Assembly (NCBI GenBank): GCA_934276635.1
Contig: CAKQTH010000001.1
Coordinates: forward strand, 72,098-136,097
Source of the DNA: an uncultured Alphaproteobacteria bacterium
GTDB taxonomy: Bacteria; Pseudomonadota; Alphaproteobacteria; RF32; CAG-239
DNA length: 64,000 nucleotides
Direction: 5' to 3'
The notes under the pieces were generated by a model. That model had not been told where the DNA came from, made no database searches, and was given only the letters and a program-made list of their open reading frames with translations. Within the stretch, counting starts at the first letter, position 1. Each line of letters opens with the position of its first letter. Positions 1 to 64,000 of this stretch are shown one piece after another. The position numbers and the translations under genes are program-made.

Positions 1-419
1 GTCAAACGATATCCGTTGCCTTCAAATTTGTCGGCATAACCGTCTTCTCTAACCTTAACTTCGTATTCACCAAAGCCAAGACCTGCCAACAATTCAAACT
101 TCTGGTCGCAGCCGAGCGGCAAATAACCGAGAGCATCTACACCGTATGCCTGCATACGAGAGTGATATCTTGAATCATCGTAGTGGTTGCTTTCCTGTTT
201 AGAAAGCTGATAGAAAGCTTCTACACCGAACCATTTATTGAATTTTACACCGGCAACAACTGCGCCGCTGTCAGAATGATCAATCAAAGCGTTTTCAGCT
301 TCCTGATCCATTCTCCACATAGAGTATGTATAATCAGCTCCAACATAAGGAGTCATTTCAGCGTTTGCGCTGGCAGCGAACAAGCAGGCAACTCCGGCAA
401 GCAATAAAGTTTTTTTCAT
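1..419 (-). CDS. outer-membrane beta-barrel protein (OmpA-like/Omp25-type), N-terminal portion; gene continues past window start
   Basis: minus-strand ATG at 417-419; signal peptide MKKTLLLAGVACLFAASANA followed by Tyr/Gly/aromatic-rich beta-strand-like sequence; no in-frame stop seen before position 1. Confidence 0.55.
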   Translation of the reverse strand, partial: MKKTLLLAGVACLFAASANAEMTPYVGADYTYSMWRMDQEAENALIDHSDSGAVVAGVKFNKWFGVEAFYQLSKQESNHYDDSRYHSRMQAYGVDALGYLPLGCDQKFELLAGLGFGEYEVKVREDGYADKFEGNGYRL

Positions 420-557
420 GAAAATTTCCTTTCCGAATTATAACTGTTATAAAACGATATCATAGCCAAAATAACTATTCGAACTACAATATATAGCCAA
501 ATTATTATAAATCTCTTAATTTTTCAATCAAATTAAAATCAAGCTGGGTAAAACCTC

Positions 558-592
558 AAAAAAACTCAAAAAAATCCCCGAATTATCGGGGA
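558..592 (-). terminator. rho-independent terminator downstream of secB
   Basis: inverted repeat TCCCCGA-atta-TCGGGGA at 575-592, followed on the minus strand by a T-run (plus-strand A-run 561-574). Confidence 0.6.
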
Positions 593-604
593 TTATAGCA
601 ACAA

Positions 605-1078
605 TCAGTTTTTATTTTCTTGCTGTTCTTTTGCTTTTGCTTCTTTAAGCTTTTTTGCGGTATAAAGAGCGGCAAAATCAATCGGGTTAATCATAAATGG
701 CGGTAGTCCGCCTTCTGTTAAGCAGGTGGTTACCACATTGCGTGCAAACGGGAATATCAACCTCGGGATTTCAATCAACAACAGCGGTTCAATATGTTCT
801 GCCGGAACATTGAGGCTGGCGACGGAAGCGTATGTGAGTTCCAAAATAAACAGTTTTTTATCTTCCAAATCGCCGTTCAACGAAATTTTGAGCTCGACAT
901 TATAATAGCTGTCGTGCATTTTGTTGGCGTTGATATCGATATCAAGGTTTACTTTCGGGGCGCCCTTAATCTCACGAAAAATTTCCGGCGCATACGGAAT
1001 CTCCAAAGACAAGTCTTTGATATATTGATTGTTTATGGCAATAGCCGGAGCATTGTTTTTTGTTTCTTCTGTCATCAT
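605..1078 (-). CDS. secB: protein-export chaperone SecB
   Basis: about 157 aa; N-terminal MMTEETKNNAPAIAINNQYIKDLSLE and overall SecB-like acidic C-terminus; start taken at the internal Met pair (1078) rather than ORF-table start 1120. Confidence 0.8.
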   Translation of the reverse strand: MMTEETKNNAPAIAINNQYIKDLSLEIPYAPEIFREIKGAPKVNLDIDINANKMHDSYYNVELKISLNGDLEDKKLFILELTYASVASLNVPAEHIEPLLLIEIPRLIFPFARNVVTTCLTEGGLPPFMINPIDFAALYTAKKLKEAKAKEQQENKN

Positions 1079-1198
1079 AATATCCTTTTTAAGATTAAAA
1101 TTTGTTCCACAATATAACAAATATTTTAAGTAGTCAAAATATTTATGGTTGATAATAAAATTTTTGAAATATATATTGAAGATAAGGAGAGTTTAAAA

Positions 1199-1834
1199 AT
1201 GTACGCATATTTGGATATCTTAATATTGTTGGTTGTTGTGTTTGCGGTGTTTTATCGGCTACGCAACATTTTGGGTACCAACCCCGAAGAAAAAAATGTT
1301 ATTATCATTTCGAAAAACGGCGAAAAAGAACTGGCTAAGATTCTGAAAATCAAAGAGGCAGAAGTTCGTGAAGAGATTTTGAAAGCCGCAGGGCATGAAG
1401 AGTTTGAAACCGAACTTGAAAAAATCGAGGGATTCAGCAAGCCTCGTTTTATGTCCGGAGCAAAAAAGGCTTTTGAAATAATAGTCTGCGCTTTTGCCAA
1501 TGCCGATTTGGAAACTTTGCGCTCGCTGACTACCCCGAAAACATATAAAAGGTTTGAAGAGATAATTTTGCAGCGCCAGAGCGACGGTCAGATTGCGGAA
1601 ACCGATTTTATCGGAATCGACAGCGCGAAAATCGTCGATGCGAAAGTTTCTTCAAAAACGGCAAAAATTGTGGTAAATTTTGTGTCGGAGCAGATTAATC
1701 TGATTAAAGACGCCGGCGGCAAAATTTTACAGGGTGACGAAAATTTTGTGCAGAAAATCAACGATGTTTGGACTTTTGAACAGAATCTGAATGAACATAA
1801 CAATATGTGGCTTTTGTCTTCTACGAAAAAATAA
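1199..1834 (+). CDS. Tim44-like domain protein (alphaproteobacterial inner-membrane protein encoded next to secB)
   Basis: RBS AAGGAGA 8 nt before ATG 1199; N-terminal TM helix then soluble C-terminal domain ending ...NDVWTFEQNLNEHNNMWLL; conserved secB-adjacent position in Alphaproteobacteria; ORF-table start 1145 is an alternative. Confidence 0.6.
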   Translation: MYAYLDILILLVVVFAVFYRLRNILGTNPEEKNVIIISKNGEKELAKILKIKEAEVREEILKAAGHEEFETELEKIEGFSKPRFMSGAKKAFEIIVCAFANADLETLRSLTTPKTYKRFEEIILQRQSDGQIAETDFIGIDSAKIVDAKVSSKTAKIVVNFVSEQINLIKDAGGKILQGDENFVQKINDVWTFEQNLNEHNNMWLLSSTKK

Positions 1835-3010
1835 ATGAAAAAACTTGTTTGTACCATAGCCGCTGTTTTGGCGCTTGTCTCGTGCTCCAAAGATAACGAA
1901 CCTGATTTTTTGGAGTTTGAAGATGAAAACGGCGCAAAAATCAGTCTGCAAAAAACGGATTTTTCAGATTTAAGAGGGTGGAAAAAAGACAATCTTGAGG
2001 ATATGGTTCCGGCGTTTGAAGCTTCCTGCGGAGTGATTTTGAAAACTTCATCGCCTGAGCTTCCTTCTGCCGTCGTCAAAATCAACACAAGCGATTATCA
2101 GCGCGCCTGTATGCGTTTTTTTGATGAAAAAATCAGCAATGCAAAAGATTTTAAGAAATTTTTGCAAGATAATTTTGTTCCGTATCTTGTAAGTCAGAAC
2201 GGCATTGCTGACGGCAAATTTACATCATATTATCAAGCTCAGATATCGGCGTCGACGACTCCTGACAGCAAATATAAGTATCCGATATATGGTAAACCGG
2301 CTGATTTGATAGAGGTAAATTTGGCGGATTTCGGTGAGGAACTGCCAAAGACTAGATTGCTCGGACGGGTACAAAATCAAAAAATGGTGCCGTATTATAC
2401 CCGCGCAGAGATAGAAAATAATCCCGATGTTGCAAAAGATTTTCCGATACTTTTGTGGGGAGACAATCCGGTTGATATTCTGATTATGCAAATTCAGGGC
2501 TCTGCTATTGCAGAACTGCCGGACGGAGAAACTGTCTCTTTGGCCTATGCCGACAACAACGGGCGCAAATTCAGCGGAATCGGCAGTGTTCTTTTGGCCG
2601 CCGGAAAGCTTGAAAAAGGCAAAGCCTCGATGGGAGAAATAAAAAAATGGCTGGAAGCAAATCTTGATGAGGCAAAAAAGTATATGCAGCAAAACGAAAG
2701 ATATGTGTTTCAGCGGATTTCAAATACTCATGGCGCGGTCGGAGCACAGGGAGTTGAGTTGACCGCTCAGCGCAGTATTGCGGTGGATAAGACCAAAGTT
2801 CCGCTCGGGGCGATGTTTTGGCTCGAAACAACCGGGCCGGACGGCGAGCCTCTTGAAAAAACGGTGATTGCGCAGGATATAGGTGGGGCGATTAAAGGTG
2901 CTGTTCGCGGCGATTATTTTTGGGGATACGGCGATAATGCGCTTGAGGCTGCCGGAAAAATGAATGCAAAGGGACGGTATTACATTTTTATGCCGAAAGA
3001 AAATGACTGA
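1835..3010 (+). CDS. mltA: membrane-bound lytic murein transglycosylase A (MltA family) lipoprotein
   Basis: lipoprotein signal MKKLVCTIAAVLALVSCS; 3D-domain-like C-terminus DIGGAIKGAVRGDYFWGYGDNA; conserved Tim44-like/MltA/Smr synteny. Confidence 0.75.
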   Translation: MKKLVCTIAAVLALVSCSKDNEPDFLEFEDENGAKISLQKTDFSDLRGWKKDNLEDMVPAFEASCGVILKTSSPELPSAVVKINTSDYQRACMRFFDEKISNAKDFKKFLQDNFVPYLVSQNGIADGKFTSYYQAQISASTTPDSKYKYPIYGKPADLIEVNLADFGEELPKTRLLGRVQNQKMVPYYTRAEIENNPDVAKDFPILLWGDNPVDILIMQIQGSAIAELPDGETVSLAYADNNGRKFSGIGSVLLAAGKLEKGKASMGEIKKWLEANLDEAKKYMQQNERYVFQRISNTHGAVGAQGVELTAQRSIAVDKTKVPLGAMFWLETTGPDGEPLEKTVIAQDIGGAIKGAVRGDYFWGYGDNALEAAGKMNAKGRYYIFMPKEND

Positions 3011-3527
3011 AGACGATGAAAAAATTTGGCTTGAGGCGGTGGAAGGAGTCAAAAAAATCAGTCATGCCACGGTTGCCGCAAACAAAAAGCCGAGCAAAAA
3101 GAAAAATACCGAAATTTCGATTCCGTTTGTTTCGCGCAGCGGATTTTCTGACGATTTGCAACTTTCGGATTTTCATAATGTCGACAGGGCGATGGCCAAA
3201 CGCATAAAGCGCACAAAATATGAGGTTGAAGGCGTTTTGGATTTACACGGATATACGGTTGACAGAGCGTTTGACGCAGTGCGCAATTTTGTGTTTGAGG
3301 CGTATAACCGAGGCAAAAGGTGTGTGATAATCGTGACCGGCAAAGGCTACGGAAAAGGCGATGAAGAAACGGATATTTTTGCCACCAGAGGGGTTTTGCG
3401 CGATATGGTCCCTCAATGGCTGAATGCGCAAGATGTCCGGCCGCTGATTTTGTCTGTCAGCAATCCGCCGGAAAATATGGGAGGCAGCGGGGCGTTATAC
3501 ATAATTTTGCGCCGCCACCGCGAATAA
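3003..3527 (+). CDS. Smr (MutS2 C-terminal-like) domain protein
   Basis: C-terminal Smr motif DLHGYTVDRAFDAVRNFV...CVIIVTGKGYG; start ATG 3003 overlaps the mltA stop. Confidence 0.65.
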   Translation: MTEDDEKIWLEAVEGVKKISHATVAANKKPSKKKNTEISIPFVSRSGFSDDLQLSDFHNVDRAMAKRIKRTKYEVEGVLDLHGYTVDRAFDAVRNFVFEAYNRGKRCVIIVTGKGYGKGDEETDIFATRGVLRDMVPQWLNAQDVRPLILSVSNPPENMGGSGALYIILRRHRE

Positions 3528-3531
3528 GCGT

Positions 3532-4290
3532 CTAAACCTTATGCGGCAGACGAAAATAAATAAAATCGCTCAGTCTGTTAGGCAAAATCGAAAGCAACCA
3601 TACGGCAAAGCGCATCGGCCACGGGAACGCAATCAGACCGATGTTTTTTTCGACTCTTTTTGCAATAATTTCGGCAGCTTTGTCCGCTTCCAAAAAGAAA
3701 GGCATCGGGCAGGTGTTTTTGGCGGTAATGCGCGAGCGTACAAAACCGGGGCAGACCACACATACATTTATACCGTATTTCTGCAAATCGCCGCGCAGAG
3801 CCTCGCCGTACGCCTTGACACAGGCTTTTGAAGCGCTGTATGACGGGCAGGCCGGAAGTCCGTGATATCCGGCGATTGAGGCCGTAATTACCAAAGTTTT
3901 GTTTTTGTCCTTGCGTTGTTTGAAGATTTCAGATGCCGGAACAACGGTGTTCAGCACGCCGAAAATGTTGGTTTCAAAAGTGTTATAAATATTTTCGGGA
4001 AACTCTTGGAGCGTTGCAACGCCGGCATTTGCAAAAACAATATTAAGCGGTGCCGTTTTTTCGCATTCGTTTATCCATTCGGCGGTTTTTTGCCGGTCTT
4101 TAATATCCAGAATTTTTGTGCGGACGACAAGATTTTGCGCCGATTCCGCGCATTTCTGCTTAACTGCCTCAAGCCGCTCGACATTTCTTCCGCATAAAAA
4201 CAGATTTTTTGCGCCATGGGTCGCATAATACAGCGCCAAAGCTTCTCCGATGCCCGAAGATGCGCCGGTAATAAGGATATTCTCGTTCAT
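3532..4290 (-). CDS. SDR-family short-chain dehydrogenase/reductase
   Basis: N-terminal Rossmann motif ITGASSGIGEALA; catalytic YSASK motif (SYSASKACVKAY). Confidence 0.8.
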   Translation of the reverse strand: MNENILITGASSGIGEALALYYATHGAKNLFLCGRNVERLEAVKQKCAESAQNLVVRTKILDIKDRQKTAEWINECEKTAPLNIVFANAGVATLQEFPENIYNTFETNIFGVLNTVVPASEIFKQRKDKNKTLVITASIAGYHGLPACPSYSASKACVKAYGEALRGDLQKYGINVCVVCPGFVRSRITAKNTCPMPFFLEADKAAEIIAKRVEKNIGLIAFPWPMRFAVWLLSILPNRLSDFIYFRLPHKV

Positions 4291-4374
4291 TGTATTTTCT
4301 CCTGAAAAAGAGTAATTTATTCTTAACTTTATGACTATATTATACTAAAAAAATCAAATGTGGAGAAAAATATT

Positions 4375-5037
4375 ATGGATAAGATAATTGAAAAGATAAA
4401 ACAGCTACGCAGAGGCGCGATGTTTATAATCGAAGCGCCGTCTGGAACCGGCAAAAGCGTTGTGATTAAAGAGCTTTTGGCTCAAGATGAAAACTTGAAG
4501 TTTTCGGTTTCAGTCACTACCCGCGAAAAAAGAAAAGGCGAAATTGACGGCGTTGATTATCACTATATAAACGATGCGCAATATGATCAGTTTTTGGCTC
4601 AAGATGCGTTTTATGAATATGTAAACTCGCAATACGGCTCCCGTTACGGGACTTTGCGCTCGGAAGTAGACAGTTTTATCAATGTCGGCCAAGATGTGGT
4701 TTTTGATGTGGATTGGGAAGGTATGCGCCAAATAAAATCAAAGGCTCCGAACGATGTTGTCTCGATTTATCTGCTCCCTCCTTCAATTAAGGAGCTGCGC
4801 CGCAGACTTGAAGGCAGAGGAACCGATTCTCACGAAGTTATCGAAAAAAGAATGTCGCTGATTTTGGAAAAATTGAAACATTGGGACGAGTTTGATTATG
4901 TGATTGTCAATGTTGATGTTGATGAAACCGTTAAAAAAATTCAAAAAATCATCTCGGGAGAAAGAATGAAGCGCGTTCGCCAGATTGGGGTGAAAATGTT
5001 TGTAAAAGAGCTTATTAAAGAGGCCGAGGAGGGCTGA
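4375..5037 (+). CDS. gmk: guanylate kinase
   Basis: P-loop APSGTGKS and the guanylate kinase signature region ...TTREKRKGEIDGVDYHYI; RBS GGAG 9 nt before ATG 4375 (ORF table uses GTG 4360). Confidence 0.85.
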   Translation: MDKIIEKIKQLRRGAMFIIEAPSGTGKSVVIKELLAQDENLKFSVSVTTREKRKGEIDGVDYHYINDAQYDQFLAQDAFYEYVNSQYGSRYGTLRSEVDSFINVGQDVVFDVDWEGMRQIKSKAPNDVVSIYLLPPSIKELRRRLEGRGTDSHEVIEKRMSLILEKLKHWDEFDYVIVNVDVDETVKKIQKIISGERMKRVRQIGVKMFVKELIKEAEEG

Positions 5038-5043
5038 TTTTTG

Positions 5044-5970
5044 ATGCAAAAAATTTATGACAGCGCGACTGAACTGGTCGGGAAAACTCCGCTTTTGAAT
5101 ATGCGCCGCTTGGCGCACAAGTTCGGGCTGAAGGCCTCGATTTTGGGAAAGTGCGAATTTTTTAATCCGTCGTTTTCCGTAAAAGACCGTGCCGCAAAAG
5201 CGATGATAGAAGAGGCTGAAAAGCTTCCGCTTAATCAGGGTACGGTTTTTGTTGAGGCAACTTCCGGCAATATGGGAATTGCGCTGTCGGCGATTTGTGC
5301 GGCAAAAGGCTATAAACTGGTGATTATAATGCCGGAAAATATGCCGATTGAAAGAATAAACATTATGCGCCATTTCGGGGCAGAGGTGATTTTGACGCCG
5401 GCGCAGGACGGAATGAGCGGAGCAATCGCCAAAGCTGAAATGCTGGCAGCAAAAAATCCGCAGGCGGTGCTGTTGCGCCAATTTGAAAATATTGCAAATT
5501 TGAATGCGCACAAATTTGGTACGAGTATTGAGATTTTGGACGATACCGGCGGTGAAATTGATTGTTTTGTGGCCGGTGTCGGAACATCGGGAACATTAAG
5601 CGGCGTTGCGCAAACTCTGAAAAGCTATAATCCTGATTTGTATGTGGCGGCGGTTGAACCGGCAAAAAGTCCGGTTTTGAGCGGCGGGCAAAAAGGCTCG
5701 CACAAAATTTTCGGAATCGGAGCCGGATTTGTGCCGAAATTTTACGACAAATCGCTGGTCAACAAAGTTATACCCGTTAATGATGAAGATGCTTTTGCAA
5801 TGGCAAAGACCGTTTCAGAGGTTGAAGGAATATCGGTCGGAATTTCCGCCGGAGCCGCGGTTTTTGCTGCTGTTGAGCTGGCAAAGCGGCCAGAGATGAA
5901 AAACAAAAATATTGTGGTAATTTTGCCGGATTCGGCCGAAAGATATCTTTCGATTGACGGTTTTGCTTGA
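5044..5970 (+). CDS. cysK: cysteine synthase A (O-acetylserine sulfhydrylase), PLP-dependent
   Basis: PLP-Lys motif PSFSVKDRAA and GNMGIALSA, TSGT region; about 308 aa. Confidence 0.85.
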   Translation: MQKIYDSATELVGKTPLLNMRRLAHKFGLKASILGKCEFFNPSFSVKDRAAKAMIEEAEKLPLNQGTVFVEATSGNMGIALSAICAAKGYKLVIIMPENMPIERINIMRHFGAEVILTPAQDGMSGAIAKAEMLAAKNPQAVLLRQFENIANLNAHKFGTSIEILDDTGGEIDCFVAGVGTSGTLSGVAQTLKSYNPDLYVAAVEPAKSPVLSGGQKGSHKIFGIGAGFVPKFYDKSLVNKVIPVNDEDAFAMAKTVSEVEGISVGISAGAAVFAAVELAKRPEMKNKNIVVILPDSAERYLSIDGFA

Positions 5971-6026
5971 TATCTGCCGATTTTTTGTGTATGTTCAGAA
6001 AAAAAATGTAACGAAAAGCGAAAAAT

Positions 6027-7133
6027 ATGAAACCAACCTCAATTCTCGGACGATATATCAGCAAACAGTTGGTGCTGAATTTTTTGGCTGTTTTGATGAT
6101 GATTATCGGCATTATCCTGATGTTTGAAGTGATTGAACTTCTGCGCAGAACATCGGGCAGACCTGATGTAAACGGCTGGTTTGTGCTGCAAATGGCGGTC
6201 ACAAAGCTGCCGCAGACGCTGGATATTGTGTTTCCGTTCGTGATGCTGATTGCATCGATAATCTCTTTTTGGAAAATCAGCAAAAATAACGAATATGTGA
6301 TTATCAGAGCGGCCGGGGTTTCGATTTGGGGATTTTTGCTGCCGGTTTTGATTACCGCGTTTTTAATCGGCGTGATTAATGTCGGATTGCTCAATCCGAT
6401 TTCGGCAAAGCTGTATGAAATTCACGAGACGCTTGATTTTCGCTTTAAGACAAAAAATCCGAACGCTCTGCTGTTTTCGAGCAAAGGTTTGTGGACGCGC
6501 GAGGCTGTCAGCTCCGAGACGGTTAATGTGCTTCAGGCAAAAAGCCTGCGTAATGAAGACGATACACTGATTCTGCGCGATGTCAGCCTGCTTGAAATGG
6601 ATAGAGATTCGCAAATTCTGCGCCGCATAGAGGCTTTTGCCGCAACGCTTGAGGACGGAGATATGGAGCTGCGCGATGTGCGGATTTTCCGCTCCGGCGA
6701 GCCGACAAAGACCGTTAACAGCTTGAAATATAAAACATCGCTAAATTTGGACAGGATTAAGGAAAATTTTGTTGAACCGGACGCAATTTCTTTTTGGGCT
6801 CTGCCGGAAACCATCAGCTTTTATGAAATGTCGGGCTTTTCGGCGCAGCGGCACAAAATGAGATATTTGTCGCTGATGGCATCGCCATTTTTGTTGTGCT
6901 GTATGGTTCTTTTGGCTTCGATTTTTGCGCTGAAGCCCAATATCAGAAAAGGCGGGGTGATGATTCTGATTGTCAGCGGAATCACCACCGGATTTTTGGT
7001 ATATTTCCTCTCGCAGCTGATTTATACATTCGGCATAAACGGATATATTCCGGTTGCATTTGCCGCATGGGCGCCTTCTCTGATAATTGTTTTGATATCA
7101 ATTTCGGTATTGCTGCATTTGGAAGACGACTGA
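6027..7133 (+). CDS. LptF/LptG-family LPS export permease
   Basis: 368 aa; N-terminal MKPTSILGRYISKQLVLNFL typical of the YjgP/YjgQ family; multiple TM segments flanking a periplasmic domain. Confidence 0.7.
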   Translation: MKPTSILGRYISKQLVLNFLAVLMMIIGIILMFEVIELLRRTSGRPDVNGWFVLQMAVTKLPQTLDIVFPFVMLIASIISFWKISKNNEYVIIRAAGVSIWGFLLPVLITAFLIGVINVGLLNPISAKLYEIHETLDFRFKTKNPNALLFSSKGLWTREAVSSETVNVLQAKSLRNEDDTLILRDVSLLEMDRDSQILRRIEAFAATLEDGDMELRDVRIFRSGEPTKTVNSLKYKTSLNLDRIKENFVEPDAISFWALPETISFYEMSGFSAQRHKMRYLSLMASPFLLCCMVLLASIFALKPNIRKGGVMILIVSGITTGFLVYFLSQLIYTFGINGYIPVAFAAWAPSLIIVLISISVLLHLEDD

Positions 7134-7136
7134 TTT

Positions 7137-8381
7137 TTAGAAAAACAGTGTCGCTCTGAGTGAAAACGCAGCGCCGTAATCGCTTTTTTCATTTTGCGCA
7201 GGCGAAATATAGAATTGAACATCAGGAGTGATGGTCAGCCATTTGGAAATTCCCCATGCCCAATATGCTTCAACAACTTTTTCGGCCGAGCTTGAAAGGC
7301 TGTTTCCGACGGCTTTCTCGTCAATTTTGTTATAAGCAAAAGCAAGGCCGATTTGGTCGAGCGGGTTTCTGTCAAGCGGGTTGTTATATGCGGCGCCAAT
7401 TACCCACGACTGGTTGATTGTAGCCACATCGCCAGAAACTCCGTTGACGCGCGCAAACAGGTTAAGCTTTTCACCGATATTTTGTGAAAGGTTAAGCGAC
7501 CAACCGTTGGTTGTTCCGTTTTGTTCTTTGACGGAAGGCTGATTATATACCAAAATCGAATATTGTCCGTCGCCGAGGTCTTTTATTGTCGGAGTATAAG
7601 AAACAGAGGCAAAAGTTGTATAGTGCTCGTCATTGAGGTGGTTGAGGCGCACACTGATTGCATCAACATTTGTTGCGTCCTGCGCACCGACAGCAAACGA
7701 CCAGTCAGGGTTAGGATCTGCCTGAACATATGCGCCGACGCCCGCAGTCGGATATGTGGAAGACGCATTTTGCGACAGGGCATAGTTTATAAAGTTTACC
7801 TGTTGGTTGGCGTCATATTGCGTTCCGTCAAAGTTATAGAGCGGAAATTGACCGATTGCAAGCGTCAGCCATTTGAAATTTCCGCCGGCGGTGTAGGTAT
7901 AATACAATTCGTCAAACGCGTTTTCTTTTGAAGCATAATCATTGATTGCGGTAACAACGCCCATATTGTTTGCCAGATGATTTGCGCTGATGCCGCCGTA
8001 TCTGACAACCGTATATGCAAAGTTGAGCGTTCCGGTGCCGTATTCATTGTTAAAAGTTGTCCAGCTGAAAGACGGATATATCATAGTCTGATATGATGTT
8101 TTTTTGCCGGATGGCGTGCCTCTTTGCGGCATATACGAAATATCAAGAGAATAATCAAATCCGTATTTTTCGCTCAGAGTGTTCTTAAAGTCGGTATATT
8201 CTTTTCCGAAATCCGAAAATGTGTGGTTCCGGCGGATTTTCCCAGCCTCAGCACGCAGCTTTGCGCCTCTGGACGAAGAAGTTCCGCTTTGCTCCGAAAC
8301 ATTGTTTGTTTGAGCAAAAACAGACGACGCAAAAAATAAAAATCCTAAAGTTGCAGTACAAAAAACAAAAATTTTTTTCAT
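7137..8381 (-). CDS. outer-membrane porin (possibly OprB-like carbohydrate-selective porin family)
   Basis: signal peptide MKKIFVFCTATLGFLFFASSVFA; Asn/Tyr/Gly-rich beta-barrel sequence; C-terminal ...SLRATLFF aromatic terminus; start at ATG 8381 with GGAG RBS (table start 8396 is TTG). Confidence 0.5.
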   Translation of the reverse strand: MKKIFVFCTATLGFLFFASSVFAQTNNVSEQSGTSSSRGAKLRAEAGKIRRNHTFSDFGKEYTDFKNTLSEKYGFDYSLDISYMPQRGTPSGKKTSYQTMIYPSFSWTTFNNEYGTGTLNFAYTVVRYGGISANHLANNMGVVTAINDYASKENAFDELYYTYTAGGNFKWLTLAIGQFPLYNFDGTQYDANQQVNFINYALSQNASSTYPTAGVGAYVQADPNPDWSFAVGAQDATNVDAISVRLNHLNDEHYTTFASVSYTPTIKDLGDGQYSILVYNQPSVKEQNGTTNGWSLNLSQNIGEKLNLFARVNGVSGDVATINQSWVIGAAYNNPLDRNPLDQIGLAFAYNKIDEKAVGNSLSSSAEKVVEAYWAWGISKWLTITPDVQFYISPAQNEKSDYGAAFSLRATLFF

Positions 8382-8513
8382 AAAATTTCTCCGCAAAAAT
8401 TAAACAAGTGAAAGATATTTATGCTTGTTTTGCAAAAATAAAAGGGGAATAAGAAAAAATCGCTTGCAGTGAATGTGTGCCTGATATAAACTAATCCGCA
8501 GTTGGAGAAAAAT

Positions 8514-9176
8514 ATGATAGCAAAATTGAAGGGCATAATCGACACAATCGGTGAAGATTATTGCATTATTGATGTAAACGGAGTCGGATATCTGGTGTTT
8601 GCGTCGTCAAAAACATTGGGCAGGCTTAAAATAGGCGCGTTTGCCTCGCTGCTGATAGAAACACAGGTTCGCGAAGACAGCATCTCATTGTTCGGATTTT
8701 TTGATTCGCTTGAAAAAGAGTGGTTTTCGGTACTGACAAAAGTTCAGGGAGTCGGCGCAAAAGTCGGGCTCAGCATATTGTCGACACTAACTCCGCTGCA
8801 ACTTGCTCAGGCGGTTGCGGCACAGGACAAGTCGTCTTTTGCCAGAGCGAACGGCGTCGGGCCTAAACTGGCGGCCAGATTGGCGGTTGAGCTGAAAGAC
8901 AAGATTGTGACGGCTCCGCTCGAAACCGTTGATAAAAAAGACTTAATGCGCCAGATTAATAATCAGGAAGAAGCATCTCCGCAGCAGACAGAACAACCGC
9001 AGGCCGAACCGAATGCCGATATGGTTGAAGATTTGATTTCAGCGCTTGTAAATTTGGGGTATCCGCGGCTTGATGCGTATCGTGCGGCAACAAAGGTTTT
9101 GGCTCAAAATCCGGAAGACGAATTTTCCGTTGCCCTCAAAAAAGCGCTCAAAGAATTTGTTAGTAAGGATTTTTAG
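8514..9176 (+). CDS. ruvA: Holliday junction DNA helicase subunit RuvA
   Basis: MIAKLKGIIDTIGEDYCIIDVNGVGYLV... classic RuvA N-terminus, HhH region, C-terminal domain; RBS GGAG before ATG 8514. Confidence 0.9.
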   Translation: MIAKLKGIIDTIGEDYCIIDVNGVGYLVFASSKTLGRLKIGAFASLLIETQVREDSISLFGFFDSLEKEWFSVLTKVQGVGAKVGLSILSTLTPLQLAQAVAAQDKSSFARANGVGPKLAARLAVELKDKIVTAPLETVDKKDLMRQINNQEEASPQQTEQPQAEPNADMVEDLISALVNLGYPRLDAYRAATKVLAQNPEDEFSVALKKALKEFVSKDF

Positions 9177-9179
9177 GCT

Positions 9180-10232
9180 ATGAACGAACAAGACAGAATC
9201 ATTACTCCGAAAAGAACACCTGAAGATGAAATTCAGTCAGCAAATCCGGTCAGCCTGCGCCCGAACTGCCTTGATGATTTTATCGGGCAGAGAGCTGTAT
9301 GCGACAATTTAAAAGTTTTTATTGAAGCGGCAAAAGCTCGCGGTGAGGCGCTTGATCATGTGCTTTTGTTCGGGCCTCCGGGGCTCGGAAAAACAACTTT
9401 GGCATCGATTATTGCAAAAGAGCTGAAAGTCGGTTTTCGCGCAACTTCCGCGCCGATGATTACAAAGTCTGGAGATTTGGCCGCAATTTTGACTAATCTT
9501 GAAAAAAACGATGTTTTGTTTATTGATGAAATTCATCGCCTTAATCCGGCAATTGAAGAAGTTTTGTATTCCGCGATGGAAGATTTTCAGCTTGATATCA
9601 TTATCGGAGAAGGTCCTTCCGCTCGTTCGGTGCGCATAGATTTGCAACCGTTTACACTGGTCGGAGCAACAACCCGTTCCGGTTTGCTTTCAACTCCGTT
9701 GCGCGAAAGATTCGGCATTCCTCTTCGTCTCGATTTTTATAACCCCGATGATTTGGAAAAAATCGTTTTGCGTGGAGCAGGCCTTTTGGGTATGCATATC
9801 AGCGAATCCGGAGCTCGGGAAATAGCTCTGCGTTCAAGAGGAACGCCGCGTGTTGCAGGAAGACTGTTGCGCCGCGTGCGCGATTTCGGAGCGGTCGCTC
9901 AGGCGCATGAAGTGGACAATCTGATTGCGGATAAGGCTCTGCGCCGGCTTGATGTTGACAATTACGGGCTTGACGCGTTTGATCGCCGCTATTTGGAATG
10001 CATCTTGAAAAATTATGGTGGAGGGCCGGTCGGAGCTGATACTCTGGCTGCTGCGCTTTCAGAAGAAAGAGATACAATTGAAGAAGTTATCGAGCCATTT
10101 TTGCTCAAACTCGGCTTTTTGCAAAGAACCCCGCGCGGAAGGGTGATATCCGATTTGGGTTGCGAATATTTGGGTGTTAAGCCGAAACACAAAAAAGAAA
10201 CCGCGCAGTTTGATTTGTTGGACGGAGAATAG
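9180..10232 (+). CDS. ruvB: Holliday junction branch-migration ATPase RuvB
   Basis: Walker [21 protein letters not shown], RuvB C-terminal winged helix; immediately follows ruvA. Confidence 0.95.
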
Positions 10233-10234
10233 CG

Positions 10235-10684
10235 ATGAAATATGAAACAGACGGCATTCACGGAAAGTTGGTTGACGGAGTGTTTGTTTTTCCGGTCAGA
10301 GTATATTATGAAGATACGGACGCCGGCGGAATTGTTTATTATGCAAATTATCTGAAATTTGCCGAAAGAGCGCGTACAGAGTTTATCCGCTTTTTGGGGC
10401 AAAATCAGGTTGAACAGCTTGAGGCAGAAGACAAGTTCGGCTTTGTGGTCAGACATTGCGAAGTTGATTATAAAAAATCGGCAATGCTTGACGATTTGCT
10501 GTCCGTCACCTGTGAAGTCGTGCAAATCAAAGGTGCTGCGGCGGACATTTGCCAGCACATATACCGCAATGATGAAGAGTTGGCAGAAGTCAAAGTTATG
10601 GCCGCATATGTAAATATCAACAAGCGGAAGCCTTGCAGAATTCCGGTTTGTCTGGCTTCAAAAATTTGTAAAACAGGAGAATAA
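10235..10684 (+). CDS. ybgC: Tol-Pal-associated acyl-CoA thioesterase YbgC (4HBT hotdog fold)
   Basis: VRVYYEDTDAGGIVYYANYLKFAERART motif; conserved position after ruvB in Alphaproteobacteria. Confidence 0.8.
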   Translation: MKYETDGIHGKLVDGVFVFPVRVYYEDTDAGGIVYYANYLKFAERARTEFIRFLGQNQVEQLEAEDKFGFVVRHCEVDYKKSAMLDDLLSVTCEVVQIKGAAADICQHIYRNDEELAEVKVMAAYVNINKRKPCRIPVCLASKICKTGE

Positions 10685-10686
10685 TT

Positions 10687-11097
10687 ATGGATAAAAAACT
10701 TATAACTGTAACTGCTGGCATAATTCATTATAACGGCAAAATTTTGGTGGCTCAGCGCCGTCATGACAAATCCCTTGGCAATTTGTGGGAATTTCCGGGC
10801 GGTAAAATTGAGCCGGGAGAAACCTGCGAGCAAACGCTGGCCAGAGAAATCCGAGAAGAGTTTTCAATTGATATAAAAGTAGGAGAATATTTGTTTGAAC
10901 ATACATATGAATATCCTGACTTTACGCTGAAAATGTATGTTTATGCGGCAGATTGGGACGGTAACGGAAAAATTGAGATTTGCGACCATGAGCAATATAG
11001 GTTTGTGCATACAGATGAGATGGATTCGCTTGAATTTGCCGGTGCGGACTATCCGGTCATAAACTTTTTGAAACAACATCCGGCAGTTGCGGCATAG
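10687..11097 (+). CDS. NUDIX hydrolase (MutT/8-oxo-dGTP or CTP pyrophosphohydrolase-like)
   Basis: Nudix box GGKIEPGETCEQTLAREIREEFS. Confidence 0.75.
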   Translation: MDKKLITVTAGIIHYNGKILVAQRRHDKSLGNLWEFPGGKIEPGETCEQTLAREIREEFSIDIKVGEYLFEHTYEYPDFTLKMYVYAADWDGNGKIEICDHEQYRFVHTDEMDSLEFAGADYPVINFLKQHPAVAA

Positions 11098-11112
11098 CGT
11101 CAGGAAAATAAC

Positions 11113-11140
11113 AAAAAAACTCCGGAAACGGAGTTTTTTT
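11113..11140. terminator. bidirectional rho-independent terminator between the NUDIX gene (+) and tRNA-Arg (-)
   Basis: A7 - CTCCG gaaa CGGAG - T7 at 11113-11140. Confidence 0.65.
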
Positions 11141-11141
11141 A

Positions 11142-11218
11142 TGGCGTCAGCGGCGGGACTCGAACCCACTACCCACAGTTTAGGAAACTGTTGCTCTATC
11201 CTGATGAGCTACGCCGAC
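11142..11218 (-). tRNA. tRNA-Arg (anticodon CCU)
   Basis: 77-nt cloverleaf on the minus strand. Acceptor GUCGGCG/CGCUGAC, D-arm GCUC...GAGC, anticodon stem ACAGU/ACUGU with loop UUCCUAA, T-arm GUGGG-UUCGAGU-CCCGC, encoded 3' CCA. Confidence 0.85.
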
Positions 11219-11259
11219 GCTGCAATTTTTTACTACCTCTTAATTTTGCAAAAATCAAG

Positions 11260-12378
11260 TTATTTTTTGTTTTTTGCCGAAGCAAAGTGTTGCAAAAATT
11301 TTATCTGAATATCGGAGAGTTGTTCTACCGAACGCCAGACGACATATTCGTTTTTGGCGTGCATTCCCTCGCCGGTGCCCGAGTGCATAACCACAACCGC
11401 ACCTTTTTGCGCAAAGGCTCTGGAATCGGTTGCTCCGCCGATATGCTCAAATTCTATTTTCTGCTGCAGAATATTTTCCGCAATGCTCTTATATTGCAAA
11501 ATCATAGCGTCGTTTTCGTTCATAACGACCGGAACTCCTTGCGATATAATTTCAAATTCAACGCCGTCCGGCAGACATTTTCTGATGTTTTGCAAAAGAG
11601 TATCGACTTTTGAATTTTCGGTCAGGCGAAAGTCAAGCACGGCCTCGGCATAGTCCGAAATCACATTTGATGCGGTGCCGCCGGAAATTTGTGCAAAATG
11701 CAGAGTGTCCGTCCAGTCATCGCTCGGTTTGTTGCCCTCAAGCGAATAATAAGGATAAATTTTGCGCAGATTTTCCCAGGTTTGCATCAATTTTTCGTTG
11801 GCATCGATTCCTTCCCACGGAGTTGAGCCGTGCGCCTCTTTTCCATAGGCCTTGAGTTTGATAAACAGCGGGTTTTTGCATTTTGTGATAATTTTTGTTA
11901 TGTCTCCGCCGACATCGTTGTCAAGTACAACATTTGCGTTCAAATCAGAGAATTTTTCCAAAAATTTTTCAGTGCCTTTGCTACCGGTTTCTTCATCGGA
12001 AGAAAGAATTATGCCGAATTTCAGGTCAGGCAGGCAGTGCAGCACATAATCCATCGAACAAAGCGCCACCGCCGCGAAAGATTTCATATCAAGGGAGCCG
12101 CGGCCGAGCATTTTCCCTTCTTCAAAGCGGGGAGAAAACATTGCTTCATCGGCCGGAACAACATCAATATGCCCCAAAACAAGCGCATCAAGGTGCATAT
12201 CATCAGTGGTAGAAATATAAATTACCGGAGCGTTCGGTTCTTCGCGAAAAACTTTGACTTTTGCCGCAGTTCCAGCAAAGAGGCCGGTGATATATTCAAC
12301 GCAGTGGTCAATCTGTTCAATATTGCCGGTTTCGGTGCGAAACTTTATTAAATTTTGTGCAACTTCATATAAATCCAT
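11260..12378 (-). CDS. M20-family metallopeptidase (DapE/ArgE-like; likely succinyl-diaminopimelate desuccinylase)
   Basis: 372 aa; metal-binding HIDVVP motif (LGHIDVVPA), GRGSLDMK, dimerisation-domain-like C-terminus. Confidence 0.65.
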   Translation of the reverse strand: MDLYEVAQNLIKFRTETGNIEQIDHCVEYITGLFAGTAAKVKVFREEPNAPVIYISTTDDMHLDALVLGHIDVVPADEAMFSPRFEEGKMLGRGSLDMKSFAAVALCSMDYVLHCLPDLKFGIILSSDEETGSKGTEKFLEKFSDLNANVVLDNDVGGDITKIITKCKNPLFIKLKAYGKEAHGSTPWEGIDANEKLMQTWENLRKIYPYYSLEGNKPSDDWTDTLHFAQISGGTASNVISDYAEAVLDFRLTENSKVDTLLQNIRKCLPDGVEFEIISQGVPVVMNENDAMILQYKSIAENILQQKIEFEHIGGATDSRAFAQKGAVVVMHSGTGEGMHAKNEYVVWRSVEQLSDIQIKFLQHFASAKNKK

Positions 12379-12470
12379 AATTATTCTCCCTGCATTTTTA
12401 GCATTTATTTAACCATCTTCATTATATATAGTTTGATATCATATAAACTACAATAAAAAAAGGATTCTTT

Positions 12471-12980
12471 ATGACAAAGCGTGTATTTTTGTTGCTTTTG
12501 ACTTTGTTCTTTTGCTTGTCGGAAGCTGCTGCGGCGCCGAAAACCGATGCCGATTCTTTGCCGAGAATGGCCTCATTGCGTTCAAGTTTGGTAAATGCCC
12601 GTTCCGGCCCCGGCCGCAGATATCCGGTTGATTGGGTATATACGCAGCGCGGCGCTCCGGTTGAAATCATACAAGAATATGTGTATGAACAAGAGCTTTG
12701 GTATCAGATAAAAGATTGGGAAAATTCAACCGGTTGGGTTCATCATACAATGATTTCGAACAATCGTTTTGCCAAAGTGATTACTCAGGGCGAAAACAAT
12801 TTGTATGCGCGTCCGGATTATAAATCTAAGGTGATTGCCAGAGTGGAGTCCGATGTTGTCGGTGCCGTAAAAAAATGCCCGAAAAACGAAGAGTTTTGTC
12901 TCATCAAATTTTCGAGCATTGAAGGCTGGATGCCGAAAAAAGATATTTTCGGCGTTTATAAAGACGAGGTTATCGAATAA
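12471..12980 (+). CDS. secreted SH3-domain (SH3b-like) protein
   Basis: signal peptide MTKRVFLLLLTLFFCLSEAAAAP; two SH3-like segments (NARSGPGRRYPVDWVY..., LYARPDYKSKVIARV...). Confidence 0.55.
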   Translation: MTKRVFLLLLTLFFCLSEAAAAPKTDADSLPRMASLRSSLVNARSGPGRRYPVDWVYTQRGAPVEIIQEYVYEQELWYQIKDWENSTGWVHHTMISNNRFAKVITQGENNLYARPDYKSKVIARVESDVVGAVKKCPKNEEFCLIKFSSIEGWMPKKDIFGVYKDEVIE

Positions 12981-13943
12981 TTATCGAACCTCTTTGCGTG
13001 CAAGCGACGCGCCGATTCCGATAAATATAATCACAAATGTGATAACTAAAGACAACTCCGGTGCAATCTCAAGCCCGATATACGGCAGGAATATTTTGCT
13101 TCCGATAAACATCAGGATAACCGCAAGTGCCTGCTTTAAATATTTGAACTTGTGAACGGCTTCCGCCAGCAGGAAGTACAACGATCTCAAGCCTAAGATT
13201 GCGAAAATGTTGCTGGTGTATACCACAAACACATCTTGGGTAATCAAAAAGATTGCCGGAATGCTGTCAAGTGCAAAAATCACATCCATAATTTCGATGA
13301 TAATCAGGGCAAAAAACAGCGGTGTTATATAGTGTTTGCCATTTTCTTTTACAAAAAAGTGTTCATGGCGGAGTTCGGGCAGAACATTAAAATGGCTTTC
13401 GATAAATTTGAATATTTTGCCGTCCGACAGTTTCGGAGCGTCTTCTTCCTCTCCGTGTTCGCCGAGCATTTTGAAACCAGTGTAAAGCAAAAATACGGAG
13501 AACACATACAAAATCCAATGGAAGTTTTCAATTAAGGTTTCACCGAGGAAAATCATCAGCGCTCTGAGCACGATTGCGCCCATAATTCCCCAAAACAAAA
13601 CTCTGTGCTGATACAGCCTCGGAATGTGCAGGCTTGTAAAAATTAATGAAATAACAAACACATTGTCGATAGAAAGAGAAAATTCGACCAGATAGCCGGT
13701 ATAAAACAGCATACCGGTATCAACGCCTTTTTCATATATAACAAAAAGACCGAACAGGCACGCAATCAAAACATATGAAACGCATATTTTCAAAATGTTC
13801 TTGATGTTCGGTTCGCTGTCTTTGCGGTGAAAAACAAACAAATCCAAAAACAGCAGTGTGAACACAACGGTTCCGAATATAATCCACATCAGATATTGTG
13901 GAACAACAATGTGATGGGCGATAAGATTATTTATATATTCCAT
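12981..13943 (-). CDS. TerC-family integral membrane protein
   Basis: 320 aa polytopic; TerC signature-like LEFSLSIDNVFVISLIF and DSIPAIFLITQDVFVVYTSNIFAILGLRSLYF. Confidence 0.8.
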   Translation of the reverse strand: MEYINNLIAHHIVVPQYLMWIIFGTVVFTLLFLDLFVFHRKDSEPNIKNILKICVSYVLIACLFGLFVIYEKGVDTGMLFYTGYLVEFSLSIDNVFVISLIFTSLHIPRLYQHRVLFWGIMGAIVLRALMIFLGETLIENFHWILYVFSVFLLYTGFKMLGEHGEEEDAPKLSDGKIFKFIESHFNVLPELRHEHFFVKENGKHYITPLFFALIIIEIMDVIFALDSIPAIFLITQDVFVVYTSNIFAILGLRSLYFLLAEAVHKFKYLKQALAVILMFIGSKIFLPYIGLEIAPELSLVITFVIIFIGIGASLARKEVR

Positions 13944-14028
13944 TTTCTTTTTCCATAAAAGTTAAAATATGCAGAAATAATACATTTCCGATTGCGACTG
14001 TCAACCTTAAAAGCAAAATGATTGACAG

Positions 14029-14061
14029 CGAAAAAAAGAACCTCTTTCAAAAAGAGAGAGG
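14029..14061 (-). terminator. rho-independent terminator downstream of the DUF2934 gene
   Basis: CCTCTTTC aaaaa GAGAGAGG hairpin (one G-U) with a T-run on the minus strand (plus-strand A-run 14031-14038). Confidence 0.5.
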
Positions 14062-14099
14062 TCCTTTTAAGTAGCACTTACCCGATAACAAATCTTTTG

Positions 14100-14309
14100 T
14101 TATTTTGTGGTCTTTTTCGACGCCTTCTTTGGGGCTGCTTTTGTTGTTTTTTCACAAGAGGAAGATTTGCATTGGGTTTTAGCCTTAGGTGCGCTCAGCT
14201 GCTCAATTGCCATAGCCCAGAACTGTTCATCACGACCGGACGGACATCCTGCATTCTGCCAAATATAATAAGCGGCTTCGCGTATTGCATTTTCATTCAA
14301 ATTTGCCAT
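14100..14309 (-). CDS. small DUF2934-like protein
   Basis: 69 aa; N-terminal IREAAYYIWQNAGCPSGRDEQFWAMAIEQL matches the DUF2934 pattern; Lys-rich tail. Confidence 0.5.
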   Translation of the reverse strand: MANLNENAIREAAYYIWQNAGCPSGRDEQFWAMAIEQLSAPKAKTQCKSSSCEKTTKAAPKKASKKTTK

Positions 14310-14465
14310 AATCTAAAAACTCCAATAATATTTATTACGAATTTACAACGAAACACAGTATATACATTTTTTGCCAATTCGTCAATAGGGATAAAAATAA
14401 AAATTTGCGGTAAATTACTTGCAATTATAATCAAATTCTTATAAATATTATAAATGTGGTGAAAT

Positions 14466-16709
14466 ATGGCGTTTATGACGCATTTTAAGGATTATAAAAT
14501 TATGAAGAATATTCTTTCCGATGAAGAAATTAACGTACTCGTCAGTGCCTCGCACTCCAATGTTTTTTCGGTCTTGGGCCCTCATCGCGACAAAGGCTCC
14601 AAAGAGTTTTTCGTAAGGACATTTCAACCATTCAGTAAAAACGTCGAAATTGTTGATAAAAAAGGAAAAACAATCGCGCAGATGCAAAAAATTCATCGCG
14701 ATGGATTATATCAGGCAGATTTGGGCAAAGATTTTAATCCGGAAACATATCTTTTGAAAATTACATATGATACCGGCGCGGTCTGCACTAAAGAAGACAC
14801 CTATCGTTTTGCGCCGACGCTCGGAGATATCGACATATATCTTTTCTGCGAAGGGAATCACCACAATATGTATAAAAAACTCGGGGCGCATTTGTCCGAG
14901 CAAAATGGCGTTAAGGGGACATCGTTTGCGGTTTGGGCGCCGAACGCCAAAAGAGTTTCGGTCGTCGGCGATTTTAACTGCTGGGACGGCAGGGTTGATA
15001 TGATGCGCAAACATCCCTCCTGTGGAATGTGGGATATTTTTATTCCGAATATCGGTGCAGGTGAAAAATATAAGTTTGAAATCAAAACGCAAAACGACAA
15101 CATTTTGCTCAAATCAGACCCGTTTGCAACATATTGTGAAGTTCGTCCGCATACGGCGTCAATAGTTTTTGATTTGCAAAAATATCAGTGGCAGGACGGC
15201 GAATGGATGAGCTCGCGCAAAAACCGCCAGGGGCTGGACAAGCCGCTTTCCATATACGAAGTTCATGCCGGTTCGTGGCGCAGAAAAGGCGAAAACGGAA
15301 AAGAATTTTTAACCTATCGCGAGCTGGCAGATTATCTTGTGCCGTATGTCTGCAATATGGGCTTTACGCATGTGGAGTTTTTGCCGCTTTGCGAACACCC
15401 GTTTGACGGCAGTTGGGGATATCAGGTTACAGGAATGTTTGCTCCGACTTCTCGCTACGGCAATCCTGATGATTTTCGCTATATGATAGACAAGTTTCAC
15501 CAAAGCGGAATCGGTGTGATTATGGATTGGGTCCCAGCACATTTCCCGAAAGACGAAAACGGATTGAACGAATTTGACGGGACGCATCTTTATGAACACG
15601 CAGACCCGCGCAAAGGCGAGCACAAAGACTGGGGCACAAAAATTTATAATTACGGCCGCACAGAGGTTTGCAATATGCTTTGTTCAAGTGCGCTTTGCTG
15701 GCTCAAAGAATATCATATCGACGGGCTCAGAGTTGATGCGGTTGCCTCGATGCTCTATCTTGACTATTCGCGCAAAGCCGGAGAATGGGTTCCGAATCAG
15801 TTCGGCGGCAACGAAAATTTGGAAGCCATTGCCTTTTTGCGCAAGATGAATGAGCTGTGTTACAGCGAAAACGAGGGAATATTTACCTGTGCGGAAGAGT
15901 CCACCGCCTGGCCGATGGTTTCGCGTCCGACTTCAATGGGAGGGCTCGGTTTCGGCTATAAATGGAATATGGGCTGGATGAACGATACCTTGCGCTATAT
16001 CTCGCATGAGCCGGTGCACCGCAAATATCATCACGGATTGCTGACTTTCGGCCTTTTATATGCGTTTAATGAAAACTTTATTCTGCCGATTTCTCATGAC
16101 GAGGTTGTTCACGGCAAAGGTTCGATGCTTGGCAAAATGCCCGGCGACGAGTGGCAAAAATTTGCAAATCTGCGTGCATATTACGGATTTATGTTTACGC
16201 ACCCGGGGAAAAAGCTTTTGTTTATGGGTTGCGAATTCGGACAGGATTGGGAGTGGAACGACAAAGAGAGCCTGCGTTGGCATCTGTTGCAATATCCGAT
16301 GTACAAAGGTATGCAAAACTGCGTGCGCGATTTGAACTTTGTATATAAGACAAATCCGGCTCTTTATGAAGTTGATTTTGACTATCGCGGATTTGAGTGG
16401 ATTGAACATTCAAATTTTGAAGAAAGCATAATTTCATATATCAGAAAAGCTCAAGACCCGAGAGATTATGTTATCGTAATTTGCAACTTTACTCCGGTTG
16501 TACGCAAAAACTACCGCATCGGAGTGAACGAAAATTGTCCGCTGACAGAAATTTTTAATTCCGACAAAACGGATTATTGGGGCAGCGGAGTTGAAAACAA
16601 TCATCGTATAGAGGTGCAGAAATTCGGTTGGAATTATCGTCAATATTCTGTTGAAATTGATATTCCGCCGCTTTCGACCATCATATTAAAACCGGTGCGG
16701 GAGGGCTAG
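14466..16709 (+). CDS. glgB: 1,4-alpha-glucan branching enzyme GlgB (GH13)
   Basis: 747 aa; N-terminal VLGPH, CBM48 region, GH13 catalytic motifs (GIGVIMDWVPAHF, DGLRVDAVASM, EESTAWP, ISHDEVVHGK); alternative start ATG 14502. Confidence 0.9.
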   Translation: MAFMTHFKDYKIMKNILSDEEINVLVSASHSNVFSVLGPHRDKGSKEFFVRTFQPFSKNVEIVDKKGKTIAQMQKIHRDGLYQADLGKDFNPETYLLKITYDTGAVCTKEDTYRFAPTLGDIDIYLFCEGNHHNMYKKLGAHLSEQNGVKGTSFAVWAPNAKRVSVVGDFNCWDGRVDMMRKHPSCGMWDIFIPNIGAGEKYKFEIKTQNDNILLKSDPFATYCEVRPHTASIVFDLQKYQWQDGEWMSSRKNRQGLDKPLSIYEVHAGSWRRKGENGKEFLTYRELADYLVPYVCNMGFTHVEFLPLCEHPFDGSWGYQVTGMFAPTSRYGNPDDFRYMIDKFHQSGIGVIMDWVPAHFPKDENGLNEFDGTHLYEHADPRKGEHKDWGTKIYNYGRTEVCNMLCSSALCWLKEYHIDGLRVDAVASMLYLDYSRKAGEWVPNQFGGNENLEAIAFLRKMNELCYSENEGIFTCAEESTAWPMVSRPTSMGGLGFGYKWNMGWMNDTLRYISHEPVHRKYHHGLLTFGLLYAFNENFILPISHDEVVHGKGSMLGKMPGDEWQKFANLRAYYGFMFTHPGKKLLFMGCEFGQDWEWNDKESLRWHLLQYPMYKGMQNCVRDLNFVYKTNPALYEVDFDYRGFEWIEHSNFEESIISYIRKAQDPRDYVIVICNFTPVVRKNYRIGVNENCPLTEIFNSDKTDYWGSGVENNHRIEVQKFGWNYRQYSVEIDIPPLSTIILKPVREG

Positions 16710-16712
16710 CCG

Positions 16713-18785
16713 ATGCGCAAGACTTATGCCGGTGTCCCGTATCCTTTGGGAGCGACTTTTGACGGAGACGGCGTAAATTTTGCGCTGTTTTCGGCCAATG
16801 CCAAAAAAGTTGAGCTGTGTCTGTTCAGCCCAAACGGAGCGATAGAAACCGAACGATATGAGCTGACCGAACGCGATAATGATATCTGGCATATCTATGT
16901 TTCAGGCCTCAAAGCAGGGCAGGTATACGGATACCGCGTGTATGGCGAATATAAGCCGCAGGAAGGCAAAAGGTTTAATCATAACAAGCTGCTGTTTGAC
17001 CCGTACGGAAAAAAGCTTGTGGGCTGCCTGATTTTGAACAAGGCGATTTTCGGATATGATATAGACAGTCCGATGAAAGACCTGTCTTTTTCAAATTTGG
17101 ACAGTGCTCCGTATGTCCCGAAGTCGGTAGTTGTTGACAATCAATATGATTGGAAAGCAGATAAGCACCCGCAGACTCCTTTTGAAAAAAGCGTGATTTA
17201 TGAAACACATACCAAAGGATTTACATATCTGCACCCGAAAGTTAAGGAAAACGAAAGAGGAAAATTTGCGGCGCTGGCCTCAAAAAGCGTGCAGAATTAT
17301 TTAAAGTGGCTTGGAATTACTGCAGTCGAGCTGCTGCCGATACATGCTTTTTTTGCTGACAAGCATAATGTGAAAAATACCACAAAAAACTATTGGGGAT
17401 ATGAGAGCTTGTCATTTTTTGCGCCGGAGCCGAGCTATCTGAGCTGCGATGATATTGATGAATTTCGCGATATGGTGCGAATTATGCACAAGAACGGCAT
17501 TGAGGTTTTGCTTGATGTGGTGTTCAACCATACCGGCGAGGGCAACGAATTGGGACCGACATTGTGCTATCGCGGAATTGATAATGAATCATATTATACC
17601 CTGAATCGGGATAATCCGCGCTACTATTATGACAGCACCGGCTGCGGGGCGTCGTTTAATTTGCAAAATCCGGCCGTGATGACGCTTGTAATGGACAGTC
17701 TGCGCTATTGGGTGAACGAAATGCATGTTGATGGTTTTCGTTTTGATTTGGCTCCGACACTGGCGCGCAAAAATGAAGAATTTATGCAAGATGCGCCGTT
17801 TTTGTCGGCAATCAGACAAGATGATGTTCTGCGTCAGGTAAAATTGATTGCGGAGCCGTGGGATGTCGGCTACGGTGGATATCAACTCGGCGCGTTTCCT
17901 TCAAATTGGGCGGAGTGGAACGATCAATACCGCGATGCAGTGCGCAAGTTTTTTAAGGGCGATGAAAAAATGGCAGGCGTGTTTGCCAGCCGAATAAGCG
18001 GTTCCAGCGACATTTTTAATTATAATAACCGAAAAATTTGCAGCAGCATAAATTTTGTGACGGCGCACGACGGGTTTAATCTGGCCGATTTGGTCAGCTA
18101 TAACGGCAAACACAATTTTGCCAACGGAGAAGAAAACCGCGACGGAAACAGCAACAATTGTTCGTGGAACAGCGGGGCAGAGGGCGAAACATCGGACGAG
18201 ATGATTAACGAGCTGAGGCAAAAAAGAGCAAAAGCGCTGATTTCGGCTTTGATGCTTTCTTTCGGAACGCCGATGACGCTTGCCGGCGATGAGTTTTATC
18301 GTTCAATGTTCGGAAATAACAATCCATATTGTCAGGACAACATCTTAAATTGGATTGCATGGGACGCGATTGATATGAAGGGGCGCAATTTTGCCCGTTT
18401 TGTCCGTTCGCTTATAAACTTGCGTAAAAAGCTCAAAATTTTTGACCGAAAAGAGTTTTTCAGCGGCAAAATCGTTAAAGATACAAAGCGCAAAGACATT
18501 ATTTGGTACACGCGGGAAGGAACGGAATTTTCGCAAAAAGAATGGGCTGACCCTCGGATAAAAACGGTCTCATATTGTGTATATTCGGACATTCGCGCCG
18601 TGATATGCATTTTTAATGCTTCTGCTGATGACATCAGTTGGACGCTGCCGCAAATAAGCGGATACAGCAGGTGGAAGCTGCGCCTTGATTCTTCGGGTGT
18701 GTTTGATGAAGATCAAAAGCTTGCATCGGGTGCTTTGATAAAAGTTCCGGCCTGGAGCGTTTTGGCGATAGAAATAAAAAAATAG
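16713..18785 (+). CDS. glgX: glycogen debranching enzyme GlgX (GH13 isoamylase-type)
   Basis: 690 aa; MRKTYAGVPYPLGATFDGDGVNFALFS N-terminus, VEVLLDVVFNHT, DGFRFDLA, AEPWD, VTAHDGF motifs. Confidence 0.9.
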   Translation: MRKTYAGVPYPLGATFDGDGVNFALFSANAKKVELCLFSPNGAIETERYELTERDNDIWHIYVSGLKAGQVYGYRVYGEYKPQEGKRFNHNKLLFDPYGKKLVGCLILNKAIFGYDIDSPMKDLSFSNLDSAPYVPKSVVVDNQYDWKADKHPQTPFEKSVIYETHTKGFTYLHPKVKENERGKFAALASKSVQNYLKWLGITAVELLPIHAFFADKHNVKNTTKNYWGYESLSFFAPEPSYLSCDDIDEFRDMVRIMHKNGIEVLLDVVFNHTGEGNELGPTLCYRGIDNESYYTLNRDNPRYYYDSTGCGASFNLQNPAVMTLVMDSLRYWVNEMHVDGFRFDLAPTLARKNEEFMQDAPFLSAIRQDDVLRQVKLIAEPWDVGYGGYQLGAFPSNWAEWNDQYRDAVRKFFKGDEKMAGVFASRISGSSDIFNYNNRKICSSINFVTAHDGFNLADLVSYNGKHNFANGEENRDGNSNNCSWNSGAEGETSDEMINELRQKRAKALISALMLSFGTPMTLAGDEFYRSMFGNNNPYCQDNILNWIAWDAIDMKGRNFARFVRSLINLRKKLKIFDRKEFFSGKIVKDTKRKDIIWYTREGTEFSQKEWADPRIKTVSYCVYSDIRAVICIFNASADDISWTLPQISGYSRWKLRLDSSGVFDEDQKLASGALIKVPAWSVLAIEIKK

Positions 18786-18795
18786 GAGAAAATAG

Positions 18796-20946
18796 ATGAA
18801 CGAGGCTTTGAATCTGTTGGCGCAGAAACTTGGAATTGCTACAAAATTCTGCGATGCAGGTACTTTGAAAAAAGAATATGTAACAGATGAAAAGACCATC
18901 AGATTTTTTGCTGAAAAGCTCGGATATCCGGCAAATACGGACAAGCAAATTGAAACAAGCCTGAAAAAATTTGAAGATTTGCTTTTGCAAAAACCGCTTG
19001 AGGATATGTATGTTCGCGAAGAAGGCAATATTTTTGTTGACTTGTCGGTTTTGGCTGAAGATGCAGATTTGCCGTTTGATGTGTTCTTAAAGCCTCAAAA
19101 CAGTGAAAAAGAATTTGCGGCGGAATATGAAGTTGAGAATAAGATATTTGCGGCGGATTCTTCTGGTATAAGATATTGCAAAATCGTGATAAAAATTGTT
19201 TCGCCGCTCGAAATCGGATACTATGATTTGAAAATCGCAATTGGCGGAAAAATCTATGAAAGTATGCTTGCGGTGGCGCCTTTTCGGTGTTATGAAAATC
19301 CGGAAATTTCGGATAAAAAACCATGGGGTTTTGCCCTTCAGCTCTATTCTTTGCAGACTAAAAGGAGTTGGGGAGTCGGAGATTTTTCCGATTTGGCCGA
19401 TTTTTCGCGTATGTGCGCATATTTCGGCGCGGATATTATCGGGCTCAATCCGCTTAATGCTCTGATGCACGATTTTCCGGAAAATGCAAGCCCGTATTCT
19501 TCCATCTCACGCTTGTTTTTGAACCCGATATATATTGATGTTGAGGCCGTGCCGCTGTTTTTGCCTGAAGATATGCACGATATTGAAGCTCAAATTGAAG
19601 AGGTTAAAAATTCCGAACTGATAGAATATGAAAAAGTATATCCGCTGAAAATGCGCGTTCTTGAAAAAATCTTTTTGCGTATGGTGCAAAATAAGCGGAC
19701 CAGTTATTATAAAGAATATAAAAAGTTTTGCGAGCAAAAAGGCCGCGAGCTTGAAGATTTTGCACTTTTTGAAACAATTTATCATGAGCAGAAAGATTTA
19801 GTTTGGGGCGGGAGCAACGCCTGGCCGCAGGAGCTGAAAAATCCGAAATCGGATACGGTGCGCGAATATTTGAAAAAGAAAAAAAATCAGGTGGAATTTT
19901 TCAAATTTTTGCAGTTTGAGGCTCAGAGACAATTTGAAAATGCGCAAACAATCGCAAAATACAGCGGGCTTAAAATCGGATTTTATCGCGATTTGCCGGT
20001 CGGGGTTTGCAAAGACAGTGCGGAACTTTGGCAGAATAAAGAGGTATTTCTTGATGAAGCCGGGGCGGGCGCTCCTCCTGATGCGTTTTTTTCAACCGGA
20101 CAGAAATGGTGTTTGGGTGCCTTCAATCCGTTTGAGCTGAAAAAGCAAAAATATGAGCCGTTTATAAAAATTTTGCGGGCGAATATGATGTGTTCCGGCG
20201 CGTTGAGGGTTGACCATGTGATGAGCCTGATGCGGCTGTATATTATTCCGGACAAGTCGGAAATCGGCACATACATAATGTATAATTTTGATGATATGCT
20301 CAACATTTTGGCGCTGGAGAGCGTTTTGAACAAGTGTATGATTGTCGGTGAAAGCATCGGCAATGTTCCGGACGGTTTTTTGGATAAGATTCACCGAAAA
20401 GGGATATATTCTTTGAGCGTTTTGTGGGCGGAAAGATGGGCAGGCTGCGACTGGTTCAAAAATCCGCAGGATTATCCGGCAGACACTTTTTCCTCAGTCG
20501 GGACGCACGATATGACGCCGCTCAGAATGTGGTGGTTTGGCGGAGATATCGAGCTTAAATATCAGCTCAAAATTATCAAAACATCCGGCGAAAAAGCCGC
20601 GGCATATAAGCAGAGGGAGGCTGACAGAAAGATGCTGCTTGATGCGCTTGATTATAATCAGGTCTGGCCGAAAGACAACCTCAGAACCTCTGATTGTTTG
20701 TATGGAGAAGGCTATCCGAACGGGCTGACCGAGGCGGTGGAAGCTTTTGTTGCAAAAAGTTCGTCAAAGGTGTTTTTGGCACAGCCGGAAGATATTTTTG
20801 AGGCCGAAAAACTGCAAAATCTTCCAGGAATGGATAGAGATAAGCACCCGAACTGGCGCCGAAAACTTCCGGTAAAAATGTGTGATTGGCTCAGCGATGA
20901 CAGGTTTATTCGCTGTATCAAGGCAATAAAAACTTATCGCGGATAA
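18796..20946 (+). CDS. malQ: 4-alpha-glucanotransferase (amylomaltase MalQ, GH77) with about 190-aa N-terminal extension
   Basis: 716 aa; GH77 core begins KKPWGFALQLYSLQTKRSWGVGDFSDL; ...GTHD... motif; RBS AGGAG. Confidence 0.85.
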   Translation: MNEALNLLAQKLGIATKFCDAGTLKKEYVTDEKTIRFFAEKLGYPANTDKQIETSLKKFEDLLLQKPLEDMYVREEGNIFVDLSVLAEDADLPFDVFLKPQNSEKEFAAEYEVENKIFAADSSGIRYCKIVIKIVSPLEIGYYDLKIAIGGKIYESMLAVAPFRCYENPEISDKKPWGFALQLYSLQTKRSWGVGDFSDLADFSRMCAYFGADIIGLNPLNALMHDFPENASPYSSISRLFLNPIYIDVEAVPLFLPEDMHDIEAQIEEVKNSELIEYEKVYPLKMRVLEKIFLRMVQNKRTSYYKEYKKFCEQKGRELEDFALFETIYHEQKDLVWGGSNAWPQELKNPKSDTVREYLKKKKNQVEFFKFLQFEAQRQFENAQTIAKYSGLKIGFYRDLPVGVCKDSAELWQNKEVFLDEAGAGAPPDAFFSTGQKWCLGAFNPFELKKQKYEPFIKILRANMMCSGALRVDHVMSLMRLYIIPDKSEIGTYIMYNFDDMLNILALESVLNKCMIVGESIGNVPDGFLDKIHRKGIYSLSVLWAERWAGCDWFKNPQDYPADTFSSVGTHDMTPLRMWWFGGDIELKYQLKIIKTSGEKAAAYKQREADRKMLLDALDYNQVWPKDNLRTSDCLYGEGYPNGLTEAVEAFVAKSSSKVFLAQPEDIFEAEKLQNLPGMDRDKHPNWRRKLPVKMCDWLSDDRFIRCIKAIKTYRG

Positions 20947-21020
20947 TATTTTTTGTTGTGTCTGCGCAAAAAGTATGTTACCATAAATCATATTAAGATT
21001 ATTATTGGAAGGAGGGTACT

Positions 21021-21425
21021 ATGAACGCAAAAAGTACGACAGGGCGCGATTTTATGGCAGGTCTTGCAGCCGCCGGCGCCGATAAAGAAAAAATTATGAC
21101 TTTGCTGAACGATACTCTTGAACAAAATAATCCGGCAAAAACTCCGGTAAACAAAGACAAACTGATGTCGAATGTTTCCGACAACAAACTTGTGGCGAAT
21201 ATCAAGGCGCGCAAGGCCGAAATCAGCGCAGTTACCGGAAAATATATGTTTGCGGAAGATTATGTATATCTGGCGATGGACGCATACGAAAAAAACGGCC
21301 TCGGTGATGCAAAAGATTTCCGCAGAGATTTTATAAATAAACCGAAAGAAACAGCTGTTCGAACTTCCGAATTTTCAAAAATTGCGGCAATGCGCCAAAG
21401 AATCGGTGCGGGGCAAGCATTGTAG
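21021..21425 (+). CDS. hypothetical protein
   Basis: 134-aa ORF with RBS GGAAGGAGGG 6 nt upstream; no recognisable motif. Confidence 0.4.
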   Translation: MNAKSTTGRDFMAGLAAAGADKEKIMTLLNDTLEQNNPAKTPVNKDKLMSNVSDNKLVANIKARKAEISAVTGKYMFAEDYVYLAMDAYEKNGLGDAKDFRRDFINKPKETAVRTSEFSKIAAMRQRIGAGQAL

Positions 21426-21458
21426 TTGAAAAAATATAATAAAGAGATTGAAAAAAAA

Positions 21459-21495
21459 ATATAACCTGATAATATTTATCAGGTTATATTTTTTG
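21459..21495 (+). terminator. rho-independent terminator (perfect 13-bp stem)
   Basis: ATATAACCTGATAA tatt TATCAGGTTATAT followed by TTTTTT. Confidence 0.7.
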
Positions 21496-21505
21496 GAGAT
21501 TAAAA

Positions 21506-22030
21506 ATGTTTTTAGCAGCTTTGTTCGCAGCTTTGCTGATATCTTTTAAGGCTTTCGCAAATCCGGCATGTGCGGTATGCACGATAGCGGTCGGAGCATC
21601 GCTTGAGATTGCGCGCAGTTTGGGCGTTGACGACAGCGTTGTCGGGGTTTGGGCCGGTGCGTTCTTCATTTTGCTCGGTTTTTGGACCATCAAATATTTT
21701 GAGAAAAAGAATTGGAACTTTAAGTGGCGCAACCAGATTTTGCTTGCTGTCTGCTTTTCGTTTATCGGGTTTATGTATATCAGCAAATTGTCGTATCATG
21801 CTGAAGTTATAGGGATTTTTTATCTTGATCCGTTTTTGTTCAGCTCGATTATCGGGGCGATTGTGCTGATTGTTTCGTCAGAATTTTATCAGTGGATGAA
21901 ACAAAAAAACGGCGGGCACGCGCATTTCCCGTTTGAAAAAGTATTTGTTCCGGTATTTTCACTGTTTTTGGCAAGCCTTTATTTTTACTATTATCCGCTT
22001 TGCCAGAACCACCTTCCGAGTTTGTATTAG
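21506..22030 (+). CDS. hypothetical integral membrane protein
   Basis: 174 aa; 4-5 predicted TM helices; CAVC motif near N-terminus. Confidence 0.45.
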   Translation: MFLAALFAALLISFKAFANPACAVCTIAVGASLEIARSLGVDDSVVGVWAGAFFILLGFWTIKYFEKKNWNFKWRNQILLAVCFSFIGFMYISKLSYHAEVIGIFYLDPFLFSSIIGAIVLIVSSEFYQWMKQKNGGHAHFPFEKVFVPVFSLFLASLYFYYYPLCQNHLPSLY

Positions 22031-22040
22031 GAGATAAGAA

Positions 22041-22640
22041 ATGATGAATAAAGCAAAAAATATAAAAGAATTTGTAGAAAGAATCGATGCGGGAAAGAAG
22101 GTAAATCCGAAAGATTTGTCATCGGATCAGGATTTGACCATTGCGATTATGAACCTGATTTCGATAGAGGAACATCTGGTATTTTCCGGAGCAAAAACCG
22201 GCAAGACGGCGTTTTATGACCTGATAGAAGAGGTGCGCGATACCCGCAAGACGCTGATGCAAAAGATTATTCCGTCGTATGAGGGAGAAGTTTGGTGCAT
22301 TTCGAAACACTTGTTGGCGTCGTCGATGCGCTTGATGGAGGTCGGCACAAAGCAGCAGAGTCTGGGACACAAGGAACAGGCGTACGAGCTGTTCGACAAG
22401 GCGTATGATTTGTATTGTCTGTTTTGGGGGCTGAATATGAATATGCTCAATGTGGCCGATGTAAAATGGGTTGAGGACAGCGACAAAGAGGTAAAGAAGC
22501 TGATAGAAAAAGTTGCCGCCGCGACCGGAACTGAGCCGAAAAAAGAAGAAAAAACTCTCGAGGAGCAAAAAAAGCCACAGGGAGCCCTTTCTAAAATGAA
22601 AGCATTCGTCCGCAAAGCCGTCGATTGCTGTATTGAATAA
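22041..22640 (+). CDS. hypothetical protein
   Basis: 199 aa; RBS AGGAGA; balanced composition, unlike the antisense 193-aa ORF. Confidence 0.45.
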   Translation: MMNKAKNIKEFVERIDAGKKVNPKDLSSDQDLTIAIMNLISIEEHLVFSGAKTGKTAFYDLIEEVRDTRKTLMQKIIPSYEGEVWCISKHLLASSMRLMEVGTKQQSLGHKEQAYELFDKAYDLYCLFWGLNMNMLNVADVKWVEDSDKEVKKLIEKVAAATGTEPKKEEKTLEEQKKPQGALSKMKAFVRKAVDCCIE

Positions 22641-22654
22641 AAATATCTCAGGAC

Positions 22655-22692
22655 AAACAAAAACAGTGCGTATAATCCGCACTGTTTTTTTG
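22655..22692. terminator. bidirectional rho-independent terminator between the hypothetical gene (+) and der (-)
   Basis: ACAGTGCG tataatc CGCACTGT then T7; A-rich tract on the other side. Confidence 0.65.
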
Positions 22693-22708
22693 TTGCACAA
22701 TTTGGTTT

Positions 22709-24103
22709 TTATCGCTTTTTGGCCTTTCCGGCATACGGATTGTCCGTCTTTCGGAAAGTGATTCTGAGCGGAATTCCGCCCAAATCAAAAGTTTCTCTCA
22801 AGCTATTAGTAAGATATCTTGCATATGAATCCGGCAAGCCTTCCGGATTGCTCGAAAAAATATAGAATGCAGGCGGACGGCTCTTTGCCTGAGTAATATA
22901 GCGAAGTTTAATCCTGCGCCCGTTTTTGCCGACCGGAGGCGGGTTGTTGCTCAAAATGTCGGCAAACCAGTTGTTAAGCGGCGCTGTCGGAATTCTTTTG
23001 TTCCAGCGGTCATACACTTTGAAAACTGCGCTCATAAGCTTGTCCAAACCTTCGCGCTTTAAGGCCGAAATAGTTACGGTCGGGACTCCCTGCGCCTGAG
23101 CCAGTGAAGTCTGCAGCCTGTCGTTCAATCTCTGCAATGCTTCTTTGCGGTTGGCTATATCCCATTTGTTGACTGCAATCACAAGCGCGCGCCCTTCATC
23201 AATAACCTCTCGGGCAATGGTCAAATCCTGCTTGTCTAAAACCGCGTCGGCGTCTAAGACTAAAACAACAACCTGTGCCATAAATGCCGCGTGCTTGGTG
23301 CTGGCCGCAGACATTTTTTCAAGGCTGTCTTCAATTTTTGCATGGCGGCGCAGACCGGCAGTATCAACCAGATTAACTTTACGCCCGTGCCAGCTCCACG
23401 GAATGGAAATTGCGTCACGCGTAACGCCGGCTTCCGGTCCGGTTAGTAGTCTTTCATCTTTAATCAGGGCATTTATAAGAGTGGACTTTCCGACATTCGG
23501 ACGGCCGACAATCGCCAGCTGAATCGGCTTTTTCTTATAAGAAAGCTCGTTTTTCGCGTCGTCTTCTTTTTCTTCTTCGGCATAATTTTCCGCTTCAATT
23601 TTTTTATCTTTATTTTCAAACGGAAGTAGTGCATCGTACAAATCCAAAATTCCGAGACCGTGTTCCGCAGAAAACGGAATCGGCGCTCCGAGTCCGAGCT
23701 TGTATGCCTCAAAAATAGAATCTTCCTGAGCTTTTCCTTCGCATTTGTTGGCAAGCAAAATCACCGGTTTGTGGCTTTGGCGCACAAGGTCGGCAAAATG
23801 CTCGTCATACGGCTGCACTCCGGCTCTGGCATCAAACAAAAACAAGCAGACATCGGCATCATCAATAGCCTTTTTGGTCTGATTCCACATTCTTTGTTCA
23901 AGACTGTCTTTGGTCGAATATTCGTATCCGGCGGTGTCAATCAGCAAAAGGTCGATGTCTTTAAGCTTTGCCGCGGCTTCTTTGCGGTCGCGTGTGACAC
24001 CTGGTTTGTCATGAACAATGGCGACTTTGCGCCCGACCAGACGATTAAAAAGGGTGGATTTCCCGACATTCGGACGCCCGATAACGGCGATTTTAATACT
24101 CAT
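22709..24103 (-). CDS. der: ribosome-biogenesis GTPase Der (EngA), tandem GTPase domains
   Basis: two G-domains each with GRPNVGKST P-loop and DTAG; KH-like C-terminus; conserved yfgM-bamB-der order. Confidence 0.9.
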   Translation of the reverse strand: MSIKIAVIGRPNVGKSTLFNRLVGRKVAIVHDKPGVTRDRKEAAAKLKDIDLLLIDTAGYEYSTKDSLEQRMWNQTKKAIDDADVCLFLFDARAGVQPYDEHFADLVRQSHKPVILLANKCEGKAQEDSIFEAYKLGLGAPIPFSAEHGLGILDLYDALLPFENKDKKIEAENYAEEEKEDDAKNELSYKKKPIQLAIVGRPNVGKSTLINALIKDERLLTGPEAGVTRDAISIPWSWHGRKVNLVDTAGLRRHAKIEDSLEKMSAASTKHAAFMAQVVVLVLDADAVLDKQDLTIAREVIDEGRALVIAVNKWDIANRKEALQRLNDRLQTSLAQAQGVPTVTISALKREGLDKLMSAVFKVYDRWNKRIPTAPLNNWFADILSNNPPPVGKNGRRIKLRYITQAKSRPPAFYIFSSNPEGLPDSYARYLTNSLRETFDLGGIPLRITFRKTDNPYAGKAKKR

Positions 24104-24111
24104 ATTTTCCT

Positions 24112-25428
24112 CTATTCATAAACAATAACTTCGGAGCCTACGGTTATAAACACAAGCTTTTTATTAACCGCAATCGGCGCCGCATAAATCTCCGTTTCAA
24201 GAGAAGATTCTTTGACGATTCCTCCGCTCAGTGCGTCTATCTGCAATATTTTTCCGTTTGAAAATGCAACCAAAATCTTGTCATTCAGCAACAATGGATT
24301 TAGCGCCGACAAAGATTCGTTTTTATCCAGATTTTCAAATTTTACTGCTGTCTGCCATACGATTTTTCCGGATTCTTTGTTAACGGCGTACACAATGTTG
24401 TCTTGCGAAACCGCAAATATATACTCTCCGCTGACAATCGGCTGTGTGATGCCCGAAAGCGCAAGTTCCCAGATTTTTTCACCGGAGCGGGTATCGATTG
24501 CGGCAAAAACCTTGTTGTTCCCTATCGCAAAAATCAGGTCGTCGTCAATCACCGGATTTGCTTTGATTGCATTAATCGGAGAAGCTGATGCGGCGTATTT
24601 GTTTGAAACCAAAATGCTTGTCCAAAGCGGAGAACCAGTAGATGCCTTAAAGGCCTGCAACTCGCCGCTTGAAAACGCCGCAACCAGAATATCCTGCCGA
24701 TTTTCAAAAGCCGGACTTGCGCCGCCGAGCAGGGTTGTATCTTCCTGCATTACTTCATAATCCCAAAGTTTTTCGCCGTTTTCGATGTTGATGGCAAACA
24801 GACGGTTGTTGATGGTTTGCACAAAAACTTTTCCGTTTGCTACCATAGGAGCGACTCTTATCGGAGTTTTTGCATCAAAATGCCAGACTTGCCGGCCGTC
24901 TTTTGCGTTCAAAGCAAAAACTTCGCCAAAACCGGCGGCTGCGATTATCTTATCGCCGAATGCGGCCAATCCTGACGCTTTGAGCGATGTTTTGCGACGG
25001 CTTTTGTCTGCGGACAGAAGTTTTTTATGCCAGATTTCTTCTCCGTTACCGAGTTTTATGGCAAAAATATTTGCATCTGCGTCCAATGTATAAATCGTGT
25101 CATCGACAACAATCGGCTCGCTGATAAGAAAATCGCGTTTGTCGGCGCTTTTGCCGAAATTTTTTCTCCATGCCTGTTCAAGCGGAAAATTAAACGCAAT
25201 GTTTCCGTTCAGGTGCTCGCTGTTGCCGCCGTTTTGCGACCAGATATAGTTTGTTTTTGCTGCCGGAATTTTCACTGTCTGTTTTGCCGATACATTTTCG
25301 GCTTGAGACAAGTTGTTATCCGGCAAAACGGAAAGGCGGACACCTTGCGGAATTTCTTTGTCGCTGCAGGCCGTTGCTCCGAAAAACGCAAGCAAAAGTG
25401 CATAATATTTCAGCTTGTTAACTGGCAT
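24112..25428 (-). CDS. bamB: outer-membrane assembly lipoprotein BamB (PQQ-like beta-propeller)
   Basis: lipoprotein signal LLAFFGATACS; repeated PQQ-like blades (...DGK.VW...); position between yfgM and der. Confidence 0.8.
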   Translation of the reverse strand: MPVNKLKYYALLLAFFGATACSDKEIPQGVRLSVLPDNNLSQAENVSAKQTVKIPAAKTNYIWSQNGGNSEHLNGNIAFNFPLEQAWRKNFGKSADKRDFLISEPIVVDDTIYTLDADANIFAIKLGNGEEIWHKKLLSADKSRRKTSLKASGLAAFGDKIIAAAGFGEVFALNAKDGRQVWHFDAKTPIRVAPMVANGKVFVQTINNRLFAINIENGEKLWDYEVMQEDTTLLGGASPAFENRQDILVAAFSSGELQAFKASTGSPLWTSILVSNKYAASASPINAIKANPVIDDDLIFAIGNNKVFAAIDTRSGEKIWELALSGITQPIVSGEYIFAVSQDNIVYAVNKESGKIVWQTAVKFENLDKNESLSALNPLLLNDKILVAFSNGKILQIDALSGGIVKESSLETEIYAAPIAVNKKLVFITVGSEVIVYE

Positions 25429-25449
25429 TGTTTTCTCCGATAAAATTTA

Positions 25450-26217
25450 TTATTGTTCGTTCAAAACCGAAAGAATATCCTGAACGCGAGCTCTCAATTC
25501 ATCAGACAAATCAGGCATTGCAAAAATCTCGTTATAAAGAGTTTTGGCTTGTTCAAAATTACCATCTCTGATTGCGGCCATAGCCATAAATTCTTTCGCA
25601 TACGGAGTCCATTGTGCATCATTTGAAATCGGAGCCAAAACTGCAGAGATTTCATCGGATTTCATATTGTCAAATTTGAGCGATACGAGTTTGAGTCTTG
25701 AAGCGGCACGAAGGCTCGGGTTTATCTTTTCATTGTTGACGATTGTTTCAAGCTCGCTCAACGCTTTGTCGGTTTCACCCTGTTCAAGCAATATATTCAC
25801 TGCCTGTAATTTTGCAATATCGCGATAAATTCCGTTACCGTCTTCCGAGATTTTTTGCAACATCTTCAGGCTACCGTCAAGTTTTCCGCGAGCCTGCATA
25901 TCAAGAGCCGAAATATATGTGTTGGACATTGCCTCGTCGCGTTTGACTTTCCAGGCCTTGATGCTTTCAAAGCTGACAGCCAAAGTTAAGGCAGCAACAA
26001 CAAAAACAATCACATAGAGACCATATTTGTCCCAAAAAGCTTTCAGATTATCGTTTTTGACATCTTCATCAACTTCTTTAATAAAAGCATCTGTAAATTC
26101 TTCATTTACGGCATTAATTTTTCTTTTCAACGCAGCCGCTGCCGAAACTTTTTCATCTGACGGTTTGAGTGCAGTTTTGTTTTTTGCCGAAGTTTTCTTT
26201 TTTGTTTCTCTGGTCAT
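25450..26217 (-). CDS. YfgM-like tetratricopeptide membrane-anchored protein
   Basis: Lys-rich N-terminus, single TM (YGLYVIVFVVAALTLAV), TPR-like C-terminus; upstream of bamB. Confidence 0.6.
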   Translation of the reverse strand: MTRETKKKTSAKNKTALKPSDEKVSAAAALKRKINAVNEEFTDAFIKEVDEDVKNDNLKAFWDKYGLYVIVFVVAALTLAVSFESIKAWKVKRDEAMSNTYISALDMQARGKLDGSLKMLQKISEDGNGIYRDIAKLQAVNILLEQGETDKALSELETIVNNEKINPSLRAASRLKLVSLKFDNMKSDEISAVLAPISNDAQWTPYAKEFMAMAAIRDGNFEQAKTLYNEIFAMPDLSDELRARVQDILSVLNEQ

Positions 26218-26298
26218 AATTTTTCTCTTTCATAAAAAGTTACAAAAACAAACATTGCATTTACTATAAACAAATTTTGCCATATAGCAAACAAATTT

Positions 26299-27492
26299 TT
26301 ACTTAATCAACTCACTGATAATATAGTGTTGCAGCCAGCGCAAATCACGCAAAGGGAGCTTTTTTCCGAACACAAGCGTTTTGTCGTCTGAAATGAGCGA
26401 TATAAACGAGCGTCCGGAAGCCGGATTGGAAGAAACTTCCACCGCCTCGATTTTATCTCTTTGAAGCTCGTCGTTTTTTGCGCTGAACATAATAAATTTG
26501 TGCAACAGCACAATCTTATCTTTTTTGATTACCAATTTGTCTTTTCTGAACAAAGCCATTATCGAATAAAAAATCACGAAAGCGGCCGAAATATATGCGG
26601 CAATCATAATCTCCGCCGAGGTTACGGCTGAAAAATATTCGTTGTTTTTTCCGGCATATACGGTCAGATATGCAAACACAAACAGGCATATCCAACCGAT
26701 TATGCTGTATGCGTCGATTCCGGCGCGATTGATTTTGATGATGGTTTTGTCTCCGCTGTGTTTGAGCGAAATGCTGTGCGGAGCCGGTTCTTTTTGAATA
26801 AAGTCTTTTTGCCAGCCGAATTTTTGCGCCTGTTCCTTAATCGATAAATCGAGGTCGTGATAATCTTTCAAAATCATATCGTTTTCGGTGACGATAATTG
26901 CCGGAAGGCGGAAAGATTTTGCGTACGATTCCCAAATTTTGCGAATATTGTTTTTTGAAGTGCTGATATAAAGCGGAACAGTTTTTTCAATATCTTTATG
27001 CACAAGTTCAATGATATAGCGGGTTTTGTTGATAAGCCCGAGCTGCAAAAATTCGGTACGCAGGCGGACTCCCTTATACAAATACAGCGGTTCGGTAATC
27101 AAAATTTTTGCACCGAGCAACGGGCGGATTGTGATGCGGACAAAATCTCCGTCAAAATGAATTTTTTTGTAACGAATGAACGCGGCAACCATTTTTACGG
27201 CAATGCTGACGCCCAAAATTATGATAACAATATCAAACAAGGTCGGAGAAATCAGCGTTAAATAGTGATTGTTGCCGATAAATTTTTCAAGTTCGGTTTC
27301 GGACGGCCTCAGTCCGTTTATAAATTCATAAATCCCGAACGCGGCCAAAAGCACCGCGAACACAAAAAACACCAACGCTTTCAGGCGGCTGTATCGGTCA
27401 ACCGCGTGGGTCGGCAGTGTTCTGACATCAAGTTTAAAACGATTGCTCATGGGTTTTGTGCAAAAGTCATTCATAATCAAAGCTCCGTACAA
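26299..27492 (-). CDS. hypothetical polytopic membrane protein with two-module architecture (2 TM + soluble domain, repeated)
   Basis: 397 aa; TM pairs near residues 35-110 and 255-305, each followed by a soluble segment. Confidence 0.45.
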   Translation of the reverse strand: MYGALIMNDFCTKPMSNRFKLDVRTLPTHAVDRYSRLKALVFFVFAVLLAAFGIYEFINGLRPSETELEKFIGNNHYLTLISPTLFDIVIIILGVSIAVKMVAAFIRYKKIHFDGDFVRITIRPLLGAKILITEPLYLYKGVRLRTEFLQLGLINKTRYIIELVHKDIEKTVPLYISTSKNNIRKIWESYAKSFRLPAIIVTENDMILKDYHDLDLSIKEQAQKFGWQKDFIQKEPAPHSISLKHSGDKTIIKINRAGIDAYSIIGWICLFVFAYLTVYAGKNNEYFSAVTSAEIMIAAYISAAFVIFYSIMALFRKDKLVIKKDKIVLLHKFIMFSAKNDELQRDKIEAVEVSSNPASGRSFISLISDDKTLVFGKKLPLRDLRWLQHYIISELIK

Positions 27493-27623
27493 ATTTATAT
27501 TATGTCCGCATCATATATCATTATAAAAAAATTTTCATCTGTTTTTTTTGTTATAAAGATACTTTTAATATATTTTAAGAAAAGGAGGATACAATAGAGC
27601 AAATTATAGATTTGGAGGCTTTT

Positions 27624-28757
27624 ATGAATTGTGATTATCAAGAGTTTTGCGGCGGCTGTTCTTTTCGCGGAAAAGATTTTGCACAATATAAATCCGATAA
27701 AGAAAATGCGGTGAAAAATATTTTGAAAAATATCAATCAACCGGATATCAAATTCGGCAAAACTGTGTTTTTTGAAGACGAAAGCCGCAGGCGTACCACA
27801 ATGACTTTCGCCAAAAAAGCGGGGCATATAAAAATCGGATATAATCAAAATAAAAGCCACGAGATTTTTGACTGCTACAAATGTTTGCTGCTCAGCAAAA
27901 AAATCAACGCAAATTTGCTTAATGTGCGCAGAATGATAGATATTTTGTGCCAGATTCCGTTTGTCAAAAAAGAAAAGAAAAAAATTGTGACCTCATATCT
28001 GCAAAACGGAGATGTGCATATTTGCGAAGCTGACAACGGGCTCGATTTGGTTTTGGAGTTTGATAAAGAACTCGGCCTTGAGCACAGAATGCAAATTTTT
28101 GAAATGGGGCAAAAATTTGTTGATATTATCCGAATTTCTCATCGCCGAAAGCCTGATATGCTGCCGGAAGTGATTATGGAAAAAGCCCGTCCGGTTACAA
28201 ATGTAAACGGATATGACATTTTTATTGCGCCCGGAGCTTTTCTTCAGGCCTCAAAACAGGCGCAGACCGCGTTGATAAATCTGGTGCTGAAATATGCGGG
28301 CGACAAAGGCGGAAAATATCTTGATTTGTTCTGCGGAGCCGGAACTTTTTCATATCCGTTGGCTGCGGACATCAACAAAAAAATCATTGCGGCCGACAGT
28401 TCGAAAGAGTTGTTGAAAAGCTTTGAAACTTCGGTTAATGCGCAGATGATTCCGAATATCAAAATTGTCTGCAAAAATCTGTTTAAATATCCGTTTTCGG
28501 GCGATGAGCTGAAAAATTGCGAGGCGGTGGTTTTTGACCCTCCGCGTGCCGGCGCAAAGGAACAAATCAGAGAAATCGCTAAACTTGAAAAATCGGATAT
28601 GCCGCATAAAATTATTGCGGTATCATGCAATACGCACACCTTTGTCAACGATGCGAATATGCTGATTGAGGCGGGTTACAAAATCAAAGAAATCACTATT
28701 GTCGACCAGTTTATTTATTCGCCGCACGCGGAACTTGTCGCGTTGTTTGAAATATAA
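27624..28757 (+). CDS. class I SAM-dependent RNA (uracil-5-)-methyltransferase, RlmD/RumA/TrmA family
   Basis: N-terminal Cys cluster CDYQEFCGGC; SAM motif DLFCGAGTFS; catalytic DPPRAG; C-terminal nucleophile Cys region; RBS GGAGG (table start is TTG 27612). Confidence 0.7.
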   Translation: MNCDYQEFCGGCSFRGKDFAQYKSDKENAVKNILKNINQPDIKFGKTVFFEDESRRRTTMTFAKKAGHIKIGYNQNKSHEIFDCYKCLLLSKKINANLLNVRRMIDILCQIPFVKKEKKKIVTSYLQNGDVHICEADNGLDLVLEFDKELGLEHRMQIFEMGQKFVDIIRISHRRKPDMLPEVIMEKARPVTNVNGYDIFIAPGAFLQASKQAQTALINLVLKYAGDKGGKYLDLFCGAGTFSYPLAADINKKIIAADSSKELLKSFETSVNAQMIPNIKIVCKNLFKYPFSGDELKNCEAVVFDPPRAGAKEQIREIAKLEKSDMPHKIIAVSCNTHTFVNDANMLIEAGYKIKEITIVDQFIYSPHAELVALFEI

Positions 28758-28772
28758 TGAAGGAGAGGAAAT

Positions 28773-30746
28773 ATGGCAGTTTACGACAAAAAAGACTATG
28801 AACAAATGTCGTCCGCAATCAGATTTTTGGCTGCGGATATGATAGAAAAAGCAAATTCCGGTCACCCCGGAATGCCTCTCGGAATGGCAGATGTTGCCAC
28901 GGTTTTATTCTCCGAATTTTTAAAATTTAATCCAAAAGACGGCGCATGGTTTGACCGCGACAGGTTTGTGCTGTCTGCCGGGCACGGTTCCGCTTTGCTC
29001 TATTCGCTGTTTTATCTTTGCGGATATGAGGGTGTTGAAATTGAAGACTTGCAACATTTCCGCCAACTCGGTTCAAAGACTGCCGGACACCCCGAGATTG
29101 AAAAAATATGCGGCATAGATATGACAACCGGACCATTGGGACAGGGAATTTCTTCTGCGGTCGGAATGGCGATTGCCGAGCGCAAACTCAATGCAAAATT
29201 CGGTGACAAACTTTGCAACCACTATACATATGTTATGGCCGGCGACGGCTGCCTGATGGAAGGAATCTCTGAAGAAGCCGCAGCATTGGCCGGACACTTG
29301 AAACTAAACAAGCTGATTGTTTTTTGGGACAATAACGACATTACGATTGACGGACATGTCAGCGCGGTCAGCTCGTTTAATCAAGTTGACAGGTTTAAGG
29401 TTCTGGGCTGGAATACGATTGAAATCAGCGGACAGGATTATCGGCAGATTGCAGATGCAATAAAACAGGCGCAAAATTCCGATAAACCAACGCTTGTGGC
29501 CTGCAAAACCACAATCGGATTCGGCGCGCCGACAAAATGCGGAACATCAAAATGCCACGGCTCGCCGCTCGGTGCCGAAGAGCTTGCGGCAATGCGCAAA
29601 AATCTGCATTGGAAATATGCTCCGTTCGAAATTCCGGCGGATATTCTTGAAAAGTGGCGCAATGTTGCATCGCGCAGCAAAAATGCCTATGATGAATGGA
29701 AAGCATCGGCAAAAGCCGCAGGCAAAGAATTTGCAGATTATATTTCAAACAAACTGCCGAAAAATTGGGAAAACGGCTTGAACGAGCTGAAACGACAGGC
29801 GATTGAGGAAAATATGAAAATCGCAACCCGCAAAGCCTCAAATTTGTGCATTGAAAAAATTGTGCCGGCGGTTCCGCAAATTGTCGGCGGCTCTGCGGAT
29901 TTGGCCGCGTCTAATCTGACCTTTGTCAAAGATATGAGCAATATAACCGCGCAAAATTACGGCGGCGACAATATTATGTACGGTATTCGCGAACACGCAA
30001 TGGGCGCGATTATGAATGGTATGGCTCTTCATGGCGGGATTATTCCGTTTGGCGGCACATTCTTTGTGTTCTCTGACTATCTGCGCCCGTCAATTCGGTT
30101 GGCGGCATTGATGAAACTCGGCACAATTTATGTCTTTACGCACGATTCTATCGGTGTAGGAGAAGACGGGCCTACGCATCAGCCGATAGAACATTTAGCC
30201 TCATACCGTGCAATGCCGGATGTGAGAGTTTTTCGCCCGTGTGATGTTGTAGAAACGGCGGAAGCATGGCAGATTGCGCTTGAAAACAGGCATTGTCCGG
30301 CGTTGCTCGTGTTGTCGAGACAGGGGCTGCCGACATTACGCAAAGATATTGCCGAAAATTTGAGCGCAAAAGGCGGATATATTATTTCGCCGGAGCACAA
30401 AACCCGTCAGGCAACGATTATTGCCACCGGTTCGGAAGTCTCGCTTGCGGTAGAGGCGCAAAAATCGCTGCGGCAGGAAGGGATTGATGTTGCGGTCGTA
30501 TCAATGCCGTGCACGGAATTGTTCGATGAGCAGCCTGTTGAATATCAGGAAAAAGTTTTGGGCACGGCTCCGCGGATAGCGGTTGAGGCTGCATCAAAAT
30601 TCGGCTGGGAAAAATATGTGGGGCTCGACGGCGATATCATAGGAATGGACGGTTTTGGAGCATCTGGAAAAGCCGAGGAACTCTATGATTATTTCGGCAT
30701 AAACTTAAAAGAAGTGATCGACAGCGTAAAAAATTTGATTAAATAA
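28773..30746 (+). CDS. tkt: transketolase
   Basis: 657 aa; TPP-binding SGHPGMPLG, MAGDGCLMEG, GEDGPTHQ motifs. Confidence 0.92.
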   Translation: MAVYDKKDYEQMSSAIRFLAADMIEKANSGHPGMPLGMADVATVLFSEFLKFNPKDGAWFDRDRFVLSAGHGSALLYSLFYLCGYEGVEIEDLQHFRQLGSKTAGHPEIEKICGIDMTTGPLGQGISSAVGMAIAERKLNAKFGDKLCNHYTYVMAGDGCLMEGISEEAAALAGHLKLNKLIVFWDNNDITIDGHVSAVSSFNQVDRFKVLGWNTIEISGQDYRQIADAIKQAQNSDKPTLVACKTTIGFGAPTKCGTSKCHGSPLGAEELAAMRKNLHWKYAPFEIPADILEKWRNVASRSKNAYDEWKASAKAAGKEFADYISNKLPKNWENGLNELKRQAIEENMKIATRKASNLCIEKIVPAVPQIVGGSADLAASNLTFVKDMSNITAQNYGGDNIMYGIREHAMGAIMNGMALHGGIIPFGGTFFVFSDYLRPSIRLAALMKLGTIYVFTHDSIGVGEDGPTHQPIEHLASYRAMPDVRVFRPCDVVETAEAWQIALENRHCPALLVLSRQGLPTLRKDIAENLSAKGGYIISPEHKTRQATIIATGSEVSLAVEAQKSLRQEGIDVAVVSMPCTELFDEQPVEYQEKVLGTAPRIAVEAASKFGWEKYVGLDGDIIGMDGFGASGKAEELYDYFGINLKEVIDSVKNLIK

Positions 30747-30768
30747 CAGAATTAATTTTTTGTTTTTG

Positions 30769-30811
30769 AAGGCTTAATGGTGATGTGTTCATTATTGAGC
30801 CTTTTATTTTT
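30769..30811 (+). terminator. possible terminator downstream of tkt (imperfect stem, large loop)
   Basis: AAGGCTTAAT...ATTGAGCCTT then TTTATTTTT. Confidence 0.35.
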
Positions 30812-30820
30812 AAATTCTCG

Positions 30821-30849
30821 TTGCAAAAAATAAAAAATTTTGATAGCAT
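30821..30849 (+). promoter_or_regulatory. candidate sigma70-type promoter (TTGCAA-17 nt-TAGCAT)
   Basis: -35 TTGCAA 30821-30826, 17-nt spacer, -10 TAGCAT 30844-30849. Confidence 0.35.
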
Positions 30850-30855
30850 AATTGT

Positions 30856-31046
30856 GGACGGCAATAAAGCTGTCCGGGGTCTGAAAACCTCATAAAAAGC
30901 AGTCTTGGTAAGACATAAAAGTACCGACTTTCGGTGTTGACCGGAAGGTGTCGGAATAAGATAATATTCTTATCGAATACGGTACACTACACGCTTTTTA
31001 GTAGTTTTCAGCTTCCGGTCGCCTTTGATTAGGCGACATTTTTTAA
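30856..31046 (+). ncRNA. candidate structured leader RNA or small RNA (about 190 nt) ending in an intrinsic terminator 28 nt upstream of the next start codon; class unidentified
   Basis: several local hairpins (GGACGGC...GCTGTCC; GTCTT ggta AGAC; ACCGA ctt TCGGT; CCGAC...GTCGG enclosing CGGT gttg ACCG), then terminator GGTCGCC tttgatta GGCGAC + T6 at 31017-31046. Confidence 0.3.
31017..31046 (+). terminator. intrinsic terminator or attenuator hairpin
   Basis: GTCGCC tttgatta GGCGAC followed by ATTTTTT. Confidence 0.55.
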
Positions 31047-31073
31047 TCAAATTAAAAAATACGGAGGTATGAA

Positions 31074-31514
31074 ATGACTAAATTTACAAAAACATTGGTA
31101 ATTGCATTTGCTTTGGCTCTGATATCCTTCTCACAGGCTTTTGCCGGAGAGCGCCTGACGATTAATAATGCGACAAATAAAAAAATCCCAATTATAAAAG
31201 CTTTGATGGCTAACGGGCAAGATTGGTCAAATAAAAATAACCGAGTTACAGGATTAAGAGAGGCAAAAGGCATTTTGGATGCACACTATAACGATGGTGT
31301 GTTTTCAATAGATATTGATGAGCTGAAAAAACAGTTTCCTGATGTCAGCTGGAATTTGGGTGCAATGAAAAACTATCTGGTTAGCAGCGGCTATTATAGC
31401 GAATCGGATATTCAGCATGTTTCCGGTTATGTCTGCGATCGTACCTGCACACCGGCAGAGGCGGCAGAAGCTGCAAAAGACGGCAAAGATATATCTGTAA
31501 CAATCACATACTAA
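31074..31514 (+). CDS. small secreted hypothetical protein
   Basis: 146 aa; RBS GGAGG; signal peptide MTKFTKTLVIAFALALISFSQAFA; 2 Cys (CDRTC). Confidence 0.5.
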   Translation: MTKFTKTLVIAFALALISFSQAFAGERLTINNATNKKIPIIKALMANGQDWSNKNNRVTGLREAKGILDAHYNDGVFSIDIDELKKQFPDVSWNLGAMKNYLVSSGYYSESDIQHVSGYVCDRTCTPAEAAEAAKDGKDISVTITY

Positions 31515-31792
31515 AAGCTTAGTCCGCTTTTTTTTGCAATGGAGCCGACATAAATCGCACAGGTATCGCCGGCAATGTCGGCAATACCTTCCGTTGTTTC
31601 ATAAGTCTCCAAAACTTTGGCATCTTCGCTCAAAATTTTTATCTCACCGGCTTTGAGCAAAATTTCGCTCGGAGCGCGGTCAAGCAAAATCGTCAAATCT
31701 CCTCCGAATGCCGGAATGCTGACTTTTGCGACGCTTTTTTCCAAAATCTTTTTGCTTGGAGTGGAAATTTTGAGCAAGATGTTTTTTGCCAT
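31511..31792 (-). CDS. atpC: F1 ATP synthase epsilon subunit (short form, beta-sandwich domain only)
   Basis: 93 aa; MAKNILLKISTPSKKILEKSVAKVSIPAFGGDLTILLDRAP matches the epsilon N-terminal domain; directly downstream of atpD. Confidence 0.7.
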   Translation of the reverse strand: MAKNILLKISTPSKKILEKSVAKVSIPAFGGDLTILLDRAPSEILLKAGEIKILSEDAKVLETYETTEGIADIAGDTCAIYVGSIAKKSGLSF

Positions 31793-31793
31793 A

Positions 31794-34176
<2,383 letters not shown>

Positions 34177-34189
34177 TTTTTATTGTCTC

Positions 34190-35740
34190 CTATGCGGCCT
34201 CGGTTTCTTTTTTGAACTCTTTGACAAAGTTTTCATAAAATTTCATCAAATTTTCCTGCAATTCTTCAGAAATAATTTTCTTTTCGCGAATTTCTTTCAA
34301 ATATGCTGGAAAATCGGCTTTTACGGCAGAAATTGCTTCTTTTTCAAAAGCTTTTACCTCAGAAACTTTGACCTCGTCCAAAAATCCTTTTACGCCCGAA
34401 AACAGCGAGAATACAATCTCTTCGGTCGTCATCGGCTGATTTACGGGCTGTTTGAGCAACTCTGTTAGCCTTTCGCCTCTGGCCAACAATTTTTTGGTGG
34501 CGGCGTCCAGATCTGAAGAAAATTGTGCAAACGATGCAATCTCGCGATATTGCGCCAAATCAAGCTTCATCGTTCCGGCAACCTGTTTCATTGCTTTAAT
34601 TTGAGCGGCGGAACCGACTCGGCTGACCGAAATCCCGACATTAACCGCCGGTCTGACGCCTTGATAAAACAGAGATGTTTCCAAAAATATCTGTCCGTCC
34701 GTAATAGAAATTACATTGGTAGGAATATATGCCGAAACATCGCCTGCCTGTGTTTCAATCACCGGAAGCGCGGTCAAAGAACCTGAGTTGTTCGCATCGT
34801 TCATTTTTGCCGCTCTTTCAAGCAGTCTGGAGTGCAGATAGAACACATCGCCAGGATATGCCTCACGCCCAGGCGGACGACGCAAAAGCAGTGACATCTG
34901 GCGGTATGCGGTTGCCTGTTTTGACAGGTCGTCATAAAAAATAACCGCATGCATTCCGTTGTCGCGGAAATATTCGCCCATCGCACAGCCCGAATAAGGG
35001 GCAATAAACTGCATCGGCGCAGAATCCGACGCGGTTGCCGCAACAACGATTGTATATTCCATTGCGCCGTAATCTTTCAGCGTTTTTACAACCTGAGCCA
35101 CGGTCGAGCGTTTTTGCCCGATTGCAACATAAATGCAGTACAATTTTTCTTTTTCGGATTTTGCGGCATCATTAATTTTTTTCTGATTGAGTATCGTATC
35201 GATAATAATCGATGTTTTTCCAGTTTGGCGGTCGCCGATAATCAACTCGCGTTGTCCGCGTCCGATAGGAATCAAAGAATCTATGATTTTCAGGCCGGTA
35301 GCCATCGGCTCGTTTACCGACTGTCTCGGAATAATGCCCGGTGCCTTAATCTCCGAATTGCTGAATTCTTTTGCCTTGATTGCGCCGAGGCCGTCAATCG
35401 GTTCGCCCAAAGCGTCAACCACGCGTCCCAAAAGCTCTTTTCCGACCGGGACGCTCACAATTCTGTCCGTGCGCTTAACTTTGTCGCCTTCTTTGATACT
35501 TTCGTCAGAGCCAAAAATTACGACGCCGACATTGTCTTCTTCCAAATTGAGCGCCATGCCCTTAACGCCGGATTCAAACTCCACCATCTCGTTATATTGC
35601 ACCTTGTTAAGGCCGTAAACGCGGGCGATTCCGTCTCCGACGGACAGAACGCGGCCATATTCTTCAATGTCCGTTTCAAGCTGAGATCCTGCGATTTTTT
35701 CTTGAATTATGGAAGAAATTTCACTTGCGCGTACTGACAT
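34190..35740 (-). CDS. atpA: F1 ATP synthase alpha subunit
   Basis: Walker [11 protein letters not shown]; about 516 aa; between atpH and atpG. Confidence 0.95.
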
Positions 35741-35741
35741 A

Positions 35742-36293
35742 TTATGCACCTTTCATTGCCGTTTCGATTCGGCTTAATTTTCCCTTGATTGAATCATCGA
35801 TAATATCGGATTCATAGCGGATAATCAGCCCACCGAGAATTTCGGGTTTAATCTGATATTTTATAATCACTTTTTTAGATAATAATTCTTCTAAATTTTT
35901 TTGCAAATTTTTATCTTGGGTTTTGCTCAATTCTTTTACGGATTGCACTTCTACACCCACAAACCCGTTGTTTTTCAAATACATATCGCAAAATTCCTGC
36001 AAAATTCCGGCGAGTTCAGAAAATCTGTCATTTTGAGCGACAATTTCCATCAGGCGGCAAAGTTCAGGCGCCAATTCTGATTTTTTGCAGATTTCTTTTG
36101 CGGTAGAAATTTTTTCTTCAAGGCTGATAAGCGGAGATGAAAAATATCGTGTTATGTCGCCGTCTTTTTGCAAAATTTCGAGCAATTCAGAGGTCTGAGC
36201 ATAAACCTCTTTTACCGCATCGTCTTGCGCCGCGCCTCCGAGCAGGGCTTTGGCATAAATTCTATCTATTTTGTATTTTGAAGTTTTTTGCAA
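35742..36293 (-). CDS. atpH: F1 ATP synthase delta (OSCP) subunit
   Basis: 183 aa OSCP-like; operon position upstream of atpA. Confidence 0.8.
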
Positions 36294-36313
36294 TTTTTCT
36301 GTCCCTGATGTGT

Positions 36314-38491
36314 TTACATAAAACTGTACGGATTTATATCAATCTTTATTCTTACATTAGACGGAGTTTCAATCATAGACAACCATTTTTTTATAATATC
36401 CTGAATATTTATGCATTTTTCCGTTTTGAGCAGCAGTCTGTAACGATATTTTCCTCTGACCATATATAAAGGAGCAGGTGCCGGTCCCAAAGTCGTAATC
36501 ATATCGGTGTTCGGCGCGCATCGTCCGAGTAAATATGCCGTTTTTTCGGTTTTTTCAATGTTTTCTCCGGTGACAATAATGGCGGCAAGCTTGCCGAACG
36601 GCGGCATTTTCAAAATCTGTCTGGTCTTTTTTTCTATCCGGATAAATTCGTCGCGGTTATTCTCAACAAGGGCTTTTAAGACATTGTTTTCAGGGTACAC
36701 GGTCTGCATATAAACAACGCCTTTTTTGTCGCCGCGTCCGGCTCGCCCCGCAACCTGCGTCAAAAGCTGATAAGTCTGTTCGGCGGCGCGCAAATCGCTC
36801 CCCATCAAACCCAAATCAGCATCAACGACACCGACCAGCGTCAGCATCGGAAAATGATGCCCTTTGGCCAAAATCTGCGTTCCGATAATGATATCAAGCC
36901 GGCCTTGCTCCATTTGCGATATAATGTCGGAAACCTCGGCAAAGCTTGAAGTCGTATCGCTTGAAACAACGGCGATTCTGGCGTCGGGAAAGCGGTTTTT
37001 TACTTCTTCGGCAACGCGTTCAACCCCCGGCCCGCAAGCGACCAATCCTTCTTCAGAGCCGCATTCGGGGCACATTTTCGGTTTCGGCATAGAATATCCG
37101 CACTGGTGGCAAATCAGCGAATGTGTGCTTTTGTGTTCGGTGAGCCACGAGGTGCAGTGCGGGCATTGAATCCGGTGTCCGCAGTCGCGGCATATTGTCA
37201 GCGGAGCATATCCGCGGCGGTTCAAAAACAGCATACTCTGTTCGTTTTTTTGCAAATTTTGACTGATTGCCTCGACCAAAGTCGGCGCCAGCCATGAAGT
37301 CCCCCAACTGCCTTTTTGCGGCTTGTCTTTTTTCAGGTCGATAACTCTGATTTCCGGCAGTTCCGCCGCAGCAAAACGCGAAGTCAGTTTTACAATGTCA
37401 TATTTGTTTTCTTCAACATTAACAATGGTTTCCAAATCAGGCGTCGCAGTAGACAATATCAGCGGAAATTGTTCGATTTTTGCTCGAACAATCGCCATAT
37501 CGCGCCCCTGATAATTTACAACATCTTCCTGCTTAAACGAATGGTCGTGGCTTTCGTCAACCACAATAAGCCCGAGGTCTTTATAGGGCAAAAACAGCGC
37601 CGAACGAGCCCCGACAATAACTTTTGCCTCGCCGCGCACGATTGATTTGAAAGTCTGTTTTTTGTCGGCCGGCGAAAGGTTTGAATGCCAGCATGCGGGT
37701 TTTGTGCCGAAACGATGCTCAAAACGGGCAAGCCATTGAGTTGTCAGCACAATTTCAGGCACCAGTACCAAAACCTGTTTTCCGCTGTTCAGCGCGGCCG
37801 CAACCGCTTCAAAATAAACTTCGGTTTTCCCGGAACCGGTGATGCCCTCAAGCAGAGTAACGGAAAATCCGCAACCGTTTTTTGCACACAAAATATCTGC
37901 GGCGGCCTGCTGCTCGTCGGTCAATTTTACGATTGAATAATCCGCATTCGGGATTTCAAAAACTTTTTTCTTTTCCTGCAAAACAGGCTCGATTACTTTT
38001 GCATCTATCAGGGTTTTGATAACGCTTTGGCTGACACCGGCGCCTTTGGCGATTTCGGCTCTTGAATACGGCGCATATTCCAAAAGATGCATAACATGCC
38101 ATCTGGCATCAGAATTTTTGAGCTTTGCTTCGGCCAGAGTTTTTCCGGTCAGACGATACAGGCAATCGGTCGGCATATTGTCAAACATAGACTTTCCGCC
38201 GATAGCCATTTTCAGAACCAAACCGAGCGGTGCCATATTATATTGCGCAACCCATTGAATAAATTCCAAAAGTTTTTCCGACAGCGGCGGAATATCAATA
38301 ACTTCTATAATATGCTTGATTTTTATGTCGTCTATGTCAGAAGATTTGCCGTCTTTGAAAACGACGCCGATTTGCTGTTCTTTTCCCCAACCGACTCGAA
38401 CAACCGTGCCGATTTTTGTGTCTTCATCAACTTTGTAATCAAAAACACCATTCAAAGGCAGAGGAAGCAAAACACCGACAATTTTTACCAC
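36314..38491 (-). CDS. priA: primosomal protein N' (replication restart helicase PriA)
   Basis: 725 aa; Walker A GITGSGKTEVY, DEAH-like VVDESHD, zinc-binding Cys cluster CRDCGHRIQCPHC...CHQCG...CPECG. Confidence 0.9.
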   Translation of the reverse strand: MVKIVGVLLPLPLNGVFDYKVDEDTKIGTVVRVGWGKEQQIGVVFKDGKSSDIDDIKIKHIIEVIDIPPLSEKLLEFIQWVAQYNMAPLGLVLKMAIGGKSMFDNMPTDCLYRLTGKTLAEAKLKNSDARWHVMHLLEYAPYSRAEIAKGAGVSQSVIKTLIDAKVIEPVLQEKKKVFEIPNADYSIVKLTDEQQAAADILCAKNGCGFSVTLLEGITGSGKTEVYFEAVAAALNSGKQVLVLVPEIVLTTQWLARFEHRFGTKPACWHSNLSPADKKQTFKSIVRGEAKVIVGARSALFLPYKDLGLIVVDESHDHSFKQEDVVNYQGRDMAIVRAKIEQFPLILSTATPDLETIVNVEENKYDIVKLTSRFAAAELPEIRVIDLKKDKPQKGSWGTSWLAPTLVEAISQNLQKNEQSMLFLNRRGYAPLTICRDCGHRIQCPHCTSWLTEHKSTHSLICHQCGYSMPKPKMCPECGSEEGLVACGPGVERVAEEVKNRFPDARIAVVSSDTTSSFAEVSDIISQMEQGRLDIIIGTQILAKGHHFPMLTLVGVVDADLGLMGSDLRAAEQTYQLLTQVAGRAGRGDKKGVVYMQTVYPENNVLKALVENNRDEFIRIEKKTRQILKMPPFGKLAAIIVTGENIEKTEKTAYLLGRCAPNTDMITTLGPAPAPLYMVRGKYRYRLLLKTEKCINIQDIIKKWLSMIETPSNVRIKIDINPYSFM

Positions 38492-38503
38492 GGCAGACTC
38501 TGA

Positions 38504-38974
38504 CTATTTTTTTATGGGCTTTACATAGGCGATTGCAGAATGTTCATCGCAATAAGTTTGTCCGGTGCGAACTTTTTTCCCGCAAAAATGAAAATTTTCA
38601 TCGCGCGGATCGCCCAGCGGCCAGCGGCATGTGTGGCTGTCCAAATCAGTTACTCTGATAAGGTTATCGGTGCGAACCGCAGCTTTCGGAGCAGCCTTTT
38701 CAACCGAAACGGTGATTGTTTCTTCTTCAATTTCGACCGCGGGAGCTTCTTTAGCATGAGTTTCTTTTATTTTTTTAGCGCGGGCGGCAGCGGCTCTTTT
38801 AATTTCTTCTTCTTTTTTCTTAATCGGAGAAGGGCGGCCGGAAAGGCTCAGGCGATGAACTTTGCCGACGACCGAATTTTTTGAAATCCCGAGTTTTTTT
38901 GCAATCTCACTGGTAGAGAGGCCGTCCAGCCACAATTTTTTCAAATCTTCAACCATTTTATCAGTCCAAGCCAT
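38504..38974 (-). CDS. gcrA: GcrA cell-cycle regulator
   Basis: MAWTDKMVEDLKKLWLDGLSTSEIAKKLGISKNSVVGKVHRLSLSGR N-terminus and C-terminal CRWPLGDP...FHFCG...YCDEHSAIAYV; alphaproteobacteria-specific family. Confidence 0.8.
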   Translation of the reverse strand: MAWTDKMVEDLKKLWLDGLSTSEIAKKLGISKNSVVGKVHRLSLSGRPSPIKKKEEEIKRAAAARAKKIKETHAKEAPAVEIEEETITVSVEKAAPKAAVRTDNLIRVTDLDSHTCRWPLGDPRDENFHFCGKKVRTGQTYCDEHSAIAYVKPIKK

Positions 38975-39104
38975 AACTTTTCTCCATATTTGCTTTGTTT
39001 TTCCCGATATTATGGCAATATTATGCCAAAGTCCAGAAATAATTTATTTATTTTTGCAAATTTTATATTATAATTGTTAAAAATGCTTTTTTAAGGGAAG
39101 TTTT

Positions 39105-40346
39105 ATGAAAACGGCGGTATTGATATTCGGATTTTTGTTTTTTTGCGGCGATTGCTTTGCTCTTGAGCCGAAAGACTATGCAAGCTTTTTTGAAATTGAT
39201 ATGGACGAAGAGTTTCCGTCGTTTAAGGAGCTGGAACAAAAATATTTTCACGATTCGTCGGATTATGAGCCGAAATATGCATACCGCGCGGAAATAGGCA
39301 ATGTTTTTGACAAAGAATTCCGCCAAATGATAGCCTCTTACGGCAGCAGCGAAAAACGCCTGAAAAGTCCGGTAGAAGACGATTATATGGATATGATAAA
39401 TTCCGTGCCTAAAGAGATGTATCCCTATATCGGTCCTCAACTACATATTGCATACGGCGTTCCCGAAAAAATAAAAAACATGCCGGGGATAAAAGAAACC
39501 AAAAACAAGTTTCCGCAAAGGATTGCGCCGCAGCTTGCCGACATTGAAAACATTGAGTTTTTGTCGCCGCATCTGTATTTTTTGCTTATGCCTGAAATCT
39601 GGCCGGAAAACAATCTGCATGTGGAATATGTTCCGCAAAAAATCAAAACAAAAGTTAAGGCAGATATTTCGCCGAGCGTGATGGAAAAAGTTATGAAAAT
39701 TGTGCCGCCCGAAGATTTTTATCCAGACGCAAAAGAAAAAACATCGCCGCAAAGAAGCGACCTCAGGACTCTCAATCCGACCAAGGATTCGGCTTTGACA
39801 AGCGGAGATATCAAAGCTTTTGCCGCAACGCTCGACAAACTTGATAAATTTGCAAAATCGGGACAGGTTCGGCAAAAAGTTTTCAGCGCAGGAACTCTGC
39901 TTGATGCTTATGAGGCAGATAACGGAAAGGCTCTTCCTCTCAACAATTTCAAAGATTTGGTCAATCCGTGCCAAAGGCTGGTTCAAAAAATCAAAATTGC
40001 CGGATTGGAGAGCGAATTTCGCAAAATTTTGGCTGAAGACGGGTTTGAGCCGAAAGGCTGGGCTTATACCTGCGACAAAACAATCAAAGCCTATCGTAAA
40101 AGCAGAATGACAACTTTTATGATGCGCGATTTGCAAGACTATAAACACGGAGTTTATGAAGATTATATGCGTCAAACCCTGAGCCCGCGGCAGCAGGCGG
40201 CGCAGTTTGCAGCAATTCAGACCAATATAGAGATGTATGCGTCTCCGGTTGAAGATGTTCTTGAGGCGATGAAAAACGCCGAGCTTTTGCGCGAACAGTT
40301 CCGAAAGATAAACTTTATGATAGTCACTGCTCCTGTCTCGCTGTAA
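39105..40346 (+). CDS. secreted hypothetical protein
   Basis: 413 aa; RBS AAGGGAAG; signal peptide MKTAVLIFGFLFFCGDCFA; no recognisable domain. Confidence 0.5.
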   Translation: MKTAVLIFGFLFFCGDCFALEPKDYASFFEIDMDEEFPSFKELEQKYFHDSSDYEPKYAYRAEIGNVFDKEFRQMIASYGSSEKRLKSPVEDDYMDMINSVPKEMYPYIGPQLHIAYGVPEKIKNMPGIKETKNKFPQRIAPQLADIENIEFLSPHLYFLLMPEIWPENNLHVEYVPQKIKTKVKADISPSVMEKVMKIVPPEDFYPDAKEKTSPQRSDLRTLNPTKDSALTSGDIKAFAATLDKLDKFAKSGQVRQKVFSAGTLLDAYEADNGKALPLNNFKDLVNPCQRLVQKIKIAGLESEFRKILAEDGFEPKGWAYTCDKTIKAYRKSRMTTFMMRDLQDYKHGVYEDYMRQTLSPRQQAAQFAAIQTNIEMYASPVEDVLEAMKNAELLREQFRKINFMIVTAPVSL

Positions 40347-40444
40347 AAAAGTATAACTTTTTGAAAATTATGCTTGCATTTAAACGGCATAAATTATATA
40401 AACCAACTGACAATTGTTCTAAATTAACTTTATAAGGTGAAAAA

Positions 40445-40942
40445 ATGGCTCGCGTTACTGTTGAAGATTGCGTAGATAAAATTCCGAATCGCTATGAACT
40501 GCTTATGGTTGCGGCTCAACGCGCGAAAGATATTGCGGCTGGCGCTCCGCTGATGGTTGAAAGAGATAATGATAAAAATCCGGTCGTTGCCCTGCGCGAA
40601 ATTGCCGAAGACAAGGTAAATATCCACGAATTGCAGCGCTCTTTGGTTATCGGCCTGCAAAAATATGTTGAAGTTGAAGAACCTGAAGAAGAAGAGCTTG
40701 AAATTATTGCGGCAGAAAAAGAATTGTCAGGTTTGGACGATCAGTTCGACAATCTTCTGCTTGATAACGAGGCTTCCGATTCTATGCAGATTCAAGATGA
40801 AGAAACCGATTTGGATTTGGACGCCGATTCTGATGTCGATATAGATGCAGATCTTGACGATGCTGATCTGGACGATGATTTTGATGATGATATCATCGGT
40901 GATGACGACGCATCGGATTCTTTTGATGATTTTGATGAATAA
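40445..40942 (+). CDS. rpoZ: RNA polymerase omega subunit with a long poly-acidic C-terminal tail
   Basis: [35 protein letters not shown] omega core; C-terminal about 60 aa are D/E-rich ([42 protein letters not shown]). Confidence 0.85.
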
Positions 40943-40975
40943 TCTTAAGATTATATAAACATATTCTTTTATAAG

Positions 40976-41018
40976 ATTGAGGAACGATTTTAGTTGCAAA
41001 TTGTTCCTCAATTTTTTA
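40976..41018 (+). terminator. hairpin plus T-run between rpoZ and spoT (terminator or attenuator)
   Basis: ATTGAGGAAC-17 nt loop-GTTCCTCAAT then TTTTTT. Confidence 0.5.
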
Positions 41019-41055
41019 TTATATAGACCGAAACGGGACAGGAGAGGGCGAAAAT

Positions 41056-43203
41056 ATGTTACGACAGTATGAACTTGTGGATTTGGTAAAATCTTATGAC
41101 CCGAACGCCGATGAAGATGCGCTGAACAGGGCCTATGTGTTTGCAATGAAAAAACACGGCGGACAGCTCAGGGCTTCCGGCGACCCGTATTATTCGCATC
41201 CGGTTGAAGTTGCCGGAATTCTGACCAAGTTCAAACTTGACTGCGCCTCGATTATTGCCGGACTTTTGCATGATACGGTAGAAGACACCGAAACCACGGT
41301 GGAAGAAGTCCGCGAACTTTTCGGAGATCAGGTGGCAACGATTGTTGACGGACTGACCAAAATTTCCATAATCGAACAAAAATCTGGCAACAGCAAACAG
41401 GCGGAAAATTTTCGCAAACTTTTGCTCGCAATGTCTGAAGATATCAGAGTTTTGCTGATAAAATTGGCCGACAGACTACACAATATGCGTACTCTTCACT
41501 TTTGCCCGCCGGAAAAAAGACAAAGAATTTCACGAGAAACATTGGATATTTATGCGCCGCTGGCCGAAAGAATCGGTATGCAGGAAATTAAGACCGAACT
41601 TGAAGAAATCGCGTTTGCCGAGCTGTATAAAGAGGCTCACGATTCGATTGTCGCCCGTTTGAACTTTTTGCGCGAACAGGGCAGCAATCTTGTGCCTCAA
41701 ATTATTGCTCAGCTTGAAAAAGATATGGCCGATAACGGAATTAAGGCGGTGGTGTCCGGCCGTGAAAAATCGCCGTATTCGATTTGGACCAAAATGCAGC
41801 GCAAAAACGCTTCTTTTGAGCAGCTTTCGGATATTATGGCGTTTCGAATTTGTGTAGATACGATTGCCGACTGTTATCAGGCGCTTGGAATCGTGCACAG
41901 CAAATATCATATGGTTCCGCGCCGTTTTAAGGACTATATCTCGACACCGAAACCGAACGGATATCAATCAATACATACCGGCGTTATCGGACCGTATAAT
42001 ACCAGAATTGAAATTCAGATAAGAACGCACGAAATGCACGAAATCGCCGAAAAAGGCGTTGCGGCGCACTGGGCGTATAAACAGGAACAAAAAGTCGAGG
42101 GCAAAAATTTTCGCTGGATGCGCGAGCTTTTGGAAATTTTGGAGCAGGCTTCAAATCCGGAAGAATTTTTGGAAAACACAAAGCTCGAGATGTATAACGA
42201 TCAGGTGTTCTGCTTTACTCCGAAAGGCGATTTAATCGGGCTTCCGAGCGGGTCTACGCCGGTTGATTTTGCCTATGCGGTGCATTCTCTTGTCGGAAAT
42301 ACATGTGTCGGAGCAAAAATCAACGGAGAAATCCGCCCGCTCAGAACTGTTTTGCAAAACGGCGATCAGGTTGAAATTTTGACCTCTAAAGCGCAACATC
42401 CGTCAACCGAATGGGAAAGATTCGTCGTTACCGGAAAAGCAAAAGCCGCAATCAGACGATATGTCAGAGCCAATAAACGGGCGCAGTTTATCACCCTCGG
42501 CGAAGAGATTTTGGACAGGCTGTTTAAGGGCGAAGGGCTTGAATTTTCAGAAAAAGGAATTGTAAACAATTTGGCCGCGTTTAGTGCCGAAAGCCTTGAT
42601 GATGTATATGCAAAAGTCGGAGAAGGGCTGATTACCGGTTGGGATGTTTTGCGCACATTATATCCGAGTTATAAGCAGTCGCGCCTTGAAAAAGTTATGC
42701 AGTCGATTACTCCGTCAACTGTAAAATCAGGGCTGAAAAAGGCAAAGAAAAAAGGCGAACCGATAAAAATCAAGGGGCTGATTCCTGGTATGGCCGTTCA
42801 TTTTGCCGGCTGTTGCCACCCACTTCCAGGGGACAGAATTGTGGGAATTGTGACTACCGGAAAAGGCGTTGCGGTACACACTATTGATTGCAAATCTTTG
42901 GAAAAATACGCTTCAGAGCCGGAAAGATGGCTTGATATCGCCTGGGGAGACGAGGCGGATAACGAAAAGCATATCGGCCGCGTGAAGATTATGTTGAATA
43001 ATGAACCCGGAACTTTGGCCGAATTGTCAAATCTGATAGCCAGATACGGCGGAAATATCGTGAATTTAAATATTGTATACCGCACAATCAGCTATTTTGA
43101 ATTGCTTGTCGATATTGAGGTGAAAGATGTTCGCCAGTTGACGGATATTATTGCGGCGTTGAAGGCTTCAAAATCCGTCAGCTATGCGGCAAGAGCGTCA
43201 TAA
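41056..43203 (+). CDS. spoT: bifunctional (p)ppGpp synthetase/hydrolase, RelA/SpoT family
   Basis: 715 aa; HD hydrolase domain (HPVEVAGIL...LLHDTVEDT), synthetase domain (RICVDT..., YQSIHT), TGS and ACT regions; follows rpoZ. Confidence 0.9.
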   Translation: MLRQYELVDLVKSYDPNADEDALNRAYVFAMKKHGGQLRASGDPYYSHPVEVAGILTKFKLDCASIIAGLLHDTVEDTETTVEEVRELFGDQVATIVDGLTKISIIEQKSGNSKQAENFRKLLLAMSEDIRVLLIKLADRLHNMRTLHFCPPEKRQRISRETLDIYAPLAERIGMQEIKTELEEIAFAELYKEAHDSIVARLNFLREQGSNLVPQIIAQLEKDMADNGIKAVVSGREKSPYSIWTKMQRKNASFEQLSDIMAFRICVDTIADCYQALGIVHSKYHMVPRRFKDYISTPKPNGYQSIHTGVIGPYNTRIEIQIRTHEMHEIAEKGVAAHWAYKQEQKVEGKNFRWMRELLEILEQASNPEEFLENTKLEMYNDQVFCFTPKGDLIGLPSGSTPVDFAYAVHSLVGNTCVGAKINGEIRPLRTVLQNGDQVEILTSKAQHPSTEWERFVVTGKAKAAIRRYVRANKRAQFITLGEEILDRLFKGEGLEFSEKGIVNNLAAFSAESLDDVYAKVGEGLITGWDVLRTLYPSYKQSRLEKVMQSITPSTVKSGLKKAKKKGEPIKIKGLIPGMAVHFAGCCHPLPGDRIVGIVTTGKGVAVHTIDCKSLEKYASEPERWLDIAWGDEADNEKHIGRVKIMLNNEPGTLAELSNLIARYGGNIVNLNIVYRTISYFELLVDIEVKDVRQLTDIIAALKASKSVSYAARAS

Positions 43204-43255
43204 AACACCTTGTTTGGCAAAAAATCTGCCATATATAATATAAAAAGGCGGATTT

Positions 43256-43750
43256 ATGACTGAAAAAATAAAGAAAATATTAAAAAAATTGTTGGAAATC
43301 AGGGCAAGCGATTATCAGATTGCGGCGGGAGTTGCCTGCGGGGCGGCAATCTCGTTCACTCCGTTTGTCGGGTTTCATTTGGTTTTGGCAATCTTGACCG
43401 CATTGCTGCTGCGGGCAAATGCGGTGGCAGCCGTTGCCGGAACAATCGTGGGTAATCCGTGGACATTTCCGTTTATATGGGTTTCAGTTTTGTATACCGG
43501 CGAGGAGATAATCGGCAAGGCGCACAGTGCGGTTCACCCTTCTTTTGAAGAATTGTTTAAAAATATGTTTTCTGCACTCAAAAATCTTGATTTCATGGCA
43601 TTTGAGGCGGATATATGGCCGATTTTGCACCCGATGATAATCGGTTCGATACCTTTTTATTTGCTATCTTGGATAATTACCTATATAATCGTCAAAAAAT
43701 TGTTGAACAAATATAGGAATAAGAACAATGATAGTCGGAATCGGAACTGA
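43256..43750 (+). CDS. DUF2062-family membrane protein
   Basis: IAAGVACGAAISFTPFVGFHLVLAILTALLLRANAVAAVAGTIVGNPWTFP matches DUF2062. Confidence 0.65.
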   Translation: MTEKIKKILKKLLEIRASDYQIAAGVACGAAISFTPFVGFHLVLAILTALLLRANAVAAVAGTIVGNPWTFPFIWVSVLYTGEEIIGKAHSAVHPSFEELFKNMFSALKNLDFMAFEADIWPILHPMIIGSIPFYLLSWIITYIIVKKLLNKYRNKNNDSRNRN

Positions 43751-44105
43751 TATCGCTCGCGTTTCAAGGTTTGAACAAAACGCGGATAATATCGCCAAAA
43801 GATGTTGCACCGAACAAGAATTGCTCGAAATGGAAAGCAAAAAAGGAGCAAAAATATCGGCAGTGGCCAAACGATTTGCCGCCAAAGAAGCTTGCGTCAA
43901 GGCATTAGGCACCGGGTTTTCTTCCGGAATATCTTTTCAGGATATAGAGATTTTTCATCATCAAAACGGCAGGCCTGATATCAGATTGCGCGGCAAAGCT
44001 GCGGCAATAATGAACGAATTGTGCGAAGATAAAGGAAAAATTTTTTTGTCGCTCAGCGATGAAAAGGAATATGTCGTCGCAATGGTCGTAATTGAAAGAT
44101 TATAG
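43728..44105 (+). CDS. acpS: holo-[acyl-carrier-protein] synthase
   Basis: MIVGIGTDIARVSRF N-terminus, 125 aa, KEACVKALG motif. Confidence 0.85.
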   Translation: MIVGIGTDIARVSRFEQNADNIAKRCCTEQELLEMESKKGAKISAVAKRFAAKEACVKALGTGFSSGISFQDIEIFHHQNGRPDIRLRGKAAAIMNELCEDKGKIFLSLSDEKEYVVAMVVIERL

Positions 44106-44131
44106 TTGCGAAATATAAAATATGGGCTACT

Positions 44132-44899
44132 ATGGCAAAAAACAATTTATTTGAGAGAAAAATGAAAGAAGATAAAAAAGAAGAAAGCCTCGGCGATACA
44201 TTAAAAACAGTGGTTTTTGCAATCGCAATCGCAATATTAATTCGTTCGTTTTTGTTTGAACCGTTCAGAATCCCATCAGGCTCAATGTATCCGACACTTG
44301 AAGTCGGCGATTATTTGTTTGTTTCAAAATACACATACGGCTATTCAAAACATTCGTTTCCGTTCAGTATGCACCTGTTTGACGGCCGAATTTGGTATGA
44401 TGAACCTGAACGCGGCGATATTGTGGTTTTCAAATATCCGAAAGATAATTCGACGGATTATATCAAAAGGATTATTGGGCTTGCCGGTGACAAAATCAAA
44501 CTTGTTGACGGCCGGGTTTATGTCAACGGAGAAATTTTGCCGCGCGAGCAGATTGAAGATTATGTGATTGCGGATAATGCGAACAATGCGGGTGTGTATC
44601 CGCAATATATCGAAACACTGCCGAACGGCGTCAAGCACAAAATTGTTGAAATAAGCGACAATGCGCCTTTGGACAATATGGAAGAAGTCACGGTTCCGGA
44701 AGGACACTTTTTTATGATGGGCGACAACCGCGACCGCTCTGATGACAGCCGCGCCAATGTCGGTTTTGTGCCGGCGGAAAACTTGGTCGGAAAGGCGCGC
44801 GTTTTGTTCTTTTCATACGGTGATAACGGCGTTTGGTACAATCCTTTGAGCTGGGGCAAAAAGTTTCGCTGGAATCGCTTTTTCAGCAAAATAAAATAG
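44132..44899 (+). CDS. lepB: signal peptidase I
   Basis: TM then SGSMYPTL (catalytic Ser box), YIKRIIGLAGD (Lys box), GDNRDRSDDSR box E. Confidence 0.9.
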   Translation: MAKNNLFERKMKEDKKEESLGDTLKTVVFAIAIAILIRSFLFEPFRIPSGSMYPTLEVGDYLFVSKYTYGYSKHSFPFSMHLFDGRIWYDEPERGDIVVFKYPKDNSTDYIKRIIGLAGDKIKLVDGRVYVNGEILPREQIEDYVIADNANNAGVYPQYIETLPNGVKHKIVEISDNAPLDNMEEVTVPEGHFFMMGDNRDRSDDSRANVGFVPAENLVGKARVLFFSYGDNGVWYNPLSWGKKFRWNRFFSKIK

Positions 44900-45574
44900 G
44901 TGGCGAAGATGCAAAATTTGGAAAATTTTTTAGGTTACAGTTTTGCAAATAAAAATTTGCTTAAACAAGCTCTTACTCACAGCAGCGTGTCATCAGATAT
45001 TCATAAAAATTATGAGCGTTTGGAGTTTTTGGGCGACAGAATTTTGGGCTTTACGGTTGCCGAAATGCTGTATAAACATTTTCCGAACGAACCGGAGGGA
45101 GATTTGGCTCCGCGCCATACTTCACTGGTTTGCAAAGACGCGGTTTCAGAGGTCGCAAAGCTGCTGCATATTGATGAATATGTGATGATTGCCAACGAGG
45201 ATATCAGAGAAAACGACAATGTTTTGTGCGATGTCGGAGAGGCGGTTATCGGCGCGATTTGCATCGATTCGAATGTGAATAACGCCATTGAATTTGTGCG
45301 CAAAAACTGGGAGCCTTTGCTTGAAAAATATGTTACTCCGCCGAAAGATGCCAAAACAATGCTGCAGGAAATTTCTCACACGCTCAAACTCGGTGCGCCG
45401 GAATATGTGGTTTTAGAAAAAAGCGGGGCAGAGCATCTGCCGTTATTCAAAATTGCCGTAAATCTTACCGGAGGAAGGCAGACAATCGGCGAAGGACACA
45501 GCAAAAAGCTTGCTGAACAGCAGGCTGCGGCTAAAATGTTGAAACAGCTCGGGTGCGGCAATGCAGCAAAATAG
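44900..45574 (+). CDS. rnc: ribonuclease III
   Basis: RNase III signature ERLEFLGDRILG; C-terminal dsRBD; GTG 44900 or ATG 44909 start. Confidence 0.9.
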   Translation: MAKMQNLENFLGYSFANKNLLKQALTHSSVSSDIHKNYERLEFLGDRILGFTVAEMLYKHFPNEPEGDLAPRHTSLVCKDAVSEVAKLLHIDEYVMIANEDIRENDNVLCDVGEAVIGAICIDSNVNNAIEFVRKNWEPLLEKYVTPPKDAKTMLQEISHTLKLGAPEYVVLEKSGAEHLPLFKIAVNLTGGRQTIGEGHSKKLAEQQAAAKMLKQLGCGNAAK

Positions 45575-46490
45575 TGAAAATATGCAAAATAAAGACGGAC
45601 CGACAAGATGCGGTTTTGTGGCGCTTGTCGGGGCTCCGAATGCCGGAAAATCAACGCTCACAAACGATTTTGTCGGCTCTAAGGTTTCGATTGTTTCTTC
45701 TAAGGTGCAGACCACCCGTACTCAGGTTAAAGGCATCGGAATTTATGGCAACACGCAGATAATTTTGGTTGATACTCCGGGGATTTTTAAGCCGAAACGC
45801 AGGCTTGACCGCGCGATGGTATATTCTGCTTGGAACGGCGCGCACGATGCGGATATTGTGGTGCTGATTGTTGATGCAAAGCGCGGCTTTGATGATGAAA
45901 CAAAAGCGATTGTTGCCGGCCTGAAAGACATAAAACGCAAGGTCGTGCTTGCGATTAACAAGATTGATTTGGTGAAAAAAGAAAAACTTTTGGAACTCAG
46001 CGCGGAACTCAACAAAGCATATCCGTTTGAGCAGACATTTATGATTTCGGCACTTGAGAGCAAAGATGTTGAAGAGTTGTATCAATATTTGGCGGACAAT
46101 CTGCCGGTTTCGCCGTGGTACTATCCCGAAGATCAGATTTCGGATATGCCGCTGAAGCTGTTGACCGCAGAGATTGTGCGCGAAAAATTATTTACTTTTT
46201 TGCATCAGGAATTGCCATATGCGCTGACGGTGGAACCAGAGCTTTGGGAACATCGTCCGGACGGCTCGATTCGCGCGGAAATGACGATTTATGTCGAAAA
46301 AGAAAATCAAAAAATTATCGTTTTGGGACGCGGCGGCTCGATGATAAAAAGAATTGGACAATCCGCCCGCAAAGAAATTGAAGATTTGTTGGAAGAGAGA
46401 ATACACCTCTTTTTGTTTGTAAAAGTCAGAGAAAATTGGATAAACGATCCGGCGCGATATGCAGATTGGGACCTCAAATTCAATGCCTGA
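45561..46490 (+). CDS. era: GTPase Era
   Basis: G1 GAPNAGKSTL, DTPG, NKID; KH-domain C-terminus; overlaps rnc stop by 14 nt. Confidence 0.9.
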   Translation: MQQNSENMQNKDGPTRCGFVALVGAPNAGKSTLTNDFVGSKVSIVSSKVQTTRTQVKGIGIYGNTQIILVDTPGIFKPKRRLDRAMVYSAWNGAHDADIVVLIVDAKRGFDDETKAIVAGLKDIKRKVVLAINKIDLVKKEKLLELSAELNKAYPFEQTFMISALESKDVEELYQYLADNLPVSPWYYPEDQISDMPLKLLTAEIVREKLFTFLHQELPYALTVEPELWEHRPDGSIRAEMTIYVEKENQKIIVLGRGGSMIKRIGQSARKEIEDLLEERIHLFLFVKVRENWINDPARYADWDLKFNA

Positions 46491-46582
46491 ACTATATGAT
46501 TTCAGGCGTTTTTGTGTTGACAAAATGTTGCTGCACCGGGTTACACTGATTGTATATTTATTATTTTACAGGGAGAGGATAA

Positions 46583-47110
46583 ATGGAAGATTCGGACACA
46601 AGAAGCAACGCGGAGCAAAAGCTCGACGAGCAGATTGCGCAGGGAGGAATGTCCAAGGAGCAGGAGGACGCCGCACTTGACAATGCAATTGCGCAAGAGA
46701 CGATGGAAACGCCGACAAAGGCGTATAATGATTTCGGCGAGATATTGAAGGACAAGTCGCTGTCGGAAGAAGAGCAGTCAGCGTATTTAGATATTCTTAT
46801 TGATTAGGAAAAACAGGAACTTAGCGAGAGGGATAAGATATTGCAGCTGAGGGGAATAAAGTCGACGGAGAAGACACCGACGAAGAAATCGGGAGGTCAG
46901 CAGAATGCGAACAGCAACGCGGCGCAGCAGGCAATGATGGCCAAAAAACGAGATAATTCAAGGTAAAAGCAAGGCTCCGATGTAAGGGGAAGAGCAAAAA
47001 AGAGCAAGTCGTTGATTAGCGGCGCAAGATGCAGAAAAAAACAAATCGTTGATGAGCAGTCGCGGCGCAGAAAAAATAGCAAGAAAAAACCGGCGGAAAT
47101 CATAAAATGA
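46583..47110 (+). pseudogene. purine-rich reading frame (Lys/Glu/Gln/Arg-rich product) interrupted by in-frame TAG (46805) and TAA (46964); probable decaying gene
   Basis: RBS GGGAGAGG before ATG 46583; the same frame stays otherwise open for 176 codons through two nonsense codons; imperfect about 40-nt tandem repeat at 47006-47085. Confidence 0.35.
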
Positions 47111-47397
47111 AATCAAGCCGTTTTTTTATATTCATACGAAACCTTTGTTTCGCAGTATCAATGAGAGCCTAGCGGGCATTATCATCGAAGTAAGGATCGT
47201 AGATTCCCGGAGTCTTGTCTGCGTGCAAAGCAGCAACAGTGGTAACAAGACCGAGAGTACCATAAACAATAAAAGCTCCTAGTAATATACTCTAAAATTT
47301 TTGGAAGTTAAACTATATAATAGACAGAAATATATCTGGAATAACTATACATTACAACGCGATATATTTTTTGCTATTTAAAAACAAATTCAAGATA

Positions 47398-47970
47398 TTA
47401 TTTAAATGTCACATCTATTTGACAATTGTTTTCTGACGCTTTGCAGTCACATAATGCTGCGGCAATAGATGCAGCCCGTTCTTGAATATCTTTGGCGGAA
47501 TAGGTATTTCCGGTTTTTAAGTGGAAGAAATAGTCGAAAGTTGATGCTCCTCCCCAATCAGCGGTTACAATAGATGAACATGCATCTTTTGAAAGATTGT
47601 AAAATGTCATATAAAATTGGTCAGGCCTATTTTGGTATGATATCAAAAATACGATTCCTCCCATTGCATTTTTTACGCATCCATACTTGTATCCATCTAA
47701 ATCACAATCTTTTACCATTTCTTCAGGAAATACGCCGAGCTGATATCCAGTTTCCAAACTCAATCCTTTATAATTTCCCTGACCGGCAAAAGTTGTACGA
47801 ACATTAGATGTAACAGTCGATAACTGGTCAATCAGCTTGTTCGTTTTATACTTTGCCATAGCTTTTGAGTATCCGGCGATACCGGCAACGGAGAGAACGC
47901 CGACGATTGCGAGTACGCCGAGCATCTCAATCATCGACCGACCGGACTGGTTTGAAATATAGTTTTTCAT
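47398..47970 (-). CDS. type IV pilin-like protein (prepilin-type N-terminal cleavage/methylation domain)
   Basis: class III signal ...SGRSMIEMLGVLAIVGVLSVAGIAGY with Gly(-1) and Glu(+5); C-terminal Cys pairs; 190 aa. Confidence 0.6.
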   Translation of the reverse strand: MKNYISNQSGRSMIEMLGVLAIVGVLSVAGIAGYSKAMAKYKTNKLIDQLSTVTSNVRTTFAGQGNYKGLSLETGYQLGVFPEEMVKDCDLDGYKYGCVKNAMGGIVFLISYQNRPDQFYMTFYNLSKDACSSIVTADWGGASTFDYFFHLKTGNTYSAKDIQERAASIAAALCDCKASENNCQIDVTFK

Positions 47971-48059
47971 AATGATAGTCTCCGAAAGTTTCTTTCTAAT
48001 CTTTATTATATTGCAATATATCAGTGCTTGCGATACTGACTTTAGTCATAATCAGTTTA

Positions 48060-48068
48060 CCCCCCCCC
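48060..48068. repeat. homopolymeric C9 tract in the intergenic region upstream of the pilin-like gene
   Basis: ccccccccc at 48060-48068, about 90 nt upstream of the pilin-like start (47970, minus strand). Confidence 0.9.
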
Positions 48069-48090
48069 GGCGGTTGTCAAGGATTTTTTG

Positions 48091-49134
48091 CTATTTTACG
48101 CCGTTTTCAAGAATAGAAAATGTTTTATTTATCGGGTCTATTTCTGCTTTTGCTCCATAAGGTAAAATAAACATCGGGTCAGTGTGTCCGAAATCCATTT
48201 GTGTAATAACCGGCAAATCTTGTAATCCATATTCTTTTAATATGGCAGATATTGTATTGTCACAACAGTCAAAATCCTTTTGGGTTAAGCCTGTTCCGCC
48301 GGGACGGCCGAATATTATCCCGCTTGCAACTTCAAAAATCCCTGTCGCACAATAATTTCTGAGCCAATAACCGAAAATTTCGGGAAGAGCTTCTTTGCTG
48401 CAGGATTCAAAAAATAAGACAGCTCCTTTGAATGCATCTGTTGATGGCCAGATTGAAGTTCCTTTTATCATCTCCAACACTTCCATACAGCCTCCGATGA
48501 GCTTTCCTTGTACCTTTTCTTTCCCTTGTAAAAAATGCCATTTGGAGGGAGACATTTTTCTTTTTATGTTTTGATTTTCAGGTTTTCCCCAGTCTAACAT
48601 TTCATTAGTCCAGCCCTCAGATGACGGCTCGATTCGTCCGATAGGTTTTGTATCAAACAAAGTTTTGCGAACCGATGTTTCTAAGAGTTTGTGTAATCCG
48701 CAATTTTCTCCGAATCCGGACATAATGCTCGGCCCGTAAAAAGAAGATAAACCGGCATGCATGCATATAAAGTGGTTGGCTGTTGTGTCAGAATATCCCA
48801 TAAAGATTTTAGGATTGTTTTTTATGATATCAAAATCTATATACGGAAGAAGCCTGATAGTCTCGTCGCCGCCTATGGTCGATATAATTGCCTTAATCTC
48901 CGGATTGAGAAATGCGTTCATAAAATCTTGAGCCCTCTCTTTCGGGTGATTGTACAGCCAATCGTTGTCTTTTAATGTATGAGGCATGGGAACAACTTTA
49001 ACCCCGAAAGTTTGTTCAAGCTGCTGAACGCCGGTATCGTAACGATTTTTATATATGGAAGGGCCTCCCCATGATAAAGAAACAGTAGCAACAATGTCTC
49101 CGGTATTTAATTTATTCGGCTTGATTAACTCCAT
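48091..49134 (-). CDS. S66-family LD-carboxypeptidase (MccF-like)
   Basis: 347 aa; N-terminal KLNTGDIVATVSLSWGG, GYSDTTA nucleophile-Ser motif (MGYSDTTANHF), C-terminal His/Glu region. Confidence 0.75.
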   Translation of the reverse strand: MELIKPNKLNTGDIVATVSLSWGGPSIYKNRYDTGVQQLEQTFGVKVVPMPHTLKDNDWLYNHPKERAQDFMNAFLNPEIKAIISTIGGDETIRLLPYIDFDIIKNNPKIFMGYSDTTANHFICMHAGLSSFYGPSIMSGFGENCGLHKLLETSVRKTLFDTKPIGRIEPSSEGWTNEMLDWGKPENQNIKRKMSPSKWHFLQGKEKVQGKLIGGCMEVLEMIKGTSIWPSTDAFKGAVLFFESCSKEALPEIFGYWLRNYCATGIFEVASGIIFGRPGGTGLTQKDFDCCDNTISAILKEYGLQDLPVITQMDFGHTDPMFILPYGAKAEIDPINKTFSILENGVK

Positions 49135-49392
49135 AATTTTGCCCCTCTCGTTGCTCCAAAGTGTTCTTCATATTCTCATCTTATATTATCGGGATTATAA
49201 AAAAAGTAAAATCAAAAAAATAACAAAATGAATATCCGGATAGATGAAACTCGGAGAGCGCAGGAACGGCCGCATGGATGCGTGTGTTTTTTTTGAGGAG
49301 GGGGAAAGAGGAAAACTGAGCAGCGGTTATTTTTCTCCTCGAGCCTCTCCGAGGTCGCCGGTTCGCCCCATCGCGGTCGTGTGGTGTGTGCT

Positions 49393-49402
49393 GGGGGGGG
49401 GG
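49393..49402. repeat. homopolymeric G10 tract within a purine-rich low-complexity stretch
   Basis: gggggggggg at 49393-49402, about 260 nt upstream of the S66 peptidase start; surrounding GA-rich sequence 49300-49450. Confidence 0.9.
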
Positions 49403-49460
49403 AAAAAAAGGGGAAGAAAAAACGGAGAGAAGGGAAGAGTATGAGAAAAGTGTAAAAGCA

Positions 49461-49490
49461 CAAAAAAACCGCCAAAATGGCGGCTTATTT
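49461..49490. terminator. hairpin with flanking A/T runs (possible bidirectional terminator)
   Basis: A7 - CCGCC aaaat GGCGG - CTTATTT. Confidence 0.4.
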
Positions 49491-49706
49491 ATATTGGTCG
49501 GATTGACACCCTCTAAATTAGAAAAGAGATACCATCCGAAAAGCTTATAAAATACTTATAGCAGAAAAGCGCAGAAAACACAAGGCCTTTTTGCATTTTT
49601 TTATAAAAAATTTATCAAAGCGGGCAGACCTTCTAATCCACACTGCAGGGGTTGAGTTTTTGATACTGACCGCTGTGTTTGAAGTCAATTTTTTCATTTA
49701 ATTACA

Positions 49707-50177
49707 ATGACATATACTGCCCGCTTCGGTGATGAAACAAGGCCAAAGGCTTATTATGAGTTGACTTATATCAAATGTGCAGATGTCAGCAGAACTATAG
49801 CTATGGAAGAGACAAGTGAGATAAGGAATCTTCTCTCTCAAATAAAAAATACATTAAATAACATTCCTTACATAGTAGAAGAACAAAAAGGAACTAATTG
49901 GTATATCAAATGGTCAAATGGCATTCTAGAACAAGGAGGAACATATGATAAAGGATCACAAGTTACAGATTGGAGCGTTAATATTACAATGAATGTTGCG
50001 TTCATTAATACAAATTACCAATTAAATTGCCAACTTTATAGATTGGATAATGCAACAGGCTCGATTAACAACCAAGTATTTATCATAAACAGGACATCAT
50101 CGATGTTTACTGCCAGGCCTTATGGTGATGGCTCATCCCGATATATAGATTGGTACGCACGTGGATACTGGAAATAA
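49707..50177 (+). CDS. phage-associated hypothetical protein (possible minor tail protein)
   Basis: 156 aa; first gene of the tail-tip module; no recognisable motif. Confidence 0.4.
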   Translation: MTYTARFGDETRPKAYYELTYIKCADVSRTIAMEETSEIRNLLSQIKNTLNNIPYIVEEQKGTNWYIKWSNGILEQGGTYDKGSQVTDWSVNITMNVAFINTNYQLNCQLYRLDNATGSINNQVFIINRTSSMFTARPYGDGSSRYIDWYARGYWK

Positions 50178-50193
50178 CAGAAAGGAACAGATA

Positions 50194-50736
50194 ATGCCTG
50201 ATACGACGCTTTCAGAAGCACTAAAGGAAGCCTATGCTTCAGCTCCGAGTGATGTAATTTTATTGCACACCCTGGAACTGAGGCATCCGTCTTTTATAGA
50301 TGATCAGGGCCGACCGACAGCTATCTGGGTCGTGCGTGATCACGTTAACCACACCTGCACGCTTGAAAACTCGGCTCCGCTCAATCCTGGAGAGGCTGTT
50401 GAGTTTATTGCCATGGCGTTTGATCTGGAATTGCCACCGGTCAACAACACGCCGACACCTGAGATTTCGGTCACGATCGACAACGTTTCAACTGAAATGA
50501 TTGCTTATCTTGACCGGGCTATTGAGACACAGGATATGATCGAGCTGACATACCGGTCATATCTGTCTGACGACCTGACAACGCCACAGATGGACCCGCC
50601 GATAACCTTGGTTATTACTGATATTCATGTGGACTGCTATAAAATAACGGCTACAGCCCGCATGATGGACATCGGCAACAAGTCGTTTCCAAGTGAAAAC
50701 TATACCGTTAAAAACTATCCGGGATTAACACGATGA
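50194..50736 (+). CDS. phage minor tail protein (gpL-like position; possibly DUF1833 family)
   Basis: about 180 aa, RBS AAAGGAAC; sits immediately upstream of the NlpC/P60 and J-like genes as in lambda L-K-I-J. Confidence 0.4.
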   Translation: MPDTTLSEALKEAYASAPSDVILLHTLELRHPSFIDDQGRPTAIWVVRDHVNHTCTLENSAPLNPGEAVEFIAMAFDLELPPVNNTPTPEISVTIDNVSTEMIAYLDRAIETQDMIELTYRSYLSDDLTTPQMDPPITLVITDIHVDCYKITATARMMDIGNKSFPSENYTVKNYPGLTR

Positions 50737-51137
50737 CACATTTTGCTTGTAAATATATAGGCTTGCCCTGGGTTGCCGGTGCGCAAGGCCCTGATGAATT
50801 TGACTGTTGGGGAATGGTGCGCTGGATCCTGAAGCACGAATACGGCATAGATGTGCCGGCGGTAAATGTTAATCCGGATAATCTTCGGAGCGTTTTAGTT
50901 GCGTTTAAAGAGGATCCTGCATTCCGGGCGTTTAATGAAGTTGAAAAACCGCAAGACGGTGATGTTGTTCTGCTTCGTCAGTCAAAACATCCGGTTCATG
51001 CCGGCTTATGGTTAGATGCAGACGGCGGTGGTGTTTTACATTGTTGCCGCGATGCCGGTGTTATCTTTCAAGATTTGCCATCAATGCGTCTGTGCGGGTG
51101 GCAAATAGACAGCTATTATCGAGTAAAAGGAAAATAA
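50733..51137 (+). CDS. phage NlpC/P60-family cell-wall peptidase (lambda gpK-like)
   Basis: 134 aa; catalytic Cys in FDCWGMVRW, His in HPVHAGLWL, second His near C-terminus (VLHCC). Confidence 0.7.
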   Translation: MTHFACKYIGLPWVAGAQGPDEFDCWGMVRWILKHEYGIDVPAVNVNPDNLRSVLVAFKEDPAFRAFNEVEKPQDGDVVLLRQSKHPVHAGLWLDADGGGVLHCCRDAGVIFQDLPSMRLCGWQIDSYYRVKGK

Positions 51138-53372
51138 ATGATTTACTTTTCACACATTACAAACCCTTTTCAGCCGAATAAGGGTCGGATAGACAATGTC
51201 CTTGATGACGGCAAAACCGTTTGGGACATGGTCCGGGAACAGAAAGTGGACCTTTCGCGCCCGACAATATGCATGATAGACGGTGACGCAGTCCTCAGGA
51301 AGTTTTGGAACGATACCGTTCAGCCGAAATCCTTGGTCTGCTTCATCACTTTGCCACAAGGCGGTGGCGGTAAAAAGTCATCAAACCCGATTCAGGTTGT
51401 TTTGATGGTGGCCGTTGTTGTTGCATCTGTTTATACGGGCGGTGCTGTGGCGGCGGCCTATGGTGCTGTTTGGGGTAGCGTTGCGGCGGCGGCAGTTTCC
51501 ATTGGCGGAAGCTTTCTCGTCAACACATTCGTTCCACCACCTAAGGCCTCTCTTAACGGGTCCGGTTCGTCAAACTCCATAGCGGCACAAAGTCCGACTT
51601 ACTCCTTGCAGGCACAGGGTAATCAGGCCCGACTTGGCAACCCAATACCGGTCATTTACGGACGACACCTGATTTATCCGGATTTTGCCAGTCAGCCTTA
51701 TTACGCTTACGCCAACGATGAACAATACGTTTTTCAGGTTCATTGTATTGGCCAAGGTGAATACAACATCGAAAAAATCCGAATTGAGGACACGCCGATC
51801 AGCTCGTTTGAAGAGATAACCTATCAGATCATCAATCCGGGCGAAACAAACACCTTATTCCGTGATGATGTGGTGACTTCGCCTGAGGTTGCCGGTCAGG
51901 AACTTCTAAAAGGAAACACGATCGGACCGTTTGTCTTGAATCCGACCGAAAGTGAAATTGACCGGGTCGAGATAGATGTTGCTTGTCAGCGCGGCCTTTA
52001 TTATGCAAACGACAGCGGTGGTTTGAATACAAAATCGGTCCAATGGCAGATAGATGCCCGAAAAATTGATGATGAGGACAACGCGCTGGGTGACTGGTTT
52101 ACTCTTGGTACCGAAACAATTTCAGCGAATACCGTCAACGGAATTTACCGGACATTTGGTTATTCTGTAGCCAAAGGCCGATACGAGGTCCGGGCTACCC
52201 GGTTAGATGACAAAGACACATCTTCCCGCGCTGGTCACGAACTCAGATGGGCCTCGGCAAAAGGCTTTATTGTATCGACGCCGGATTACGGGAACGTAAC
52301 CTTGCTCGCAATTAAAATGAAAGCAACCAACAACCTGTCACAAAGGTCAAGCCGAATGGTGAACTGTATCGTGACAAGGAAGTTGCCGACATGGTCGCCA
52401 AGCGGTGGCTGGACAACTAAACAGCCGACCCGGTCAATTGCTTGGGCCATTGCAGATGTTTTGAAAGCCAGTTATGGTGCCGGTCTGACGGATAAGTCCA
52501 TAGATTTGCCGGGCCTTTACCGGTTAGATCAGACTTGGACGGCGCATGGCGACACCTTTAACGGAGTGTTTGACAGTAAGCTGACCATATATGAGGCCTT
52601 ATCAAAGATCTGTAAAGTCGGCCGGTCTGTTCCTTATATTCAAGGCGGCATTGTCCGGTTTGTCCGGGACGAGCCAAAATCCATACCGGTTGCTCTGTTC
52701 GGGCCGAGGAACATCGTTAAAAACAGCCTGACAATTCAATACATCATGCCGTCAGAAGATACGGCGGACAGCGTTTGCGTTCAGTATTTTTCGGACCGGA
52801 CTTGGAAGAACTCGGAAATAACAGGAAGTTTTGCGGGATCCAGCTCAGATAAGACGGCAACTGTTGAGCTTTTCGGCTGTACCGATAAAAACCAAGCTCT
52901 CCGGGAGGCCATCTATATGGCGTTGGCTAACCGATATCGCCGGCGCATTGTGACATTTTCAACCGAACTGGAAGGTCTGATTCCGAGCTATGGGGATTTA
53001 ATCTCGATCACACACGATATGCCGCATTGGGGAACCGGCGGTGAAATCCTGTCAAAAAATGACATGACTTTAACGCTATCGGAACCGGTTGAGTTTACCG
53101 AGGGTCAAACTCACTATTTAGCCTTACGAACCAGAACTGGGGAACTATCCGGGCCATATCGGGTAAAAGCCGGATCGCTTCCGACAGAAGTTATTTTACT
53201 GGATATGCCCGATATTCCTATTGATACTGGGACCAATGCAGAACGAACTCATTTTGCCTTTGGAACCCAAGACAAATGGGGAACATTAGCTCGTGTAACA
53301 GGAATTAAACCGCGCTCCGGCAAGGTTGAAATTACTGCCGTCATTGAGGACAGCAGAGTTCACGCCAATTAA
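51138..53372 (+). CDS. phage tail host-specificity protein (gpI-like N-terminus fused to gpJ-like tail-tip domain)
   Basis: 744 aa; N-terminal Gly-rich hydrophobic segment GGGGKKSSNPIQVVLMVAVVVASVYTGGAVAAAYGAV resembling the lambda gpI C-terminus; central GNPIPVIYGRHLIYPDFASQPYYAY...RYEVRATRLDD resembling the J/GTA-g15 'putative phage tail' domain. Confidence 0.65.
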   Translation: MIYFSHITNPFQPNKGRIDNVLDDGKTVWDMVREQKVDLSRPTICMIDGDAVLRKFWNDTVQPKSLVCFITLPQGGGGKKSSNPIQVVLMVAVVVASVYTGGAVAAAYGAVWGSVAAAAVSIGGSFLVNTFVPPPKASLNGSGSSNSIAAQSPTYSLQAQGNQARLGNPIPVIYGRHLIYPDFASQPYYAYANDEQYVFQVHCIGQGEYNIEKIRIEDTPISSFEEITYQIINPGETNTLFRDDVVTSPEVAGQELLKGNTIGPFVLNPTESEIDRVEIDVACQRGLYYANDSGGLNTKSVQWQIDARKIDDEDNALGDWFTLGTETISANTVNGIYRTFGYSVAKGRYEVRATRLDDKDTSSRAGHELRWASAKGFIVSTPDYGNVTLLAIKMKATNNLSQRSSRMVNCIVTRKLPTWSPSGGWTTKQPTRSIAWAIADVLKASYGAGLTDKSIDLPGLYRLDQTWTAHGDTFNGVFDSKLTIYEALSKICKVGRSVPYIQGGIVRFVRDEPKSIPVALFGPRNIVKNSLTIQYIMPSEDTADSVCVQYFSDRTWKNSEITGSFAGSSSDKTATVELFGCTDKNQALREAIYMALANRYRRRIVTFSTELEGLIPSYGDLISITHDMPHWGTGGEILSKNDMTLTLSEPVEFTEGQTHYLALRTRTGELSGPYRVKAGSLPTEVILLDMPDIPIDTGTNAERTHFAFGTQDKWGTLARVTGIKPRSGKVEITAVIEDSRVHAN

Positions 53373-53385
53373 GAAAGGACACATC

Positions 53386-53628
53386 ATGGATTGGATTCAA
53401 TTTTTACAGATCATCTGCGTACCGGCCTTTGGCTGGTTTTTTTATAAACTCGGGGAGCAACGCAAGGAGATTAAAACCCTCGAGCGTGACCTCAACGAGT
53501 TCAAAGTTGCGGTGGCCAAGGAATATGCCACTCAGGTTAACATCAATCGCATGGAGACAAAGATTGATGAATTACATCAGCTTTTATGGGAGATGCACAA
53601 TGAACACACCACGCGGCATAAGAAATAA
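53386..53628 (+). CDS. phage small membrane protein (N-terminal TM plus coiled coil; holin or holin-associated)
   Basis: 81 aa; RBS GAAAGGA; TM FLQIICVPAFGWFFY then charged coiled-coil. Confidence 0.45.
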   Translation: MDWIQFLQIICVPAFGWFFYKLGEQRKEIKTLERDLNEFKVAVAKEYATQVNINRMETKIDELHQLLWEMHNEHTTRHKK

Positions 53629-54007
53629 TAACCCCGGCAACATCCGTTGGGGTTCGGACTGGAAAGGATTAAAAAAGGACGGGAAACAGCAAGACCCGTC
53701 CTTTTGTGTATTTGAAACGCCTGAATACGGTATCCGAGCGTTGGCTAAATTACTGCGGAACTATCAGCGGCTTTATGGCCTGAACACACCTTATAGGATT
53801 ATCAGCCGGTACGCACCACCAACCGAAAACGAAACAGTTTCATATATAGACAGCGTGTCCCGGCAGTTAAACAGCACTCCGGACACACCGGTCGACCTTT
53901 CGGAAGATGGTGTCTTGCTGGTCTTTATTAAGGCAATCATCAGACATGAGAACGGCATACAACCATACTCTAATGAACCTCTATTGAAAGGAATACAAAT
54001 GGCATGA
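53600..54007 (+). CDS. phage protein with conserved RGIRNNNPGNIR motif (candidate cell-wall-active or virion protein)
   Basis: 135 aa; RBS GGGAG; start overlaps the previous gene out of frame; ATGA stop/start overlap with the next gene. Confidence 0.45.
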   Translation: MNTPRGIRNNNPGNIRWGSDWKGLKKDGKQQDPSFCVFETPEYGIRALAKLLRNYQRLYGLNTPYRIISRYAPPTENETVSYIDSVSRQLNSTPDTPVDLSEDGVLLVFIKAIIRHENGIQPYSNEPLLKGIQMA

Positions 54008-54222
54008 AAAAACGGCTTTGGATCCCGGTCCTCGGATGGATCTTGTGTTATGGTTTTTTGCACAACTGTCTGATAGCCCCTATAACGGGTCTGCCGGTAG
54101 TGGATTGGGAATATTTATTAACGGCCATGGGCATTTTACTCGGTGTCAGTGGCGCACGAGATATTGGATTAAAGGAAAGAAAAACACAAGATGTGGTATC
54201 AGATCACAAACCTTTGGAATAA
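54004..54222 (+). CDS. holin-like small membrane protein (2 TM)
   Basis: 72 aa; TM1 IPVLGWILCYGFL, TM2 YLLTAMGILLGVSGA, charged C-terminus. Confidence 0.5.
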   Translation: MKKRLWIPVLGWILCYGFLHNCLIAPITGLPVVDWEYLLTAMGILLGVSGARDIGLKERKTQDVVSDHKPLE

Positions 54223-54412
54223 AGGTAAATACTGGATAATCGCCGGTGCGGTGGCCGTTTTATACATACTCGGCTATCGGCGCGGCAAGGAAAAAGAACA
54301 AGTGAAAGTAATGAAAGGAACGGTGGACAATGTCAAAACGGCTAAAAGAAGTCGGGATAGCCTGGCTGATCCTAAGCGCGTTAAGCGGTTGCACGACAAA
54401 TATAAACGGTGA
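54191..54412 (+). CDS. Rz-like inner-membrane spanin (i-spanin)
   Basis: 73 aa; N-terminal TM YWIIAGAVAVLYILGY then Lys/Arg/Glu-rich periplasmic helix. Confidence 0.45.
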   Translation: MWYQITNLWNKGKYWIIAGAVAVLYILGYRRGKEKEQVKVMKGTVDNVKTAKRSRDSLADPKRVKRLHDKYKR

Positions 54413-54524
54413 TTTTTGCCTTTTATACGAACCGGTGTATGCGGATTATGAGCATGACACCCCGGAAACAATACATCAAATTGATAGGAATAACGTAGTT
54501 TATGACGATTTATGTACAAATTAA
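54330..54524 (+). CDS. Rz1-like outer-membrane lipoprotein spanin (o-spanin), overlapped with the Rz-like gene in a different frame
   Basis: 64 aa; lipobox LSALSGC; starts inside the Rz-like ORF and extends past it (overlapped spanin architecture). Confidence 0.45.
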   Translation: MSKRLKEVGIAWLILSALSGCTTNINGDFCLLYEPVYADYEHDTPETIHQIDRNNVVYDDLCTN

Positions 54525-54592
54525 AAGATTTTGTTTGTATTCTCAGATATAATTTGATAGTATGTCTAATTAGCAAAATTGAAAGAGGTGTT

Positions 54593-55480
54593 ATGTTAAT
54601 ACTGAATATCAATGGGCCAATAAATTCTGGTAAATCAACCGTTTCTAAAATTTTGGTGAATATGTTCCCTAACACCACTTTTATTGAAGTGGATGAGCTG
54701 ATGAGTGATGAGGAACAAGCAAAGCTAGGATTATCCCTTCAACAAGGATGGCGGGAACGTCATAAACGATTGAAGCAGAAATTGCAAGCTCTTAAAAAAT
54801 CGCGTGCGTATGAAACTGTGATTTTTGCCTATCCGATTGCTGACAATACCTATCAAGATTGGAAAGCCTTGAAGGATGAACAGACAAAGTTTTTAAACAT
54901 TACCCTTGCACCCAATTTAGAGGAATGTCTAAAAAATCGTGGTACGCGAGAGTTGGACGATTGGGAACGGAACAGAATCAAAGAAATGTATGAGGAAGGC
55001 TATCAAAATCGTCCTTATTCCGACTTTATTATCAATAATGATAACCAAACACCCGCAGAAACCGCTGAGATTATTAAAGATTTTATTGAACATGCTTTAT
55101 CCCCGAAACAGCAATGGTTACATTTGGTTGAAAGGCGTTGGCCGGCTTTGTTAAATGGCGAAAAGACTTCCACATTCCGTTTGAATGAAGGATTTGTTCA
55201 TAAAGGATTTTTGGTCTATAAAGACTGCCCAAAAGAACAGTGGGCTGAGGTTGTTTATGTAACACAAATTTATTATGTGCCTTTGCGCCAAGCTATTGAA
55301 ATTGACGGATATGATGAACATACACCGGACATGGAAACAGCACTAAAACAAATGCGTGTTCATTACCCAGATATTACTTTGGATACGCCCATTTTATTTG
55401 CTCAGCATTTAGGCGCCCCAGAAACAAAGCAAAAATATCCACAAGAAGTGGCAAAAATTTTAAAGGAAATGGAAAAATGA
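54593..55480 (+). CDS. P-loop kinase (CPT/AAA_33-like) fused to a C-terminal ASCH domain
   Basis: RBS GAAAGAGGTG; Walker A NGPINSGKSTVS; C-terminal ASCH-like LLNGEKTSTFRL... Confidence 0.55.
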   Translation: MLILNINGPINSGKSTVSKILVNMFPNTTFIEVDELMSDEEQAKLGLSLQQGWRERHKRLKQKLQALKKSRAYETVIFAYPIADNTYQDWKALKDEQTKFLNITLAPNLEECLKNRGTRELDDWERNRIKEMYEEGYQNRPYSDFIINNDNQTPAETAEIIKDFIEHALSPKQQWLHLVERRWPALLNGEKTSTFRLNEGFVHKGFLVYKDCPKEQWAEVVYVTQIYYVPLRQAIEIDGYDEHTPDMETALKQMRVHYPDITLDTPILFAQHLGAPETKQKYPQEVAKILKEMEK

Positions 55481-55947
55481 GCTTACCAATTTGCTATCTT
55501 ATTTGTGGATTTTTGGGAGCTGGTAAGACAACTTATTCCCAAAAACTTTCAAAAGAAACGGGGGCCATTCATCTGAATCCAGATGAATGGTGTATGAAAT
55601 TGTTTTCTAAAGAAGAATATGAGCAAAATTGGAGCAAATGTTTTTCTGAAACAATAGAGCATCTTTGGAAAAAAGCAGAGGAATATGCTAAAAATGGAAA
55701 ATCCATTATTTTCGATATGGGATTTTGGACAAAACAAAGTCGGGATGAAGCAACACAAAGGGCAAAGGATTTGGGATTCAATCCTGTTATACATTTTTTG
55801 AATGTGCCAGATGAGATTTTGAAACAGCGGATTAGTGCTAGGAAAGGGACAATTGCAGAATATAATTTAAAGCATTTTGATGAATTAAAGAAGCAATTTG
55901 AAGAACCAGAAGAAAAAGAACAATATGTAAGAATAGAAAATTATTGA
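55477..55947 (+). CDS. P-loop kinase (AAA_33 / predicted small-molecule kinase family)
   Basis: Walker A CGFLGAGKTTYS, 156 aa; ATGA overlap with the upstream gene. Confidence 0.6.
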   Translation: MSLPICYLICGFLGAGKTTYSQKLSKETGAIHLNPDEWCMKLFSKEEYEQNWSKCFSETIEHLWKKAEEYAKNGKSIIFDMGFWTKQSRDEATQRAKDLGFNPVIHFLNVPDEILKQRISARKGTIAEYNLKHFDELKKQFEEPEEKEQYVRIENY

Positions 55948-55963
55948 TAAAAAGGAAGAAATA

Positions 55964-56449
55964 ATGCGTAAATCTGCTCGAGCAATCATAATTACAAAAG
56001 AAAACAAACTGCTATTGATGAAACGCACAAAACCGAATGAGGTATATTATGTTACAATCGGTGGTGGTATTGAAGATAGTGAAACATCTGAGCAAGCATT
56101 ATTGCGTGAGTTAAAAGAAGAAAGCGGAAGCATTGTTGATAAACCAGTTTTTGCTTTTCATTATGATGATATTGAAAGGCAAAATAGTGTGGATTTTTAT
56201 GTTTGTAAGGAAATTAATCGTACAAAACCGACAGGAATAGAATGTACAAAGCTAAACATGTCGGGTAATCAATATGAACTTACAGAAATAAGTAAAGATC
56301 AAATTAATAATATTCCACTTAAACCAGATGCTATCAAGGATAAGATTATCAAGATTTTTACTGATCAAGTAGATAATACTCTCCTTGAACCAAAGCTGAT
56401 TAAAAATAAAATCATCAAAAATTTTGAACATATTATTGTTAGGATTTAA
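55964..56449 (+). CDS. NUDIX hydrolase
   Basis: Nudix box GGGIEDSETSEQALLRELKEESG; RBS AAAGGAAG. Confidence 0.75.
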   Translation: MRKSARAIIITKENKLLLMKRTKPNEVYYVTIGGGIEDSETSEQALLRELKEESGSIVDKPVFAFHYDDIERQNSVDFYVCKEINRTKPTGIECTKLNMSGNQYELTEISKDQINNIPLKPDAIKDKIIKIFTDQVDNTLLEPKLIKNKIIKNFEHIIVRI

Positions 56450-56563
56450 TACATTTCTCTTACATACAATTATAATATTTAATTGGTGTAATTTAAAAAA
56501 ATATTGCCTTAAATATTCTAATATGTTAAAATGCCGGCAGGTTAAAATAAGAGAGTTTCCCAT

Positions 56564-57154
56564 ATGAAAAAGAAGATATATTTGTGTCGACATGCAGAAA
56601 CTATTTGGAATATTCCAGAAAATCAGCACCTACAGGGGTGGTCAGATAGTGATTTAAGCGAAAAGGGAAGAAATCAGACTTTGTTATTAAAAGATTTTCT
56701 CTTGAGAAGTAATATCTTAAAAATTTATACAAGCCCTTTGCTGCGATGTATTAGGACATTAAAACCTTTTTTAGAAACTAGAAATGTTGCTTGTGAAACA
56801 TTGGATCAATTAAAAGAGATAAATTATGGTTTATATGATGGACTGCCTTCGCATGAAGCTCGTCTTAAATATAGAGATTTTTTTACAGTTTACGATAATT
56901 CTCAAGATCCACAATCAAATACAATCCAATTTCCAAAAGGTGAAAGCAGGTTCGATGCTGCAAAACGCTTGTTGGAGGTATTAAAACATATCGTTACACA
57001 GGATGGTACGTGCTTTATTATGACGCATGGAGGGGTCCTGAGTTCTCTATTCCTTCTGTTATTTAATAAAAAACGAGAATTTAATAACTGTGAAGTTATA
57101 GAGCTTTGGTATGATAATTTACAAAAAAAATTTATAATTGAGGGGGATAAATGA
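56564..57154 (+). CDS. histidine phosphatase superfamily protein (phosphoglycerate-mutase-like branch 1)
   Basis: catalytic RHAET at residues 9-13 (LCRHAETIWN), 196 aa. Confidence 0.7.
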   Translation: MKKKIYLCRHAETIWNIPENQHLQGWSDSDLSEKGRNQTLLLKDFLLRSNILKIYTSPLLRCIRTLKPFLETRNVACETLDQLKEINYGLYDGLPSHEARLKYRDFFTVYDNSQDPQSNTIQFPKGESRFDAAKRLLEVLKHIVTQDGTCFIMTHGGVLSSLFLLLFNKKREFNNCEVIELWYDNLQKKFIIEGDK

Positions 57155-58800
57155 TAGAACTGCGTACAAAAAGTCCTTTAACAATAGTAGGGGTTAATTT
57201 AGGTCATGACGGTGGTGCGTGTATAATCCATAAAAATAAAATTATTAGTATTTCCGAGGAACGTTTGACCCGAAATAAAAAAGGATATGGATATCTATCT
57301 GCTTTGTTTTACTGTTTAAAGTCGCTTAAAATTACTGTAAAAGATATAGATTATGTTGCATTTAGTACTTATCATAAAAGACTACCTAAAGGGTATTTAG
57401 GCTTATTTGAAAGTTTGGGATTTAATAAAAAACAATCAATTATTATTGATCATCATGAATCTCATGCGTATGGTTCCTATTATTTATCAGGATTTGACGA
57501 GGCTCTGGTTGTTGTAATGGATGGCATGGGAAATGAAAATATGTCCGAAAGTTACTATCTGGCAAAAGGAAATAAAGTTAAAATTATCGGACATAATGAT
57601 TTAGATCGCTCTATATATGCTGGAGTAGGACGAGCATATGAATCGTTTACTAACTTCATTGGCTGGCCTACAACATGTGCTGGAAAAACAATGGGATTAT
57701 CTGCTTATGGGAAAGGAAACTACAAAAATATAAGATTGTTTAAAATAGATGATAATTTAAGGGTTTCCGCAGATTTGAAGAAAAAATATGGTGCTTCTGC
57801 TGAAGAATTTCTCTCAAGAAAGCATTTATCTGAACTTCTAAAAGAAAAAGGGAAGTTATCTGATGCAAAAGAAGTCGCAAAATTGATTCAAGATAAGACA
57901 GAAGATCTTTTTGTAGATCTAATAAAAAAATTAGTAGAGAAAACAGGCATTAGAAAGTTATGCTTAACAGGCGGATGTGCCCTTAATTGTGTTGCAAATC
58001 AAAAGTTATTAGATTTAGGCATTGTCGATGAAATATTTGTACCTCCATACCCCTGTGATACAGGACAAGCTGTTGGAAATGCCATAGCGGGGCTTGCTAA
58101 GAAAAAGATATATATAAAAGAAAGATTACCACACCCGTATTTTGGGAGGATGTATGATCGTAAAGAGATCTTAGATGTTTTACAAAAGAAACAGGAAATT
58201 TATCCACTTCCTTATGAAATAAAAATTAAGGATTATGACTTTAAAGAAATTCTTGATGAAAAAAAATATAACGAAATAATAGCAGACTATATTAAACATG
58301 ATCTTGTAGTCGGCTGGTTTCAAGGAGATTCCGAATTAGGACCGCGTGCCTTAGGTCATCGCAGTATTTTAGCAAATCCGACGTCCAAAACGATGAAGGA
58401 TCACATAAATATGAAAGTGAAGAAAAGAGAACCGTTCAGGCCTTTTGCAGCAAGTCTTTGCGATGATGATGTAGAAACATATTTCAAAAGTGGGCTTCAC
58501 GATAGATTTATGTCTTTTGCAATAGATTTAAAGGAAAAATATATTCCATTAATTCCAGCTGTTTTACATGTTGATAATACCTGTCGCCTTCAATCAGTTT
58601 CAAAAAAAGAGAACCCGAAGTATTATTCCTTAATAAAAGAACTAAAGAAAAAAATTGGTGTTCCAATGGTTTTAAATACTTCTTTTAACGAGGATAAAGA
58701 ACCAATAGTGGAAACCCCTGTTGATGCTTTAAGGCATTTAGCTGTTGGTAATATTGATGTTCTTGCTATGGATGATTTTATTGTGAGGTTAAAGAAATGA
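57151..58800 (+). CDS. NodU/CmcH-family O-carbamoyltransferase (TobZ/NovN-like)
   Basis: HHESH metal motif, GWFQGDSELGPRALGHRS, KREPFRPFA, HVDNTCRLQSV, NTSFN: the full set of family signatures; 549 aa. Confidence 0.85.
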   Translation: MIELRTKSPLTIVGVNLGHDGGACIIHKNKIISISEERLTRNKKGYGYLSALFYCLKSLKITVKDIDYVAFSTYHKRLPKGYLGLFESLGFNKKQSIIIDHHESHAYGSYYLSGFDEALVVVMDGMGNENMSESYYLAKGNKVKIIGHNDLDRSIYAGVGRAYESFTNFIGWPTTCAGKTMGLSAYGKGNYKNIRLFKIDDNLRVSADLKKKYGASAEEFLSRKHLSELLKEKGKLSDAKEVAKLIQDKTEDLFVDLIKKLVEKTGIRKLCLTGGCALNCVANQKLLDLGIVDEIFVPPYPCDTGQAVGNAIAGLAKKKIYIKERLPHPYFGRMYDRKEILDVLQKKQEIYPLPYEIKIKDYDFKEILDEKKYNEIIADYIKHDLVVGWFQGDSELGPRALGHRSILANPTSKTMKDHINMKVKKREPFRPFAASLCDDDVETYFKSGLHDRFMSFAIDLKEKYIPLIPAVLHVDNTCRLQSVSKKENPKYYSLIKELKKKIGVPMVLNTSFNEDKEPIVETPVDALRHLAVGNIDVLAMDDFIVRLKK

Positions 58801-59867
58801 ACAATTTAACATTATCTCAACCAGAATTAAAACAACGAATTGTAATAGGGCGTGATTTTTATCTAGAAGAATTAGAAAAATTCATAGCAGTATCTGATTA
58901 TAAATCTATATTTTTAATTTATGATACAAATTTAAAAGAAGAAAAAAAGAAAATTGCCAATTTATTAAAAAATAAACGTTTTTCATCATATGGAATTAGA
59001 GCAAATCAAGAAAAAAGTACTAACTTGGTAATCTCGGCAATAAAAAAAATGCAAATTTTTGGTTGCCTTAGAAACACGTTATTAATTGCTCTTGGTGGTG
59101 GTTTTATAGGAGATATTAGTGGTGTAGTCTCATCTGTATATATGCGTGGAATAGACTATATCCAGATAGGAACAACTGCTATGTCACAATTTGATGCAAT
59201 AGTACAAAAAGTAGCTGTTAATGTGAATCATTATAAAAATATTATGGGCGCATTTCATTCGCCAATATTAACTTTTTGCGATACAGAATTCGTTGAAAAA
59301 GACCCTTCATGTTTAAATTCGTTTTGTGAAGTAATCAAACACAAAATTATTGTAAAAAGTTCTTTGAAACAACTTCAAGAGCTAGAAAATAAAGAGCTAA
59401 AAAACGGAGAATTTCCAAAAATTATTTATGATTCTTTGAAAGTAAAATTGAATTGCGCAGCTCATGATCCATTTGATACTCTTGGAATACAAAAAAAACT
59501 GTCCTTAGGGCATACTATTGCGAATATCATAGAAACAAAAACATCTTTAACTCATGGGGAAGCTGTTTGGATTGGATTGCTAGTGGCTATAAGAGTTTCA
59601 CTATTTTTATATCCTAAATCTAATTATTTAGCTGATCTAGACGTTTTTACAAACAATTTTATAGTAAAACACAAAGTGAAACTCCCTAAAATAACTCTAA
59701 AGAAAGACGATATTCTACCACTCCTAAAGAAGGATAAAATATCTATGGATAAGGGGTTATCTATGGTGATAATCAATGAGAAAAATGAAGTTTCTATAAA
59801 AAATGATTTGTCTATTGATACAATTATCTCTGCGATGAGAAAAACACCTTATATAAGAGTAAAATAA
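58797..59867 (+). CDS. 3-dehydroquinate synthase-like sugar-phosphate cyclase (DHQS/DOIS/EEVS superfamily), divergent
   Basis: GGGFIGDISGVVSSVYMRGIDYIQIGTTAMSQFDAIVQKVAVN, KNIMGAFHSP, metal-binding GHTIANIIE...HGEAVWIG; 356 aa. Confidence 0.7.
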   Translation: MNNLTLSQPELKQRIVIGRDFYLEELEKFIAVSDYKSIFLIYDTNLKEEKKKIANLLKNKRFSSYGIRANQEKSTNLVISAIKKMQIFGCLRNTLLIALGGGFIGDISGVVSSVYMRGIDYIQIGTTAMSQFDAIVQKVAVNVNHYKNIMGAFHSPILTFCDTEFVEKDPSCLNSFCEVIKHKIIVKSSLKQLQELENKELKNGEFPKIIYDSLKVKLNCAAHDPFDTLGIQKKLSLGHTIANIIETKTSLTHGEAVWIGLLVAIRVSLFLYPKSNYLADLDVFTNNFIVKHKVKLPKITLKKDDILPLLKKDKISMDKGLSMVIINEKNEVSIKNDLSIDTIISAMRKTPYIRVK

Positions 59868-59872
59868 ATTTT

Positions 59873-60949
59873 TTAGAAATTTGTAACGGTTGGTATTTCT
59901 TTTAGGCTCTTAATGTCTTTCTTTTGCTTATACCATTCAAACAGCCAGTTCCACATTTTATAAATAAATACTTTATCCTCTTTTATATAGCCCAATACAT
60001 TAGAAACGAGGAAACAGCGGCAAAACATTCGAGAAACAAATTCTTTTCTCCAATCAAAATATTTAGAGCATTCTGCCACAGTCGGTAAAAACATTTTATC
60101 AAAAAAGACATCAAAAGTGAGTTTTGCGTCCACCAAATTAATCGGGCCAGTTAGACTACTGTTATTTTTTATAAATATGGGGTTATATTTCATTAGTAAA
60201 AGGCGCTGAGAACTCAAAAACCAGAAACATATACTAATATCGCATAAAATTGGATTTATTCCGCACTGGTCTAAATCCCAAAACAACCAATCATATGAAT
60301 AATTAAAATCATATAAATCGCCGTGTGACAACGTTGTCAATGTAATTGAATCCGATTTGAAGTATTCTATTACAGTCGCAATAGATTCTGAAATACTATC
60401 AAGTAAATCAGGTGCCAGTCGTGAAATATCTTGAAGAAGTAGCAAATAATCATTTTGGTAAAAATTTACGGCCCTTCCTTTAAACAAGCGATCTTCAAAA
60501 AAAGTCGCCGAAGGATAGTTGTCTGTTTTTTCAGAGGATTCAATATTTTTTAAATATAGGTGCGATAATTTATTGAAAAATTGTGTGATTTTATTCCTTT
60601 TATGAATATCTCTATCATACCCTACATACACAAACCCATTCTTTTCTTTTGCTTGAATATATTCATAAACAAGAACTGTCGTCTTGTTTTTTCCAAGAAT
60701 TGAGTCCAGTATTTTAGGCGTAGGAAATAAAAGACTAAAATTTTTTAGTCGTATAAAATCACTTTGTGAAAAATTATCATAAAAAAACTTTAAAAAATAT
60801 TTATTATTTTCAATTGTTAGTATTCCGCTTTTTATTTTAGAAGGTCTGTCCTTGTCGAAAAACGGTAGAAAATCAAACCCATGAATTTTATTTTCTATAA
60901 TTAAATTGATACATGACGTTAATTGACAATGTGTCACACTTACACTCAT
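59873..60949 (-). CDS. aminoglycoside-phosphotransferase (APH)/choline-kinase-fold kinase
   Basis: Brenner catalytic motif LSHGDLYDFN plus downstream D (WDLD); 358 aa; only minus-strand gene in the island. Confidence 0.65.
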   Translation of the reverse strand: MSVSVTHCQLTSCINLIIENKIHGFDFLPFFDKDRPSKIKSGILTIENNKYFLKFFYDNFSQSDFIRLKNFSLLFPTPKILDSILGKNKTTVLVYEYIQAKEKNGFVYVGYDRDIHKRNKITQFFNKLSHLYLKNIESSEKTDNYPSATFFEDRLFKGRAVNFYQNDYLLLLQDISRLAPDLLDSISESIATVIEYFKSDSITLTTLSHGDLYDFNYSYDWLFWDLDQCGINPILCDISICFWFLSSQRLLLMKYNPIFIKNNSSLTGPINLVDAKLTFDVFFDKMFLPTVAECSKYFDWRKEFVSRMFCRCFLVSNVLGYIKEDKVFIYKMWNWLFEWYKQKKDIKSLKEIPTVTNF

Positions 60950-61081
60950 TTGAGCCTTCCATATTTTTTACATATACTTGCTATTATAAATAATTTGTTA
61001 GAAAGACACAAGAATTTTGTATGTTTTTTTTGTTTTTTAGCAGAAAAACTCAAATAAATATTTTATTTTGATTGAAATTGG

Positions 61082-61089
61082 TGTATAAT
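61082..61089 (+). promoter_or_regulatory. candidate extended -10 promoter element (TGTATAAT) in the divergent intergenic region
   Basis: TGnTATAAT at 61082-61089, 30 nt upstream of ATG 61119. Confidence 0.3.
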
Positions 61090-61118
61090 AATATAAATTC
61101 ATTTTAAGGTATGAAATC

Positions 61119-62297
61119 ATGCATCGGCAATTTGATACATATACGACCTTTTTCGATTTGGGAATAGATCATGCAGATTTTCCATTCTGTTCGTTGGAGT
61201 ACTGTTCTGGTGGATTTAACAAAAAAAGAGCCCATACTAATCGTATTATTTGGAAGAGATTAACTGGACAGGATTTATCAGCAGAAGAAGCTATTCAAGC
61301 TGATAAGTTTATTCAGGGAATAGGTTATGCTGAACAAAAAAAGAAATTTGAACATTGTGCTTTATGTTCGGATACATTTACGTGTGAACCTCTTGTAGAG
61401 TTTTCTGGAAAATTTAATTATTGGGATTTAGCTTTTCCAACAAGCCCATATACTCCAGCAGGAATTATGATTTATTTAAAAGAACGTAAAAAATTAAGAT
61501 TAGAGGTTATTGATGCATTGTCGAAAGAGGCCTTTGAAGAAATTGAGACAATAGCAAACTCCCTTTTTTACATACTAAAAAATGAAATACCCGATCTATG
61601 TGGTGTAAATATACTGTTTCATCAAATTTCGACCTCTCAAGCCTGTTTACATGGGCATGTTGAGCTGATGCTTCACAATATAGACCCTTCTCTTGGATGT
61701 TTTTTAAAGAAACAGCGTCCATTTGATATTTGTGCGAACTACCTAAATAACCAACTTGAAGAAAAAGATAACATATGTTTTTTTACAGAGGGAATTAGAT
61801 TGAATAGTAAATCTTTTTCCGTATTAGAAACAATGAAAATTATTAAAGAATACCGCAATAATACTGTTAATTTATTTAATTTTTTTTCTGAAGTACGTAA
61901 AAATTACTTTAGTAAAACATCTAAACAAAAAAAGGCAAAAGAATTGCTTTCACAAAAAGGGTTTAATTCTACACAAATTGACCAGATATTATTTGATATA
62001 ACACCGGCCCCAATAAATTGTGTATATTTTACTTACTATAGGAATGAATATTTCATTTCTATTATTCCAGAATTAATTTTAAGATCAATACCATTAAGTA
62101 AAATCACAGATGATGAATACTTGTTATACAATTTAAAGTATAATGCCATTCAACCACGTGAAGAAAAGTTTTTTTTAGAAGAAAAGCACCCATTAATACG
62201 ACCAAGTATAAAATTGAGACAAGCAATGCCTGCTGATAAAAAAATATTAATCTTAAAACAAATCGTTCACAATATATTATCAAAGGAGCGTTTATGA
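61119..62297 (+). CDS. hypothetical protein; tentative GalT/HIT-like nucleotidyltransferase
   Basis: 392 aa; N-terminal Cys pair FPFCSLEYCSGG resembling the GalT zinc site; His dyad LHGHVELML resembling the HIT/GalT H-x-H motif; assignment weak. Confidence 0.4.
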   Translation: MHRQFDTYTTFFDLGIDHADFPFCSLEYCSGGFNKKRAHTNRIIWKRLTGQDLSAEEAIQADKFIQGIGYAEQKKKFEHCALCSDTFTCEPLVEFSGKFNYWDLAFPTSPYTPAGIMIYLKERKKLRLEVIDALSKEAFEEIETIANSLFYILKNEIPDLCGVNILFHQISTSQACLHGHVELMLHNIDPSLGCFLKKQRPFDICANYLNNQLEEKDNICFFTEGIRLNSKSFSVLETMKIIKEYRNNTVNLFNFFSEVRKNYFSKTSKQKKAKELLSQKGFNSTQIDQILFDITPAPINCVYFTYYRNEYFISIIPELILRSIPLSKITDDEYLLYNLKYNAIQPREEKFFLEEKHPLIRPSIKLRQAMPADKKILILKQIVHNILSKERL

Positions 62298-63100
62298 TGG
62301 GATTTTCTTTTCTTACATTGCCCCATTCACATTTAGTAAAAATAGTTAGTTTATTAGATAACTTGTCTAATGATGAAAAAGGCTTCCTACGTAAAAGTGG
62401 GGATATTACGATAGACAATGGACATTACTTCATTAAGGAATTGAGAAAAGAACGAATTATTTTTCCTCCAGATCAATACATTAAATTTTATCAGGAGTAT
62501 TATCACAAATTAAATTCCGCTATTGAGACATATCCTTCCTATGGTATGTGGTGTATAGACAATAAAGTATTTGAGGTTCAACCATTTATTGCTAATCAAT
62601 CTATAATGATGAGAGGGACTCTATTGGATTGGAATACCTTAAAAAAGACTTATACAAAAATACTACAAGATATTGATTCAGTTCAAAGAAAATATGGAAC
62701 AAAAGATTTTTCTTTCGTTGGAATTGAAACTGCGATTTGGAATTTTTCAACAGATGGACGTCTGTATGATTTTAATCCTGTGCGCCTATATAATGCAAAT
62801 TGTCTATTTACCACAACAAATGATCCTGATATGCTAGAAAAAACAAAGTTTCGTAATTTCTCGCCTTTTGGAATGAAGGTTAATTTATTAGCAACAGTTG
62901 GAATCGCAGTCAAAAATAAAGATTTTATCTTGCAAAATAATCCAAACAATTGGTTTTTGGAGTTAAAATCGATACTTAGGGATAATCTTAAGGCTCAAGA
63001 TAGTGAAAAAGTCGATCTACTTGAAAATCAAACTGATTTTCCTAAATGGCATCCGTTACAAATAATAAATAATTTCAACAGGGGGGGAAGAAATGGATAA
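62294..63100 (+). CDS. hypothetical protein, degenerate APH-fold kinase paralogue (catalytic His-Gly-Asp not conserved)
   Basis: STDGRLYDFNPVRL aligns with SHGDLYDFNYSYD of the 59873-60949 kinase but lacks the HGD triad; RBS AAGGAG. Confidence 0.45.
   Translation: MMGFSFLTLPHSHLVKIVSLLDNLSNDEKGFLRKSGDITIDNGHYFIKELRKERIIFPPDQYIKFYQEYYHKLNSAIETYPSYGMWCIDNKVFEVQPFIANQSIMMRGTLLDWNTLKKTYTKILQDIDSVQRKYGTKDFSFVGIETAIWNFSTDGRLYDFNPVRLYNANCLFTTTNDPDMLEKTKFRNFSPFGMKVNLLATVGIAVKNKDFILQNNPNNWFLELKSILRDNLKAQDSEKVDLLENQTDFPKWHPLQIINNFNRGGRNG
63081..63087. repeat. G7 homopolymeric tract overlapping the RBS of the IMPase-like gene
   Basis: ggggggg at 63081-63087. Confidence 0.9.
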
Positions 63101-63829
63101 ATATTCGGATTTAGAGAAAATACTGCAAAAATTAATATCCCTTTCTGTTGAAGCTGGAGAACTAGCTAAATCGATTAAAGAAAAAAAAGAATGTGCAGAT
63201 GAAGAAATTGAAATTTTTATCCGTAATAATTTAAAAGACTTCAATTATTCATTTATAGGAGAAGAAACAAAACCTTTTATAAATCAAACTTCTAACCGTT
63301 GTTTTGTTGTCGATCCGATTGATGGCAGTCTGAACTATCAGAATGGTGATGAAAATTGGTGTGTTTCTATATCTCTTATGGAGAATGAAGCGCCGCTTCT
63401 TGGGGTTGTTTTTGTTCCTGAAAAACATATGCTTTTTTACGCGCAAAAAACAAAAGGGGCAAAAATCCTTGATTGTCAGAAACATTCCGAAAGCAGTCTT
63501 GTTATTAAAAAGAAATCAAATTTAATTGAATTATTAGGGGCATCCGACAATTCTACCAAGATCAGAGAAATCTTGCTAAATACTGTTTTAGATAAAAATT
63601 ATATTCGTTTCCGACATACAGGATCCATAGTTGTTGCTTCTTTAAAGCTAATAATGGGGGAGCAAGAGGTATAATATATGGGGGAAAGACTCATTTGCAT
63701 GATATAGCAGCTGTATGGTTAATTGTTAAAGAAAGCGGTGGGGAAACATTCTTTAATAAGGATAAAGGATTGTTTATTGCGACACAGGATAAAGAGACAA
63801 TGGAAAAATTAGAGAGGTTTTATTTATGA
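63093..63829 (+). pseudogene. inositol monophosphatase-family gene split by a +2 frameshift at a G5 run (63680-63684)
   Basis: N-terminal frame 63093-63674 carries the metal motifs FIGEETKPF and FVVDPIDGSLNY; the C-terminal signature HDIAAVWLIVKESGGE (WD-AAG...EAGG) lies in the +2 frame 63677-63829. Confidence 0.55.
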
Positions 63830-64000
63830 TAAAGGATGCAGAATGGAATAATATAAAAGAAATCGTGGCACAATTGAATATTCCAAATGAGTACAGAGAA
63901 GCTATCATATTTGGAATAAAGAAAATCTATAACGTTATGCCTTATAAACCCATTTTTATTGGGATATGTGGTAGTGCCGCGCGAGAAGATATTGTTCCAA
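63828..64000 (+). CDS. nucleotidyltransferase-domain protein (Pol-beta superfamily, ANT/Lnu-like), N-terminal part; continues past window end
   Basis: ...IGICGSAAREDIVP matches the G-S-x-A-R-G nucleotidyltransferase motif; ATGA overlap with the preceding stop. Confidence 0.45.

What the first reader, a model, noticed from the sequence alone, without database searches (positions are those of the whole stretch)
58797..59867. Sugar-phosphate cyclase with divergent DHQS core motifs
The DHQS-like protein keeps the Gly-rich NAD-binding loop (GGGFIGD) and the metal-binding His positions (GHT...H, HGEAV). It replaces the near-invariant PTT segment with GTT. It carries ...QKVAVN... where the canonical GGKTGIN stretch sits. 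Such divergence is typical of non-DHQS cyclases (DOIS, EEVS, DDGS-like) that use different sugar-phosphate substrates. The substrate here cannot be predicted from sequence by eye.
Basis: partly seen in the sequence, partly recalled or inferred. Interest (0 to 1): 0.55.

Follow-up and report, generated by a model that had tools for sequence, protein, structure and literature searches.

The report
New cyclitol-synthase clade in nucleotide operon

Summary
It is a DHQS/sugar-phosphate-cyclase (SPC) superfamily protein, but it scores 178 bits against the NCBIfam aroB cut-off of 305.

Mapped to A. nidulans DHQS numbering, it keeps the Zn ligands (E194, H271, H287) and K152, N162, K197, K250, K356, R130 and D146. 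It has R264->Q, N268->S, H275->N and has lost the GG before K152.

That signature ((Q/H)264, S268, N275) is shared by 21 metagenomic homologues and 10 genome loci, mostly Candidate Phyla Radiation MAGs. It is absent from all 97 canonical AroBs examined.

The clade is monophyletic (99/100 bootstraps). It is not sister to DOIS and is far from EEVS/DDGS. dN/dS is 0.14-0.17.

The gene lies in a ~10 kb, 29-33 % GC island in a 44 % GC chromosome. The island follows a truncated prophage and precedes a DISARM-like helicase. The gene is translationally coupled to a carbamoyltransferase.

Across 14 loci the cyclase always travels with a PKL/APH-type kinase, a Pol-beta nucleotidyltransferase, NUDIX or HIT, or a phosphatase, and never with shikimate genes.

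Most likely it cyclises a non-carboxylated sugar phosphate. The cyclitol is then re-phosphorylated, nucleotidylated and carbamoylated. Substrate and product are unknown.

The parts
58797..59867 (+). The finding: a DHQS-superfamily sugar-phosphate-cyclase-like enzyme (356 aa) of a new clade. Residues by AnDHQS position: Zn ligands E178 (E194), H239 (H271), H253 (H287); K138 (K152), N148 (N162), K181 (K197), K217 (K250), K314 (K356), R117 (R130), D133 (D146); signature Q232 (R264), S236 (N268), N243 (H275).
57151..58800 (+). NodU/TobZ/CmcH-type O-carbamoyltransferase (549 aa). Its stop overlaps the cyclase start (ATGA), indicating translational coupling. Present beside the cyclase in 4 of 14 loci.
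   Evidence: Carbam_trans_C 2e-62, Carbam_trans_N 4.5e-40; phrog_1601 9e-112
56564..57154 (+). Histidine-phosphatase superfamily (branch 1) phosphatase or mutase (196 aa). 4-nt overlap with the carbamoyltransferase start.
   Evidence: His_Phos_1 1.4e-35; also in L007 and L010
55964..56449 (+). Small NUDIX hydrolase (161 aa), a recurrent partner of the cyclase (9 of 14 loci). Fused to the PKL kinase or the P-loop protein in some relatives.
55477..55947 (+). Small P-loop kinase (AAA_33/Zeta-toxin-like, 156 aa). Weak similarity to the viperin-associated kinase VakA.
54512..55480 (+). P-loop kinase-like N-terminal part plus C-terminal ASCH domain (322 aa). First gene after the prophage lysis genes; intermediate GC.
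59873..60949 (-). Protein-kinase-like (APH/ChoK-type) small-molecule kinase (358 aa), the most constant partner in well-assembled loci. Invariant K54, D211, N216, D225 in 39 family members.
   Evidence: APH and EcKL hits in members; amicoumacin kinase 4e-5
61119..62297 (+). 392-aa protein with no Pfam family. Tentatively a GalT/HIT-like nucleotidyl transferase or phosphorylase (invariant HCxxC and C-x-H-G-H-x-E).
   Evidence: AF2 pLDDT 81; only HIT-superfamily folds have notable probability; 2 of 17 members hit GalP_UDP_tr_C
62294..63100 (+). 268-aa protein of unknown function. Homologous to the N-terminal half of a 508-aa protein in L093 whose C-terminal half is a P-loop kinase.
63093..63826 (+). 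IMPase/CysQ-family phosphatase gene, frameshifted in this window. The 193-aa N-terminal ORF is 63093-63674. The C-terminal motif block (...HDIAAVWLIVKESGG...) is in another frame, ~63650-63826. Intact (244 aa) in the 97 % variant island.
63826..64000 (+). Start of a Pol-beta-type nucleotidyltransferase (245 aa, cut by the window end; GS...DVD motif). Partner of the cyclase in 10 of 14 loci.
49707..54500 (+). Truncated prophage: lambda-like tail-tip genes (DUF1833, NlpC/P60, GpJ-like) and small lysis/spanin-like ORFs. Marks the upstream border of the low-GC island.

Best explanation
The gene encodes a functional NAD+- and divalent-metal-dependent enzyme of the sugar-phosphate-cyclase (DHQS) superfamily. 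It belongs to a distinct, so far uncharacterised clade.

Shown here:
- It keeps the full oxidation / beta-elimination / reduction / aldol machinery of DHQS: the NAD loop, three metal ligands, and K152, N162, K197, K250, K356, R130 and D146.
- It has replaced the Arg that binds the DAHP carboxylate (R264->Q/H).
- It has replaced two pocket residues that differ between the known SPC classes (N268->S, H275->N).

Inferred substrate: not DAHP but a neutral sugar phosphate, such as a hexose-6-phosphate or sedoheptulose-7-phosphate. The enzyme would release phosphate and form a keto-cyclitol.

Inferred pathway, from the conserved neighbours:
1. The dephosphorylated cyclitol is re-phosphorylated by the adjacent APH/ChoK-like kinase.
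2. It is joined to a nucleotide by the Pol-beta nucleotidyltransferase, with HIT/GalT-like and NUDIX enzymes exchanging or cleaving the pyrophosphate link.
3. It is trimmed by phosphatases (His_Phos_1, IMPase-like; HAD in other lineages).
4. In this lineage it is O-carbamoylated by the translationally coupled carbamoyltransferase.

The product would be a carbamoylated cyclitol phosphate or nucleotide conjugate of unknown role. The whole cluster is a ~10 kb horizontally acquired cargo island next to a prophage remnant and a DISARM-like gene in an uncultured gut (probably alpha-) proteobacterium.
For: Family and integrity:
- Pfam DHQ_synthase N and C domains.
- Alignments to solved DHQS and DOIS structures.
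- Residue mapping on tool-verified references 1dqs, 2d2x, 4p53 and 5tpr.

Not AroB:
- TIGR01357 score 178 vs cut-off 305.
- Clade monophyly 99/100; clade+DOIS 0/100; EEVS+DDGS 100/100.
- Signature in 21 of the top 120 homologues; 97 have canonical R/N/H.
- All roughly 65 AroB loci from named genomes have R..LN.GHT.GH. All CPR and gammaproteobacterial MAG loci of the clade have H..LS.GHT.AN.

Functional constraint:
- dN/dS 0.167, 0.14 and ~0.2.
- ATGA start/stop overlap with the carbamoyltransferase, and a GAGG Shine-Dalgarno.

Context:
- Conserved synteny in L007, L010/L014, L012, L018, L019 and L020.
- A second architecture, cyclase-unknown-PKL kinase-HAD-PRTase-like, preceded by APH and HIT in Kazan.
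- At least one partner in 14 of 14 loci: NTase 10, PKL 9, NUDIX 9.
- Kinase catalytic invariants. NTase model hits. HIT/GalT hints for the 392-aa protein.

Island:
- GC 0.29-0.33 vs 0.44.
- Prophage tail-tip and lysis genes upstream.
- DrmD-like SNF2 downstream, 255 bits.
Against: - No enzymology. Substrate, product and even ring closure are inferred from conservation only.
- H275 and N268 contact the phosphate in DHQS (established knowledge, Carpenter et al. 1998). Their replacement could change the chemistry, not only the specificity.
- The published 14-residue fingerprint table (Kean et al. 2014) and sequences of EVS, aminoDHQS and EboD were not available. Identity with one of those classes is excluded only indirectly.
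- A five-gene module (PKL kinase, NTase, 392-like protein, 268-like/P-loop fusion, NUDIX) exists without any cyclase in L093. The nucleotide module therefore does not strictly need a cyclitol.
- No glycosyl- or phospho-transferase that would use an activated cyclitol was identified.
- The IMPase-like gene is frameshifted in this window.
- The tree is neighbour-joining on 52 sequences, not maximum likelihood.
Confidence: 0.6

Rival explanations
1. It is a divergent but genuine 3-dehydroquinate synthase (AroB paralogue) serving aromatic amino-acid biosynthesis.
For: - The best NCBIfam and PDB hits are DHQS.
- The clade branches from within a paraphyletic AroB radiation, next to Firmicutes AroB.
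- K250, K356, K152, N162 and R130 are all as in DHQS.
Against: - 178 bits vs the 305 cut-off.
- The carboxylate-binding R264 is lost in all 32 clade members and kept in all 97+ AroBs.
- No shikimate gene is adjacent in any of 14 loci.
- The clade is concentrated in CPR bacteria, which generally lack the shikimate pathway (established knowledge, not tested here).
- It lies on a foreign low-GC island.
Confidence: 0.04
2. It is a 2-deoxy-scyllo-inosose synthase (DOIS) and the island is an aminoglycoside-type (2-deoxystreptamine) cluster with TobZ-like carbamoylation and APH/ANT/AAC-type self-resistance genes.
For: - QKVAVN resembles BtrC's IKQAVN, and the GG is lost as in DOIS.
- A TobZ/NodU-family carbamoyltransferase is coupled to it.
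- Neighbours are APH-like and ANT-like (Pol-beta NTase). In L007 the NTase is fused to a GNAT.
- A PRTase plus HAD pair, as in L016/L038, recalls BtrL/BtrP ribosylation (own knowledge).
Against: - The DOIS fingerprint is G239/E243/H250/N321. Here it is Q/S/N/K, and the DOIS catalytic Glu243 is absent.
- Clade+BtrC is never monophyletic (0/100).
- Identity to BtrC is 21 %.
- No aminotransferase, dehydrogenase or glycosyltransferase is present in any locus.

The enzyme could still make DOI or an epimer from a hexose-6-phosphate by convergent specificity. That part is included in the best explanation.
Confidence: 0.1
3. It is not a cyclase. It is an NAD+-dependent oxidoreductase or phospho-lyase of the DHQS fold acting on a nucleotide-linked or nucleoside phosphate substrate. 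It would perform transient oxidation and beta-elimination of phosphate without ring closure, within a nucleotide-modifying (possibly anti-phage or toxin) system.
For: - The two changed residues N268 and H275 sit at the phosphate site of DHQS.
- Every neighbour handles nucleotides or phosphates: NUDIX, HIT, NTase, PRTase, P-loop and PKL kinases.
- The island lies between a prophage remnant and a DrmD-like gene.
- The P-loop kinases weakly resemble viperin-associated kinases.
Against: - No precedent in the superfamily.
- All residues used for the aldol/cyclisation-competent pocket (K250, K356, D146, K197) are retained.
- The PADLOC hits are weak, and neither the cyclase nor the kinase matches a defence model.
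- The clade is absent from IMG/VR, phage and plasmid collections.
Confidence: 0.15
4. It is a decaying relic (pseudo-enzyme) carried along on a degraded island.
For: - The neighbouring IMPase-like gene is frameshifted.
- The adjacent prophage is truncated.
- The NAD-ribose-binding Glu (E81) is Asn here and variable in the clade.
Against: - Intact ORF, with all metal and catalytic residues conserved across 32 sequences at 28-55 % identity.
- dN/dS 0.14-0.17.
- Conserved synteny over phylum-level distances.
Confidence: 0.03

Closest known systems
3-dehydroquinate synthase (AroB; A. nidulans DHQS 1dqs, S. aureus 1xag, Francisella 5hvn)
   Same: - Same two-domain fold family (Pfam PF01761 + PF24621).
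- GGGxxGD NAD loop.
- Zn ligands E194, H271, H287.
- K152, N162, K197, K250, K356, R130 and D146 are all conserved.
- These are the closest sequences overall (23-28 % identity; PDB E = 4e-29).
   Different: - R264->Q/H (carboxylate binder lost), N268->S, H275->N, GGK->(V/I)xK.
- Below the AroB equivalog cut-off.
- Separate clade at 99 % bootstrap.
- Never next to shikimate genes.
- Lies on a foreign island.
2-deoxy-scyllo-inosose synthase (BtrC, PDB 2d2x)
   Same: - Loss of the GG before the catalytic Lys (IKQAVN vs QKVAVN).
- Loss of R264.
- Association with a TobZ-type carbamoyltransferase and APH/ANT-like genes, reminiscent of aminoglycoside clusters.
- H275-equivalent chemistry may be comparable.
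   Different: - DOIS has G239, E243 (catalytic), H250 and N321. This clade has Q/H, S, N and K.
- 21 % identity.
- Not sister in the tree (0/100).
- No aminotransferase or glycosyltransferase genes.
Sedoheptulose-7-phosphate cyclases EEVS (ValA, 4p53) and DDGS (5tpr)
   Same: - Same superfamily.
- Position 268 is also a specificity-determining site in those enzymes (D in EEVS, A in DDGS).
- H275 is also not His there (Pro), showing that His275 is dispensable for cyclisation.
   Different: - Only 17-20 % identity.
- EEVS and DDGS have M at K250 and V/T at K356.
- They form their own 100 %-supported group, far from this clade.
- PDB E-values are 1e-12 to 1e-13, against 1e-29 for DHQS.
Cyclitol activation logic of validamycin/acarbose (EEVS -> cyclitol kinase -> phosphatase/mutase -> NDP-valienol nucleotidyltransferase) and unusual-nucleoside logic of angustmycin (PMC8599513)
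   Same: The order of enzyme types is the same: a cyclase that removes the phosphate, then a kinase, phosphatase(s) and a nucleotidyl- or phosphoribosyl-transferase.
   Different: - All partner enzymes belong to different, non-homologous families: PKL kinase instead of ROK, Pol-beta NTase instead of GlgC-type, His_Phos/IMPase/HAD.
- No pseudoglycosyltransferase.
- NUDIX and HIT enzymes are added.
- This is an analogy from own knowledge plus one paper, not a homology result.

Membership tests
Sugar-phosphate cyclase (DHQS) superfamily | DHQ_synthase N-terminal Rossmann-like domain plus DHQS_C helical domain | tested here: met
   PF01761 91.3 bits (cut-off 24.2); PF24621 61.3 bits (cut-off 27.6)
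Sugar-phosphate cyclase (DHQS) superfamily | Gly-rich NAD+ loop and three metal ligands (E194, H271, H287 in AnDHQS numbering) | tested here: met
   G100-G102, D106; E178, H239, H253. Invariant in the 17-sequence clade alignment.
Sugar-phosphate cyclase (DHQS) superfamily | Catalytic and phosphate-binding residues K152, N162, K197, R130, D146 | tested here: met
   K138, N148, K181, R117, D133
Sugar-phosphate cyclase (DHQS) superfamily | NAD+-dependent cyclisation of a sugar phosphate with release of phosphate | not testable with these tools
   Needs an enzyme assay
3-dehydroquinate synthase AroB (TIGR01357 equivalog) | Score at or above the curated equivalog cut-off | tested here: not met
   178.4 bits vs 305
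3-dehydroquinate synthase AroB (TIGR01357 equivalog) | DAHP-specific pocket: R264, N268, H275 and the GGK motif | tested here: not met
   Q232, S236, N243, VQK. All 97 canonical homologues have R/N/H.
3-dehydroquinate synthase AroB (TIGR01357 equivalog) | Shikimate-pathway genomic or physiological context | tested here: not met
   No aro genes within 10 kb in any of 14 clade loci. The rest of the host genome was not available.
2-deoxy-scyllo-inosose synthase (DOIS) | Fingerprint G239 / E243 / H250 / N321 (BtrC numbering), including the catalytic Glu243 | tested here: not met
   Q / S / N / K at the equivalent positions
2-deoxy-scyllo-inosose synthase (DOIS) | Phylogenetic grouping with BtrC | tested here: not met
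   0 of 100 bootstraps
2-deoxy-scyllo-inosose synthase (DOIS) | Clustered with a DOI aminotransferase, dehydrogenase and glycosyltransferases | tested here: not met
   None found in the window island or related loci
EEVS / DDGS (sedoheptulose-7-phosphate cyclases) | Fingerprint M250, D or A at 268, P275, no Lys at 356; grouping with ValA and Ava_3858 | tested here: not met
   K / S / N / K here. EEVS+DDGS form a 100 % group that excludes the clade.
EVS, aminoDHQS, EboD (other SPC classes) | Class-specific fingerprints and tree position | not tested
   Reference sequences and the Kean et al. 2014 table could not be obtained. EboD is reported to lie in the EEVS/DDGS part of the tree (PMC5133447), which this clade does not.
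TIGR04425 (AroB-related putative sugar phosphate phospholyase) | Score at or above the cut-off | tested here: not met
   132.7 bits vs 400
Known anti-phage defence systems (PADLOC 2.0) | Match of the cyclase or its core partners to a defence-system model | tested here: not met
   The cyclase, PKL kinase, 392-aa and 268-aa proteins have no hits. Only weak hits were found for the P-loop kinases (pVip-kinase 1.4e-4, VakA 5.7e-7) and the NUDIX (candidate PDC-S07 3.8e-9).

The most novel reading that the evidence does not exclude
The cyclase, PKL kinase, nucleotidyltransferase and NUDIX/HIT cluster is a new type of conflict or antimetabolite system. It would build a carbocyclic (cyclitol-based) pseudo-nucleotide or pseudo-nucleotide-sugar from a central sugar phosphate. 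That would be a DHQS-fold route to carbocyclic nucleotide analogues, distinct from the MIPS-type route of aristeromycin and functionally comparable to viperin-made ddhNTPs. It would be carried as prophage-adjacent cargo in gut bacteria and be widespread in Candidate Phyla Radiation episymbionts.
Probability: 0.12. Interest if true: 0.85.

Novelty: new variant of a known kind. Interest (0 to 1): 0.62.

Why it matters

This clade has a clean, testable active-site signature ((Q/H)264-S268-N275). Its operon partners are unlike any described cyclitol pathway, being all nucleotide and phosphate enzymes with no aminotransferases or glycosyltransferases.

It occurs mainly in Candidate Phyla Radiation bacteria, whose specialised metabolism is almost unknown. 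Here it occurs as a horizontally acquired island in a human-gut bacterium found in several cohorts, including Hadza samples.

It also shows that many database entries labelled '3-dehydroquinate synthase' in CPR genomes are probably mis-annotated. This matters for metabolic reconstructions that score the shikimate pathway.

Tried and rejected
1. Phage genome hypothesis. The first loci showed tail genes on a 281-kb contig, but window 1-49 kb is ordinary chromosome (GlgB/GlgX/MalQ, transketolase, PriA, SpoT, Der, AtpA). The tail-tip and lysis genes are a truncated prophage. No clade member occurs in the phage records, IMG/VR or plasmids.

2. AF2 model of the 358-aa neighbour from a 3-sequence alignment: pLDDT 44, unusable. 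It was replaced by family-alignment invariants and Pfam/PDB profile hits.

4. The published fingerprint table (Kean 2014, PMC4095911) is not held. I rebuilt the mapping from tool-verified PDB sequences instead.

5. Literature searches for the cluster or clade returned nothing relevant.

6. att-type direct repeats around the island: only AT-rich chance matches. There is no tRNA at the border.

7. Riboswitch search: none found. Promoter and terminator scans were at chance level.

8. Host identification. No source names were available, and the species is not among the GTDB representatives carrying the island. There is only an indirect hint of Alphaproteobacteria from AtpA similarity.

Full report
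OBSERVATION

The ORF at 58797-59867 (+) is an uninterrupted 356-aa frame. It matches Pfam DHQ_synthase (N-terminal domain, 4.3e-26) and DHQS_C (1.3e-16), so it is not a chance ORF.

- GGGFIGD, residues 100-106.
- GTT, residues 125-127, where DHQS has PTT.
- QKVAVN, residues 137-142, where DHQS has GGKTxI(N/D).
- GHT, residues 238-240.
- HGEAV, residues 253-257.

The start codon overlaps the stop of the upstream carbamoyltransferase gene (ATGA), and a GAGG sits about 10 nt upstream.

IS IT AroB?

NCBIfam's AroB equivalog model gives 178 bits against a curated cut-off of 305. No other curated SPC-type model is reached.

For reference sequences I queried the PDB sequence library with from-memory sequences. 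HMMER returned the deposited sequences:
- BtrC DOIS (2d2x) and A. nidulans DHQS (1dqs) matched at every position over their full length. DDGS matched chain 5tpr residues 35-444.
- ValA EEVS (4p53) was recovered for residues 31-399.

On a MAFFT L-INS-i alignment I read off the residues at the classical AnDHQS active-site positions.

Retained in the query:
- NAD loop G100-G102 and D106.
- R117 (R130), D133 (D146), K138 (K152), N148 (N162).
- Metal ligands E178 (E194), H239 (H271), H253 (H287).
- K181 (K197), K217 (K250), K314 (K356).

Changed in the query:
- Q232 in place of R264, the Arg that binds the DAHP carboxylate (established knowledge of the DHQS structure).
- S236 in place of N268.
- N243 in place of H275.
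- V136-Q137 in place of G150-G151.

A DISTINCT CLADE

The same combination ((Q/H)264, S268, N275, no G150) is found in all 21 nearest metagenomic homologues (P0001-P0021, 28-97 % identical). It is found in none of the named AroBs. Among the top 120 homologues, 21 carry it and 97 have the canonical R/N/H.

A scan of GTDB species representatives with the clade alignment returned 80 loci.
- About 65 loci from Bacillaceae, Clostridia, Acidobacteriota and others all read R..LN.GHT.GH.
- Loci from Candidatus Saccharibacteria, Kazan, Falkowbacteria, Parcubacteria (two), Magasanikbacteria, Nomurabacteria, Peribacteria, an unclassified Patescibacteria MAG and two uncultured Gammaproteobacteria MAGs read H..LS.GHT.AN.

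A neighbour-joining tree was built (52 sequences, 355 columns, Kimura distances, 100 bootstraps).
- The 32 signature sequences are monophyletic in 99 of 100 replicates.
- The clade never groups with BtrC (0/100).
- EEVS+DDGS form a separate group (100/100).
- Canonical AroB is paraphyletic, with the new clade arising beside Firmicutes AroB on a long stem.

The other SPC classes have different residues at the three variable sites (264 / 268 / 275):

| Class | 264 | 268 | 275 | Other |
|---|---|---|---|---|
| DHQS | R | N | H | K250, K356 |
| DOIS (BtrC) | G | E | H | N at 356 |
| EEVS (ValA) | R | D | P | M at 250 |
| DDGS | D | A | P | M at 250 |
| This clade | Q/H | S | N | K250, K356 |

The clade is therefore a further fingerprint state. 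GTT instead of PTT occurs only in the query's closest relatives and is not diagnostic.

NOT A RELIC

Nei-Gojobori dN/dS for the cyclase:
- 0.167 against a 97 %-identical variant (L095).
- 0.14 against a 67 % relative (L097).
- About 0.2 against a 55 % relative (L007, synonymous sites saturated).

These values are similar to its neighbours: carbamoyltransferase 0.04, PKL kinase 0.25, 392-aa protein 0.11. Forty-two columns are invariant across 17 clade members at a mean column identity of 45 %.

GENOMIC SETTING

Window 1-49 kb is ordinary bacterial chromosome at about 44 % GC, with GlgB, GlgX, MalQ, transketolase, PriA, SpoT, Der and AtpA. AtpA scores best against mitochondrial and Paracoccus alpha subunits (766 and 729 bits, against 560 for E. 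coli). This suggests an alphaproteobacterial host.

From 49.7 to 54.5 kb there are lambda-like tail-tip genes (DUF1833, NlpC/P60, GpJ-like) and small lysis/spanin-like ORFs. No head or terminase genes lie upstream, so this is a truncated prophage.

GC then falls to 0.29-0.33 for about 10 kb (window 55.4 to about 65.0 kb, judged from locus L001, which extends beyond the window). After that comes a SNF2 helicase matching DISARM DrmD at 255 bits, and a ResIII/restriction-endonuclease protein. I found no att-like repeats and no bordering tRNA.

The identical protein is present on contigs from several human-gut metagenome projects, including Hadza samples.

THE ISLAND'S GENES

All on the + strand except where noted.

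| Coordinates | Gene | Evidence |
|---|---|---|
| 54512-55480 | P-loop kinase + ASCH | |
| 55477-55947 | Small AAA_33/Zeta-like kinase | |
| 55964-56449 | NUDIX | |
| 56564-57154 | His_Phos_1 | |
| 57151-58800 | NodU/TobZ-type carbamoyltransferase | |
| 58797-59867 | The cyclase | |
| 59873-60949 (-) | 358-aa kinase | |
| 61119-62297 | 392-aa HIT/GalT-like (tentative) | |
| 62294-63100 | 268-aa unknown | |
| 63093-63826 | Frameshifted IMPase/CysQ-like gene | |
| 63826 onward | Pol-beta nucleotidyltransferase, cut by the window end | |

- 358-aa protein. It has no Pfam hit itself. Its 39-member family has invariant K54, D211, N216 and D225, the Lys...(H/Q)GD-x4-N...D pattern of protein-kinase-like small-molecule kinases. 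Members reach Pfam APH and EcKL, four are fused to NUDIX, and the profile hits amicoumacin kinase (4e-5).
- 392-aa protein. It has invariant HCxxC and C-x-H-G-H-x-E. The AF2 model is good (pLDDT 81, pTM 0.85). Its only structurally suggestive matches are HIT-superfamily folds: DUF4931 (4qvu), aprataxin, HINT2 and GalT-like 1zwj. Two family members touch Pfam GalP_UDP_tr_C. It is tentatively a GalT/HIT-like nucleotidyl transferase or phosphorylase.
- IMPase/CysQ-like gene. Its C-terminal motif block lies in another frame. The gene is intact at 244 aa in the 97 % variant island.
- Nucleotidyltransferase. It carries the GS...DVD motif.
- Gene overlaps of 4-8 nt link K1-K2, HisPhos-carbamoyltransferase-cyclase and 392-268-IMPase. 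This indicates operons.

CONSERVED PARTNERSHIP

All-against-all BLAST and profile searches over 14 independent signature-positive loci gave these counts:

| Partner near the cyclase | Loci (of 14) |
|---|---|
| Pol-beta NTase | 10 |
| PKL kinase | 9 |
| NUDIX | 9 |
| Carbamoyltransferase | 4 |
| At least one of PKL kinase, NTase, NUDIX | 14 |

The misses are mostly 3-kb contigs or contig edges.

Examples:
- Falkowbacteria L018: P-loop protein, NUDIX, PKL kinase, NTase, carbamoyltransferase, HAD, cyclase.
- Parcubacteria L020: NUDIX, P-loop, NUDIX, PKL kinase, NTase, HAD, cyclase.

A second architecture occurs in Kazan (L016), Magasanikbacteria (L042) and a gammaproteobacterial MAG (L038). It is cyclase, unknown (~370 aa), PKL kinase, HAD (Cof-type) phosphatase, PRTase-like. 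In Kazan it is preceded by an APH-like kinase and a canonical HIT protein, and it is flanked by housekeeping genes.

No shikimate gene is adjacent in any locus.

Conversely, a 27 %-GC mobile element with serine recombinases (L093) carries PKL kinase, NTase, a 392-like protein, a 268-like/P-loop fusion and NUDIX, with no cyclase or carbamoyltransferase. So the nucleotide-handling module can stand alone, and the cyclase (with or without the carbamoyltransferase) is joined to it in a subset of loci.

MECHANISM

Shown:
- The intact DHQS-type catalytic core.
- Loss of the carboxylate-binding Arg.
- Constraint on the sequence.
- Operon coupling.
- The conserved partner families.

Inferred: the enzyme performs the DHQS-type sequence on a non-carboxylated sugar phosphate. 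That sequence is NAD+-mediated oxidation, beta-elimination of phosphate, reduction, ring opening and aldol closure.

SPC products lack phosphate. The constantly adjacent PKL kinase is therefore the logical next step, followed by nucleotidyl (or phosphoribosyl) transfer, phosphatase trimming, NUDIX/HIT turnover and, in this lineage, O-carbamoylation. The order of enzyme types parallels NDP-valienol formation in validamycin and acarbose biosynthesis (own knowledge) and unusual-nucleoside assembly in angustmycin (PMC8599513). All partner families are different, however.

A Glucosamine_iso-family gene in the Peribacteria locus hints at a hexose-6-phosphate-type substrate, but this is weak. The biological role is open. 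Options are a surface decoration, an antimetabolite, a signal or an anti-phage compound. The defence-island-like neighbourhood and the weak resemblance of the P-loop kinases to viperin-associated kinases are only suggestive.

NOVELTY

Full-text searches found no description of this clade or cluster. Within the limits of those searches, and without EVS, aminoDHQS and EboD reference sequences, I rate it a new variant (a new specificity class) of a known enzyme superfamily in a new operon context. Interest is moderate to high for specialists in cyclitol biosynthesis and CPR metabolism. The chemistry remains unproven.

Noticed in passing
window 63093-63826: The IMPase/CysQ-like gene is split by a frameshift. 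The 193-aa ORF ends at 63674, and the C-terminal motif block (HDIAAVWLIVKESGG) is in another frame. The same split is seen in six independent metagenome loci (L001-L006), while the 97 %-identical island variant (L095/L096) has an intact 244-aa gene.
   Followed up: yes
L093:8095-13090 (GCA_947623595.1; GC 0.27): A five-gene operon without a cyclase or carbamoyltransferase: PKL kinase, Pol-beta NTase, 392-like protein, 268-like/P-loop kinase fusion, NUDIX. It lies next to an HTH regulator and two serine recombinases. It is a self-standing nucleotide-handling module on a mobile element, possibly a conflict system.
   Followed up: partly
L001:17362-21071 (just beyond the window end, about window 66.2-69.9 kb): The SNF2 helicase matches DISARM DrmD (255 bits). 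It is followed by a >1000-aa ResIII/RE_endonuc protein. This gives a defence-type neighbourhood downstream of the island.
   Followed up: partly
window 49707-54500: A truncated lambdoid prophage. Only tail-tip genes (DUF1833, NlpC/P60, 744-aa GpJ-like) and small lysis/spanin-like ORFs remain. The upstream Peptidase_S66 gene (48091-49134, -) appears chromosomal.
   Followed up: partly
L010 / L014 (Candidatus Peribacteria MAG GCA_964655935.1): Genes contain in-frame TGA under table 11 and read through with table 25, so this MAG uses an alternative genetic code. Its cyclase locus is followed by a YcaO/nitroreductase (RiPP-like) pair.
   Followed up: partly
window 34190-35749 (-): AtpA is most similar to mitochondrial and Paracoccus alpha subunits (766 and 729 bits) rather than E. 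coli (560). The unnamed gut host is therefore probably an alphaproteobacterium.
   Followed up: partly
L012:14434-18930: In the 35 %-identity locus, the cyclase cluster is accompanied by two CYTH (triphosphate-tunnel) proteins, three NUDIX genes, a Methyltransf_21 gene, and Peptidase_S66 and S51 genes. A Peptidase_S66 gene also lies near the island in the window (48091-49134). Whether this is coincidence or linkage is unresolved.
   Followed up: no
window 62294-63100 vs L001:13498-14319: The 268-aa unknown is 273 aa in some metagenome variants (L001, L003, L006). This is a 3'-end polymorphism where it overlaps the IMPase start.
   Followed up: no
L016, L038, L042 (gene between the cyclase and the PKL kinase): A conserved 365-377-aa protein with no Pfam match sits between the cyclase and the kinase in the second architecture. 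It shows no detectable similarity to any window gene.
   Followed up: no
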